Origin: Eledone cirrhosa | Lineage: Eukaryota | NCBI GenBank assembly: GCA_964016885.1 | Contig: OZ024742.1 | Location: forward strand, 90,272,001 to 90,336,000 | Reading direction: 5' to 3' | DNA length: 64,000 bases | Part shown: one piece after another, positions 1 through 64,000 of the stretch | Position numbering within the stretch: position 1 is the first letter of the stretch | Layout of the letters: the number at the start of each line of letters is the position of its first letter | Notes under the pieces: generated by a model | The model's input: the letters and a program-made list of their open reading frames with translations, nothing else | What the model was told of the DNA's origin: nothing | Database searches by the model: none | Position numbers and translations under genes: made by a program

Positions 1-491
1 GTGAGATTTTACATTTCATTAACGTTAACGCGTTTCTGTTTCTAATGTTCATTAATTTGTTTACATGCTATTCGTTTCGTTAAGGTGCATATTAGGCGTT
101 CGGCTTGTGTTTTTTTAGTAGTAAATTATTTACTAGTTTTAAGAAGGTTACAGTGTATATTTTGAAGAAACAGTGCTTTAAAAAGCGAATTTGTTCTGTT
201 GTTATTGTAGTTTTTATATAACAGAAAACAGTGACTTTTAATAACCTTTCAGCTTGGCATAAGCTGGTGCCGTGACGGCGATGAATTTGTTTTGAGAGGT
301 TTTTGATATGAAATCGTGTGTCGAAACACATATTATTATACTTGGGGAGGGTCATATTGTTATAATATTGCTAGAGATAATAACAGAACACACTCACTGT
401 TTGGTTTGGGTTGGTTTTCGCTTCAGTATATTTTTATTTCCATAGTTAATTTAAATGGCAATCAATGTTTTTCATTGATTGATCAACGGTT

Positions 492-605
<114 letters not shown>

Positions 606-610
606 GAGGT

Positions 611-646
<36 letters not shown>

Positions 647-1039
647 TACTCTATCAAATATATATAATTATACATATATATATGATTAAACATATATATA
701 TAAACGGAAATAATTGTTTCTACTTTAGGCACAAGGCCAGCAATTACCCAGTGTATTACTGGTACTATATAAACTGAAATAATGAAACGAAATTTCATTT
801 CTCACACTTAGTACGGCTGTTACTTAAATATAAGTATGTATACGTACATACATATATGTATACAGACGTACAGTAGTATGTATATATATATACATAATGC
901 ATACATATATATATATGTACGTATGGATTTACCGAACATTTATTACAATGCTCGGTGTGTTTGTAAACAAACATCCCGAATTAGGCGGTACAGTGTCTAG
1001 CAACCATCGTTGCTCTTTTGTTCAACACAGACAAAGGAA

Positions 1040-1080
1040 CTATGTACTAGTTTCAAGCTTATTAGCTATCGTCAGCAACG
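1040..1080 (-). ncRNA. Minimal type I hammerhead ribozyme (family A)
   Basis: Minus strand CGUUG-CUGACGA-UAGCUAAUAAGCUU-GAAA-CUAG-UA-CAUAG: intact core, stem II AGC/GCU, palindromic stem III ACUAGU. Confidence 0.75.
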
Positions 1081-1559
1081 TATACCTTCGTGCCAGATGA
1101 TTGAACGTCTGAAAGTTTATACTTTCCTTATGCATATTAACGGCTGAGCAGCCTAATTTGCATATCGAGTGAGTTAATCGGCCGAGCGCACCGAAAACGA
1201 TAAACGGAAAAAATGAAACGAAATTTCATTTCTCACTCTTAGTACGGCTGTTACTTAAATATAAGTATGTATACGTACATACATATATGTATACAGATGT
1301 AAAGTAGTATATATATATATGTAATATACATACTACTGTACGTCTGTATACATATATGTATGTACGTATACATACTTATATTTAAGTAACCGCCGTACTA
1401 AGAGTGAGAAATGAAATTTCGTTTCATTTTTTCCGTTTATCGTTTTCGGTGCGCCCGGCCGATTAACTCACTCGATATGCAAATTAGGCTGCTCAGCCGT
1501 TAATATGCATAAGGAAAGTATATACTTTCAGTCGTTCAATCATCTGGCAGGAAGGTATA

Positions 1560-1600
1560 CGTTGCTGACGATAGCTAATAAATTTGAAACTAGTACAGCG
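1560..1600 (+). ncRNA. Minimal type I hammerhead ribozyme (family A)
   Basis: CGUUG-CUGACGA-UAGCUAAUAAAUUU-GAAA-CUAG-UA-CAGCG; stem I CGUUG/CAGCG, stem II weakened. Confidence 0.7.
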
Positions 1601-1846
1601 TTCCTTTGTCAGTGTTGAACAAAAGAGCAACGATGGTTGCTAGACACTGTACAACTTAATTCGTGATGTTTGTTTACAAACACACCGAGCATTATAAATG
1701 TTCGGTGAACCCATACGTACATATATATATATATGTGTGCATTTATGTATATATATATATACATAATACTGCACGTCTGTATACATATATGTATGTACGT
1801 ATACATACTTATACATATATATATAATTATACATATATATATAATT

Positions 1847-1885
<39 letters not shown>

Positions 1886-1929
1886 TATACATATATATTT
1901 ATATGTATATATATATTTATATATATATA

Positions 1930-2240
1930 TAAATGTAAGTATGTATACGTACATACATATATGTGTCGTTCCTGTGTCAGTGTTGAACAAAAAGATGACG
2001 ATGGTTACCTGAATACTGTACAGGGTAATTCGAGCTGTTTGTTTACAAACAAAGCGAACATTATAATAAATGTTCGGTAAACCCATATGTACATATATAT
2101 ATGTGTGCATGTATGTATATATATACATACTACTGTATGTCTGTATACATATATGTATGTACGTATACATACATACTTAAAATTTAAGTATCAGCCGTAA
2201 TAAGAGTGAGAAATGAAATTTCGTTTCATTCTTTTCCATT
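1930..2240 (+). mobile_element. Family A fragment with the HHR region deleted/rearranged
   Basis: Matches 1597-1812 then 1375-1430; flanked by (TA)n. Confidence 0.6.
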
Positions 2241-2283
2241 TATATATATATATAATTATATATACTTATATATATATATATAT

Positions 2284-3038
2284 CTTTCGTTTCTGAATTT
2301 GATTAGCAAGATTCTTTATCTGAAAACGTGTGTTGAAACCGATATTGTTATGCTTTGGGAGGGTCATTTTGCCAATAAGAAACACACGCACCAGTTGCTT
2401 TCACTCCAATTTATTATATAATTTAAATTTATATATTTAAGAATTTATAAATTTCCGGTTGGTTGGTTGGTTCCACAACCGGACGGTTGTTCATAAATTG
2501 TCAAAGTTCTTTCGTCACACATTCTGTGACCTCTACAGTGACGGGATATTCTTTTCTTTGTTTTTGTGCCTCTCCTTTGTTCTGTCCTACGCTATCTTGT
2601 TTAAATAGAAAACATGAATGGAATAGCAACATCACAACTTACAAGAAAGGACAAAATGAAAACACACACACACATAGAACACACAACCAGCCAGTAGCAT
2701 GTAAATAAACAAATAAACAAATATAAACACACACAGACACCCTGATGTAACACATGCGCAAACTAGGCACACAACACACACAAGAACAAGATGGCGTAGG
2801 CCATAACAAAGGAAAGGCACAAAAACAAAGAAAATAATCCTCAGTCACTGAAGAGGTCACAGAATGTGTGACGAAAGAACTTTGACAATATATGAACAAC
2901 CCTCCGGTTGTGGAACCAACCAACCAACCGGAAATTTATAAATTCTTAAATTTATAAATTTAATTTATAATAAATTGGAGTGAAAGCAACTGGTGCGTGT
3001 GTTTCTTATTGGCAACATAACCCTCCCAAAGCATAACC
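2284..3038. mobile_element. Family B PLE 3'-end fold-back insert (left arm sense -, right arm sense +), junction ~2601
   Basis: 2346-2600 is the reverse complement of ~2785-3038; same sequence as the 3' end of the PLE at 9046-10745; (TA)n both sides. Confidence 0.85.
2844..2886 (+). ncRNA. Minimal type I hammerhead ribozyme (family B), intact core
   Basis: GUCA-CUGAAGA-GGUCACAGAAUGUGUGAC-GAAA-GAAC-UU-UGAC; stem I GUCA/UGAC, stem II GUCAC/GUGAC. Opposite-arm copy 2500-2542 (-) has mutated core CUGUAGA. Confidence 0.8.
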
Positions 3039-3054
3039 ATATATATATATATCT

Positions 3055-6000
3055 ATAGTTAAAACTTAGACCGGACAAAAAGCGAGATGCAGTACAAATA
3101 TGAGTTTATTATATTCACGCTTTTGAATGTGGGGCGGGGGACGTTTGGAGAAATGTGGGTAGGAAGAGAGTTCCGAGGGTGTGTGGGGGAGTGATGGAAA
3201 GACATTTAGAAAAAAGGGTTGAGAGAAAGGGGAGGAAAAACTATTGAAGAAGTACAAATAAAAATTAAAATAACCATAAAAATAAACATAAAAATAAACA
3301 AGTGGTGGAAGGGTGTGAGGCGTGTAGGGGTGGTGGCGGGTGGAGTTGGGAGAGCGAGGCGGGGGGTCCGAGCGGGGAGAGCTAAAGGTGGTGTTTGTGT
3401 ATGTGTGTAGGTGTACGTGTGTGTATGTGTGTGTGTGCGTGTGTATGTGAATGTGAGAGTTGGGGGAAGAATGAGGTTCCATGTTCAGGAAAAGGTGTGT
3501 GCGTGGGGTGGGGTGTAAGTCGGTGCGTGCGTGCGTGTGGATGGAGAGGGGTCAGAGGAGTGAGGGACGGTGACGTGTGGATTCCGGAGGCTGAGTGTGT
3601 ATATGTGGGGATACGCACGTGTGTGTTTCTGTTTATACGTGGTGTGGATGTAGGTGGCGTGGTTCTAAAAAAAATGTGGGTGTTTGTTCGTGGGTAAGTT
3701 CCTAAGGTAGTTCCGTGGTGTGTGCAATAAGATGTTGGATATTTCTCATGTTATAGAGTGGATTGATGGAACGATGACCGGTAGTTTGGAATCCATTAGT
3801 GGTTGTGGTCGTAAGTGGTGAGATGTGGGGTACGCGCGCAACAGGAAGTGGTCAGAGAGTCAAGGCAGGGTGAAGACATAGTAGTAGACGGGGATGATAG
3901 GTGGAGAAATGGTCTGAATGTGGTGAGGACTGTGTGAATGTGTGCGGAGGTGCGGTGGACAAGGGAGAGGATGGGTAGGTGTGAAAGGTGGAGGGGGATG
4001 GTGGTGATGTGGGGCGATGAGGTGTATATTAGTAGAGGTGTTAGTAGGATGTGTGTCTGTGAAGGGGTGTAGGTGGAGCAGGGAGAGGGAGAGGGAAAGA
4101 AAAGTGTTGAGGACGGAGGATGGATTGTAGAGTACTGGTGTGTGTGTGTGCGTGTTTGGATGAGTGTGTGTGTGGTAGAGGGGGTGTTAGTGGGAATTAT
4201 TAGTAGTGGGGAAAGGGTTGAATGCGGGTGTGTTGCTGGGGGTTGGTGGGGGTTGGTGGTGTGGAGTGCGTGATGTACGTAGGTGTGGGTGGGTGTGTGT
4301 GTGATGGTGTGTGTTCGTGTGCGTGTGGTCGGGGGTATGTTAGTGATATTAGTTGCGGGGTGGTCGGAGTGGATGTGTGGGTGAGGGTTAGTGGTGGTAG
4401 TAGGGTGTGTGGATAGTGTGAGTGCGTGTATATATGTACAGGTGGGTGTGTGCGTGTGTGGTGTGTGGGTGCACGTGTTTTACGGGAAGGGGCGTGGATG
4501 TAGTATGCGCCGGGGTGTAGTATGGGGGCGTTAATTTTATTAGTTGTGGGTGGGCCAATCGTGGTGGGGCGGTGAAACGGAGGAGTGTGTGTTAGTGGGG
4601 GATGTGTGCGGGGAAGGTGGGCGGTCGAAGGCTAAAGGAATAGGGATCGAGATTTCAGGCCGGGGGTGTGTGTGGGTCTGTAGTGTGAAGATGGTGTGTT
4701 GTTCGACCATGAGGCGGGTGGCGGGTGTTCCATGGCATTGGAGTAGGCCACATACTGTGAGGTGGTGGGCGGAATGTTCAGGGGAGCCAAAGTGGCGGGC
4801 GATGGGGGAACTCCTGCCGAGACGAATATCCCGGAGGTGTTAGGTGAAACGGCCCACCAGGCGACGTCCCGTCTGTCCGACGTAGGTTGCGCTACACTCC
4901 GTGCAGCTAAGTCCATATACTAGGTTGGAGGAGGTGCAGCTGAAGGCGTGCCGGACAGAAAGAGAGTGGCCGTTGGAACCCTGGAAGGTGGTGGTGTTGG
5001 TGATGTGGTGGCAGGTGTGAAAGCGAGGCCTGGAGCAGGGAAGGGAACTGGTGGGGGTCAAGGGTTGGGGTTATGGAGCTGCGGACGAGGAGGGTGCGGG
5101 GATTTGGCGCGCGTTTGAAGGAGGGGAGTGGTGGGGATGGGAAGATGGGAGAGGTGGAGGGGTCGGACTGGAGGCGTCGGAAGAGGCGGAGTATGGTACG
5201 GTAAGGTGGAGCGGTGGTAGTTGATGGGGAAGGGGAGACGGTTGGTGGGTGTACGGTGGCGTGTGTGAGGACGGTGGAGCGGTGGACAGCACGGGCACGA
5301 GTGAGGGCGGTGTGGACGAGGGCGTTAATCTCTCCGGATGAAATGGCTGACTAAGGAAAGGGCCTGGGACTCAAAGTCAGCATCTCGGCTGCAGAGGCGG
5401 CGGATCCGGAGGAGTAGGGAGTGTTTTGTGTGTGTGTAAGGTGGGAGGAGGTGAAGTCCAGTTAGGATTGGGAGGAGGTGGGTTTTAAGAAGGCGGAGGT
5501 GACAAGGGACCGGTGGCCGTGCGTGGTGGAGATAGAGGTGGTGAAGTGGAGGGAGGGTGGAAGGAGATGTCTAAGAAGTGGACGTGGGTGGTGGTATAGA
5601 GGTGGTGAAGTGGAGGGAGGGGTGGAAGGAGCAGAAGAAGGAGAGAAAGGAGTCGAGCTGTTCTCAGGTGAAGGTCGTGGCTCCGATACTATCGTCAATG
5701 TTACGACCGTACAGTTCGGGCGTGGGGCCGGTGTACCGGGCAAAGGTTTGCATAGTTTGGGCCCATTCTTGTGCCCATGGCTATCTCCATGACCTGTTGG
5801 TAAAACTCACCCGAGAAGGAGAAACAGTTGAGGGTGAGGATCAGCTCGGCGAAGCGAAGGAGGATGGGGAGGGGTCAAGTTCGAGGTAGTGTCAGAGGGC
5901 ACGAAGGCCGAGGGCGTGGAGATGACAGAATAGAGGGACTTGATATCTTGGGTGAAGAGGAGGGGGTGTGGGCCGGGTGTGAAAGTGAGGGAGTCGAACA

Positions 6001-6955
6001 GGCGGATGGCGAGGTTGGTGTCGGAGATGTGAGAGGGGAGGGTGGTGACGAGGGGGCGAGGATGGAGTCAAGAAAGGCGGAATGAGTTCGGTGGGGCAGT
6101 TGCAAGAGGAGACGATGGGGCGGCCGGGGTTTGGGGAGGAAGTAGATAGTGGGGCTGCGGTGGGTGCGGACGATTTGATGGGAAGCGGTGGGAGAGAGGA
6201 GGGAGGAGGAGATAACGTGCTGGATGGTGGGGGAAACTTGTTGTTGGTAGAGGGGTGTGGGTCGGAGAGTAGAGGGTGGTAGGAGAGTGGGTTACGGAGC
6301 TGCCTGAGGGCTTTGGCCGTGTAGAGGTCAGCGCGCCACACCACCACAGCGCCTCCCTTGCCCACCGGTTTGATGATGATGTCATCTTGGCTACGGAGGG
6401 AGCAGAGAGCGAAGAGTTTGCCCCGTATGATGTTATGCTGTTTGGAACGGTGGCGGAAGTCGAAGCGATTTACTGCGTTACGGGGCAGGCGTCGACGAAC
6501 GTATCCAGGCTGCTAAATTGCCCTGGTGCCGGCGTCCAAGACGATGGTCATCGGTCCAGGGCGAGAAACGGGTCTACGGCGTTCGGAGCCGGTGGGATTT
6601 GATGAAAATGGGCCTGTAGCTTCGTGCGTCGGACGAATCGCTCGACTTCCGTTCGGGTGCGGAACTCGTGGCTGTGCGGGGTGTGGGATATGAAGCGAAG
6701 GCCTCTACTGATGAGTGGACCCTCAGGTACGGAGACGGGGAGGTCAGGGATTATGGTGACAACAAGTGGGGGTGGGGCTGAGTGCGATTTGAGTGTGATA
6801 AGGTGGGTGAGGGATGAGGGGCGTGTGAGATTGGGTAGGGTGTGAGACGGGGGAGGTGAGTTTGTGGTCGAGGGTGTTGGGGAGGGTTGGATGGGGGTCA
6901 CGGGGATGGATGAGGGGTGGTGGAAGGTGGTGGTGGGGAGGAGTGAGTTAGCTTA
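3055..6955 (-). mobile_element. Degenerate Penelope-like retroelement (Neptune-like), RT plus C-terminal GIY-YIG
   Basis: Frameshifted pieces KGGAVVVWRADLY, NPGRPIVSSCNCPTELI, PCSRPRFHTC and FSCTSSNLVYGLSCTECSATYVGQTGRRL (GIY-YIG); long C/A-rich 3' UTR; bounded by TA repeats. Confidence 0.85.
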
Positions 6956-6979
6956 AGATATATATATATATATATAATT

Positions 6980-7112
6980 ATATGACGAAGAAAGTGTGGT
7001 AAGGAACGAGGTGGACCATAACGCACCAGAGTACTCGATACTCAGGTTAGTAGAGTGTGTAATAGGAAAAGAGTCCGGACCCCGACGGCTGAGCTCCGGC
7101 CGTTTCGACAGA
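6980..7112 (-). mobile_element. Family C PLE 3'-end fragment carrying the 3' half of an HHR
   Basis: Homologous to 8595-8722, 25945-26080 and 51581-51700; abuts (TA)n. Confidence 0.7.
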
Positions 7113-7859
7113 TAGATCCAAACTAAACCAGTAATTTTACGACGGTAGTGACCTAGTTGAAATTAGCAATGGGTACAGTCCATATATGGTCATGCAATCA
7201 AAACATAGCGGTACTATCATATCAAATAATCTTAAAAATTGTTTTTCTTTTCTGTCACGGGGAGTGGTCAAAGATTGTGTGATGTCATATACATGGTTGA
7301 ATTAAATACCTTCATAGCGGCGGTAGTCGGGTTGCTGAACTTCCCTGTAGAACAAAGGGGAGGGAGTAAGGTGATATTCTGTCCTCTGGATGCCAGGCCG
7401 GTCATGCGTAGAGAGAAATCTTTACAGCTATTTCTAAAGGGGGTAAGAACATAAGAGAAACAAGGCATATTATAGAGTGAATATTAGTATGCCAAGTCTA
7501 ACAATTGGCTAACAGGCAGAGCAAATATAATTTAATACTAATTAAATTTCTAATTCATAAAATTAAGTTGTTAGTTAGTCTTAAGCACTAGAACGGCACC
7601 TCAATGTAGTAATTTATCAATATTATCTTCCATAATGATACCCACCAACCCCATAAAAACCATGGCTGTGTGTTCGGCCGGTACTATGTATATTTAACAA
7701 GAGTGAAATTATTTGGGTTAACCTAAGGAAGAATGAAAACTGAATATAGTAGTGTAGATATGCAATGATCCACCTAAGTATAAGAGTGTGTAATTAATGA
7801 AGAAAAAAAAAGAAGAAAAAAATTTAAAATTAGAAAAAGATTTTTCTTCTTCTTTTCAA

Positions 7860-8110
7860 TCTCTTTTGCAAATTTAAAGAAGGCCTTATGATTGTTTTAG
7901 TATTTTCTGTGGCCCTGATTTCTCGCTCTGCCCTCTCCTTCTCACTGGAAAATTTGAGAGCAGTTTCAATGTCAGGTAGTATTCCTTCTTTTTTTTTTTT
8001 TTGTTATTTTTTTTTTGTGCATTCAGCTGGTTTGAGAGTTAAGTCCCTCGTCTCATAAGGACTTTCCTGTCTCTTGAAATAAGATTTCTGTGTCCGTTGG
8101 CCTTTTTCTC
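7860..8110 (-). mobile_element. CR1/L2-like LINE ORF2 remnant
   Basis: Minus-strand translation IETALKFSSEKERAEREIRATENTKNNHKAFFKFAKE resembles the pre-RT linker (KxNPKAFFKYAK). Confidence 0.4.
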
Positions 8111-8138
8111 CGGGACAAACTTATGGCGTATAATTATA

Positions 8139-8210
<72 letters not shown>

Positions 8211-8307
8211 TATGTACATATATAAAGTTATATATATGTATATATATATATAAATTATATATACATATATATATATATATATTTATATATATATTATATA
8301 TATATAT

Positions 8308-8482
8308 TTAATATAGAAAAGGCTTCTACAGGACTACAGAACTGTTTCATTCGGGAGAAATCATTAGGAAGCCTGATGATTTCTCCTGAATTAAACAGTT
8401 CTAGTCCTGTAGAAACCTTTACTATATTAAATATTTATTCTTACTGTAGTTACCCCCGATTGAACACGGGAGAAACTTAAAT
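8308..8482. mobile_element. Short fold-back PLE terminal with paired, 5'-truncated HHR copies
   Basis: 8310-8368 is the reverse complement of 8373-8432; arm consensus CUGAUGA-UUUCUCCCGAAU-GAAA-CAGUUCUG-UA-GUCC; (TA)n both sides. Confidence 0.7.
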
Positions 8483-8515
8483 ATATATATATATTTATAT
8501 ATATATATATATATA

Positions 8516-8722
8516 TAGGAACGAATAAGACCCCGACGGCTGAGCTCAAGCCGTTTTGACGGCTAATTCTGGCCGGCTAATTCAGTACAGAATTAGCCGT
8601 CGAAACGGCTTGAGCTCAGCCGTCGGGGTCCTACTCGTTCCTATTACCCACTCTACTACCCTAAGTATTGAGTACTTTGGTGCGTTATGGTCCACCTGGT
8701 TCCTTACCACATTTTCTTCGTT
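8516..8722 (+). mobile_element. Family C hairpin element (long arm +), centred on HHR stem II
   Basis: TAGGAACGAATAAGACCCCGACGGCTGAGCTCAAGCCG ... CGGCTTGAGCTCAGCCGTCGGGGTCCTACTCGTTCCTA inverted repeat; embedded in (TA)n. Confidence 0.8.
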
Positions 8723-8804
<82 letters not shown>

Positions 8805-8953
8805 ATAACTGCCAGTATCGCCCGGCGCTGCTCGGGATTTGCTCTAGGGTTCTTATATATTTGATATATATTTATCCTCATCGAGCCTCGTGAAATAAAT
8901 ATGTTTGTTTATATTTTGTTATTGTGTATGCAAAAATCTGTACACGATTATAT

Positions 8954-9045
<92 letters not shown>

Positions 9046-9047
<2 letters not shown>

Positions 9048-10745
9048 CGTTTCTGAATTTGTTTAGCAAGATTCTTTATCTGAAAACGTGTGTTGAAACC
9101 GATATTGTTATACTTTGGGAGGGTCATGTTGCCAATAAGAAACACACGCACCAGCAGCTTTCACTTCAATTTATTATAATAAATTTATAAATTTAGGAAT
9201 TTATAAATTTCTGCTTGGTTGGTTGGTTCCACAACCAGATGGTTGTTTCTATATTGTCAAAATTCTTTCGTCACACATTCTGTGACCTCTTTAGTGACTG
9301 GGGATTCTTTTCTTTGTTTTTTGTGCCTCTCCTTTGTTCTGTCCTACGCCATCTTGTTTTTGTGTGTGTGTTGTGTGCTTAGTTTGCACATGTGTTACAT
9401 CCGGGTGTATGTGTGTGTTTATATTCATTTATTTATTTGTTTATTTACATGTTACTGGTTGCTTGTTTGTTCTATGTGCGTGAGTATTTTCATTTTGTCC
9501 TTAATTGTAAGTTGTGATGTTGCTGTTACACTCATGTTTTCTATTTAATTTTGGTTGTAATTCATTTATGTTTATTGCCTCTGTGATTTGACTAAACATT
9601 GCGTCTTTTCTGTGTGTAGATTCTATTTTTATTTCTATGTTCTCTAATTTACCCTTATGTTCTATTTTAGCATGTTGGTAGAGTACAGATGATTCTTTAC
9701 TATCTTGAAAGTCTCGCCAGTGTTAATTTATCCGTTCCCCTATACTACAAGCTGTCTCACCTATGTACACTATATTTTTATCTCTACATTGTCCTTCAGT
9801 ACATCTTATACTATATACTACATTTCTAGTTTTACAGTTAATATGGAGATTTAATTTACAGATTATACATTTCTCAGCTATACAGGGAGGTATTTGAAAA
9901 GGGTATGTCTTGCTAATAAGTGTTTTTATGGAGGTACCTGGTCTTTCTACTATCTTAATATTGAGTTTATGTTTATCTAGGGCCCTTCTAAATTTGTAAG
10001 CTAATTCACCTCTAGGGGTTGTATCGATGAACATTACACTCTGGTATTTATTGCTATCATACCTTGAGTTTATTCTATTAGCCTTATTCCTAGTTCTTTC
10101 TATTCTATTCCAAACTTTGCTCCTATACAAGGGACAGGTCCCATTTGTGTCATTATTTACTTTTTTTCCCATTTGGTTCTGGCTCCTCTATACACTCTGG
10201 TTTTATCTCTCTGATTGTAACCCGAGAACTGCATACGGTGGATGAAGTGTTGTATGTGTCTCTCTAGTTCTTCGGGGTTGCACATGCGGGACACGTTTCT
10301 CATCACCCGTACCAAATCCGCAATCAGTATGTTGATTTTGGTATGGTCCAAAACAGCTGAGTTTCGGTGGATCAGATATTTGGAAGTCATGGGTTTGGCA
10401 TAATGGGAATGGAGGATTTGTTTTTTTTATTAATGGTATATAACCAGAGCTCTGTGTCTAGTACAGGTAATCGATAGTTGGGGTGTTTTCTTGGGTAGTC
10501 TATAGTAACTTTAATACTCTGGTGGATGGAGTTAGCTATTTGCTGGATGCTTTCCATTGTGTTTTTCTCTAATTCCTGACTGTTCTCTAGTGGGGGTGTT
10601 TTAACTACGATGTTTATATCATCAACGTAGCGGGAGTACATTATCAGGGTTAAGGTGTCTTCTAATTGTTCTTTAAGTTTAAGTTTAAATCTACTGTCCC
10701 ACCATACCGTGAATAGGTTAGCTATGTCGCCTGCAATGCTAACAC
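9046..10745 (-). mobile_element. 5'-truncated Penelope-like element, source family of HHR family B
   Basis: RT motifs YSRYVDDINIVV and LPVLDTELW; GIY-YIG NCKTRNVVYSIRC...IVYIGETACSIGERIN; sense HHR with mutated core (CUAAAGA) at 9256-9298; both ends in (TA)n. Confidence 0.9.
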
Positions 10746-11505
<760 letters not shown>

Positions 11506-11714
11506 ACAGTACAGAGAAATACGGAATACATCGGCCTCGGGATGGTGTCTACATTTTGTGCTTATAAAAAAAATTCATCGTAGATTACCAGGATTTTTTT
11601 GCGTGTGAAGAAAATCAATACTTTATCGCGAAATGAATACTTTTGTTTATATTTTGTTATCGTGTGTGCAGAAATATCTGTACACGAATATATAATTATA
11701 TATATGTATATATA

Positions 11715-11885
11715 TTAAAATAATAGATTAAAGTTTAAGTAAAGAATCGCTGCTTTCACCCTTAACGGGATCTTCTGAAACTAAAAACAATTAATCTGTG
11801 AACGCAGATGTAAATATTTCGAAAAACGTTGTAACCGAAGGAAAACAGGAAGACGATACGTTGGTTCGTGAAGACGTCCCCTGAC

Positions 11886-11953
<68 letters not shown>

Positions 11954-12480
11954 TATATATATATACATATACACACACACATACTGATTGCGTCATAATG
12001 ATGTAATGTAGACAGCCAGGCATACAGACATATATTATAAGGGTGCAACGTTATATCTATGTATCTATCTTAAAAGAGAAAGACTAAGAGTTATATAGAG
12101 AGATCGCTAAATCGCCTAATGCGATCCCTAGGGCTTTGAAAAGACTAAATATATATAAACCCGTAGAGCAAATATTTATTATAAGAAGAGATTAATGTTT
12201 AAGCAAAGAATCGCCGCTTCCCCCCTTAACGGGATCTTCTGAAACTAAAATAAATCAATGTGTGGACGCGGAAGTAAATATTTCGAAAAACGTTACAACC
12301 AAAGGAAAACAGGAAAACGATACTTTGGTTTATGATGATGTTCCTGGCAATGAACGGAAAACAGCGAGGATAATTAAGTCATTATGTGGAGCGTTGAGAA
12401 CAATTTCACTCAAAGATAAAAACACTTTTATGGTATAAATGGTGTCATTAAACTAACTAGCAGAAAAACCGCACCAGGCT
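11715..12480 (+). repeat. Diverged direct repeat (11715-11885 vs 12185-12345), probable PLE terminal repeat
   Basis: AAAGAATCGC..CCCTTAACGGGATCTTCTGAAACTAAAA occurs twice about 475 bp apart; first copy runs into (TA)n. Confidence 0.5.
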
Positions 12481-12589
12481 GCTGTCTGCTAGTATATGTA
12501 GTGTGTATATTGGTATTATACGCAAATATATATGCATATATATATATATATTTAAATTGAAAAGTAAATGTAAATATCTTCTTCTTCGT

Positions 12590-13140
12590 CCACTTATTTC
12601 TGAGAGGGTCGTGAGGGTAGAGTCCTTCTCAAACAATCCTTCCAGCGAGCCTGTCAGAAACAAACATCTCTAACTGATCCAGCTGGATCCCAAATCGTGA
12701 GCAGCCAAACTCATGGATGTTGTCCAACTATGTTGCTCAGAGTCTACTATCTGGGTCTCTTGCCGGTTGGTTTTGCCTGTAAAATCTGTCCAGCGATTCT
12801 CTACTGAGACATTCTAACCCCATGCTCATAATATCGAAGTTGTGATCTCACAATTCGGAGAAGTAGCGGCTCTACCAGGAGTGTATTTTTTTATCATTGC
12901 TAGGAATACCAGGAAGACAGCGAATTTGACTTTCTACACCTACCCCCTTCTTCTGATTGCTGAATGCTGAGGCTGGCACATTACTGCATCAGCTTTTGCA
13001 ATTCTTGCACTTAATTCAGCCTCTTGCATTCCATCACTCATGAACACGGCCCCAGATACTTGAACTTCTGAAACTGCTTCAGTAGAATTCCATTCACATG
13101 TATATAAATTTGAGGGACTTCTGTCCACCCGTCTGTCACA
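12590..13140 (-). mobile_element. RTE-like LINE 3' fragment
   Basis: IHVNGILLKQFQKFKYLG and ELSARIAKADAVM pieces. Confidence 0.65.
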
Positions 13141-13329
13141 CAATGCGTATGTATGTATGATTGTGTGAATGCATATGTTTTTGTGTGAATGTATGTGTGT
13201 GTAAAAGGAAGAAAAGGGATACGCACATATTTATGTCTCTAACTTAAAAACGGTGACACACATACACACATACGTCTCTAATTTAAGAACGGCGATTAAC
13301 ACACGCACGACCACATACACACACTGTCT

Positions 13330-13760
13330 TATTACCACTTAAGGGCTTTGGCACGGGCAAACATCCCATCAAATTTGGAACCGTCTGGGTTGTACAGAAT
13401 TGATGGTAAAAGACTTGACGGTCTACTCTGTGCTCCTGGTCAAGAGGTAGATGCCTTATCTGGGACGTCACAGTTAGTGACTCTTTTGCTTCTTCCCACA
13501 TCCTGAATGCAATGGTAAGGATGAGAGCTACAGCATCTGCAGCTGAACGGAACAAAATCCTAAAATACCGTGTTCTGTCAGCTAATTATCCATCCTGTGG
13601 CGTTCGAGACGTTTGGGGAAGTCGGGCTACTGACAACGAGGTTCTCATCTTCACTGTCGGCTTGTAAATCAGAGGTAACTGGTGATACTCGTGAGGGCAC
13701 TTGGTTGTTCCAGCACCTCAGCTTCGCCATCACCCCAGGTAACGCTGCGAGCAAATGTTA
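13330..13760 (+). mobile_element. CRE-like LINE restriction-like endonuclease remnant
   Basis: Reconstructable DGKRLDGL..WSRGRCLIWDVTVSDSFASSHI and HPVAFETFG. Confidence 0.65.
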
Positions 13761-14169
13761 TACTTCATTTTGCTCTCGAACGCTGCTATCATGTGTGTGT
13801 GACTGTATGTGTGTATTTGTGTAAATGTATATGTGTGAATATGTCCTTGAGCGTGTATTTTTGTAAGTTTGTATTTGCGCGATTATAGTTATATACTCAT
13901 ACATATAGATGTATGTATATGCACATACAGACATGCACACACATGCGTCAGCGTATTGAAAAAAGTCGTAATCTCTTCATCTATCTCTTTCACTCATTCT
14001 CTCAAATTATTTATATTTAATCAAGAGTTACGAAATTTAGTACATAAATTATGTAATATTCATTCATTATTTATTCAAAGTAATCCAACTTATTTCAATA
14101 ACTGGATTAAAAGAAAGAAATCGGATGCTGTCCAGCACTTCTCCCTTTATTATAGTATAGATGTACTAT

Positions 14170-15810
14170 TTAGAATAACCGAATGATTCTCAGCTCTGGA
14201 GTTTAAGAATGATGTCATATTCCACGCTAGGAAGACTGCCTTGCTCTTTGAAAACTCCACTTGGTTAAAGAGAGCTCCAGACTCTCATTTCGACGTCAGT
14301 ATGGGCTCGACTGACTCGGTCATGGTGACCGACCTTATAGGACTATACATACTCCATAAACACATCGAAAAGTTTCGTGTGTTCGGCGGTGGTCTGTATC
14401 GAGATTACGGTCTTCTTACCCTCACAGGGTACAACCCCAGTACACGGACCGGGTCCGTAAACACCACATGAAATTATTCCGGGATTTGGGTTTCAAAATC
14501 AGCCTACAGTCGTCCCTTACCCGCATCAATTTTCTGGATGTTACATACAACCTGGAGAATCATTTGTACTACCCACATAGGAAACCTAATGCGAATTTAC
14601 ACTCTATCCAGCAGAGTTCTAACCATCCAAGGGACATTACCAATAACTTAGTAAAAAAAATCTCGCTCCGCATACCTCGCTTGTCCGCAAGCGAGCAGAT
14701 CTTCAAAGAACACGTGCCATATTACAACTAGGCCTTCAAAAGAAGCGGATTCTTATTATCCAGGCCCTTCTAGCGGATCCAGCAGGTGACGCCGCCACTC
14801 ACGCCAGGTAACGTGGTTCAACCCTCACCACTATGTCGAGACTGCAACACCAATTGGCAAGATCTTCTTCAGACTTCTCGATAAACAATTCTCATCCAAC
14901 ACCGCTACCACAATATCATCAACAAAAACACTGTTAAAATTTCTTTACAGCACTACACCCAACTTTGCACAAAACATTTCTTCATCTAACAATAAAAAAA
15001 CTCCTCTCTAGCAGAATAAATAACAACGATATTGGAAGTGATCAAACTAGGAAGTGTAACTGTCCGGATCGTGCCCCCATCGTGCCCCCACAACAATAGA
15101 TGCCGAGGACAAAACGTGGTCTACCAGTGCAATATGAGGATGGAAAACTCCAACAGGCCTACATCGGATTAACCGCCTCCGATTTTAAGACCCGGTATTA
15201 TTAACACCAACACCAACACACATCTAGAAACCCGGCCCGGCGATAAGCGGCAGCATTTTCTGGCCATATATTGGGACCTCCAAGACAACAATATTACCTA
15301 CCATCTAAGTTGGAACATACTTTCCAAGACAAAATCTTACTCGGGAGGACGCCGTCCGTGTAATCTATGCTCGGAGAAAACAATCCAGATGCTGTTTGCA
15401 AAGGCCCGACTTTTAAACAAAAATGATGAACTCGTTCCCTCGTGTAAATACAGAATACATAGGACATATCGTATCTTCAAACCCTCTCACGACCCAGGTG
15501 GGTAGACCTCGGTTGTATCTCCTTCCTAATTACAAAGTAAGTATGAATAAATATATATACGAAACCATGTTAGAGGTAACTAAATATGTTCACTTTTCTC
15601 CTAGTTTATTTTACACCTAATTCTGTTTAGTTGACTGTATATCTGGTCGATTTATACACGCTGTCGAAATACTCGATAAATACTCCGTCACAACCGCCGC
15701 GAAGGGCTGCTTTCGGTTATTTGTCGGAGATTTCTTCATAGAAACCTTTATTCGTATAGCTTGGTCTAATCGATTTTTTATACGGTTAATTATGCTAATT
15801 GGGAGACGAA
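14170..15810 (+). mobile_element. Degenerate Penelope-like element (GLYRDDGL-type RT, Cys-flanked C-terminal GIY-YIG)
   Basis: FDVSMGSTDS..GGGLYRDYGL, INFLDVTYNL, HRKPN..SSNHP; downstream CNC / YIGLT / CNLC remnants at 15050-15380. Confidence 0.85.
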
Positions 15811-15819
15811 ACGGTATAT

Positions 15820-16567
15820 ATTTCGAGTGGGTTAATCGGCCGGGCGCACCGAAAACGGATGGAAAAAATGAAACGAAATTTCATTTCTCACTCTTAGTAC
15901 GGCTGTTACTTACATATAAGTATGTATACGTACATACATATATGTATACAGACGTAGAGTAGTATGTATATATATACATACATGCACACATATATATATA
16001 TATGTACGTATGGATTTACCGAACATTTATTATAATGCTCGGTTTGTTTGTAAACAAACAAACATCCCGATTTAAGCCGTACAGTGTTTAGCAACCATCG
16101 TTGCCCTTTTGTTCAACACTGACAAAGGAACGATGTACTAGTTTCAAGCTTATTATCTATCGTCAGCACCGTATACCTTCCTGCCAGATGATTGAACGTC
16201 TGAATGTTCATACTTTCCTTATGCATATTAACGGTTGAGCAGCCCAATTTGGATATCGAGTGAGTTAATCGGCCGGGCGCACCGAAAACGATAAATGGAA
16301 AAAATGAAACGAAATTTCATTTCTCACACTTAGTACGGCTGTTACTTACATATAAGTATGTATACGTACATACATATATGTATACAGACGTAGAGTAGTA
16401 TGTATAAAATATACATACATGCACACATATATATATGTACGATGGATTTACCGAACATTTATTATAATGCTCGGTTTGCTTGTAAACAAACAAACATCCC
16501 GAATTAAGCCGTACAGTGTTTAGTAACAGCCGTACTAAGAGTGAGAAATGAAATTTCGTTTCATTTT

Positions 16568-16570
<3 letters not shown>
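15820..16570 (-). mobile_element. Family A ~436-bp partial tandem with short inverted arm (16523-16570)
   Basis: Unit start recurs at 15868 and 16304; HHR at 16131-16171 (-); right end in (TA)n. Confidence 0.75.
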
Positions 16571-16620
<50 letters not shown>

Positions 16621-16623
<3 letters not shown>

Positions 16624-17185
16624 CGTCCGAAACGTTAAGACCCTCTTCCCGCTATATCAAGCGTTAACCTAATATATACCTTTCACATACTGTACCGATT
16701 GTGTTGTTAATTTTGTTTACCTTTTATATACACATATGTATATCAACGACTACGTGGACCTCTCAAAATTCGCTGGATTTTCTGATTGGACTTTCACCTC
16801 GAAACTGGATACCAACCAGGAGTACACCTGAACTTCCACCAGAAAATCTTTCGTATCTTTGAAATTTTCTTTGCTTCTTGCATTTAAATATTCCACGACT
16901 CTCTACCACTTTTCCTTTACTACATTCTTCTCAGCCGTCTATTTTTCACTCCCACCCAAGTACCTTCGATATACCGAATCTCAAATCTTTTCTATTTGTA
17001 TCTAAAGACATTGTTTCTAATTCCATCCCGCCCGTCCCCTTAATCTATTTTATTTCTCATTCTTTCTTCTGATGAAGGACTAGCGACCGAAACGTTAAGA
17101 CCTTCTTCCTGCTATATCAAGCGTTAACCTAATATATACCTTCCTTATACTGTACAGATTGCGTTGTTATTTCTGTTAACCATTT
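16621..17185 (+). mobile_element. ~460-bp partial tandem PLE terminal / retrozyme-like unit
   Basis: TAGCG(T/A)CCGAAACGTTAAGACC..ATACTGTAC repeated at 16621 and 17081; starts at (TA)n. Confidence 0.7.
17065..17100 (+). ncRNA. Minimal type I hammerhead ribozyme
   Basis: UCUU-CUGAUGA-AGGACUAGCGACC-GAAA-CG-UU-AAGA; the partial copy at 16621 reads UAGC-GUCC, which restores stem II GGAC/GUCC; palindromic AACGUU stem III. Confidence 0.8.
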
Positions 17186-17204
17186 ACACACACACACACA
17201 CATA

Positions 17205-17520
17205 TATATATAAGAACGTAGATTTTATATGTGGCAGGTGCTCAGGTGCAATAGATAGCAAGTGCCCACAGCTTATTAGCTCCTTCAATTGCCCAGATTG
17301 TTCTATAGAAATAGTGGACGCCTTCCGTTACCTGGGTGACAAAATCAACAATATATGTTTTCTGAAAGTACAGTAGCCAAAGTCAGAATGGGATGGAAAA
17401 AGTTCAGAGAGCTTATACCACGATTGGCCACTACAGATTTCTCTCTACAAATGAAAGGCAGACTGTAGGATGCCTGCATACGAACAGCAATGTTACATGG
17501 CTGTGAATCATAGGCATTGT
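17205..17520 (+). mobile_element. RTE-like LINE fragment
   Basis: FICGRCSGAI..IEIVDAFRYLGD and downstream KVRMGWKKFREL. Confidence 0.65.
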
Positions 17521-17589
17521 GTTCGCTACTGCTGCACTTAGGTTACCTTCGTAACATGCTGTAGGCTCATCCGGGATCCTAAATAGGGC

Positions 17590-18221
17590 CTTTGGACCCC
17601 TGGCTATTGCAATATCTGCTCCTTATCCTAGATGTGGAAGACGGGACGGGACGTTTGGCACCACACTGTGATGTTCTGTTCGGGAGTTGGTCCAGCTCCC
17701 AATGCCAAAGTTCGGTAATAGTCCTTCCAGGATTTTCCCTATGTATAGCACTGCGTATCTCTCCCTTCTTCGTTCCAAGGAGTAGAGGTTTAGTTCTTTT
17801 AGCCTCTCCCAGTAGCTTATCTCCTTCATCGTCGCAACCCTCTTGGTGTAGCTTCGCTGGATTGCCTCAAGCTCCCTGGTTAGTTTGACACTATGGGGTG
17901 ACCACAGCTGGGAGCCATAGACCAGGAGGCTTAGGACAAATGTCCTCCATACTATCAACATGGTGTCTCGGTGTCTTGTCCAGAAACTCCTCAAGATCCA
18001 GCCAGCGAGTCATCTGCACATTGTCGCCCTTTCCATGATGCGGGAAGAAAAAGATGCATTGTCGCTCATGTCTATTCTCAGGACTCGTATCGATTTCGAG
18101 CGGAATTTCGATCCCTTCTGGCCCGGTGTATCTGTGTTGTATTGTCTCTGTATTTGCAGGTTTGTATTGTAGACCTTGAAATTTTCCAGCATTAAACTGG
18201 ATATTGTTGTCCTCAGCCCAT

Positions 18222-18222
<1 letters not shown>
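17590..18222 (-). mobile_element. CR1/L2-type LINE, 3' RT/thumb region
   Basis: WAEDNNIQFNAGKFQ; YGSQLWSP..LEAIQRSYTKRV..SYWERLKELNLYSLERRRER. Confidence 0.85.
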
Positions 18223-18717
<495 letters not shown>

Positions 18718-18800
18718 CATCAAGTGTAAATGTGTATCAACTTTACTCATATAGTTGCCAAATTTAAACAATATTAATATTCGCTTTTTTATTATTTTAG

Positions 18801-19510
18801 GTTATGGTTACTGTGGTACCCAGGTGTATAACCCTGCGACTCAAATTTGCTGTGAATCTCAGGTTTTATCCAAAAATGGATTGAAGAGTCCTGCTTGCTG
18901 TGGAAGTGTAGTATTTGATAGGGAAGATCAATTATGTTGCGCTGGTACTTTAATAGATAAGGCAGCAGATATGAATGCATGTTGTGGCAACGCGGGGATA
19001 GATGCATCTCTTACGGTCTGTTGTGGGGGGAAAAATACAGTCAGGCTCACCCACATATGTTGTGGTGGGGTAGCAGTTAAAAGAGAAACTGTAGTTGATG
19101 GTTGTTGCGGGGCAGCTCTTATCAATACATACAAAGAACTTTGCTGTGGTGGGGTTAAAAAGGTGATCGCAACCAGCTTTCCTGGAGGTTCTAATGTCAT
19201 AGAAAACACATACGCTTGTTGTGGATCCAACATTTACAAAACAACTGAAAACGAATGTGTCGCTGGAAATATCAGGCCAAAGCATGTCCATTATCCACAT
19301 CCACCGATGCTACCACCCAGAATACCAATACCACCACCCCAACTACCAATACCGCATCCCCATCTACCAATACCACATCCCCAACTACCAATACCACCAC
19401 CCCAACTACCAATACCGCATCCCCATCTACCAATACCACATCCCCAACTACCAATACCACCACCCCAACTACCACTATATCCATGGTGGACACGGCCGGG
19501 GTGGCAATAA
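18801..19510 (+). CDS. Terminal coding exon of a galaxin-like dicysteine-repeat protein with Pro/His-rich C-terminal repeat
   Basis: Acceptor TTTTTTATTATTTTAG|G at 18800/18801; open frame with repeated YNPATQICC / ACCG..F/Y....QLCC motifs; TAA at 19508-19510; AATAAA downstream. Upstream exons not identified. Confidence 0.85.
19318..19475 (+). repeat. Coding minisatellite, 21-bp unit with 63-bp higher-order repeat (PIPPPQL/PIPHPHL/PIPHPQL)
   Basis: CCAATACCACCACCCCAACTA variants in tandem, in frame. Confidence 0.9.
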
Positions 19511-19525
19511 GCTTTGCTTGATATC

Positions 19526-19544
19526 AATAAATGCATTCAATAAA
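19526..19544 (+). terminator. Two polyadenylation signals
   Basis: AATAAA at 19526 and 19539, followed by a T/GT-rich tract. Confidence 0.6.
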
Positions 19545-20249
19545 CATATATGAATCCATGTTTTGTCTGTTTATTTTGTTTTATATATAACATATATTTG
19601 TCCGGAATTTTAGATAGTATTTTAACCTCTTTAGTTATGGAGGAGAAAAATATCAAACGTATCCTAGCGGCAAAGATCACTTCAAATATATTCTCAAAAA
19701 ACAGTATTTCAAGAGCCATGTTTTCCATTAATTATCCGTGATTCAAACTTTCCAATCATAAAAAAATATTTAAAAGGTAAATAAACAAGGTGAAATTGTA
19801 AACGAGAGGGTTGCTTGAACCAGAAATGTAGTGTGTCGAGAGTGAAAACGTTAAATGGTTATTGAAAGGTTTTGCTCGCACAACTGACTAGTTAACATTT
19901 CCACACAGACGAGTGGGAGCTCTGTCAGCTTGACATCGTAATTTATTTGTCTTAGAAGGTTGACTTCTAAGACTAATGAACATCATATTCCCACAAATCT
20001 TGAACCTGTTGTTGGCTTTTCGTTCATCAATCAAGTATTCTCAGTATACTACCCAATGCTCATTTGCATGATATTCCATTGCTTTATTATTATTGCCGCA
20101 TCTTAATGACTTGAAACAATTAGTTTAAGAAAGGAAAAGATAATGGTTATTGATCATTCGAAAATCCAATCGCATAGACCAAATATAATTCATCTTAACC
20201 AGTCAAAGACAAATAATTCAAAACTGTGCATTTATGAATAGAGTAAACA

Positions 20250-21900
20250 TTGGGAATCGTAGAATAGTTAGGACAAAATTTAAAATAAACCAAAATTAGC
20301 AAGACTTCAAATTATAAATAAAGAAACTAAAAATTATAAATAGCGTCGATAAGATTTCTAAATAGAGCTAAGTATATTATTAGTGTCAAAATAGAGAATT
20401 GATGGAAGTAATTTGTCAGCATTCTTTAAAACGAAATATGAAACGCTGCAATGATAATAGAAGTTGGCATCATTTTCAACAAATAGATTTAGTAGTTAAG
20501 ATGGAAATAGATGGAAAATAGCATAGCTAGACAGTAGAAGAAATAAAGCTGAATAGAAACTGTACAGAATTATATTCTGGAAAAGTAGAATATTCGGAAA
20601 AAGCGTTTTGAAAGATGAGATTAATTCGTACCTACCAAATCTTTCATATAACAGGCATAAAAATATAGACAGAAAATCAATCTGGTTAAGCTCTCCCTAG
20701 TACGGTAAAGGTTAAGCTCTCCCTAGTACGTAAAGGTAAACGTAGATAAGAAGTTCTTAGAAAATGAGAAAACTTGGACGAAAAAGACGGAGACCATCAG
20801 ACGCCCCCAAAAAGGGAAAATTTAGAAACGATTTTGGAGAGCGGAGTAAGCATAAATAAAATAGAAAATGAAACGTACAAAAGTACAATAAAAATTTGAG
20901 GAAAAGAAATAAATATTTAAAGTAGTCTATAATCGAGATATTAAATACATGTTTAAAACTTATATCAGATACTACATAGTTTGCCATTAAATGACATATC
21001 TGTCAACCACAAGGAACTACCATTACAAATTTATTCTGTAGAGACTAAAGACAATATAGATGTAACCATCTCAATAGACATAATAAAAATACGATGACAC
21101 CTATAATAATATATACCAAAATACAACAGCCAAGATACACCTGGGTGGTGACTGCTCAAAGACGTTCCTTATACAACGTAGTTTCATCTAACCGCAAAGT
21201 GGAATATTGTTAACTGGAGAGCACTCAAGAGATTTAAGTTTTGTAGATGACAGGAATCCTCACAAATACAGCTATGAGATTTAAATGACGTCTATACCAA
21301 ATGTATAGAAAAAAATAAACATTTTCGGTTTGAACATTCAGAATGAGAAACCAGGTACAAAACAATGCAGCAACACACAGTAAGAGATTAAAAGAAAAGA
21401 CACTTTAATAAAGAATGTAAATAATTACGAATATCTAGGTCAGAATTATCAGACAAAGCAAAGAAATAAATTTGAGAACAAGAACAATGGTGAGATAAAT
21501 TTGTTTAAGAAGGAACGATAATATATACGGCGATAAGATTACCTATGTTGGTGAAAAGGAATGTGTTCAATCACTAATGTTTGCACTGTTGTATATGCAA
21601 GGGGAACGTGGAAGACATACCAGAGTTATGTGCTTGTGTGTGAAGAAAGGGATGAGAAAGAGGACAGTAATTAGAAATATACTTAAGGAAATAACAATGA
21701 AAAACAAAGTAAAGGTCGGCAGTAATTTTTAAACAAAACGGCAGACGATAGGTGGACAAAGAGAACCACTGACTGGATTACAGGAGAGAGATGGAAATAG
21801 AGCAGTAAACAGAAATTCATGAAGACGAACAGGAGAAGTACAAGACAAATTTGAACAAGAATAGCGTTGAACATAAAGTATGTAAGGGGCGTCAAAAGGG
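20250..21900 (+). mobile_element. Highly decayed RTE-like LINE
   Basis: Scattered remnants: LRF.DD-like segment near 21235, NVNNYEYLGQ near 21415, DRWTKRTTDW near 21750. Confidence 0.5.
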
Positions 21901-22402
21901 ATACGTTCAGGAATGAAATGCCAAGCCCTAAAGAAGTGCGCGGCTATCTCTGGCAACAACATATATACGGCCGAGACAAAAGAGTGCAAGATATATAGCT
22001 AAGGGCTCTGTGATTCATATCGTTCCAGTGATGTTTCCTGAGACCATATGTAATGTACGTAACTCTCATTAGCTGAGACTACAAAGATTGAAGTGGGTAA
22101 TTGACTAGAGAGAAAATGAGCCCAATTCCATTAGATTGTGTTTGGCTATAGGGGTTAATCTATCGCCAAGTTTAAAACCATCACCGCTGGCATGATTTAT
22201 TTTTGTGATGAGCCTGGAGATTTAGAATAATATTATTGGGTTTTTTTAAATGCTTCAAACTATCAATCGTATTAGATGCAAATATGTCAGTGGTGAATTT
22301 CCTATGTATAATTCTAAATCGGTCCAATGGCTTGATTTTTCTGTATAGATTTACCAGCGTAATTTGAGTTACATCTTAATTGCCTACCAGCACGAGCGCT
22401 TA

Positions 22403-23504
22403 TCTATATATATAAAACTGTGGTTGTCTGTCTGTCTATCGATTTTTGGCACACATCTCCTCTTAGAATCTCTGACGGAATTGCACCGAAATTGCTATAC
22501 TTGTACATTGAGCCCTAGCGAAGACATCGGAAAAAAATATTTCAAATTGACCCACCCTATGTGACGAAATCGAATATAATGTATCGATTTTTGAGCGTAA
22601 GTTATCAGTTATTTCCCTTTGTTCTGTTTACATTGAGCGTCTTACGTAAAAAATTACGCTGGCTTTCTCAGCGTTTAAAATGACATTAACACAATACACG
22701 AACAGTTGTCGAGCCAGCAAAATATTGACCTGCAAAATTCATCAGTTCGAACACTAAGCTTCCGTTTTGCTTCATTTCCATTTAAAAGCATTTTAAAACA
22801 ATATTTTTACTTGAAAACAAGTCTATTTAAAGACTACGTAAAACAAGCAAATATTTCGTAAAAAAAAGCAAAAATTATATAAGTTTATTTAAAATATATG
22901 TATCTGTAAATTTCGTTAGGCGTGCAGACAGACAGTCGTGCAGACAGACAGTCGTGCAGACAGACAGTCGTGCAGACAGACAGTCGTGCAGACAGACAGT
23001 CGTGCAGACAGACAGTCGTGCAGAGAGGTGATATACGCGTGCAGACAGATAGTCGTGCAGAGAGGTGATATAGGCGTGCAGACAGACAGTCGTGCAGAGA
23101 GGTGATATAGGCGTGCAGACAGACAGTCGTGCAGAGAGGTGATATAGGCGTGCAGACAGACAGTCGTGCAGAGAGGTGATATAGGCGTGCAGACAGACAT
23201 AACTGATAATTTGGTTACGCTAATGTTTTTCTCTGCGTTGCAGTGTTTACATTTTCGATCTTTGTTAATAAATAACCAGTGCAGTTTCTATCCCCAGCAT
23301 CCTCTTTTGTTATAACATTCGGGTTATCGTTATGTTTTCTTAACTTCATAAGGCATATTGTTGGTTGAGGGAATATTAATCAAAAACACCACATGCAAGT
23401 CTGCACAGTAGACACTACAGTTTTTAAGCCAAGAAAGAAACTTAACATTGTAACTTTAACACAGCTACTGAGCGACCCCGAGCAACGCCGGGCTTTACTG
23501 TTAG
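22403..23504 (+). mobile_element. Non-autonomous Helitron
   Basis: 5' TCTATATATATAAA followed by (CTGT)n; 3' hairpin CCCG-AGCAACGC-CGGG (23477-23492) then TTAG (CTAG variant); sits between A and T. Confidence 0.7.
22918..23200. repeat. Minisatellite inside the Helitron: 16-bp CGTGCAGACAGACAGT units grading into 37-bp units
   Basis: Directly visible. Confidence 0.95.
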
Positions 23505-23799
23505 TTATATATGAATTAGAATGTCCATTTTCAGACGGCAAAAAACAAAGAAAAGACGTCGCTCCTATGGCACTACGAAAAAGTTGACATTTCTATCACG
23601 TAGAACTAGACATCACACAGATCTTAAATCTTTCATTATATTTATCTTGCTGTATAACAATTCTATACAGTTTTTAATTATGATAATCTTAACTACACTA
23701 GTAATGGCGACGCTGGGTTACGCAGTAATAAGCATAACTACTGCTGCTGCCCACCAAATGTAAGAAGAAAAAGTTAAAGAGAAGAGAAAGATTAAACAA

Positions 23800-25410
23800 T
23801 AATTCCAACCTATCGCACTGAGCAAAGTCCTCCGACATCTTGTAGCCAAGATAGCTTGTAAGTCAGTCAAATATGACCTGGGCGAGGCGCTAAGCTCTGT
23901 TCAGCTCGGAGTGAGAGCTGTGTGGATGTAAGGTGGCAGCACATGCAGCTAGATACTTCTTGGACACATGCCTCTTTCGACATTCTACCTCCTAAAGAAG
24001 TAGAAAACGAGAAACGCTTTCAACAGCGGAAGGCGAGATCACGTCTTAGACGAGCCCCTTTGATATTCCCTCATGTTCACCTCTCGTACGGGACACCAAA
24101 CATACTCATTGCCGCTGACAACAAGGTCACTTCTGCTACAGATATCCAGCATGAAGACAAACTTGTTCCGCTCCTCTTTGTGCTGGCAGGCGTAAGGTTT
24201 CCCACTCTGCCGGTCGCCCTTCATTGGCTTGTACCTGGACTACGTGACCCCTAAGGGCTCAGTTGAGTCGGCAGTTAGGTACCTCCGGGTAATCATACAG
24301 CTTCGGACTTGAGATAAACCCATCCAAGTCCGAGTTGATAAACGTAAGCTACGGTGAGGCCACTTCTACGACGCCATACACAGCATCCACCCCGTATTGT
24401 CCGGAGCTCGGCCTATGCCCAAAGACTATGTCTGCTTTCACGGCTCTCCAATTCTCTTGACAACCATACTAGAGTGCCTGGAGACCAAGCACGCAGACCT
24501 GTTTAGGATGATGGAGAGGCGCTTTTCATCCAGAGGAACTGCCTTCCCGTTTCTAACTTCTTGTTAACACACTCGTCTCTCTCTCGTAGATCACCTCGGT
24601 GAACTTGATGCCACTATCCCACGCTGTGTGGAACTCATCCGTAACGTTAGTTTCGACAGTGCCGGCTGGCAAAAGGCGAGACTCCCTGTGGGGTTTAGTG
24701 GCCTCGGCCTCCATCCGCTCCAAATCTAGCACTGTTGGCCTGCTTCTCCTCAAATCTACCTTCATAGGGCTCGATTCAGGCTTAAAGCAATACAGCCTCG
24801 CCTGCCTCTGTCCCGCTTCGCAGTCAAACAGCGGCACGTGCATCAATTCAGTGCCCCCTTCATCAACCGGTAGCTTTCTTGTTGATGTGTGCACTCGAAT
24901 CGGAATGGCCCAAGGCCTCGGCTTCCGCATGTGTGGACCACACGCATGCCGTTGTGGAGCTGTCATCGATTAATTCGGCCTGCACCTAAACTCATGCCAC
25001 CACAATGCAAGCCAGTTTCCCCGAGATACCGCTGCCAACGACATAATGAGAAGAAGCTTAGAGGCAGCCGGTTTCCCATTACAACTGGAGCCAGTAGACG
25101 TCGACCATGGAGACGGCAAGAGACACGGCGGATTTACCTTCTTTCCATTAGAGAGAGGTAAATCTGGAACGCGACACACTGCGATACGTTCTCCACATTG
25201 AACTCAGTCGCTTCGACCAAAAATCTTGCATGCTATGCAGAGGATAGAAAGCCAAGCAAATACACGAGCTGGACCACCCGGTTCCTCCTTGCACCGGTCG
25301 TCATCGAAACTTCAGGCGTCCTCCGATTCCATACAGCTGACTTCCTCTGTAGAATCGCAGATATAACATTACCGTGCCACGTCGGCTGCTCAGCACACTT
25401 CAAGATGTAT
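23800..25410 (+). mobile_element. Degenerate CRE-like (RLE) non-LTR retrotransposon
   Basis: QHEDKLVPLLFVLA and WLYLDYVTL-like RT remnants; CGPHACRCGAVID zinc knuckle; DGKRHGGFTFFP and APVVIETSG RLE motifs. Confidence 0.7.
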
Positions 25411-25856
25411 ATCTTAATTAACTACCAGCACGAACGCTAATTATATGCGGACTAATACGTTCATTTTCGGAATTTTCATAAATTTTTATGAAACTTATCT
25501 ATAACTGTGAATTTTTAATGAGTTTTTGATCTCTTATTTGTAGTATAATATAATATAGTATATGCATATATTTCTTTTAAATATATTTACTGCACTATAA
25601 AATCTAAAATTTAAGACAGATTCAAATTTATATATAAATGTGAATTTTTGGTGCGCTTTTGATCTCTTATTTATAATATAATTTATTATAATATGTATGT
25701 AGTTATATATTATATTTTATATATTTTTAAATATTTTAAAATATACCTACCACATTTCTATATATATGATTCTAATATAGAGAAAATATCCAAACTAAAA
25801 ATTATTATAGACATTATTTTGAACTCTGAATTATCCATATACTCATTATTGTTTTT

Positions 25857-25890
<34 letters not shown>

Positions 25891-25894
<4 letters not shown>

Positions 25895-26078
25895 AACCAG
25901 TAAGACCCCGACAGCTGAGCTCAAGCCGTTTCGACGGCTAATTCTCAGAATTAGCCGTCGGAACGGCTTGAGCTCAGCTGTCGGGGTCTTACTGGTTCCT
26001 ATTACCCACTCTACTACCCCAAGTATTGAGTACTTTGGTGCGTTATGGTCCACCAGGTTCCTTACCACATTTCCTTCG

Positions 26079-26080
<2 letters not shown>
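25891..26080 (+). mobile_element. Family C hairpin element
   Basis: Near-perfect palindrome 25891-26002 centred on GGCTAATTCT-C-AGAATTAGCC, long arm continues to 26080; (TA)n both sides. Confidence 0.8.
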
Positions 26081-26114
<34 letters not shown>

Positions 26115-26794
26115 TTAAACGTAACACGTTGAACTCTACTTTATAAAATTATAACTGTTATCATTTACCTAAAGTACTAATATATATCTATATATATATA
26201 CCTCTCTGTATCTAATAATATGTTGATATCTTGGTTGAAGAATAATTAGTACATTTACACCCAGTTATACATAGGTATATATTTATCCTTAACATCCTCC
26301 AATCTAGTATGTTATTTTATTTTTATCTTCGTCGTTATTATTTACCTTAAACATACTGGCTCATTAATATATACCTATATACATAATAGTTATTTAAATA
26401 TTTATAACAATAAGTACGTCAAAAGCTTTACATACCTAATATGTTGGTATCTTTGTTAAAGTTTAAATTTAGGTAAATGATCAACAGTATAATATTTCAT
26501 TCTTTATGTGCCAGCTAAATCCTTTAAATGTTACCCTCATAAAATTCAGAAGTTTAGAAATGATAACACACTTATCGAATTTATAAAAATAATATATAAT
26601 AATCAGCAAATAATCCTGAAATCTGGAGTCTTCACCCTAATATTATAAATTAAATATTTTTAAATTTAACCGTATAACTTTCGGAAAAAATCCCCTTCTG
26701 CATATATCAGCCCCCCTCCCCCTCCACCATTTATCTTACCCTCTTTGTAAATCCTTTTCCAGTGGCTATTACTGGCTGTTATGATTCATGTATA

Positions 26795-29090
26795 TATTCT
26801 GCCATGTATATGAAGAAATAGAAGGCAATAAATAGAGAATAAATTAAAAATTAATGAAAGAGTAATGATAAAGTAATGAAAAATGAAAATGGAAAATGAA
26901 AAATGAAAATGAAAAGTGAAAAATAAAAATGAAGATTCAAATAAAATAAGATAAAATGTGTGTGTGCTATACCCAATCTCTAGGTCAGAAATATGTCGGA
27001 TAAAGTTGTAGGAGGAACAAGATAGTAAAAGAATAAAACGAAATAGGATAATCAAATAAAATGTGTGTATTTTAACCAATCTCAACTTAAATATAAATAT
27101 AAGGTGATAATGCGAAGAAAACAGAAAACAAATAACAAATGAATAATGAGAAATCAAAAATGAAAAATCAAAAATCAAGTAAATTAAAATGTGTGTGTGT
27201 TATAAAGATGTTGGCCAAATTATAAAGGGTGTGTCAGAACCAATCTCTATGGCTTGAGGGGAGTTCCCAACCTATGGTGTTGTTACTGCCCATATAGCTT
27301 GAGGGAGGTCTGGCCGAGAGGTCTCTACATGTTCTGGAGATTCCCTATAGTTTGAGGGGAGTTCACATCTTATTGTGTTGCTACTGTCCATATATCTTGA
27401 GGAAGGTCTCGACCCTGAGGTGTCTGCATGTCCAGAAGAAGTCTGTTCTGAGGTTTATCAGGCCGCTTCCACCTCTTAGTATCTCGAGGGTCTCGTTCAG
27501 ACATAGTTTGCATATGCAAGATCCCGCTTTATCGGGTGGTACTTTCCTGATTATGGACCAGGCAAGAAAGTACGTGGTCCTGTCCAGCTTAAGCTTCCAT
27601 ATCAGGTCGGAGAGAGCCGTACTTTTCCGTTTGGCCTCCTTATTGAAGGAATGACGATGGTTATACCAGCGGTCTTTAAAGCTCGTTGATGTGGCTCCTA
27701 TGTAGAGGTGTTCGAAGTTGGGGGTTTTAACCCTACAACCGTATACTAGGTCCTTCTTAAGGCATTCATTACCAAGGTGTCATGATTCGGGGTTTCTGCA
27801 GTTTCAGAGGGTAGTCGATCTCTGCGTGCCTAGATTGGGGTTCCGTTAGGTGTTACATGGTGGTCTTCCCCCAGGCACGGTGGGGGTCCCCGGGTTTGTT
27901 TGGGTTTCTTGGGTGGGCACTGGAACCCCCTTTCTCTCCTTTCACATGGTTCTGCTGAGTGCTTGTATTGCCATCTTCTGGTTGTGTGTGGTTTTTAAGC
28001 CTACTCCTGTTGATGCTAGCTATGTGTTCGGCCAGATTTCTCGTGGTGGAATACGAGAGCTTCACAGTGTGTCTGTTGAAGATCTTGTGGTATCTATGGT
28101 CCCTCGGGAAGCATTTATAACACACACACATTTTATTTGATTATCCTATTTCGTTTTATTCTTTTACCATCTTGTTCCTCCTACCACTTTATCCAACATA
28201 TTTCTGACCTTGAGATTGGTTATAGCACACACACATTTTATCATATTTTATTTGAATCTTCATTTTTATTTTTCACTTTTCATTTTTCATTACTTTTTCA
28301 TTACTTTTTCATTAATTTTTCATTTATTCTCTATTTATTATTTATTTTCTGTTTTCTTCATTTTATTGCCTTCTATTTCTTCATATACATGGCAGAACCC
28401 CCCCCCCACACACACACACACACCACCACCACCACCACCACCACCACCACCACCACGGGAGATGGTGGCAGGAGGGTTGAAGAAACACACACACACACAT
28501 TTTATTCGATTATTTTATTTTATTTTGTTCCTTTACCATCTTATTCCTTCTACCACTTTATCATTTTTTTTTAGCTGACTCCAACAACAACACCACTACC
28601 AACATAAGAATAGTGGTCAGATGTATCTAACAATAACAAGAACAACAACTACAGATTGGCTTGCCTCAGAACGAATTTCTATAGACTTTTGACTGAGGAA
28701 TGTTCTAACAACTGACCAATGAGAAGAGAAGAGGCCCTTTGACGCTGAAATTCGTTTGTTTAAATTCATATGATTCCAGTTCCTCAGTGAAATAACAACC
28801 CAACCAGGAACTGGGCATATCAGAGTATTGACAAAGTTATACACCTCAACAACATGTGTACTCGTCTCTACCACACTAATTCGGACTGCCTGAAGAGGTC
28901 ACAGTCAAAGATGGCTGTCACCGAAATATATATAGCAGTAATAAACGAAGCCAAATTTTAAATATTTGACTTATTTATTTTATTTTATTTTACATTACTC
29001 CGGAGTAACCAAACCAACCTGCGCCCTTCGTCGAGTGCTCCAATCTGCATACTGAGGTGTTGGTATACAACCAACATAAACTCAAAAAAT
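26795..29090. mobile_element. PLE fold-back insert: - arm (26795-28115) with GIY-YIG, + arm (28115-29090) 3' UTR with HHR
   Basis: Minus: YHKIFNRHTVKLSYSTTRN, CLKKDLVYGCRV..HLYIGATSTSFKDRWYNHRHSF..CKLCLNE; 28115-28400 is the reverse complement of ~26800-27200. Confidence 0.85.
28885..28939 (+). ncRNA. Type I hammerhead ribozyme
   Basis: ACUGC-CUGAAGA-GGUCACAGUCAAAGAUGGCUGUCACC-GAAA-UAUAUA-UA-GCAGU; stem I 5 bp, long stem II, palindromic stem III. Confidence 0.85.
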
Positions 29091-29462
29091 ATATATATAT
29101 TCAAAAGATATATTTATAGAGAGAAAAGGAGCCATATATCGTTTGAGAAACACATAGTATATTGTACACATATTTAATTCAAATAATAGTCAGAAAAATA
29201 TACATACATAAGGGGGAATAGATCATTGCAGCACAGTTTCAAAGCTCCAAGAGAGCATTAGGCAAGTGAAAATCTATCCAAGTAATCGATTATCGATTGC
29301 AATAAATGCCAAGGAAAGACAAGGTGCTACTCACCACAGGAATTGTCTACAAAATACCATCATATCTGTTGACAGGTGAAAGTCTGAATGAGCTTCAAAG
29401 TACATGGTACCGATAAACATTTAACGACAAGTGCAGATACATTCCTTAGAATCATTATGTAA

Positions 29463-29665
29463 CATAATTGTTTCTACATTAGGCACAAGGCCAGCAATTA
29501 CCCAGTGCATTACAGGTACTTTATTTTATCGACCCCGGAAGGATAAAAGGCAAAGTCAACCTCGGCGGGATTTGAACTCAGATCGTAAAGGGACGTAACT
29601 ATGCTGGAAAGCATGGCGTCCGACCCTCTACCGATACTGCCAATCCATGCTACTTAAACACGGCG
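29463..29665 (-). mobile_element. tRNA-derived SINE of a type I recall as abundant in cephalopods
   Basis: Minus-strand B-box GAGTTCAAATCCC; body GGTACTTTATTTTATCGACCCCGGAAGGATAAAAGGCAAAGTCAACCTCGGCGG; 3' piece repeated at 710-766. Confidence 0.75.
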
Positions 29666-29819
29666 TAATAGATTGTTTGTGCCTAAATACACCGCTTCTA
29701 TAACTTACCACCGTGTTCATTTTTTTTTTTTTGTTTATTTTTGATTTACAGCATGCAGTATAAATACGAAGGCCGTTAGCCATCACAGTGACTATAGATT
29801 TCTTTTTTTTCTGCATATG

Positions 29820-29989
29820 CTGGTTGTTTACCGACACCTCAGTATGCAGATTGGAGCACTCGACGAAGTACGCAGGTTGGTTTGTTTACTCCGAAGTAAT
29901 GTATAATAATTTAGTCAAATATGTAAAATTTAGCTTCGTTTATTAAAAATTAAAAATTACTGCTATATATATTTCGGTGACAGCCATCC
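29820..29989 (-). mobile_element. Second copy of the 28885-family PLE 3' end, truncated within HHR stem II
   Basis: Reverse complement of 28909-29075. Confidence 0.8.
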
Positions 29990-30770
29990 TATAGGAACAC
30001 ACCCACCTAGCAGCTAAAACCATGCCTCACACCGTTGTTTTCAACCCTTCTCTTTCACTTCCTTAACCAGAACTCAAGTTTGCTGACACTAGATAATATA
30101 AATAGACGAAGTACGTCGGTGGAGTCCTATCTTCTGTGCAGATAGGCACCCCAAGTTTCCGAACAACAGGCCCCAACGCCAACCCCGCATTGTGACCCGA
30201 ATACCCTGGGGATATCCGCCTCGAACCCGTCCCCCCTCGCACGCATGAGTCAGGGATAAATACCACAAGGAAAAATGACGCGCCGATTATTACCACTTAC
30301 CCCTCTCCCCACCTCCAGAGGGGACTTTGACCCTGTGTCCGTGTGAGTGTATCCACATGTGGGCGTATATGGAGCTATGTGTATGTGTACAAGTATGAGT
30401 GTGCGTGACTGTGTAGACTTAATATGGGAATGCACCTGAGCCTGTGTTTGTGCATGTGTGCTTGCAACGGTGTGTGTTGACATACACGCATATGTACTTT
30501 ATGCTGAAATAAGAAATCGTGCTTTTCCGATTCTCTAGAGAAGCCGGAAGATGGGTATATATTGCTGATGAGATGTAATAACATCGAAACTAGTCCAATA
30601 TTCCTGTCTGGCTCTCTGGAGAATAGAGGAAATGTGTTTCCTTGAAAACCCGTATGACTCTAAAACCCGGTTTGTCTGTTTGGTTACATACAGACTAGCT
30701 GGACACTCACAGTAAAGTGTGCAGTGAAAAACTCAGTACATGTACATATGTATACATGTGTGTATTTATA
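29990..30770 (+). mobile_element. PLE 3' end of a different family
   Basis: Carries a canonical HHR at 30559-30601; ORF-end-like IGTHPP at the start. Confidence 0.55.
30559..30601 (+). ncRNA. Canonical minimal type I hammerhead ribozyme
   Basis: AUAUUG-CUGAUGA-GAUGU-AAUA-ACAUC-GAAA-CUAG-UC-CAAUAU: perfect stems I and II, GUC cleavage triplet. Confidence 0.92.
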
Positions 30771-30888
30771 TGCATACTAGTATTTCAGTATACATATGTA
30801 GATGTACACTTTTAACTTAATTGTTTAAGCGTCAGTCATACAAAAGTGAGTTAGAAGCGAAACGAAATTTAATTTCGTTTCGTTATTT

Positions 30889-30958
<70 letters not shown>

Positions 30959-31829
30959 TATGCAAAGCTCAATTTCTCGTTGCGGTGAGGGGTTATGAAG
31001 TTCATACAGAGATATGAGGTTCGATTGCTCGTAGTGGCCGCTATCAACTTTCTTCCGTCTATAAGGGATCTTTACCCGATTTCCTACGCTATCCCTCCAA
31101 CATCTGACTGTTTTTACATTTATTTTCTGTATTATGCGTCAGGATATACTACATTTATATAAATATATTTTAAAAAAACACACGCTCACTCACATGCATA
31201 CATGCATGCATACATACATACATACATACATACATACATACATACATACATACATACATACATACATACATACATACATACATAGACACATACATACATG
31301 ATGATGGCTGCAAATCCATTTCGAATAATGCCATCGCATGATACGTAAGCATGAGCAGTACGGATGTGGCTTTTTAGTTCTGCTAGGGACTTGCTTATGG
31401 TCAGCAATACTATGCATCGCAAACAAAATGCCACATATCAATCGATGCCTGTGCTTGAAGCTTTTTTGAGTGAGGAAAGGCTTTACCCGGGACCAATCCC
31501 ATTCTCTGAACATCTACCCAATACATTTGCCCAAAAAAGAAGAAATGGCCTACATCATGGGATGCAAATGAAGTCGCAGGTTTTATAGAAGAGTTACCTT
31601 CTCATAGAGAGATGTCTTAATGAAGACTAGAAGTCACTCGTTCCACATAAACAAATTTTTTCATGGCCATTTACTCTCCTTAATTTCTCCGCCCTTTGAC
31701 GGTTTTTGTTTTTCATCCCACAGCGTATCTAAAATCACCCTCCTCCCCAAGCAAGCTTGGTGGGGGTGCCGCTTTAGTCGCCGTCGGCCCGACTATACAT
31801 ATATACATAGATGGCACTAAAGAATACTG

Positions 31830-32205
31830 GTAGAACCTGAAAATAAAATCTGCCACCAAATTAAAGCACATCCGGCCTGGTATTGTTGTTTGGGACCACA
31901 CATTGAAAACGTGCTCCCTTGTAGAGATCAGCAGCCCACTTTATGTCAACGTTGTGAGAAAATACAAGAGAAGGAGGACATCTACGGACTATTGGTGAGG
32001 AGTTTGCAGATCCAGTATCCAAGATACACCTTCAGCTTCATAGCCATCATTATTGGAGCTACAGCTTACATACCAATCCGCTTGGACTAAAGTATAACTG
32101 AACTTGGATTTGTGGACAAAGAACGCAGCTCCCTAATTCATAGACAAAAAATGGCCGAGATAGCTGGCACCTTCAAGATCTGCAAAACATTCTTGCAATT
32201 CAAGG
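31830..32205 (+). mobile_element. R4/Dong-like LINE RLE-domain 3' fragment
   Basis: KLKHIRPGIVVWD..; KIQEKEDIYGLLVRSLQIQYPRYTFSFIAIIIGATAYIP, homologous to 33600-33900. Confidence 0.7.
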
Positions 32206-32299
32206 GATGACAATTTCTTTTCTTTTACAAACTTGCCAGCAGGAAGGTGGCCGGTCAAAAATGTACTCGAAATTAAGAGAAAGAGAAACATACATACAT

Positions 32300-32900
32300 A
32301 CATACATGGTGGCTGCCAACTCGTTTTCGAGTACGGCCACTACTTTATATCCATGTAGGAGAACCCCTACCGAAGCGATCAACGAGTGTGACATTTTAGT
32401 CCAGCCAGCGACTTGAAAACTCTAGTACAAACACTACACTTATGACAATTATTGACACATAGTGTTGGACCCATGGTACCATGTGACGACAAGTGCAGAG
32501 AGATCTCCAGATATAAAGCAATACCTGTGCCGTGAAGCTTTTATAGTGAGCAAAGGCACTGCACAAAGCCAGTCCCACTCTCTTAACCAAGATGATATTT
32601 ACCAAAAAGAAGAACATGTCAACATCATTGGATACCATCAGGGTTGCAGGTGTTATATCAGAGTTTTCTTCTCCTAGAATTCTGCCTTGACAAAGGCTAA
32701 GGAGTCATCTCTCCCGGTGATTTTGGATGGCCATTGACTCTTAAGAGCTCCTTTGCCCTTTGACGGGTTTTGTTTTTAGCCTTGCAGGATGTCCAAAGTC
32801 ACCCTCCTCACCAAGAAACCTTGGTCAGGTCACCAGTTGGTGCTACTAGTTACATGTATCCCAGTACAACCTGTCCCATGGTCGGGTCGTTGGCGACTAA
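32300..32900 (-). mobile_element. Non-autonomous bipartite RTE-derived element with (TATG)n tail
   Basis: Near-identical copies at 36678-37018, 37250-37585 and 41860-42372; 5' part resembles the 5' UTR and 3' part the Zn-finger end (LAGLKSH) of the RTE at 37760-41670. Confidence 0.7.
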
Positions 32901-32989
32901 ACATACATACATACACACATACATACATACATACATACATACATACATACATACATACATACATACATACATACATACATACATACATG

Positions 32990-34150
32990 AATGTCGCATC
33001 ATATCCCTCCGACAACATCTACGAACCTCGAAGCGTAGGAGCTCGTCTCTCGAGCAAGTCTATCTGCATGAATCAGATAAGATCATGAGAGGGAAGTCCC
33101 TCAGCAGTATCACAGTGAATCCATGGATGAAAAACTGCATGCTTATTAGCAAAAAATCATGCATGGATATGTTGCCAGGAAGCTCCAGTGTGAGAGTAAT
33201 ATAGATAAAGAAAGTAGTATATCTTGGACCAACAACCGCTATATTGGCTCCAACTTTGAAGGATACGCTTTTGCAATCCAAGAACAGGAAATCAACACGA
33301 AATACCTGATTCACAAAAGAGATAGGGATGCAGGCAAACCACCTAGATGTGCTAACAAGTGCAGACTCTGCAGAATTAACATCGAAGATATCACCCATGT
33401 CATAAGTAAAGATGTCATCGTGGTACTATCTACCTATGAGGTATGATGTAGTGGCCAAAACACTGTACAATGCAATCCGTAGAAAAGATAGCCCCGATAA
33501 TAAACACATTAAAAGCTATAGCAGCATGGAAGACATACACATACATAATATGAAAGAGTACTGGTGGACTGTTCCAGTAAAAACCCCAATAAAATACAGG
33601 CATAACAGACCAGATATAGTGATATGGGACAGGGAAAAGAAGGCATGCACAGTAGTGAAAGTTAGCTGCCCAACAGATGCCAATATAATATCAAAGATTA
33701 GCGAAAAGGAAAATATTTATGCAGAACTGATGAGTAATCTGCAGATACTCCACCCTGATTATACCTTCAGATTTATGCCTGTGGTTATTGGGGCACTGGG
33801 ATATGTTAGTAATTGCCTCAACACATATCTTGAGAAGCTGGGCTTCACAGGAACAGAAAGAACACTAGTTAGGAAATTACAAGTACAATCCATTACTGAA
33901 ACAGTAAAAATATGTAAAGCATTCCAAAAAAGTTGCATCTAATAACTGCATATACACATGTACAGATACAAAGCATATACACATGCACACATACAACTCA
34001 AAACATACACATCCACACATACAATAAAATTCATACCTACACATGAATGCGTGCTGTCATGCAGACATATCTACCTAGTTCATGTGTAAATTCCAATGAG
34101 ATAGTCTTGTATCTATGTTAGAAACCGACTCTCTCTCTATTGGCAAAAAT
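32990..34150 (+). mobile_element. R4/Dong-like LINE, C-terminal zinc knuckle + RLE and 3' UTR
   Basis: FAIQEQEINT, CRLCRINIEDITHVIS, MRYDVVAK, HNRPDIVIWDREKK, VVIGALG; between (CATA)n tracts. Confidence 0.85.
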
Positions 34151-34214
34151 GTGTGAAATTATAAAACCAGAAGAACATACATACATATATACATACATAC
34201 ATATATATATACAT

Positions 34215-36677
34215 ACTCCATCAGTCAACGCGATCAGTCGCATATTTTGCCGTGGGAGACTATTTATTAAATTTAAGATGAATACTATCTCCGACAGTAA
34301 TGCCACAACTACAGCCAGGTTGAATAATTGGTTATTCTTCTAACTATCCCTTCTGAAGACACCTTTTATTCGAATTCGTAGAGATATCCGACTAAATACA
34401 TAATTCATTTTACAAGGATTTGCTACAAACAGCATGGCTGAACACAAAATCAACAAGAAAATTAAGGAAGTATCGAAGACAAATAACAAAGAAGGTAATC
34501 AAACTTTATTCAGTTGTAGCTACAGAAGAAACCAAAATTATAAATGGCATTTCTCTTGGAGTTGCGAACTTAATAATGATTTATTTAATTGTTATAAAAT
34601 GGCAAAACACAATCCCTCCATTTGCTATATGAATAGAATGAAGCTACACTGGGACGAAATGCACCCAGAACTAAATTATTTCACAGCGAAACAATTACGC
34701 CAACAAGCGACGTTTGTTGAACGTAAAAATAAGATAAATATTATTAATTGTAAGTCCCCCACAACAAACATGGAATCAACAACATGTGCTACAGATCGCC
34801 ATGCTACTAGACTTCCTAGCAACCAGGTCGAACAGCGCCTTGAAACAACTATGCCTGTAAGAAACTTGACACCACCTGTACCATCTAAGTCTACCTCGAA
34901 TGCTGGGGAAAACACTATGGATAATAATAATAATCGAAGAAATAAAAATAATAATCGAATAAATGTGACACCACGTATACCATCCGAGTTTACCTCGACT
35001 GTTGTGGAAAATACTATCGATTATGATAATCAAAAGTATAAACAATTGAAAACTTCCCTCAACGAAAACTTTCAGGGAGAAATTAATTTATCTATAAATA
35101 TCTCTCTGACTGAACGTGTTAAAATGACAATGGTGAATAAAAAACCAAATAATGAAATACTACGTGTTATTGACGAAATAGGGGATGAATATTTACGACG
35201 GATAAAAACCCCAACATTTTGGCAAATCAACGCCTGTTTATATGCCTTAGCAATGACAGTGAAGCATTATCTTGGTGATAGCTGAGATATTAACAAGAAC
35301 AAACACCACCAAAAATACCATCATATATAACTAAAATAGAAAAAAAGAGTGCTGACCTACGAAAAAACATAGGACATGTGACAATGCTCCTTACATGCAA
35401 ACAAACACACAAAAAACACACTCCTCACCAACAAAGAGTGAAAAGTAAAATAGAGACGATGTTTGGTAACAGTAGAACCAGAACTCTCCAATATAAGCTG
35501 ATCACCCTCAAACAAGAATTGAGAGCTGTTAGCGAAAAATGCCGATACCTGAAGAGAGTAGATGAGAGAAAAATGCTTAATAAAAGATTCAGACGCAACC
35601 AAACAACAGTCTATAGAGATATGAAGGGCAAAATAATAAGCGTCACTGAGGCCCCATCCCAGAAAGACATAGATTCCTTTTGGAGAAAAATATAGGGTGA
35701 AAAGAAGAATTTCAACCAAGATACAGTGTGGCTAAGAGAAATCCGAAAGAACTATTGCTGCTACACTACAACAAAAACATACGAAATAAGTGAGGGTACC
35801 CTTGAGACTGTGATAGGAAAACTCCAAGATAAGAAAACACCAGGAAGAGACATGATTGTCGGCTACTGGTACAAAAAACTAATATTCTATCGGAGGTATC
35901 TTACTGACCTCTACCAACAGGTTCTTAAGAGAGATACACTTATACCAGAATGGTTGACATTAGCACAAACGTTACTGGTCCCCAAGAACAAAGACACCCA
36001 CTTGGCAAAAAACTACCAACCCATTCCATGCCAGAACCTGATGTATAAGATGTATACAGCCTGCCTGAACCTATTCCTCCAAGATCACTGTGAAAATAAT
36101 AACATCATCACAGATGAACAAGCAGCTGGAAAGAAAAGGGTTTGGAGATGTGCTGAACAACTCCTAATCAACAAAACTGCGATGTCGGAGGTGCAACAAC
36201 TTAGGAGGAATATGATTACAGTCTGGCTGGACTACAAGTAAGCTTTCGATTTTGTTCCCCACTCTTGGATGATAGAGGCCCTCCAACTTGCTAAAGTCCC
36301 AGCCATTATTGTCAGAGCCATAGAGAGGCTGTCTTCTTCTTGGGCTACTATCCTAAGTTTAAAGACAGAGAGGGAGGACTCTATTTTCACTGATAAAATA
36401 AAATATTGCAAGGGTATATTTCAGGGGGACAGTCTCTCTGTGATATTGTTCATCTTGTCATTAAACCCTTTGTCCTTTCTGCTCAAGAAATGTGAGGGAT
36501 ACATCACTGGCTCACAGGAGGAGAGAAATACGAACCTAACCCATAACTTCGTTGTGGACGATCTGAAACTCTATGCCAAGAACATGGATGGGATGAAGAA
36601 AAATCTTGACCTGGTTACAACGTTCTCAAAGGATTTAGGAATGGAGTTTGGCCAAGATAAATGCTCATACACTGCAT
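34215..36677 (+). mobile_element. R4/Dong-like LINE, N-terminal region and RT (disrupted)
   Basis: KTPGRDMI..WYKK, KNYQPIPCQN, VWLDYK, GIFQGDSLSVILFILSLNPLS, VDDLKLYA; several stops/frameshifts. Confidence 0.88.
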
Positions 36678-37018
36678 AAAGCCAGTCCCACTCTCTTAAC
36701 CAAGATGATATTTACCAAAAAGAAGAACAAGTCAACATCATTGGATACCATCAGGGTTGCAGGTGTTATATCAGAGTTTTCCTTCTCCTAGAATTCTGCC
36801 TTGACAAAGGCTAAGGGGTCATCTCTCCCGGTGATTTTGGATGGCCATTGACTCTTAAGAGCTCCTTTGCCCTTTGACAGGTTTTGTTTTTAGTCCTGCA
36901 GGATGTCCAAAGTCACCCTCCTCACCAAGAAACCTTGGTGGGGTTGCCAGTTTAGTCGCCAACGACCCGACCATGAGACAGGTTGTACTGGGATATATGT
37001 TACCAGTAGCACCAACTA
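36678..37018 (-). mobile_element. 5' half of the bipartite RTE-derived element
   Basis: Matches 32565-32825; directly abuts and truncates the R4-like RT. Confidence 0.7.
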
Positions 37019-37249
37019 TACATACATACATACATACATACATACATACATACATACATACATACATACATACATACATACATACATGATGGCTGCCCCC
37101 TCGTTCTCGAGTATGGCCATTGCACGAGGAGAAAAAAAAATTAATAAATAAATAAAAAATAATATAAAAATAAAAAAAATAAATAAAATAAAATAAATAT
37201 ATATATATATATATATACATATATACATATATATATGTATATATGTATA

Positions 37250-37585
37250 TATGGTGGCTGCCAACTCGTTTTCGAGTACGGCCACTACTTTATATCCATG
37301 TAGGAGAACCACTACCGATGCGCTGAACGAGTGTGACTTTTTAGTCCAGCCAAGCGACATGAAAACTCTGGTACAAACACTACACTTGTGACAATTATTG
37401 ACACATAGTGCTCGGCCCATGGTACCATGTGACGACAAGTGCAGAGAGATCTCCAGATATAAAGCAATGCCGGTGCCGTGAAGCTTTTATAGTGAGCAAA
37501 GGCACTGCACAAAGCCAGTCCCACTCTCTTAACCAAGATGATATTTACCAAAAAGAAGAACAAATCAACATCATTGGATACCATA
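37250..37585 (-). mobile_element. 3' part of the bipartite RTE-derived element
   Basis: Matches 32305-32638. Confidence 0.7.
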
Positions 37586-37759
37586 CATACACATATACAC
37601 ACACACACACACACACATACTTTGATAACAACAATAATAATAATAATAATAACAACAATAATAATAACGACAACAACAATAATAATATACATATATATAT
37701 ATACACACACGCACACACATAAGCATATCTATAAACACACACACACACGATAGCAACTA

Positions 37760-40700
37760 ACAGCGCTGCGATCGAATGTGGCTTTTTAGCCCAGCCAATT
37801 ATCTAAAATGTCTTGCACAGAGTCGGCAACCAAAACATTCACTGGGAATAGTCGGCTGTGGTTGGAGTTCTTGTACTCTTGCATGTCGCTTGAGCCCTCC
37901 TGCTGATTTACATTCTCTACCACATGTTTGGCAAGCATGATGAGTAGCATCTCCAACAGCAGCCTGGTAGTCAACCACTGGTCTTACTTTATGACTGCGA
38001 AGATGACTTTCGAGTCCAGCTTTGCTTAGGCAGAGTCTCGCACAGACGCTGCATGTCAAAACCATAGGAGGACCCTCGCCGTCTGGAAGTGCAACAGCAA
38101 TGCCCTTCCTCACATCCCGCTTTACTTTCTCGTATGCGATTCGAGATGCCTCAAAGGCAACTTTTCCCTCATATACAGTCTTTCTCCATTTATTACGATC
38201 AGCAGCAATATTTTCCCATGTATCAGCAGAGATGTTAGCGTCTTTCAGAGAAGCTTTCAAGGAATCCTTATACCTCTTTTTTGGTTTATGTGGCGGTCGT
38301 TTTCCGTTAACTAACTCTCCATAAGAGTTAGTTAACGAGAGTTGTTTTGGTATTCTAGAATCCTTCATCCTGGCAAGGTGACCACTCCAACGGAGTCGTT
38401 GCTTAAGCACAAGAGCTTCTATACTGTCACACATAGAGCTTTCCAAAATCTCGACATCACTGATGTGGTCCCTCCAGTGAACGCCATGGATCCGTCTGAG
38501 ACACATCTGATGGAAACGCTCCAATTGCTTAAGGTGGTGTCGATATGTGACACAGGTCTCGCAGGCATAAAGAAGACAAGAGAGCACACATGCCCTGTAC
38601 ACCTTTACCTTTGTCCTCCTGCATATGTCTCGCCGACTCCAGAGTCGCCTTTCTAGCTTTCCGAAAGCATCACTTGCTTTCCTAATCCTAAGTGAAATTT
38701 CACTGTCAAGGTTGCTGTATCGATTGACACTGCTTCCCAGGTAGACAAACTGATCAACCACTCCAAGTCGTTTGCCATACACATAGATGTTTGGTTCAGT
38801 GTACTGCTTACCAGGGGCAGGTTGGTACATGACGACGGTTTTCTTGAGACTGACAGTCAATCCTAGGGCAGTGCAAGCGTCAGAAAATGCATTCAAAATG
38901 TGCTGCATATCACTCTCTGTGTGCGCTACAAGATCGCAATCATCTGCATACAAGAGGTCTCTTATGATTGATGTAAATACTTTTGTCTTCGCAGCAAAGC
39001 GCCTGATGTTAAATATGCTGCCTGAGGTTCGATATCGGATGTAACACCATGCTCGCAATTCCTGAATGCAATACAGAAAACCATTGCAAAGTATATGGCA
39101 AACAGGATCGGTGCTGGAATATCTCCCTGTTTCACTCCATTTTTTACTGAGATAGGCTTCGACATGTTACCTCCGACATTAACCCAAGCCTTCATGTCGT
39201 CATGGAAAGACCTAACTAAAGCAATGAACTTATCAGGGCAACCAAGTTTATGGAGAACCTTCCATAATGCATCTCTGTTAACAGTATCGAAAGCTTTTGT
39301 CAGATCGACAAAAACCTGATACAGATCCAAGCCTTGTTCCATGCACTTCTCCTTGAGCTGTCTAGCTGAGAAGATCATATCAGTAGTGCCGCGTCCAGCA
39401 CGAAAACCAGATTGACTTTCAGGAAGAACACAATCTGCAATGTGTGTCAGTAGACGGTCCAGAAGCACCCTACATAAAACTTTCCCTACGACAGAAAGTA
39501 ATGATATACCTCTGTAGTTCCCACAATCATTCCTGTTACCCTTTCCCTTGTACAAGACCACCATTACTGCATCTCTCCAGTCCTCAGGTACAGATTCATT
39601 AGCCCATATCCTGCCAAACAAAGAGTGAAGATGTTGCAGGAGTCTCTCACCACCATATTATAGGAGCTCAGCATGTATGCCATCCATACCTGGAGATCTT
39701 CCACTGTTCAGCTTCGAAATAGCCACTGCAACCTCCACAAGCGTCAGAGGTTCTGCGAGAGCTACTTTCACAGGACTTTCTGGAATGAGATTGAGGAAAT
39801 CTTCACTGACGACAGACGGCTGATTCAAAAGATCATCAAAGTGCTCTCGCCACCTTCGTAGAATTCCTTGTGAGTCACGAAGAAGTTCTTTGCCATCCTT
39901 GCTGCGAAGCGGTGTCACCAGAGAAGAAGACGGTCCATAAACCTCACGCAAGAGACTGTACAACAGCTTTGTGTTATTGGAATCTGACGCAGTTTGTATC
40001 TCACCAGCCTTCTCACTCCACCACTGATCCTTCATCTGAGAAAGACTCCGCCTAACACATGATTTTATATCCCTAAGTTCCTCATGCAACGTATTCCTCT
40101 CCTGTGGTTTTGCCGTCAAGTAGCGTGACAGAGCACGCCTCTTATCAGCCAACAATTCTTCTATATGTACATCATTCTCATTAAACCAGTCCTGATGTTT
40201 TCTCTGCACCAATCCCAGAACACGCCTGCCTACATCATAAACCGACTTTTTAAGGGTCGGCCAATCCTCACCAAGATCTGCAGCCTGCATCTCTTCTTCC
40301 AATGTCCTCTTCACATTTTTATCCTTAAGACGAACAGCATTCAATCTTTTGGGCAGGGCAACACCAGGAGCCCGGATTTTACGTTTAGTGATTAGTTTCA
40401 CTTTTGCGCGTACCAGGCGGTGGTCAGTCCAGTACTCAGCTCTACGAAGAGCACGAACACACTGCACATCCTGTCTGTCACGCATCCTGACTAGGACGTA
40501 GTCCAAAAGATGCCATTCCTTAGATGCAGGATGCATCCATGTGGTCTTGAATTTGTTCTTTTGTTGGAACATGGTGTTGGTAACACACAGATCCAGCTCC
40601 TCACACATCTGCAGCAGGAGCATACCATTGTTGTTACACTTTCCCACCCCATGCCTTCCGATTACATTCCATGTGTTAAAATCCCTACCCACTCTAGCAT

Positions 40701-41670
40701 TAAAGTCACCAAGCACGATGACTTTGTCTGCCTGAGGGATATTTCTTAAAACACATTTCAAGGCATGGTAAAAGGACACTTTTTCTTCATCGACAGAATT
40801 CATAGTTGGAGCGTACACACTCACCAGGGTAGCATATCTTCCTTTGTCCAGCGGAACTCTCATGGACATAAAGACGCTCACTAATCCCTACTGGGAATTC
40901 TTCTAATTTATTCACAAGTACAGTCTTAACAGCAAATCCTACCCCAGCCTCTCTTCTGGTTCCTTCATCTCTTCCTTTCCAGAAGAATGTATATTCTCCA
41001 CAAAATTCTGTAAGATGACCATCCCCAGCTAACCTCGGCTCAGATAAAGCCGCGATGTCAAGATCGTAACGTCGAAGCTACTTTGCAACAAGAGCAGTCC
41101 TTCGTTAAGGACGCTCCAAGGAATCCCTGTCAAGCAGCGTCCGTACGTTCCAGCAGCCAAGACTAAATGCCTTGTTTGGCTCTATTACAATGGCATGATG
41201 ACGAGCGGGCCCAGGATGTGATAACCTGGAGCCCCTGCCCTTATTGCCAATTATCTCTTTTATATTGTTCTGGAACATCATTGAATTGGAAAAAAAAAAA
41301 ATGTAATAATAATAGTAATAATAATAATAATAATAATAGTACACTATTAATAGTTATTAATGCACTCGTGCAATGCCTGTGCGTGACGAATATTTTTAAA
41401 GTGAGGAAAGACTGTGCACTGAGCCAATCCCACTCTCTGAGCGACAGTAGCTATAACCCGAAAAGAAGAAAAGAACAACATCATCGGTAACTACTGAGCC
41501 GCAGGTTTTATGTCGGAGTTAACCCAGTTTCCTGAGATGCCTTCTCCTAGACGAATGCCCTGACAAGGGCATTCTCCTAGAAGAATGCTCTGACAAGGGC
41601 TAGTGGTTCTTCACTGCCAGTGGTTTAACTGCGCGATCGGGCATCCAGCCCGATTATTTCTGTCCCCGCA
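37760..41670 (-). mobile_element. Near full-length RTE-clade LINE (APE endonuclease + RT + C-terminal C2H2 fingers), few disablements
   Basis: WNVRTLLD, VYAPT, LGDFNARVG, WHLLDYVLVR, WTDHRLV (APE); NYRGISLL, FVDLTKAFDTV, GVKQGD, LLYADD (RT); premature stops at ~41105 and 39658, frameshifts near 40885 and 39050. Confidence 0.95.
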
Positions 41671-41859
41671 CAAAAAAATAGAAAAAAATAAAAATCACTT
41701 ATTGACACTTATACGTACGACATACACACACGCGCATACATATGCGCGCACACACACGCATACATACGCGCGCACACAGCAACACTCATACATACAAACA
41801 AACACACACACGCTACTCACTTACACACACACACACATATATATATACATACATACATA

Positions 41860-42372
41860 CATGGTGGCTGCCAACTCGTTTTCGAGTACGGCCACTACTT
41901 TATATCCATGTAGGAGAACCCCTACTGATGCGCTGAACGAGTGTGGCTTTTTAGTCCAGCCAGCGACTTGAAAACTGGTACAAACACTACACTTGTGACA
42001 ATTATTGACAGTGCTGGGCCCATGGTATCATGTGCCTACAAGTGCAGAGAAATCTCCAGATATAAAGCAATGCCTGTGCCGTGAAGCTTTTATAGTGAGC
42101 AAAGGCACTGCACAAAGCCAGTCCCACTCTCTTAACCAAGATGATATTTACCAAAAAGAAGAACAAGTCAACATCATTGGATACCATCAGGGTTGCAGGT
42201 GTTATATCAGAGTTTTCCTTCTCCTAGAATTCTGCCTTGACAAAGGCTAAGGGGTCATCTCTCCCGGTGATTTTGGAAGACCATTGACTCTTAAGAGCTC
42301 CTTTGCCCTTTGACGGGTTTTGTTTTTAGTCCTGCAGGATGTCCAAAGTCACCCTCCTCATCAAGAAACCTT
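41860..42372 (-). mobile_element. Bipartite RTE-derived element copy
   Basis: Matches 32305-32822; (CATA)n on both sides. Confidence 0.7.
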
Positions 42373-42859
42373 GTATACATACATACATACATACATACAT
42401 ACATACATACATACATACATACATACATACATACATACTCACTTATATGGACATATATTTTATATAAATATACATTCAACCATGTTATTTTATTATTGTC
42501 TATTTTGAGACTGACCAAATACCAAAATGTATGATCACCTTGCTAGCCTAACGCCGCCAAATATTTATGCGTGGCATTTTTGAAGTATGAGCTGATAAAC
42601 CAGGCAGTGCTTAACTGTCAACAAAACAGTTAACCAATTAGAGAATATTGAGAAGTGAACTAGAAAAAGATAGGATTAATAGCAACCACAAAGAGTAAGC
42701 ACAAGAAAGACAACTTGGTAATTCCATATGTTAGCTTATCTGTGAAGTAACAACACATAAACCCGCCAACCGATATTACGGATAAGAACTTACATCAGTA
42801 ACGTTTATGAAAGGAAAGAACTGTCTGATGAAATCGTGTCTGAATATATATATATATAT

Positions 42860-43360
42860 ATTTAAAAAAATAGAGGTGTAACACACGAGTTGTGATATAT
42901 TAGAAAAAGGAAAAGAAAATGCTGAAAAATTGTTCCCAGTGAAAAATAGTTTAATTAGGAATAAGTATAAAATAGTTTAATTAGTAATAAGTATATTCAG
43001 TTTTAGTTTTAAGTTTTTACCGGTTGCGCATTTCTAATGCTTTTCAAAAATAATTTTGAGATAGAGCTCTCGTAATGTTTGCTCTAATCTGATCAGTTTT
43101 GGAAATTCTTCCTGTTTTATGTGAAAAAAGTGGCTCCAGAGGTATTAAGATTTGGTTGGTTGCTGAATGTCACGTGAATGAGTACTATAAATATCGCCCC
43201 AATTCGTGTTGCAAAAATTCTTGTAGACAAAACAATTTTGATTGGTCGGTAGAGAACACGGGAATGTTAAAAATTGATTTTGCGCCAAATGTAGGTTTGT
43301 CGAAAAGTGTCCTTTTTCGCCTGATTGAGAAGTCACTGAAAAATAAGTTTATTAAGATAA

Positions 43361-43448
<88 letters not shown>

Positions 43449-45740
43449 AGTGTGGTTCGTAGTAGAGGAAATAAATTCGGTCAGTAGGAATGTGTGTGTA
43501 CGTGTGTGGGGATATTTTAACATGTTGAAAGATATTTTTCAGTTCTTGTCTTATACGGAGAAGTGTGTGTGTGTGTGTATGTCTGTGTGTATGTTAGAGT
43601 ACGCGTGTGTATGTGTGTGTATGTGTGTGTGTATGTGTGTGTGTGTGTGTGTGGATGGACCAGTATTTTTGTGATACTGGTAAAAATGGTGTACATTATT
43701 CGATATTTTCAGTAATTTGCAAAAAACGTTTCTTTCAAAAGAACATCAAAAACATTAATAATAAAAGGGGGGAAATAATGTATAGTATTGTCATAACACC
43801 AAGGTGTGTGTGAGTGTCCAGTTTGTGCGTACTGCAAGGGGAATCCATTAGGCCCTGCCGTATGGGAAAACTTGTGTACAAACATGTATGTGCCCATCAG
43901 TGTGCAATGCATGTGTGCGTAAATGTATGTTTGTGTGTCGGCACGTTTATATCTATAAACATCAAAAGGTATGCAAATTTGTGTATATTTGTGTTGCACC
44001 ATAGAACATGTGTGTTTACGTATGTCATTGTGTTTATATGTGGATAGAAATGTATGTAGGATGTATGCTGATGTAGGTATGTATGTTGACGTGTGTATGT
44101 TCGTCTTAGGGAGAAGTGTTTAGACGGGGTCGGTATTTGTTAATAAAGTGAGATTCCTTGCTGATGCGCTGGGTGTGGGTGGCATTATCTTTAAATTTGT
44201 AGAGGGGAAAGATTATAAAGTTGGGATGATTTTAGGCGGCACAGGTATTAATGTGTTCACTTAATGGTATTTTTCTGTATTCCCGTATTTTAATTTGGGA
44301 TCTATGGACAGTCATGCGTTGGCGGAGGCTCTTTTTGGTCTGGCCTATGTATTGTTCTCGACAACCTGAGCAAGTTAATACATACATTAGATTTTCTGAT
44401 GCGCATGTGAAATTGTGTTTTACTATAAAACGTTGTCCTTCTTTGAAATAGAATTCCGAACACTCTATTAGGTTGATGCGTATGCCACAGTTGGGTCTAT
44501 CACATTTTCTTACTGTGGGTTTCGTTGTTGTAGCTGGCAGTACTTTGGCATGTGTTAGGATGTTTTTCATTGACTTAGATTGTCTTTTGCTCTTTATGAT
44601 ATCGTGTGTTCGAAGGATTTGGTTCAATCTATGGTCCTTTGTTAACACAGGGATGTTCTGGAGGATGGTGTCAAAGGCCTCAATGTTGAGGGGTTGTGTG
44701 TGGAGATGTATGGAACAGCCAGCTTTTAGTTTCAGTCGATTTACTTTAGGGTGTCTAAGGTTCTGGGTACTGAGTTTTAGGGCACGTTGGATTCCATTGT
44801 CAATTAGTGATGCAGGGTAATCCCTACCTATGAGTATGTCCTTTAATTCTTGTAGCCGTAAGTAATAGGTGTTTTTATTGGAGACTATAGTAGAGATTCT
44901 CTTGGCTAAGTTGTAGGGAATATTAATTTTAACGAGTCTAGGGTGGCAAGAGTTGAAAGGAAGATATTGCTTAGAGTCTGTGGGCTTGTAGTATATGTCT
45001 ATTTCTATTTTTTTGTTATGAATCTTAATGAGGATGTCGAGGAAGGGCAGTTGTTGATGGCTGTATTCCATCGTAAAGTTAATATTCGTGTTGAGCCCAT
45101 TTATAAGGGTGTGAAATTCTTTAAGTTTCTCGAAGTTTTCGTGCGACAGGATGAAGCAGTTATCTAGGTATCGCTTCCAGTTCTTTTCTATGTGTAAGTA
45201 GAGAGTGTTTCCAAATTTGTTTAGTACTTTAGTGTAGAGGGTGATTTCCAACTATCCCATGACTAGGTTGGCATAAGTGGGGGCTGTTTTCGTTCCCATG
45301 GCGGTCCCAGATTCCTGCCTGTAGGATTTGTTATTGAAAACGAAGTAATTGTTATCCAAGATAAATTTGAGTCCTTCTATCACGAATTCTTTTTTGATGC
45401 GTTGTTGGAGTTCGTTGTGGTAATTATCCTGCCAGAATTGGAAAGCTTATATTCCTAGGGTGTGGGGGATGTTGGAGTGTAGGTTGTCTACATCGAACGT
45501 CACTAGTAGGGTTTGTTCAGAAAGGGGCATAATAGGGAGGTGATTGAGCATATCTAGGTCGTCCCTTATATCGCTTTTGATGTGTTTGAGAAAAGGTTTG
45601 AGAAGGGCATCAATGAAGTTTCTAAGGCGGTGGGTTTCGCAAGCGGGGCCTGCTATTATAGGTCTTAATTTGAGATCATTGGGTGAGGGGACATTGATGA
45701 GTATGTCTGTGGCTTCCTTGCATGCCTTACTTATTAATAT
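42860..45740 (-). mobile_element. Penelope-like element (Neptune-like), 5'-truncated
   Basis: 339-aa ORF: WKRYLDNCFI, LPFLDILI, YYKPTDSKQYL, CDRPNCG, FTCASENLMYVLTCSGCREQYIGQT (GIY-YIG); upstream MGTKTAPTYANLVMG. Confidence 0.92.
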
Positions 45741-45954
45741 ATGTATTAACTTGCTCAGGTTGTCGAGAAAAATACATAGGCCAGACTAAAAACAGCCGAA
45801 TATATTATCTACGTATAGAACAGTTTATACAAATTAATTAAAATGATAAATCAAGGTATACAAACCGACCATAACTATTAACACCCAGGCAAGTTCAGAA
45901 TAAAGCTATGTTGGGCAATTAAGTGAAGACATATAGATCAGGTATTGCTCGTCG

Positions 45955-46135
45955 TGGATGTCTGTGAAAAATATGCTCATCACAACTAAATAATAATTAG
46001 AAGACTAAAAACGCACGTGTGGTAAAAGAGAAAAGACACACGCGACCATCGTTCAACGCGGCGCAAATAAAGATTGTTCGACTACTAAAAATAGCACCCA
46101 GAACCATTCAACATATTACAGCTCTACTAATTAAC
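45955..46135. repeat. Short dispersed repeat (family D), also at 48650-48765 and inverted at 51255-51475
   Basis: AAGACACACGCG.CCATCG..CAA.GCGGCGCAAATA.AGAT.GTT.GACTACTAAAA shared; the other two copies abut (TA)n. Confidence 0.65.
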
Positions 46136-46164
46136 AGGAGCCGAATATATTAAATTAAAATGTT

Positions 46165-47940
46165 AAAAACTCGCATGAAGACGAACATCCCTTTTAATCT
46201 AGCAAGAAGAATTTGCACAATTGTCTCCAATTATGAAACGCGAAATAAAAGACTTCAAGAATTAAAGGAAATTCTACTCGAAAGACTACCCACCATTACT
46301 AATAAATAATGGAATAGAAAGTGCTCAAGCAATAAGCATTGATGAATTACGAAAACAAAAACAAATTCAAGGTACGTCCAATATTCTATCATATATCTCA
46401 ACACACGACCCAAGAAATGCGGAATTTACATTTTTCGCAAGAACATCCTACTATTGAAACAAGACCCAAGAATGAAAAAAGCCCTTGAAACACACAAAAT
46501 AATCAAAAGCAAAAGACAACCGAAATCAATAAAAACATTACTCACAAGATGCCAAATTACCCACCACTAACCTACAACCAACTGTCACAAAATGTGGGCA
46601 CTCTAATTGTGGAACCTGCACTCACCTCATTGAAGGCAACACGTATACATTTCAATCAGGACAAAATTTTTCTGTAAAAAATCACTTCACTTGCCCATCA
46701 AAAAATCTGCTTTATGCCATTAAATGAATGGCATAAACGAAGGATGCTATGAAGATTATATAGGACACACTAAACTCACTCTAAGAAACAGAATCATAGT
46801 TCATCGCCAACAATTACGAGATCCAAGCACGAGACAGATACCACTAAGTGCACATCTAGACATATGCGCAAGTAATAAGACACCCACATTCCAAGTCTTC
46901 CCATTTTACCTTTGCGCTGACAATACAACAGAACAAATACGAATATATAAGGGAAATATGTTTATTCAAAAATATAGACCAGCATTAAATATAGTTTAAT
47001 ATACATTATGTCAACACCATAACATACTAACCATCCAAACAGACACATACATACACACACACATAACACCTTCTACTTTAGAAAATAAAAACCAGAACTA
47101 AATAAACCTTAACATACGTTAATACTCTAACACCTTAACATGCTAACCACACGATTCACAAACACACACAAAATATATATTCTCCCACACACACACATAA
47201 CACCCATACACACACACATACCCCCCCTCACAACACACACATAATACCCATACACACCCAAACAACTCCCTCCACTATTTCTACTAATAGAATCATCTTC
47301 CCACACACACAAACACACACAAGCACACAAATAAACATACATATCTCTACTTTCTTTATTTCAATAGAAAGTCTGAATTCTGACACCCCAGCGAACCAGC
47401 CATATTTACTGAACCAGAACAATTCTCCCAATTCCATTTCTCTTGAACATTATCTTTTGTTTGTCTTAAAATTCTCTAAAAACTACAAAATAAATTCCAA
47501 AATACGGGCGTGAAATTTAATGAACTTGTTCACGTGACAGTCATAAGTTCATTTATAACCAATCAAATTACATTAATAAAAAAAAGCCTTCGTGAGCCAC
47601 CTTTTTTAAAGTAAAAAGAAATTCAAACAAACTGGCGCGAAAGCTGATGACTGCATCAACCAACCAAACTTCACTCATATATGAAAAGACAAGCTGAGCT
47701 GTCCTCGTCCTTGGTTTGAAGAACTAAGTAAGGCGAACTGGCGCGAAATTTATTATACTTAATCACCAACCAATCAAATTACTACTCTAAAAACCTGGCG
47801 TTTCAAGCCACTTTTTCCATATAAAATAAGTAACATTCAAAAACCAACCAGATGTGAGAAAAACCACAGACCCTCCATCTCAACTCTACTTTTGAAAAGC
47901 AGAGGAACTGCGAAACCGGTAAAGGAACCAAATAAATATA
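46165..47940 (+). mobile_element. Penelope-like element fragment, subfamily related to 42860-45740
   Basis: NIPFNLARRICTIVSN, CGHSNCGTC, FTCPSKNLLYAI, YIGHTKLTLRNRIIVHRQQL. Confidence 0.88.
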
Positions 47941-47993
47941 TATATATTTTTTAAAATAAGACTCCAGTTGCATTTCCGATTTCATCACTATTC

Positions 47994-48030
<37 letters not shown>

Positions 48031-48760
48031 AGTCCATAGAATCATTAGATAAAATATATACAGTATTTCTTCTCCCAATCACCATAAATCAACCACATAA
48101 AAAATCATTTAAACGAGGCTATAAGTTTAAAATGTACTTATGAAGAAACAATAGATAAATGATATAGCTTCTTATCCGCAGTTGTAGCTACAAATAATTT
48201 ACCTAGTATTTCTAATTGCCTGTAAAAATTGACTAGACATATAGGTAACCATACATAATTAGGTACAAAATCAAAGTTAGAAGAAAAAATGTACATAAAC
48301 CTTACCAAAATCATAAAAATATCTCTAACCGCGGTGGTGTCATTCCATTTTTGGATATATCCGATCTTGGATAAATCAACGAGATTTGAAAATCATCAGG
48401 AGATAACTCAATTGGACAAAGATTTTTCTTACATGATCCCCGCCAGAAACGAATTCAAAATGGCTAAGAATTATGACGTGGCTAGTGGTCAAGGCAGAAA
48501 GTTTGTGATTGATGCCTGTCGGCGAGTAGGATGGTTGCCAGAAAGCGCAGCTGAATACTGCCTAAAGTGTTACTCAACCTTACGGGAGTATATAAAATTT
48601 AAAGGGTACTTACATATAAACTAGACAAACTATATATATATAAAGAGGAATAAAAGAGGAAAGACACACGCGGCCATCGCCCAAGGCGGCGCAAATAGAG
48701 ATCGTTTGACTACTAAAAGTAGCACCAGAACTATTCAACATAATACTGCTCTACTTTAAT

Positions 48761-51251
<2,491 letters not shown>

Positions 51252-51503
51252 CTTTGTATATTGTTATTTAGTAGAGCTGTATTATGTTGAATGGTTTAGG
51301 GTGCTATTTTTAGTAGTCGAACGATCTCTATTTGCGCCGCGTTGGCCATGACCTCGTGTGTCTTTCCTCTTTTATCACACGTGCGTTTTTAGTCTTCTAA
51401 TTATTATTTAGTTGTGATGAGAATATTTTTCAGAGACATCCACCAACGAACAATACCTGATCTATATGTCTTCATAATAATTGTTTCTACTTTAGGCATC
51501 TTC

Positions 51504-51580
<77 letters not shown>

Positions 51581-51581
<1 letters not shown>

Positions 51582-51767
51582 CAAGGGATTGTGGTAAGGA
51601 ACCAGATGGACCATAACGCACCAGAGTACTCAATACTTAGGGTAGTAGAGTGGGAAATAGGAAAAAGTATGACCCCGACAGCAGAACTCAAGACGTTTCG
51701 ACAGCTATTTCTGGACTCCAGCAATAGCCGTCGAAACGGCTTGAGCTCTGCTGTCGGTGTCATACTT

Positions 51768-51772
<5 letters not shown>
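51581..51772 (-). mobile_element. Family C hairpin element (long arm -)
   Basis: Palindrome 51661-51771 centred on GCTATTTCTGG-ACT-CCAGCAATAGC; (TA)n both sides. Confidence 0.8.
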
Positions 51773-51825
<53 letters not shown>

Positions 51826-51828
<3 letters not shown>

Positions 51829-52902
51829 TTAAAACAATGAAATAAAAAATCATGTTATTATAGATATACATCACTGCTTTACGAGCGTTTCTAGATGGTC
51901 ATAATACATTGTATCTATACTTATACACAGTTATTGATCTATGTAAGTTTACAAACTATCAGATAGAGAGAATATTTACTTACATGCATATCACCAGCTG
52001 TTTTCAAAAGCAATAATAATTTTATTCAATAATAATTTTACTCAGAATTAGTATTATGTCCATATTTGGAGGTAGTTAAAGAACTAACGAATCAAATTGT
52101 TTTTTTCATATGGTGTTAAGACGAAAAGTAATACACTTTAGTTGAGGTCATGACCCTTTGAAAGAAGTGGTTGAAAGGTGTTAGTAGAGATGGCATAAAA
52201 ATCTATTAGGAAGGAAGTGGATTGTCAAACTGATAGTTGAATGTATCTTGTATAGTGAATTTAAAAGGAATGTCAAAATAATTGGTGATTAGTGTTGAAT
52301 TGAGTTTTAAGGTGAATATAAATATATTTTGACATTCCTTTTAAATTCACTATACAAGATACATTCAACTGTCAGTTTGACAATCCCCTTCCTTCCTAAT
52401 AGATTTTTATGCCATTTCTACTAACACCTTTCAACCATTCCTTTCAAAGTGTCATGAACGCAACTAAAGTGTATTACTTTTCATCTTAACACCATATGAA
52501 AAAAACAATTTGATTCGTTAGTTCTTCAACTACCTCCAAATATGGACATGATACTAATTGTGAGTAAAATTAATATTGAATAAAATTATTATGCTTTTGA
52601 AAACAGCTGGTGATATGCATGTAAGTAAATATTCTCTCTATCTGATAGTTTGTAAACTTACATAGATCAATAACTGAGTATAGATACAATGTATTATCAC
52701 CATCTAGAAACGATCGTAAAGCAGTGAAGTATATCTCTAATGAGTTCATTTTTTATTTCATTGTTTTAACTTATATCATGACTCTGTTTTCCTTTTAATG
52801 TGTTATTGTTTTCTGCGATTTATCTTAACCTACAACATTTTCAACACATGGATTACATTGAGTTCTTCATACATAATAGACCCCAGAACTTACAGTAGAT
52901 AC

Positions 52903-52908
<6 letters not shown>
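51826..52908. mobile_element. Non-coding fold-back element (family E): - arm 51826-52275, + arm 52330-52908
   Basis: Arms are reverse complements with scattered differences; each has an HHR-like fold (51875-52012 -, 52592-52723 +); (TA)n both sides. Confidence 0.8.
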
Positions 52909-52977
<69 letters not shown>

Positions 52978-52978
<1 letters not shown>

Positions 52979-55900
52979 ATATAATGAAATGACAGGAGGC
53001 TGGATTTGTGTAAATCCTTGAAAGGTTTATTATACTATGATAATTTCAATGACCGGGTTCCGTATGAATCCGGTGATATCATCAGGTATTCGAAATATAA
53101 AACGTCAATGTAATAGATGAAATCCATGGGGCTCAAAATCGAGGACCTGAGGGCGATCGCTATCCTGTACCTTCTACCTTAGCCGGTCGCCCTCGAATGA
53201 CGTGGCTAAAGCTTACAGTGTGCTACTACCGGTCAGATAAAGGAAAACAGAAAGGGATGGGAACATAAGTTAGCGTTAATCTCATGCCACAAGACAAAAG
53301 AAAGAAAGAAAGGAGGGAGAGAGAAGAAGGGGGAAGGAAGAAGAAGAGAAGCCAGGGTTAATGTCAGCTATAAGAAGAAAGACAGAAAGAAGAGGAGGAA
53401 AGGTCGGTATTACAGTTAGGCCAGAATTGTCGCGAGGAAATTGTTTTTTTATTCTACGGGACCCGTATCTAAACAACTACTAGCGGTCAGATATAGGCAA
53501 ACAAAAAGGGGGAAGGAAGATAAGTCTGTGGGAGGAAGACAGAAAGAGGGGAGAAGAGAAGGAAGAGAATGAAGAAGTAGAAAAGTAAGGGTTGGTGGCT
53601 ACAAGAAGGAAGATAGAAAGCAAGAGGAAGAAAGGTCGATATTAATGTCAGACTACAGTCAGGCCAGGAGTGGCGCGAGAAAATTTTTACAGGGACCCGT
53701 ATCTTAGCAGAGGTGAATATATTGGGGGTCAGTGTGTTATAATGTGTGATCAGAATATTGGAACGTTACGTTTTTGTTTAGACTTATAGGATGAGGTTGA
53801 AAAAATTAATAATTAATATTTAATATTAAAGAAATTAGAAAATTTAAAGTTAAGCAGTTTAACATTTTAAGGTTGATATATCTAATAGTTCTGATTTGAT
53901 CTGTAATTTAAAGGTACTATGTGGCGGTTAAAACACCGGCCGCGCTCCGGGCCCCCGGAGCGAATTAAACCACTCCGAGTAGTTTCATTTACCGAAAGAA
54001 GGGGAAATTTATTTTCCCAAGCACTCAAGGTAGGCCCATGCACCAGGGGGCTGGTCGCGCCGCCATTCAAACCCACCCAACAGTCCGACAGAAAGTTGGA
54101 ACTTTAAAATATTGTTTAAATTTATAGGATGAAGTTGAAAAGATTTATAATTAATATTTAATATTAAAGAAATTAGAAAATTTAAAGTTAAACAGTTTAA
54201 CATTTTAAGGTTGATATATCTAATAGTTCTGATTTGATCTGTAATTTATAGGTACTATGTGGCGGTTAAAACACCGGCCGCGCTCCGTGCCCCGGGGGCG
54301 AATTAAGCCACTCCGAGTAGTTTCATTTACCGAAAGAAGGGGAAATTTATATTTCCAAGCACTCCAGGTAGGCCCATGCTCCAGGGGGCTGGTTGCGCCG
54401 CCATCAAAACCCGCCCAGCAGTCCGACTGAAAGTTGGAACTCTAAAATCTTGCTTAAATTTATAGGATGAAGTTGAAAGAATTTAGAATAAGATTATAAA
54501 ATTAAAGAGTAAGAAGATTGAGTATTGAACAAACAGAAAATTGAAAATTAAACATTTAAAAAAACTTCTATGAGGTTTTGGGTTGCGGGGTTTAATTAAA
54601 GAGAGTCTTTTATGAAAAAACGCTAATTGTATTATGTAGATCTATAATTTATCCTAGTGGGATGTAGAGTACGGGATATAGTCGTGTAATATTTATTTTT
54701 GTTCTCAGGGGAGACATTCTAGTGTCGTGTGCTAATGGGTACAAGTGAGCAAAAGTCCCAATAGGAGGAGTAGAAATACATGGATACATAGAAGTGGAAT
54801 ACGTGGAAGAGCACATTGATAAAGCAAAGGTATAAATATATAAACATATCAATATATAGATATAAATATGTAAATAAAGCAATAAGAGTGGTGTTGGAGT
54901 AAGATGGAGAAATCAAGACATAGGAGAAGTACAATATAGTTCAGGTTGCAGTATTTACCACTTGACAGAGCTGGTCTATTCCGTATTGTCAATCCTAATG
55001 TAATAATATAGAGAGTACTCAACGTAAAGCAATTCAACCGTCTTTGTTTTTGTAGTTGGTGGTGCTATTACGGAGTTAAATATTATAATGAAATGACAGG
55101 AGGCTGGATTTGTGTAAATCCTTCAAAGGTTTATTATACTATGATAATTTCAATGACCGGGTTCCGTATGAATCCGGTGATATCATCAGGTATTCGAAAT
55201 ATAAAACGTCAATGTAATAGATGAAATCCATGGGGCTCAAAATCGAGGACCTGAGGGCGATCGCTATCCTGTACCTTCTACCTTAGCCGGTCGCCCTCGA
55301 ATGACGTGGCTAAAGCTTACAGTGTGCTACTACCGGTCAGATAAAGGAAAACAGAAAGGGATGGGAACATAAGTTAGCGTTAATCTCATGCCACAAGACA
55401 AAAGAAAGAAAGAAAGGAGGGAGAGAGAAGAAGGGGGAAGGAAGAAGAAGAGAAGCCAGGGTTAATGTCAGCTATAAGAAGAAAGACAGAAAGAAGAGGA
55501 GGAAAGGTCGGTATTACAGTTAGGCCAGAATTGTCGCGAGGAAATTGTTTTTTTATTCTACGGGACCCGTATCTAAACAACTACTAGCGGTCAGATATAG
55601 GCAAACAAAAAGGGGGAAGGAAGATAAGTCTGTGGGAGGAAGACAGAAAGAGGGGAGAAGAGAAGGAAGAGAATGAAGAAGTAGAAAAGTAAGGGTTGGT
55701 GGCTACAAGAAGGAAGATAGAAAGCAAGAGGAAGAAAGGTCGATATTAATGTCAGACTACAGTCAGGCCAGGAGTGGCGCGAGAAAATTTTTACAGGGAC
55801 CCGTATCTTAGCAGAGGTGAATATATTGGGGGTCAGTGTGTTATAATGTGTGATCAGAATATTGGAACGTTACGTTTTTGTTTAGACTTATAGGATGAGG

Positions 55901-58900
55901 TTGAAAAAATTAATAATTAATATTTAATATTAAAGAAATTAGAAAATTTAAAGTTAAGCAGTTTAACATTTTAAGGTTGATATATCTAATAGTTCTGATT
56001 TGATCTGTAATTTAAAGGTACTATGTGGCGGTTAAAACACCGGCCGCGCTCCGGGCCCCCGGAGCGAATTAAACCACTCCGAGTAGTTTCATTTACCGAA
56101 AGAAGGGGAAATTTATTTTCCCAAGCACTCAAGGTAGGCCCATGCACCAGGGGGCTGGTCGCGCCGCCATTCAAACCCACCCAACAGTCCGACAGAAAGT
56201 TGGAACTTTAAAATATTGTTTAAATTTATAGGATGAAGTTGAAAAGATTTATAATTAATATTTAATATTAAAGAAATTAGAAAATTTAAAGTTAAACAGT
56301 TTAACATTTTAAGGTTGATATATCTAATAGTTCTGATTTGATCTGTAATTTATAGGTACTATGTGGCGGTTAAAACACCGGCCGCGCTCCGTGCCCCGGG
56401 GGCGAATTAAGCCACTCCGAGTAGTTTCATTTACCGAAAGAAGGGGAAATTTATATTTCCAAGCAATCCAGGTAGGCCCATGCGCCAGGGGGCTGGTTGC
56501 GCCGCCATCAAAACCCGCCCAGCAGTCCGACTGAAAGTTGGAACTCTAAAATCTTGCTTAAATTTATAGGATGAAGTTGAAAGAATTTAGAATAAGATTA
56601 TAAAATTAAAGAGTAAGAAGATTGAGTATTGAACAAACAGAAAATTGAAAATTAAACATTTAAAAAAACTTCTATGAGGTTTTGGGTTGCGGGGTTTAAT
56701 TAAAGAGAGTCTTTTATGAAAAAACGCTAATTGTATTATGTAGATCTATAATTTATCCTAGTGGGATGTAGAGTACGGGATATAGTCGTGTAATATTTAT
56801 TTTTGTTCTCAGGGGAGACATTCTAGTGTCGTGTGCTAATGGGTACAAGTGAGCAAAAGTCCCAATAGGAGGAGTAGAAATACATGGATACATAGAAGTG
56901 GAATACGTGGAAGAGCACATTGATAAAGCAAAGGTATAAATATATAAACATATCAATATATAGATATAAATATGTAAATAAAGCAATAAGAGTGGTGTTG
57001 GAGTAAGATGGAGAAATCAAGACATAGGAGAAGTACAATATAGTTCAGGTTGCAGTATTTACCACTTGACAGAGCTGGTCTATTCCGTATTGTCAATCCT
57101 AATGTAATAATATAGAGAGTACTCAACGTAAAGCAATTCAACCGTCTTTGTTTTTGTAGTTGGTGGTGCTATTACGGAGTTAAATATTATAATGAAATGA
57201 CAGGAGGCTGGATTTGTGTAAATCCTTCAAAGGTTTATTATACTATGATCATTTCAATGACCGGATTCCGTATGAATCCGGTGATATCATCAGGTATTCG
57301 AAATATAATACGTGAATGTAATAGATAAAATCCATGGGCTGAAAATCGAGGACCCGAGGGCGATCGCTATCCTGTACCTTCTACCTTAGCCGGTCGCCCT
57401 CGAGTGAAGTGGCCAAAGCTTACAGTGTGCTACTACCAGTCAGATAAAGGAAAACAGAAAGGGATGGGAACATAACATGACCGGTAGTAGCACACTGTAA
57501 GCTTTGGCCACGTCACTCGAGGGCGACCGGCTAAGGTAGAAGGTACATGATAGCGATCGGCCTCGGGTCCTCGATTTTCAGCCCCATGGATTTCATCTAT
57601 TACATTCACGTATTATATTTCGAATACCTGATGATATCACCGGATTCATACGGAACCCGGTCATTGAAATGATTATAGTATAATAAACCTTTCAAGGATT
57701 TACACAAATCCAGCCTCCTGTCATTTCATTATAATATTTAACTCCGTAATAGCACCACCAACTACAAAAACAAAGACGGTTGAACTGCTTTACGTTGAGT
57801 ACTCTCTATATTATTACATTACGATTGACAATACGGAATAGACCAGCTCTGTCAAGTGGTAAATACTGCAACCTGAACTATATTGTACTTCTCCTATGTC
57901 TTGATTTCTCCAACTTACTCCAACACCACTCTTATTGCTTTATTTACATATTTATATCTATATATTGATATGTTTATATATTTATACCTTTGCTTTATCA
58001 ATGTGCTCTTCCACGTATTCCACTTCTATGTATCCATGTATTTCTACTCCTCCTATTGGGACTTTTGCTCACTTGTACCCATTAGCACACGACACTAGAA
58101 TGTCTCCCCCTGAGAACAAAAATAAATATTACACGACTATATCTCGTACTCTACATCCCACTAGGATAAATTATAGATCTACATAATACAATTAGCGTTT
58201 TTTCATAAAAGACTCTCTTTAATTAAACCCCGCAACCCAAAACCTCATAGAAGTTTTTTTAAATGTTTAATTTTCATTTTTCTGTTTGTTCAATTCTCAA
58301 TCTTCTTACTCTTTAATTTTATAATGTTATTCTGAATTCTTTCAACTTCATCCTATAAATTTAAGCAATATTTTAGAGTTCCAACTTTCTGTCGGACTGC
58401 TGGGTGGGTTTTGATGGCGGCGCAACCAGTCCCTGGCGCATGGGCCTACCTGGATTGCTTGGAAAAATAAATTTCCCCTTGTTTCGGTAAATGAAACTAC
58501 CCGGAGTGGCTTAATTCGACCCGGGGGCCCGGAGCGCGGCCGGTGTTTTAACCGCCACATTGTACCTTTAAATTACAGATCAAATCAGAACTATTAGATA
58601 TATCAACCTTAAAATGTTAAACTGTTTAACTTTAAATTTTCTAATTTCTTTAATATTAAATATTAATTATTAATTTTTTCAACTTCATCCTATAAATTTA
58701 AACAATATTTTAAAGTTCCAACTTTCTGTCGGACTGTTGTGTGGGTTTAATGGCGGCGCGATCAGCCCCCTGACGCATGGGCCTACCTTGAGTGCTTGGA
58801 AAAATAAATTTCCCCTTCTTTCGGTAAATGAAACTACTCGGAGTGGTTTAATTCGCCCCGGGGGCCCGGAGCGGCCGGTGTCTTAACCGCCACATAGTAC

Positions 58901-59977
58901 CTTTAAATTACAGATCAAATCAGAACTATTAGATATATCAACCTTAAAATGTTAAACACTGTTTAACTTTAAATTTTCTAATTTCTTTAATATTAAATAT
59001 TAATTATTAATTTTTTCAACCTCATCCTATAAGTCTAAACAAAAACGTAACGTTCCAATATTCTGATCACACATTATAACACACTGACCCCCAATATAGT
59101 CACCTCTGCTAAGATACGGGTCCCTGTGAAAATTTTCTCGCGCCACTCCTGGCCTGACTGTAGTCTGACATTAATATTGACCTTTCTTCCTCTTTCTTTC
59201 TATCTTCCTTCTTGTAGCCACGAAACCTTACTTTTCTACTTCTTCATTCTCTTCCTTCTCTCCTCCCCTCTTTCTGTCTTCCTCCCGCAGACTTATCTTC
59301 CTTCCCCCTTTTTGTTTGCCTATATCTGACCGGTAGTAGTTGTTTAGATACGGGTCCCGTAGAATAAAAAAAAAATTTCTTCGCGACAATCCTGGCCTGA
59401 CTGTAATACCGACCTTTCCTCCTCTTTCTTTCTGTCTTTCTTCTTATAGCTGACTTTAACCCTGGCTTCTCTTCTTCTTCCTTCCCCCTTCTTCTCTCTC
59501 CCTCCTTTCTTTCTTTTGTCTTGTGGCATGAGATTAACGCTAACTTATGTTCCCATCCCTTTCTGTTTTCCTCTTTCTGACCGGTAGTAGCACACTGTAA
59601 GCTTTAGCCACATCACTCGAGGGCGACCGGATAAGGCAGAAGGTAGAGGATAGCGATCGCCCTCGGGTGCTCGATTTTCAGCCCCATGGATTTTATCTAT
59701 TACATTCACGTATTATATTTCGAATACCTGATGATATCACCGGATTCATACGGAACCCGGTCATTGAAATGATCATAGTATAATAAACCTTTCAAGGATT
59801 TACACAAATCCAGCCTCCTGTCATTCCATTATAATATTTGCTCCGTAATAGCACCACCAACTACAAAAACAAAAACGGTTGAACTGCTTTACGTTGAGTA
59901 CTCTCCGTATTATTACATTACGATTGACCATACGGAATAGACCAGCTCTATCAAGTGGTGAACCTCAAACCTGAATA
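52978..59977. mobile_element. 7-kb ORF-less HHR element: ~2.15 tandem copies of a 2104-bp unit (sense -, 52978-57476) head-to-head with ~1.2 copies (sense +, 57477-59977)
   Basis: Short ORFs repeat at exactly +2104; the inverted arm repeats at 2100; five HHR copies; (TA)n at both ends; no RT/EN motifs seen. Confidence 0.88.
59724..59781 (+). ncRNA. Type I hammerhead ribozyme of the 2.1-kb unit (also 57624-57681 +; 53032-53089, 55136-55193, 57240-57297 -)
   Basis: AUAC-CUGAUGA-UAUCACCGGAUUCAUACGGAACCCGGUCAUU-GAAA-UGAUCA-UA-GUAU; stem I AUAC/GUAU, stem II ACCGG.UUC/GAA.CCGGU, palindromic stem III AUGAUCAU. Confidence 0.78.
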
Positions 59978-60984
59978 TATATATATATATTTATATATAT
60001 ATATATATTATTCAATTTAGGAAAGTTTGTTGATCATTTAATCCGCTGACGTTTTTTGTAAACGGACATAAAGCACTCTATAAAATATCATTTTCGTTTA
60101 TTCTAACTTTATTTGATTTTGTTTTTTTTATTTTCTAATTTAATTTAATTGTTTGATAATATAGTTAATATTACAATTGATGTAGAGAATATAAAACACA
60201 TACAAATGCTCAGATAGATGAGAACCGAACTCACCGAAACTGGAAACTAAAGGAACTAGAATTTATGCTCAGTGCATGGAATTGAGCTAATGGCTCCCTT
60301 TCAAACAAGCTAATTAAGGATGCCCTACAAAGATGTGGCTTTCTGAGAACTTGGGCACAGCTACAACTGAAAAAGAACGAATTTATTCGTGCCTACTCGC
60401 TTGTTCTGCTACACGTGGATCAGTTGAGCCACATTTGGTCAGAGGAGACAAAAGAAGAAGGGGAAGAAGTCGAAAACTAAGAAAAACAAAGTTCCTGGGA
60501 AAAAGAAGGCCCAGGTTCTCTGTGAATTCCACAAGAAAGTGACCTGTTAGCATAGGGCGTCTGGGACAAACTGCGGGTTTGCAAGTCGCACCCATCCTGC
60601 TTATGCCAACTACCCAAGCCAAAACCAACATGTGCAAACAATACAGTGCACAGGGTCACTGTCCAGGATGTATGCTGAGGTTGTACGCACTCCCCTGATG
60701 ACGAGAAGGAAGTATACAGAAGCAGTACAGAGTTTTAACTGGATAAAAGGACTTTTTTTTTAATAACGGAAAAGATAGTGAGACAGATGACTTAGCTTCG
60801 TCAACTACAAAGCCAAATTCAGTCACATCAACACTCGCGACCACCACAAATAAAAGAGCTGGTGTGGCCGCTTCTGATACCCACGCAAGTGCCATATAAG
60901 CAGCCACCACTGATCCCTAAAATGTCACACTAGTGCTACTAGTAAATGATCTTCTAACTGACACTCAGTATGGCTTTCGTCCGG

Positions 60985-61155
60985 GTAGAAATTGTATATG
61001 TTGGGAAGGTGATGTTTCAAATGAACACACACGCCGCTGTTGTTTTCACTTCAATTTATTACAAATTACCGGGTGGTTGGTTCAATAACCCGATGGTTGT
61101 TTATTTATCGTCAAAGCTCTTTCGTCACACATTCTGTGACCTCCTCAGTGACTAC
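60985..61155 (-). mobile_element. Diverged family B PLE 3' end with HHR (61110-61152)
   Basis: GUCA-CUGAGGA-GGUCACAGAAUGUGUGAC-GAAA-GAGC-UU-UGAC conserved while the flanks diverge. Confidence 0.75.
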
Positions 61156-62258
61156 CCTAATAATTTAGCTCCAATTAGTTGAGCGCTTTACGATGTAACC
61201 GATATGGTGGAGAAGAGAGGAACCAACCATAAGCTACCCCGGAAATTCCCTCTACTATGGGGATGGAAACCCCTTACACTGGACGGACATACTAGTAACT
61301 TTCGGCCGGATAAATACGCGGAAACAAATAATAGGATAAACCCCTATTTTCCTGCACCAAATCGCATTTGAACAGAGGCCCCCTCAATTCAATCTATACA
61401 TGGACAGAAGGACAATCATATGGATCATTTTGCATATATGTACTCTGTGTTTTTGCATTTATTCACTATTGGTTCTGTTCTTTTCTTTTGTGTACTTTAT
61501 GTCTGTTTTTCTTTGATTTTGTTCCATGTGATGATAATTAAAACTGTGTACCAGATTCACTAATGCCTGGAGCCCTGTAGTTATAATGTACGGCACTGTC
61601 GTTCAATATGTGGATAGAGTGTCTGGGACACTAGAATCCCTCTCAGAACATATTACTTAAACATCTCCCTCCATATTATTTACTCACTTCAGTCTATATT
61701 TTTACTCACCTCAATCCGAATTATCACCCGAAAAGAATTTTTTTTATTCTTTAATTTCTAATTGTTAATTTCTTAATTGTTTAATTTATAATTTCTGATA
61801 TTTGATTTAGGATTTTAATTTTTATTTCCAACTCTCACTCTTAACTTCCAACGTAAAACCATGATACCTATAATAAGTTTGTTTTCCCTTATAAGGTGAT
61901 GGTCAGTCGTACCGTCAATGCTTAGTGAGGGGTAGTATTATGACCTGTAAAAACTAACACTCTCCCATCCCCTCTGGCTCTCGGCTGACTGCCACAGCCG
62001 TGATGGGTAGCAGTAAAATATGGTACAGGCATTGGTGGGCCATTGTTTTGGATGATAGGGTGAACTGACTAAGCAAATTTCGCTGAAGTCTGCGGTGGCG
62101 AATGGTCAACTTCCTTCGGACATGCGCTTGCGCAGGCCGGTGGGGGTGAATTGGTATTCACAAGGGAGCGGATGAAAAACCCCAAAACACGCAATTCATC
62201 CGTTCCCTTGTCGATCCAATTTGGATTGCCTGGGAAACATAACCTTATTATGTAACAA

Positions 62259-62332
62259 GCTGTCTGATGATGACACGACACTCGCACACAGAACAGTGTG
62301 GCCAGTGTCGTCACTGAAATATATATCATAGC
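62259..62332 (+). ncRNA. Type I hammerhead ribozyme with extended stem II
   Basis: GCUGU-CUGAUGA-UGACACGACAC...GUGUCGUCACU-GAAA-UAUAUA-UC-AUAGC; ~125 nt upstream of (TA)n. Confidence 0.78.
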
Positions 62333-62454
62333 ATTATTATTAAAGGACTTGAACATCTGAAACTACTTCGCTTTTCCTTATTCGATATTTACTCCATCAC
62401 TCCTATGTGGAAAAAGTACGCTGAGTGCTTGAATTGAATTGAATCAATGTTTAC

Positions 62455-62534
<80 letters not shown>

Positions 62535-62543
<9 letters not shown>

Positions 62544-63692
62544 TATAATACATATATTCATATACATATAATATATATATTACATATATATTCATATATA
62601 TATATCTTATATGCAATATGTTGAAAAGGTAACACACTAGAGAGAGAAAGTGTGCCATCAATAAAACAGGGAAAACCACCAGTGAATGGAATCTATAACT
62701 ATGGAAGGCAGGGTATACACACAATAATTAAAAATATAAATTAAAATGTATATACGCACCTCTATAATTATATAACACACGCGTACAAATCCAAAGTGAT
62801 CTCTTTCGCCAGGAAGTTGTTGACTGAAATACAATAGCCTAGGGTTCATCAGCGCGTACTAGACTATACATTCCAGGCAACTCTAAGATAATCTAAAGCG
62901 ACCGTCCAGCTACACGCGGCAGAGAGATCTCACAGCGTGTTTAGGAAAGTGAAGCAGTGGTATCTGAGGGACGAGCTGCTAGAAAGGGCAGCCCAAAAAC
63001 CACTCAAAGAAGTGTGATGAACCAAACAGAGAGAGAGAAAGGAACGTTGTTATAAGGTGCGAAATATCACGATAAATTAACGGAGCCATAGACTCTCCAG
63101 GATTCCTTTTCCTTTGAGCACATTATTGACAGGGAATAACAAGAGTCTATGGCTCCGTTAATTTATCGTGATATTTCGCTCCTTATAACAGTCTTTCCTC
63201 TCCCTTTGTTTGGTTGAGCACACTTCTTTGAGTGGCTTTTGGGCTGCCCTTTCTAGCAGCTCGTCCCTCAGATAGTACTGGTTCACTGCCCTAAACACGC
63301 TGTGACATCTCTCTGCCGCGTGTAGCTGGACGGTCACTTTAGATTCTCTTAGAATTGTCTGGAATGTATAGTCTAGTATGCGCTGATGAACGCTAGGCTA
63401 TTCCATTTCAGTCAACAACTTACTGGCGAAACAGATCTCTTTGGATTTGTCCGCGTGTGTTATATAGTTATAGAGGTGCGTATCTACATTTTAATTTATA
63501 TTTTTAATTATTGTGTGTATACCCTGCCTTCCATAGAGTATAGATTCCATACACTGGTGGTTTTCCCTGTTTTATTGATGGCACACTTTCTCTCTCTAGT
63601 GTGTTACCTTTTCAACATATTGCATATAAGATATATATATATGAATATATATGTAATATATATATTATATGTATATGAATATATGTATTATG

Positions 63693-63700
<8 letters not shown>
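62535..63700. mobile_element. Non-coding fold-back element (arms 62535-63095 and 63143-63700) with an HHR in each arm
   Basis: Arms are reverse complements with scattered substitutions; (TA)n both sides. Confidence 0.85.
63377..63457 (+). ncRNA. Type I hammerhead ribozyme with a full intramolecular stem III (partner copy 62778-62858, -)
   Basis: UAUGCG-CUGAUGA-ACGCUAG...CUGGC-GAAA-CAGAUC-UCUUUG-GAUUUG-UC-CGCGUG; GUC triplet. Confidence 0.8.
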
Positions 63701-63737
<37 letters not shown>

Positions 63738-63740
<3 letters not shown>

Positions 63741-63918
63741 TTAAAACAATCAATTGATTTTTTATTTCATTGTTTTAACTTATATCATGACTCTGTTTTC
63801 CCTTTAATGTTTTATGTTTTCCGGGATTTATCTTAACCTACAACATTTTGAACATATGGATTACATCGAGTTCTTCATGCAGAATAGACCCCACAAGTTA
63901 CTCTGGATACTTCTGTGT
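63738..63918 (+). mobile_element. Miniature family E fold-back insert
   Basis: 63758-63918 matches 52748-52908; preceded by a short inverted arm AAGTTAAAACAAT; (TA)n both sides. Confidence 0.75.
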
Positions 63919-63919
63919 G

Positions 63920-63981
<62 letters not shown>

Positions 63982-64000
63982 ATTGGAGGCTTAGTAAAAT

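What the first reader, a model, noticed from the sequence alone, without database searches (positions are those of the whole stretch)
8516..8722. Family C: palindromes whose centre is the ribozyme's own stem II
Seen: three independent inserts (8516, 25891, 51581) contain GAAA-CGGCUUGAGCUC(A/U)GC(C/U)G-UC-GG(G/U)GUC, the HHR 3' half with stem III and a GUC site (GGAA in the + arm at 25891). It follows a hairpin GAC(G)GCUA.UUCU..AG.A.UAGCCGUC. The expected CUGANGA half is absent and replaced by the reverse complement of the 3' half, and the loop differs among the three. Inference: the cDNA snaps back on HHR stem II and self-primes, destroying the ribozyme and leaving a ~200-bp MITE-like hairpin. 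The ribozyme fold would then act as the priming hairpin.
Basis: partly seen in the sequence, partly recalled or inferred. Interest (0 to 1): 0.72.

Follow-up and report, generated by a model that had tools for sequence, protein, structure and literature searches.

The report
Mirror-image stubs of Penelope-like retroelement
These ~190-base inserts in TA repeats are mirror-image pairs of one short, abundant repeat that carries only the back half of a hammerhead-ribozyme motif; they were likely made when a Penelope-like jumping gene copied its RNA from both ends of a DNA cut and the two copies were joined head to head, not by the fold-back priming first proposed, and one junction type stops exactly at the predicted self-cutting site.

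Summary
Three inserts (8518-8721, 25893-26079, 51581-51771) are 107-124-nt palindromes with a 79-80-nt unpaired tail, set in (TA)n. They carry GAAAC-stem III-GUC and no CUGANGA. A fourth copy without an inverted arm lies at 6985-7127.

Reads of the same species show a very abundant family with many different junctions. This is the known insertion layout of Penelope-like elements (PLEs): an inverted 5'-truncated copy plus a tail.

Snap-back on stem II is not the main route. Two of the three copies have 1-nt spacers. In 12 of 13 listed skip junctions the inverted arm holds sequence that the direct arm lacks. The outer ends are fixed, as two RT start sites would give. Most likely two cDNAs, primed from both cut strands, stop near the same point and are joined.

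No CUGANGA parent was found, but the genome could not be searched. One junction class has both arms ending exactly at the predicted scissile bond, a possible fossil of in vivo cleavage.

The parts
8518..8721 (+). Copy 1, whole insert between TA tracts 8481-8517 and 8722-8801
8518..8572 (-). Copy 1 inverted arm; outer end mirrors 8641, inner end 14-15 nt before the G of GAAA
8573..8599 (+). Copy 1 inner hairpin (second CGGCTAATTC at 8574-8583, 10 bp, 6-nt loop); candidate native stem II, or relic of an older palindrome used as template
   Evidence: layout also in X5 loose-end consensus
8602..8630 (+). Hammerhead 3' half: GAAA 8602-8605, stem III with palindromic loop, predicted cut after 8624, GGGGTC
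   Evidence: core numbering recalled, architecture from PMC4209133
8642..8721 (+). Copy 1 unpaired 80-nt tail; its two ends are the inferred two RT start sites
   Evidence: inference from PMC11167929
25893..26079 (+). Copy 2: inverted arm 25893-25945, 1-nt spacer 25946, direct arm 25947-25999, tail 26000-26079; predicted cut after 25982; arms 52 of 53 identical
51581..51771 (-). Copy 3: inverted arm 51717-51771, 1-nt spacer 51716, direct arm 51660-51715, tail 51581-51659; predicted cut after 51677; arms 47 of 53 identical
6985..7127 (-).

Best explanation
The inserts are head-to-head pairs of one short repeat end in (TA)n tracts, likely 5'-truncated copies of a Penelope-like element's ribozyme-bearing end, and likely made when the element's endonuclease cut both DNA strands and reverse transcription ran from each strand at a different fixed site on the RNA, after which the two copies would stop near the same point and be joined. 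One start is the tail end. The other lies about 80 nt upstream, just before TAT, which can pair with the TA target. Where the first copy runs past the second start, the shared part becomes the palindrome. Where it stops early, the insert is an inversion without duplication. Most copies stop 5-17 nt before GAAA (possibly loop II of a parent ribozyme, or an RNA end), so CUGANGA is lost by truncation and is not overwritten by self-priming. A minority stop at the ribozyme cut site. Shown: anatomy, fixed outer ends, variable and asymmetric junctions, shared arm variants, abundance. Inferred: PLE enzyme, two priming events, the reason for the stop, ribozyme activity.
For: Fixed outer ends: the inverted arm ends at TTCC|TA (within 1 nt) in 3 of 3 palindromes, and the tail is 79-80 nt in 4 of 4 copies. 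The anole PLE protein cuts and extends both strands and starts RT at two internal sites that bound the tail (PMC11167929). An inverted truncated copy plus tail, with (TA)n preference, is standard for PLEs (PMC8557442; PMC3846280).

Of 13 listed skip junctions, 7 have the direct arm starting inside the tail and 4 at 25996-25999, next to the second start; the inverted arm is contained in the direct arm in only 1. Copies 2 and 3 have 1-nt spacers. The arms of copy 3 share 5 letters found in neither arm of copies 1 and 2. Depth just past copy 2's centre is 2.4-4.5% of the depth just before it in 4 of 4 runs.

The junction 25909->25983 has both arms ending at the first base after the predicted cut, with one letter between. 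The window holds PLE reading frames, for example 4621-6742 and 44109-45755, and five other outward-facing hammerhead palindromes.
Against: No autonomous parent is linked to the family: no PLE coding trace in the 4 copies or in the 1 kb upstream of copy 4 (best profile E 0.15, against 5e-29 for the control). Only 15 of 128 joints and 24 of 776 loose-end rows were displayed, and skip joints are selected for asymmetry, so they show existence, not frequency. Asymmetric junctions could also come from later one-sided deletion at a hairpin tip. The tool warns that joints at low likeness or with short sides can come from repeats; contig sides were 20-29 letters, raw-read sides up to 65. The tail is twice the 30-40 bp reported. 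The cut-site junction rests on 4 contigs in X1 and 1 in X2 (one sample), with very unequal depth (213 against 11), and was absent from both RAD runs. The RAD depth ratios are distorted by AATT library cuts at the centre.
Confidence: 0.6

Rival explanations
1. One reading: the parent has CUGANGA followed by an 8-10-bp stem II; the cDNA runs through it, folds back on that stem and copies itself to the TA microhomology.
For: Copy 1's inner hairpin is stable as DNA (-10 kcal/mol, 0 of 200 shuffles as good). The X5 loose-end consensus before 25946 shows arm sequence joined to the native loop motif with a loop of about 15 nt. Schistosome PLE hammerheads have a 7-8-bp helix II (PMC4209133). Self-priming was proposed for PLE palindromes (PMC3846280). 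Reads of this class would be mapped and not loose, so the loose-end consensus is biased against them.
Against: It cannot give the 1-nt spacers of copies 2 and 3 or the extra arm of copy 1, nor 12 of 13 listed skip junctions. Copy 4 has no such stem. In the 8308-8430 palindrome the direct arm holds the whole core and the centre lies about 4 nt before CTGATGA; the other four centres lie 154-266 nt upstream. No parent was found.
Confidence: 0.13
2. Some palindromes are masters: their hairpin RNA is reverse-transcribed whole, so the palindrome spreads as a unit and its centre is remodelled later.
For: Both outer ends are fixed in 3 of 3. Copy 1's second CGGCTAATTC could be inherited from an older palindrome. 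Some junctions reach depths of 100-260 where single contigs show about 2-22, which suggests several copies each.
Against: Three copies have three centres. Copy 2's junction is under 5% of depth. The arms within a copy differ by 1, 3 and 6 of 53 letters, like independently aged insertions.
Confidence: 0.12
3. At the RNA 5' end or a strong stop the RT adds one letter and turns back onto its own cDNA without any stem (a U-turn), ending at the TAT microhomology.
For: Symmetric 1-nt-spacer junctions in copy 2, copy 3 and the 25909->25983 class.
Against: It needs a second process for the asymmetric junctions, while two-strand priming covers both classes and is shown in vitro.
Confidence: 0.1
4. A DNA-transposon MITE with a TA target duplication; the hammerhead half is chance.
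For: TA flanks, small size and high abundance. The loose half motif occurs 44 times in the window.
Against: The inverted repeat ends 79-80 nt inside the right end. Junctions and lengths vary. A copy without an inverted arm exists.
Confidence: 0.03

Closest known systems
Insertion unit of endonuclease-bearing Penelope-like elements (Arkhipova et al. 2013, PMC3846280; Craig et al. 2021, PMC8557442; passages read)
   Same: Inverted 5'-truncated copy joined head to head, tail at one end only, palindromes at the junction, microsatellite (TA)n targets.
   Different: No reading frame; the truncation falls inside the ribozyme; the tail is 79-80 nt, not 30-40; no parent is linked.
Poseidon element of Anolis (PAc) in vitro (Frangieh et al. 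2024, PMC11167929; parts 1-2 of 4 read)
   Same: Both strands cut and extended, two internal RT starts bounding the tail, AT-rich targets, uncleaved RNA as the main template.
   Different: In the parts read, inverted products are not analysed and no RNA ends were found at the ribozyme cut; here one genomic junction class ends there.
Type I hammerheads of metazoan PLEs (Cervera and de la Pena 2014, PMC4209133; parts 1-2 of 4 read)
   Same: GAAA-stem III-UH core with a palindromic loop III; pairs of motifs on opposite strands 100-700 bp apart are described.
   Different: CUGANGA is absent, and stem III is long (5-6 bp) where metazoan forms have 0-2 bp.
Twin priming of LINE-1 (as described in PMC11702581; passages read)
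   Same: A second RT primed from the other target end gives a 5' inversion, then end-joining.
   Different: In L1 the inverted piece lies next to the first cDNA with little overlap; here the second start is fixed and the two copies often overlap by about 55 nt.
Non-LTR retrozymes (bioRxiv 10.64898/2026.07.22.740005; part 1 of 5 read)
   Same: Short non-coding PLE derivatives with a type I hammerhead motif.
   Different: Defined by head-to-tail arrays with complete ribozymes; neither is seen here.

Membership tests
EN+ Penelope-like element | Reading frame with RT and GIY-YIG endonuclease in the element | tested here: not met
   No match in the 4 copies or upstream of copy 4 (a 57-aa piece gave only a repeat-driven hit to a NACHT protein). 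PLE frames exist elsewhere in the window. So it is filed as working like a PLE stub, not as a proven member.
EN+ Penelope-like element | Inverted 5'-truncated copy joined head to head | tested here: met
   3 of 4 copies
EN+ Penelope-like element | Tail extension at one end only | tested here: met
   79-80 nt in 3 of 3 palindromes; longer than the 30-40 bp
EN+ Penelope-like element | Insertion in microsatellite or AT-rich DNA | tested here: met
   (TA)n on both sides in 3 of 3 palindromes; TA-like on the tail side only in copy 4
EN+ Penelope-like element | Hammerhead motif in the pseudo-LTR | tested here: inconclusive
   3' half only
EN+ Penelope-like element | Shared end with an autonomous parent | not testable with these tools
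   No genome held; pattern scans empty or unrelated
Type I hammerhead ribozyme | CUGANGA core | tested here: not met
   0 of 4 copies; none in the 24 displayed of 776 loose-end rows
Type I hammerhead ribozyme | GAAA, stem III and UH site | tested here: met
   4 of 4 copies in at least one arm; 13-71 of 5000 shuffles
Type I hammerhead ribozyme | Native stem II closed by G10.1-C11.1 | tested here: inconclusive
   Hinted by copy 1 and one read consensus; absent in copy 4
Type I hammerhead ribozyme | Native stem I partner for GGGGUC | tested here: inconclusive
   An 11-pair helix folds in copy 4 but no better than shuffles (z -0.57)
Type I hammerhead ribozyme | Self-cleavage | not testable with these tools
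   Only the indirect junction at the predicted cut
MITE | Inverted repeats at both termini | tested here: not met
   The repeat ends 79-80 nt inside the right end
MITE | Uniform internal structure among copies | tested here: not met
   Three centres in three copies; many junctions
MITE | Target-site duplication | tested here: inconclusive
   Hidden by TA tracts
Non-LTR retrozyme | Head-to-tail array with complete ribozymes | tested here: not met
   No array of this unit in the window
tRNA-derived SINE | tRNA-like head | tested here: not met
   ARAGORN found 0 genes in the window; a decayed head could be missed

The most novel reading that the evidence does not exclude
The junctions of this family are a genomic map of RNA ends and RT stops on a PLE ribozyme. 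One class stops on both arms at the scissile bond, recording hammerhead self-cleavage in vivo. The main class stops in loop II, so the ribozyme's own fold sets where the palindrome turns and strips the copies of their catalytic half.
Probability: 0.3. Interest if true: 0.62.

Novelty: new variant of a known kind. Interest (0 to 1): 0.4.

Why it matters
Palindromic PLE stubs are known and common, so the object itself is ordinary. Two questions are open in the papers read: how the inverted copy forms (PMC3846280, PMC8557442), and whether PLE hammerheads cut in vivo (PMC4209133 notes no in vivo evidence; PMC11167929 found no RNA ends at the cut). A short, very abundant family whose two arms overlap the ribozyme makes both testable by counting junctions in one assembly.

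Tried and rejected
Whole genome: none held.

Parent search. Window: one match of CTGANGA-GACRGCT at 39806. It lies across the coding region of another retroelement and has no GACCCC before it or stem III after it; taken as chance. Metagenome contigs: 2 scans empty. Viral contigs: 2 scans empty. Prokaryote genomes: 1 scan empty and 1 with 3 bacterial hits that share only the pattern.

Sequencing runs: no RNA holder listed, so nothing is said on expression. The read ends at 25943 and 25949 in the RAD runs coincide with AATT sites and are taken as library cuts (the enzyme is inferred). The two opposite-strand joints (25902 and 25905 to 25996) were left out of the junction count as likely mapping of a subfamily onto the mirror arm.

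Structure and coding tests. A downstream CUGANGA (type II topology) was looked for by eye; the nearest letters are not conserved. A long native stem I in copy 4 is not significant. The idea that the 1 kb upstream of copy 4 is a PLE body found no support. The C-rich PLE next to copy 4 does not end in this family's sequence. Rfam: 0 matches at gathering score; 22 weak matches near copies 1 and 4, none a hammerhead. tRNA-SINE: not found.

Literature and scan notes. The one held supplement of PMC8557442 had none of three family motifs; other supplements of that paper, and those of the other papers, were not seen and may hold related consensus sequences. Earlier-finding look-ups by place, by sequence and by two word sets were empty. 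Paper searches listed no title on stem II priming or on junctions at the ribozyme cut; most listed papers were seen as listings only. Passages of PMC9977147 added only that non-autonomous Chlamys inserts are short.

Full report
What is there. The three inserts lie at 8518-8721 (+), 25893-26079 (+) and 51581-51771 (-), each between (TA)n tracts. Each consists of an inverted arm, a centre, a direct arm and an unpaired tail of 80, 80 and 79 nt; the palindromic part is 107-124 nt. A fourth copy without an inverted arm lies at 6985-7127 (-) and has the same tail end. The window is a eukaryotic repeat landscape. It has PLE-type RT plus GIY-YIG frames at 4621-6742, 44109-45755 and 46169-47005 and several other large palindromes.

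The ribozyme half. All four copies carry GAAA, a 5-6-bp stem III with a palindromic loop, GUC and GGGGUC. Such a half motif arose in 71 (at least 4 pairs) or 13 (at least 5 pairs) of 5000 shuffles of the direct arm, but the loose form occurs 44 times in the window. Context carries the rest. In 5 of 7 other palindromes examined a CTGANGA core followed by GAAA reads outward from the centre, none reads inward, one has only CTGAGTA and one has nothing. Family C has the same polarity. No CTGANGA lies in the four copies, nor within 314 nt upstream of GAAA in copy 4 (two one-mismatch near-matches). Rfam found nothing relevant.

What reads add. Four runs of the same species were laid on copy 2 at 80% likeness: two contig sets of one sample and two RAD read sets. 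Between 15,280 and 24,766 records were laid per run, so the family is very abundant; this is no copy number. Loose ends at the centre show that the native sense sequence continues upstream as AATTTAGTCC before AGAA(T/A)TAGCCGTC (95 and 86 contigs; 1268 and 1470 reads). The same motif is recognisable in copy 1 (14 of 16 letters, by eye), copy 3 and copy 4. Beyond it the consensus has about 50% agreement. Only 24 of 776 loose-end rows and 15 of 128 joints were displayed. Depth just past copy 2's centre is 2.4-4.5% of the depth just before it (the RAD values are distorted by AATT cuts), so that exact palindrome did not spread as a unit.

Junction geometry. Of the 13 listed skip joints (2 opposite-strand joints left out), the direct arm starts in the tail in 7, at 25996-25999 in 4 and inside the arm in 2. 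The inverted arm is contained in the direct arm in only 1. The inverted arm ends at least 5-16 nt before GAAA in 11 of the 13, and at or one base from the predicted cut in 2. In the window, the inverted arm reaches 14-15, 13 and 16 nt before GAAA, with spacers of 16, 1 and 1 nt. Its outer end is at TTCC|TA within one base in all three. The arms of one copy are 50, 52 and 47 of 53 alike. Copy 3's arms share 5 letters absent from copies 1 and 2, while copy 1's arms are no closer to each other than to copy 2's.

Mechanism. A self-primed cDNA can copy only what it already contains, and it needs a loop of at least 3 nt closed by a pre-existing stem (general knowledge). Copies 2 and 3 and 12 of 13 listed joints fail one of these conditions. 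The purified anole PLE protein cuts and extends both target strands and starts at two internal RNA sites that bound the tail, using mostly uncleaved RNA (PMC11167929). Applied here (inference), the tail end and TTCC|TA are the two starts. The two cDNAs grow towards the RNA's 5' side and are joined head to head. Overlap gives the palindrome, and an early stop of the first cDNA gives inversion without duplication. I put this at 0.6. Later one-sided deletion at a hairpin tip could mimic the asymmetric joints, and skip joints are selected for asymmetry.

The inner ends do cluster just upstream of GAAA. Copy 1 has a second CGGCTAATTC in direct position that forms a 10-bp hairpin (-10 kcal/mol as DNA, 0 of 200 shuffles as good), and with it the direct arm folds like stem II plus stem III. 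The X5 loose-end consensus shows a similar stem around a loop of about 15 nt, preceded by arm sequence and not by CTGANGA. A parent with such a stem II is therefore possible, and a subclass of copies may have arisen by snap-back (0.13). Copy 1 could equally have been copied from the RNA of an older palindrome. In other families the centre lies about 4 nt or 154-266 nt before CTGANGA, so stem II priming is no general rule. The parent could not be sought genome-wide, and collection scans were empty or unrelated.

The junction at the cut. The joint 25909->25983 has one letter between the arms, and both arms end at 25983, the first base after the predicted cleavage at 25982. If ends were independent and uniform over 53 positions, the chance would be 0.005 for 13 joints or 0.046 for all 128. 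If symmetric junctions are favoured anyway, it is 0.019 per such junction. It rests on 4 contigs in X1 and 1 in X2, one sample, depths 213 and 11, and no RAD reads. If real, it implies that a complete, active ribozyme existed in the parent, and it fits end-joining of two run-off cDNAs. It is a lead, not a result.

Comparison with what is known. An inverted truncated copy plus tail and (TA)n targeting are standard PLE features (PMC8557442, passages). Palindromes at inverted junctions were already read as self-priming, with alternatives left open (PMC3846280, passages). Paired hammerheads on opposite strands are described (PMC4209133, parts 1-2 of 4). Earlier notes of this scan report similar palindromic stubs in other genomes; they are unchecked and not independent support. 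The element works like a PLE stub. Formal membership is unproven because it has no reading frame and no linked parent. It is not a MITE (the repeat is not terminal), a retrozyme array or a complete hammerhead. Nine paper searches listed no title on stem II priming or cut-site junctions; the library lacks most subscription papers.

Verdict. Observation confirmed, interpretation partly supported, new variant of a known kind, interest 0.4. The value lies in a family whose junctions can be counted to decide how PLE inversions form and whether their ribozymes cut in vivo.

Noticed in passing
window 8308-8479: A second short palindrome plus a tail of about 49 nt, directly upstream of copy 1 and unrelated in sequence; its centre lies about 4 nt before a complete CTGATGA core, so it too turns at the 5' side of the ribozyme.
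   Followed up: partly
window 943-1697, 2347-3037, 54941-59974, 62538-63698: Larger head-to-head palindromes with a hammerhead-like core in each arm, 154-266 nt from the centre; the largest spans about 5 kb.
   Followed up: partly
window 49169-49673 and 51827-52771: Palindromes without a canonical core; the first lies inside a PLE-like coding remnant.
   Followed up: no
window 4621-6950 (-): Decayed, very C-rich PLE reading frame with a long C/A-rich 3' region, starting just after copy 4 and a short TA tract.
   Followed up: partly
window 7112-8135: About 1 kb of unassigned sequence between copy 4 and a TA tract; no other copy in the window and no PLE coding trace.
   Followed up: partly
window 7122-7127 (-) and read consensus: The native upstream motif contains TTTAG and TCCAG, which look like 3' splice sites, near where inverted arms end; in D. 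virilis the PLE intron ends at helix I. Untested.
   Followed up: no
window 8595-8602 and 8618-8625: AGCCGTCG occurs twice in direct repeat, so the upstream copy can compete for the 5' strand of stem III.
   Followed up: partly
window 18755-19510 (+): Exon-like frame with galaxin repeats (Pfam PF24748, E 8e-23) followed by a proline-rich 21-nt repeat.
   Followed up: no
window 37799-40887 (-): Non-LTR retrotransposon remnant with endonuclease and RT matches, split over three frames.
   Followed up: no
window 30565 (+), 16166 (-), 28890 (+): Further hammerhead-like motifs outside the palindromes examined.
   Followed up: no
L002 1501-1556 (+): Hammerhead-like arrangement in a bacterial genome record, unrelated to this family beyond the search pattern.
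   Followed up: no

Follow-up and report, generated by a model that had tools for sequence, protein, structure and literature searches.

The array analysed here raises the question of how a 2.1-kb unit without an ORF, carrying a hammerhead ribozyme (HHR), is propagated, and it bears on the open question of whether the hammerheads of Penelope-like elements (PLEs) cut transposition RNA. It lies in a window of 64 kb—the window being the whole stretch of DNA analysed. Directly established are its anatomy, the absent ORF, its presence in public runs, and a defined 3′ tail joined to (TA)n. The element is multi-copy, with an HHR-bearing terminal module on either side of some 1.7 kb of non-coding sequence; it is likely a non-autonomous PLE, predicted to be copied in trans by a PLE reverse transcriptase (RT)/GIY-YIG endonuclease from a linear, largely uncleaved RNA of ~2.5 kb.

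Anatomy of the array

Self-BLAST aligns 52976–55372 with 55080–57475 at 99.3% identity and a period of 2104. The left arm (52976–57475, sense on minus) spans 4501/2104 = 2.14 units, and the right arm (57478–59975, plus), head-to-head with it, spans 1.19 units, the unit length being 2104 bp on the left and 2100 bp on the right. The inverted copy (57478–59837) is 96.4% identical to the left arm in self-BLAST; left and right copies diverge by 3.4%. The original prediction of ~2.15 tandem units of 2104 bp, ~1.2 inverted copies, and a joint at 57476/57477 thus holds: the arms stop at 57475 and resume at 57478, with two unmatched nt between them and no microhomology seen at the junction. The right copy carries its own terminal repeat of 406 bp (57478–57883 versus 59578–59980, 94%). 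The layout is that of two hammerhead modules (pseudo-LTRs, pLTRs; ~0.3–0.4 kb) flanking ~1.7 kb of non-coding cargo, with a partial pLTR tandem and an adjoining inverted, 5′-truncated copy. The features are as follows:

52910–52983 (no strand): (TA)n target, left, from repeat annotation and sequence; overlaps the element's last AT bases, end ambiguous at ~52976–52984
52976–53268 (minus): left copy, 3′ pLTR-like module; short end, no tail, stops about 110 nt past the HHR core start
53032–53089 (minus): type I hammerhead L2 with a broken helix III palindrome; cleavage predicted after 53036
53269–54956 (minus): left copy, body 2; non-coding cargo that matches body 1 at 99.8% identity
54957–55372 (minus): left copy, hybrid middle module; upstream of HHR +43 as the left 3′ module, from +65 as the left 5′ module
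55136–55193 (minus): type I hammerhead L1 with a broken palindrome; cleavage predicted after 55140
55373–57060 (minus): left copy, body 1
57061–57475 (minus): left copy, 5′ pLTR-like module; begins 183 nt ahead of the HHR core
57240–57297 (minus): type I hammerhead L0; predicted cleavage after 57244; palindrome intact, perfect 9-bp distal helix II
57476–57477 (no strand): head-to-head junction with 2 unmatched nt; the left arm exceeds the right one by 32 nt
57478–57860 (plus): right copy, 5′ pLTR-like module; begins 151 nt ahead of the HHR core
57624–57681 (plus): type I hammerhead R0; predicted cleavage after 57677; palindrome weakened
57861–59577 (plus): right copy, body; ~250-bp segment (tandem in other copies), AT-rich stretch, 338-bp and pyrimidine-rich repeats
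58287–59065 (plus): internal tandem repeat of 337/338 bp, about 2.3 copies with ~90% similarity; further occurrences at 53751–54508 and 55855–56612
59129–59590 (plus): old pyrimidine-rich ~245-bp duplication, ~70% alike; 94-bp deletion variant in runs X1 and X5
59578–59975 (plus): right copy, 3′ pLTR-like module; stops about 248 nt past the HHR core start
59724–59781 (plus): type I hammerhead R1; predicted cleavage after 59777; palindrome intact
59960–59975 (plus): terminal 16-nt tail, unlike the internal continuation; same end into (TA)n in an organism B contig (X5, place 54957)
59976–60008 (no strand): (TA)n target, right

The 5′ ends lie at −183 (left) and −151 (right) from the HHR core, a spacing of 32 nt that would arise on a circle with a chance of about 0.03. 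The two 3′ ends differ by about 140 nt, the usual difference in PLEs being 30–40; the 3′ end is defined, with the 16-nt tail (59960–59975) at the right end only. This distinct tail and the internal 338-bp and ~245-bp repeats are additions to the original prediction. As predicted, both outer ends lie in (TA)n, at 52910–52983 and about 59975–60008, within which no target-site duplication is readable. The element itself has no tRNA head and does not end in poly(A) or in a repeat tail.

Ribozymes and coding capacity

Five predicted type I hammerhead cores, CUGAUGA...GAAA...UA|, start at 57293, 55189, and 53085 on the minus strand and at 57628 and 59728 on the plus strand. A structural descriptor matches these five sites in the array and 7 of 5000 base-shuffled units—in agreement with the predicted one type I HHR per unit; Rfam at E ≤ 1 reports no hammerhead in the array, its other matches being TA or hairpin noise. 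The hammerhead combines a 4-bp helix I, a palindromic helix III, and a long helix II in which U.U replaces G10.1–C11.1; with its short helix I, the length of helix II, and the palindrome of helix III, it resembles the HHRs of PLEs (PMC4209133). The axolotl HHR_Amex2 accommodates a U.U pair at the helix II base (PMC7229834). The palindrome is intact in two of the five HHRs only (57293 and 59728); with the palindrome-breaking letter, the dimer duplex is calculated at +2.2 versus −7.2 kcal/mol for the intact one. A pattern scan of metagenome contigs gave one match, L001, which is ascribed to chance because the contig carries glycosyltransferase-like ORFs and helix I is unpaired; viral contigs gave none.

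Stop-free frames extend to at most 92 aa in the left unit and 119 aa in the right one, and none of 35 ORFs tested against Pfam reaches E < 0.02. The searches for PLE sequence used Hydra-clade profiles, with window fragments as tblastn queries providing the other evidence: no profile matches in the array, and the six frames hold no PLE remnant. The predicted lack of RT and GIY-YIG motifs is thereby borne out. The tblastn matches of the GC-rich repeat (E 0.018–0.1) are treated as noise, and the GC-rich part of the 338-bp repeat was rejected as an IRES-like element or second ribozyme (z −0.70 and −1.35, no Rfam match). In the folding model, the circular 2.1-kb monomer reaches −0.19 kcal/mol per nt and is no better folded than its shuffles (z −0.85 versus 20).

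Related copies and sequence divergence

In public runs, the unit belongs to a dispersed, polymorphic family found under three organism labels, with homologues in organisms B and C. Run X1 contains 3014 contigs that match the unit, and the unit bins covered are 30/30 in X1 and X7, 28/30 in X5, and 25/30 in X6. In X1, depth—summed over contigs and not equal to copy number—peaks in the HHR bins at 435–687 thousand versus 2–20 thousand in body bins away from the AT-rich stretch. Insertion into microsatellite is evident from the (TA)n flanking both ends of the array and from one X5 contig. In other copies, the first ~250 bp of the body are preceded by another copy of themselves (joints 54956 to 54708), and diverse loose ends occur upstream of the HHR. 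Among the pieces listed, the longest is below 260 nt and none spans the whole stretch, so the full arrangement is known from this locus only. Read pile-ups at 55079/55082 in the RAD run X7 were rejected as a common short 3′ end, facing both ways while other pile-ups match a restriction site; 6000 X7 reads clipped at 54212 match over only ~35 bp and were disregarded.

Within the array, 13 of 200 positions differ after the first and last cleavage sites of the right copy (R0 versus R1), and 3 of 200 differ between the two 5′ repeats (L0 versus R0). The four independent modules are star-like, with 10–14 differences in 255 positions; L1 and L2 differ at one. Of the 27 rows checked, among 40 listed of 309, minority letters confined to the left copy make up 20, and its tandem units have 19 of these in common; the other seven are common to left and right copies; one shared minority letter breaks the ribozyme palindrome. 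The runs contain at most 0.38 of the unit's words, so letters scored as minority may in part stem from a population or species other than that of the runs.

Mode of propagation and known systems

The left tandem units are 99.8% alike (2 differences in 2104 positions outside the 5′ module), which, with the shared minority letters, argues for a later duplication or a misassembly. The sequences suggest that the extra left unit is probably a later DNA duplication rather than a copy of an RNA circle. That the element is real and the extra unit (54957–57060) an assembly duplication is conceivable, if rather unlikely: the near-identity fits, but the two differences between the left units do exist, and the hybrid middle module is the outcome expected of unequal crossover. 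The left duplication switches between HHR +43 and +65, within 21 bp that include the cleavage site, a placement with a chance of about 0.07; this position favours the RNA route of the original prediction and leaves doubt on the late-duplication reading.

That prediction described a retrozyme-like, non-autonomous PLE parasite with a larger monomer. It stands insofar as the element is ORF-less, HHR-bearing, PLE-like in layout and target, multi-copy, and likely moved in trans; rolling reverse transcription as the source of arrays exceeding one unit is not supported. A giant retrozyme, in which HHR-to-HHR cleavage would free a ~2.1-kb monomer or circle and a PLE RT would copy it more than once or jump between ribozyme-cut ends—leaving arrays in cleavage-site register—is unlikely. 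The left array can be read as 5′ piece, monomer, monomer, and 3′ piece, with the switch around the cleavage site; the 3′ piece of the right copy belongs to the abundant family type and differs from its internal counterpart, which a template jump could give; the axolotl precedent makes the U.U pair acceptable; and a circular route for PLEs was proposed earlier (PMC4209133). However, simple rolling predicts identical sequence past every cleavage site, in conflict with R0 and R1; the duplicated monomer bears the palindrome-breaking letter; and the 5′ ends, instead of falling at random places, are grouped ahead of an HHR left uncut. The modelled circle is not unusually structured, whereas retrozyme circles are described as highly self-paired, and PLE HHRs cleave poorly, with no reads ending at the cleavage site in Anolis. 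The variant in which HHRs cut transcripts to unit-length RNAs, linear or circular and several times larger than any reported animal retrozyme, which a PLE RT joins by template jumps at the cleavage site, is likewise unlikely; if true, the left array would be its direct footprint, and PLE machinery would have in this element a natural vector for 1.7 kb of cargo.

It is very unlikely that the unit is the long 3′ UTR, or the spacer and pLTR, of an autonomous PLE that is always 5′-truncated here. Spacers of 0.9–1.5 kb precede the 3′ pLTR of Pen1_Av (PMC3846280), and longer forms with a doubled body start and diverse loose ends exist; but copies 3.4% apart share an identical module–body junction, so the ORF-less form itself was the template, and the six frames are free of PLE remnants. 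Non-autonomous elements of the Helitron type commonly contain internal tandem repeats. Those of the unit would fit such an element, and remnants of RTE-like and R4-like LINEs, named by reading translations, occur in the window. Movement by such systems, RTE/R4 LINEs or a rolling-circle DNA element with the hammerhead as passenger, is nevertheless highly improbable given the PLE set of traits—arms inverted head-to-head, a tail on one side only, a type I HHR close to the 3′ end, and (TA)n bordering each 3′ end—and given the lack of a tRNA head and of an own poly(A) or repeat tail.

The preferred reading, a non-autonomous PLE, rests on hallmarks described for PLEs: partial tandem, inverted 5′-truncated copy, one-end tail, and (TA)n bias (PMC8557442). 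That the terminal modules are not identical and that the 5′ ends lie close together speaks for a linear template that was not cleaved. The family may have originated when two solo hammerhead modules captured the intervening DNA; the body opens with a degenerate form of the module 3′ end. Its RNA would start about 150–185 nt upstream of the first hammerhead and read through both. A PLE enzyme would then cut (TA)n, and one event would yield two head-to-head copies with a tail at one end only—by priming of both strands or self-priming. The two copies would have drifted by about 1.5–2.5% each; much later, unequal recombination between the 5′ and 3′ modules of the left copy would have duplicated the 2104-bp unit. 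In vitro, the Anolis PLE extends both strands, has two internal start sites, and does not need HHR cleavage (PMC11167929). Hydra-clade PLEs are the leading candidate helpers because of the hammerheads, the (TA)n target, and Hydra-type remnants in this window (14208–15472, 27390–28122, and 49197–50490); an autonomous PLE sharing the module was found neither within the window nor, by pattern scan, in the metagenome and viral contigs.

Among known systems, Hydra-clade and other C-terminal EN+ PLEs likewise have an HHR close to the 3′ end and a tail, insert into (TA)n, and form tandem as well as inverted insertions (PMC8557442), but the element lacks the RT and GIY-YIG ORF that autonomous PLEs (Hydra, Neptune, Poseidon, and Naiad) carry between pLTRs, and no sequence link to a named family was found. 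It features what marks a non-autonomous PLE: no such ORF, the pLTR/inverted layout, a one-sided tail, a PLE-type HHR, and a dispersed family in microsatellites. In Adineta vaga, non-coding and other unrelated DNA was captured between solo pLTRs and moved in trans (Pen3a-NRPS, non-coding captures, Pen1 spacers), with direct and inverted pLTRs and nearly equal 5′ ends at the inverted junction, 37 bp shorter in Pen2a_Av (PMC3846280). Those are single events with target-site duplications in which just a pLTR is inverted, whereas here the whole element is inverted and the cargo form appears amplified under three organism labels. The Chlamys PLEs of Chlamydomonas (MRC1 and Chlamys-N4) are likewise ORF-less, with pLTRs, head-to-tail arrangement, microsatellite targets, and many short 5′-truncated insertions (PMC8557442, PMC9940879, bioRxiv 2022.05.23.493040), but are algal, target (CA)n or (C)n, mostly lack canonical HHRs, and have a known partner. 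Animal non-LTR retrozymes are also non-coding, low in GC (38%), related to PLE pLTRs, and likely PLE-moved, with one type I HHR per unit; they differ in measuring 150–450 bp and forming highly self-paired circles (PMC7229834, bioRxiv 2026.07.22.740005). Their short monomer, self-paired circle, and repeats of a single circular template have no counterpart in the 2.1-kb unit with its unremarkable fold and non-identical terminal modules.

Searches of the open-access literature turned up no kb-size, HHR-bearing non-autonomous PLE family in animals; Repbase-type libraries may hold some. Every component has precedent, and the element is a large form of a known kind. The locus bridges the gap between small retrozymes and full PLEs with a kb-scale, HHR-bearing, ORF-less family, seemingly amplified in animals, and implies that a module of ~0.4 kb suffices for unrelated DNA of 1.7 kb to be mobilised time and again by a PLE enzyme. 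A retrozyme survey reported monomers of 51–972 bp with a tandem search that stopped at a period of 1000; elements of the present kind would escape tandem searches with a 1-kb ceiling.

Anatomy of the element

The element is a head-to-head pair at 52976–59975. By self-comparison, the left arm (52976–57475) holds 2.14 copies of a 2104-bp unit and the right arm (57478–59975) 1.19 copies of an inverted 2100-bp unit, separated by a junction of 2 bases without match; the about 2.15 and 1.2 copies noted originally are thus confirmed. The strand bearing the hammerhead ribozymes (HHRs) is minus in the left arm and plus in the right one; hence, the 5′ ends adjoin and both 3′ ends abut (TA)n, as had been noted for the outer ends. 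Each copy is built from a 5′ module, a body and a 3′ module, with the HHR inside the module. The body of ∼1.7 kb features an AT-rich stretch, a 338-bp repeat in 2.3 copies and an old pyrimidine-rich duplication—components that do not fold markedly better than chance. Its beginning resembles, in degenerate form, the 3′ end of the module itself, which suggests that DNA was captured between two solo modules. DNA caught between solo pseudo-LTRs (pLTRs) and mobilised in trans is among the findings of PMC3846280, as are inverted pLTRs that fall 37 bp short of the direct ones.

The element has no ORF. The longest frames are 92 and 119 aa, none of 35 ORFs (drawn largely from the right copy, out of 102 listed) matches Pfam below E 0.02, and profiles based on 65 and on 13 sequences among 150 Hydra-type Penelope-like element (PLE) proteins have no match in the element; the same profiles do detect three PLE remnants in other parts of the window. 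The absence of RT and GIY-YIG motifs noted originally is upheld by these searches.

All five HHR cores noted originally are present: −57293, −55189 and −53085 in left modules L0, L1 and L2, and +57628 and +59728 in right modules R0 and R1. They read helix I, CUGAUGA, helix II, GAAA, short helix III, UA| (cleavage), helix I. A motif descriptor yields 5 matches in the array and matches 7 of 5000 shuffled units; an Rfam search did not detect the array HHRs. Helix I has 4 bp, and the long helix II opens with U·U, a variant also described for retrozymes in PMC7229834, where these measure 150–450 bp and form self-paired circles. In two of the five copies, helix III forms an 8-nt palindrome. The predicted dimer duplex amounts to −7.2 kcal/mol at 57293 and 59728, −2.8 kcal/mol at 57628 and +2.2 kcal/mol at 55189 and 53085. 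PMC4209133 defines PLE-type HHRs, finds them weakly active and puts forward a circular route.

The element belongs to a family. The unit is partly present in six public runs from three studies, none of them registered as RNA, with at most 0.38 of its words. Four of nine listed runs were mapped onto 54171–55854 (one unit minus ∼1.25 internal-repeat copies) and cover 30 (X1), 28 (X5), 25 (X6) and 30 (X7) of 30 bins, by pieces all shorter than this stretch, none spanning it. In X1, 3014 contigs map to the unit, all identity classes together. Two HHR-flanking bins there reach 435–687 thousand versus 2–20 thousand in the body (AT-rich stretch aside), as summed contig depth rather than copy number, which suggests many short 3′ modules. 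The tail is defined: one contig of organism B, one of three organism labels, runs into (TA)n with the identical 16-nt tail found at the right end in the window. The internal repeats vary among other copies, the variants including a deletion of 94 bp and a tandem arrangement of the initial ∼250 bp of the body.

Origin of the array

We consider it probable that the element is a non-autonomous PLE: PLE machinery acting in trans would have copied it from a linear RNA, mostly without HHR cleavage, and inserted it into (TA)n as a head-to-head pair, the left unit being duplicated afterwards at the DNA level. Partial tandems, inverted copies, tails and a (TA)n bias of PLEs are described in PMC8557442, together with non-autonomous Chlamys elements such as MRC1; active non-autonomous Chlamys are reported in PMC9940879 and bioRxiv 2022.05.23.493040. 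PMC11167929 describes extension of both strands, two internal start sites and dispensable HHR cleavage, and according to PMC2377424 the Penelope promoter lies within the pLTR. In the literature, with repeat libraries outside the search, no animal family of non-autonomous PLEs that is kb-size and bears HHRs was found.

Originally, the element had been read as a retrozyme-like non-autonomous PLE parasite. The second half of this assignment is supported, with five features of a non-autonomous PLE found, whereas three features of a retrozyme were not. A 2.1-kb retrozyme, in which HHR-to-HHR cleavage releases a monomer or circle and units are joined at ribozyme cuts, is unlikely. A single circle read repeatedly predicts equal post-cleavage sequence, but 13 of 200 positions differ after the first and last cleavage sites of the right copy, versus 3 between the two 5′ modules. 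Measured from the core, the 5′ ends are 183 and 151 nt upstream; of random pairs of ends on a circle of 2104 nt, ∼3% would be no more than 32 nt apart. The circular monomer folds with a z of −0.85 (20 shuffles). The middle module is a hybrid of the 5′ and 3′ modules whose switch point lies within HHR +43 to +65, cleavage site included, as joining at ribozyme cuts would have it (chance ∼0.07); however, such a hybrid is also the expected product of unequal crossover between 5′ and 3′ modules. For comparison, bioRxiv 2026.07.22.740005 derives retrozymes from pLTRs and gives 51–972 bp at a period limit of 1000.

Modules L0, L1, R0 and R1 differ in a star-like manner (10–14 of 255), L1 and L2 at 1 position. 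From 309 variant rows, 40 were shown and 27 checked, 13 mixed-frequency rows being left out. The minority letter occurs in the left copy alone in 20 of the 27, 19 of them common to both tandem units, and in left and right in 7, two perhaps through cross-mapping of the 338-bp repeat, in runs that may derive from another population or species. From both patterns, the left and right copies look like sisters drifting after insertion, with the left unit duplicated later. Unequal post-cleavage sequences, clustered 5′ ends and this apparently late duplication speak against the rolling reverse transcription originally proposed for the arrays.

Candidate helpers and neighbouring repeats

Three decayed Hydra-clade-like PLE RT/endonuclease remnants match the Hydra-type PLE profiles:

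14208–15472, plus strand, remnant
27390–28122, minus strand, remnant
49197–50490, plus strand, remnant including an inverted piece

The proteins they match carry a CxCx5C linker in 113 of 150 and a DKT/DKS motif in 13 of 20 long ones. Since the Hydra clade bears hammerheads and targets (TA)n according to PMC8557442, and remnants occur in the window, Hydra-clade PLEs rank first among the candidate helpers. No module common to the element and a candidate Hydra-clade helper was found in the window. Other decayed PLE remnants lie on the minus strand at 44232–45785 (GIY-YIG, Pfam E 0.004), 4907–6952 and 9723–10860.

Another head-to-head insertion (62498–63738; arms 92–99% alike, 138-nt spacer), likewise flanked by (TA)n tracts, has hammerhead-like cores at −62852 and +63383 and repeats the element's layout at smaller scale. 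Nine further type I hammerhead-like motifs (1565, 2848, 16166, 17069, 18338, 28890, 30565, 61148 and 62264) represent several families, helix III being palindromic in most; 30546–30618 matches Rfam HH9 (E 2e-4). PLE-derived modules seem abundant in the genome. At 766–2283 and 15820–16622 lies a family in nested inverted arrangement that bears a hammerhead-like core; miRNA matches there are spurious and stem from TA-rich hairpin arms.

A 170-bp repeat with a (TA)n end occurs at 63748–63983 and at 52739–52975, the element's left flank; the element may therefore have inserted in another repeat's TA tail. A short way left of the element, a perfect-looking foldback (52002–52603) has 279-bp arms 94% alike and a 44-nt spacer; no hammerhead core was found in it. 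Judged from translations, decayed LINEs are R4-like at 33060–36679 (plus) and RTE-like at 37799–40887 (minus). Positions 29470–29600 may resemble an octopus SINE tail; the host is possibly a cephalopod. The sole host-like coding piece noticed in the window is an ORF or exon at 18755–19510 (plus); its cysteine repeats are Galaxin-like (PF24748, E 8e-23), and a Pro/His-rich repeat comes after them.
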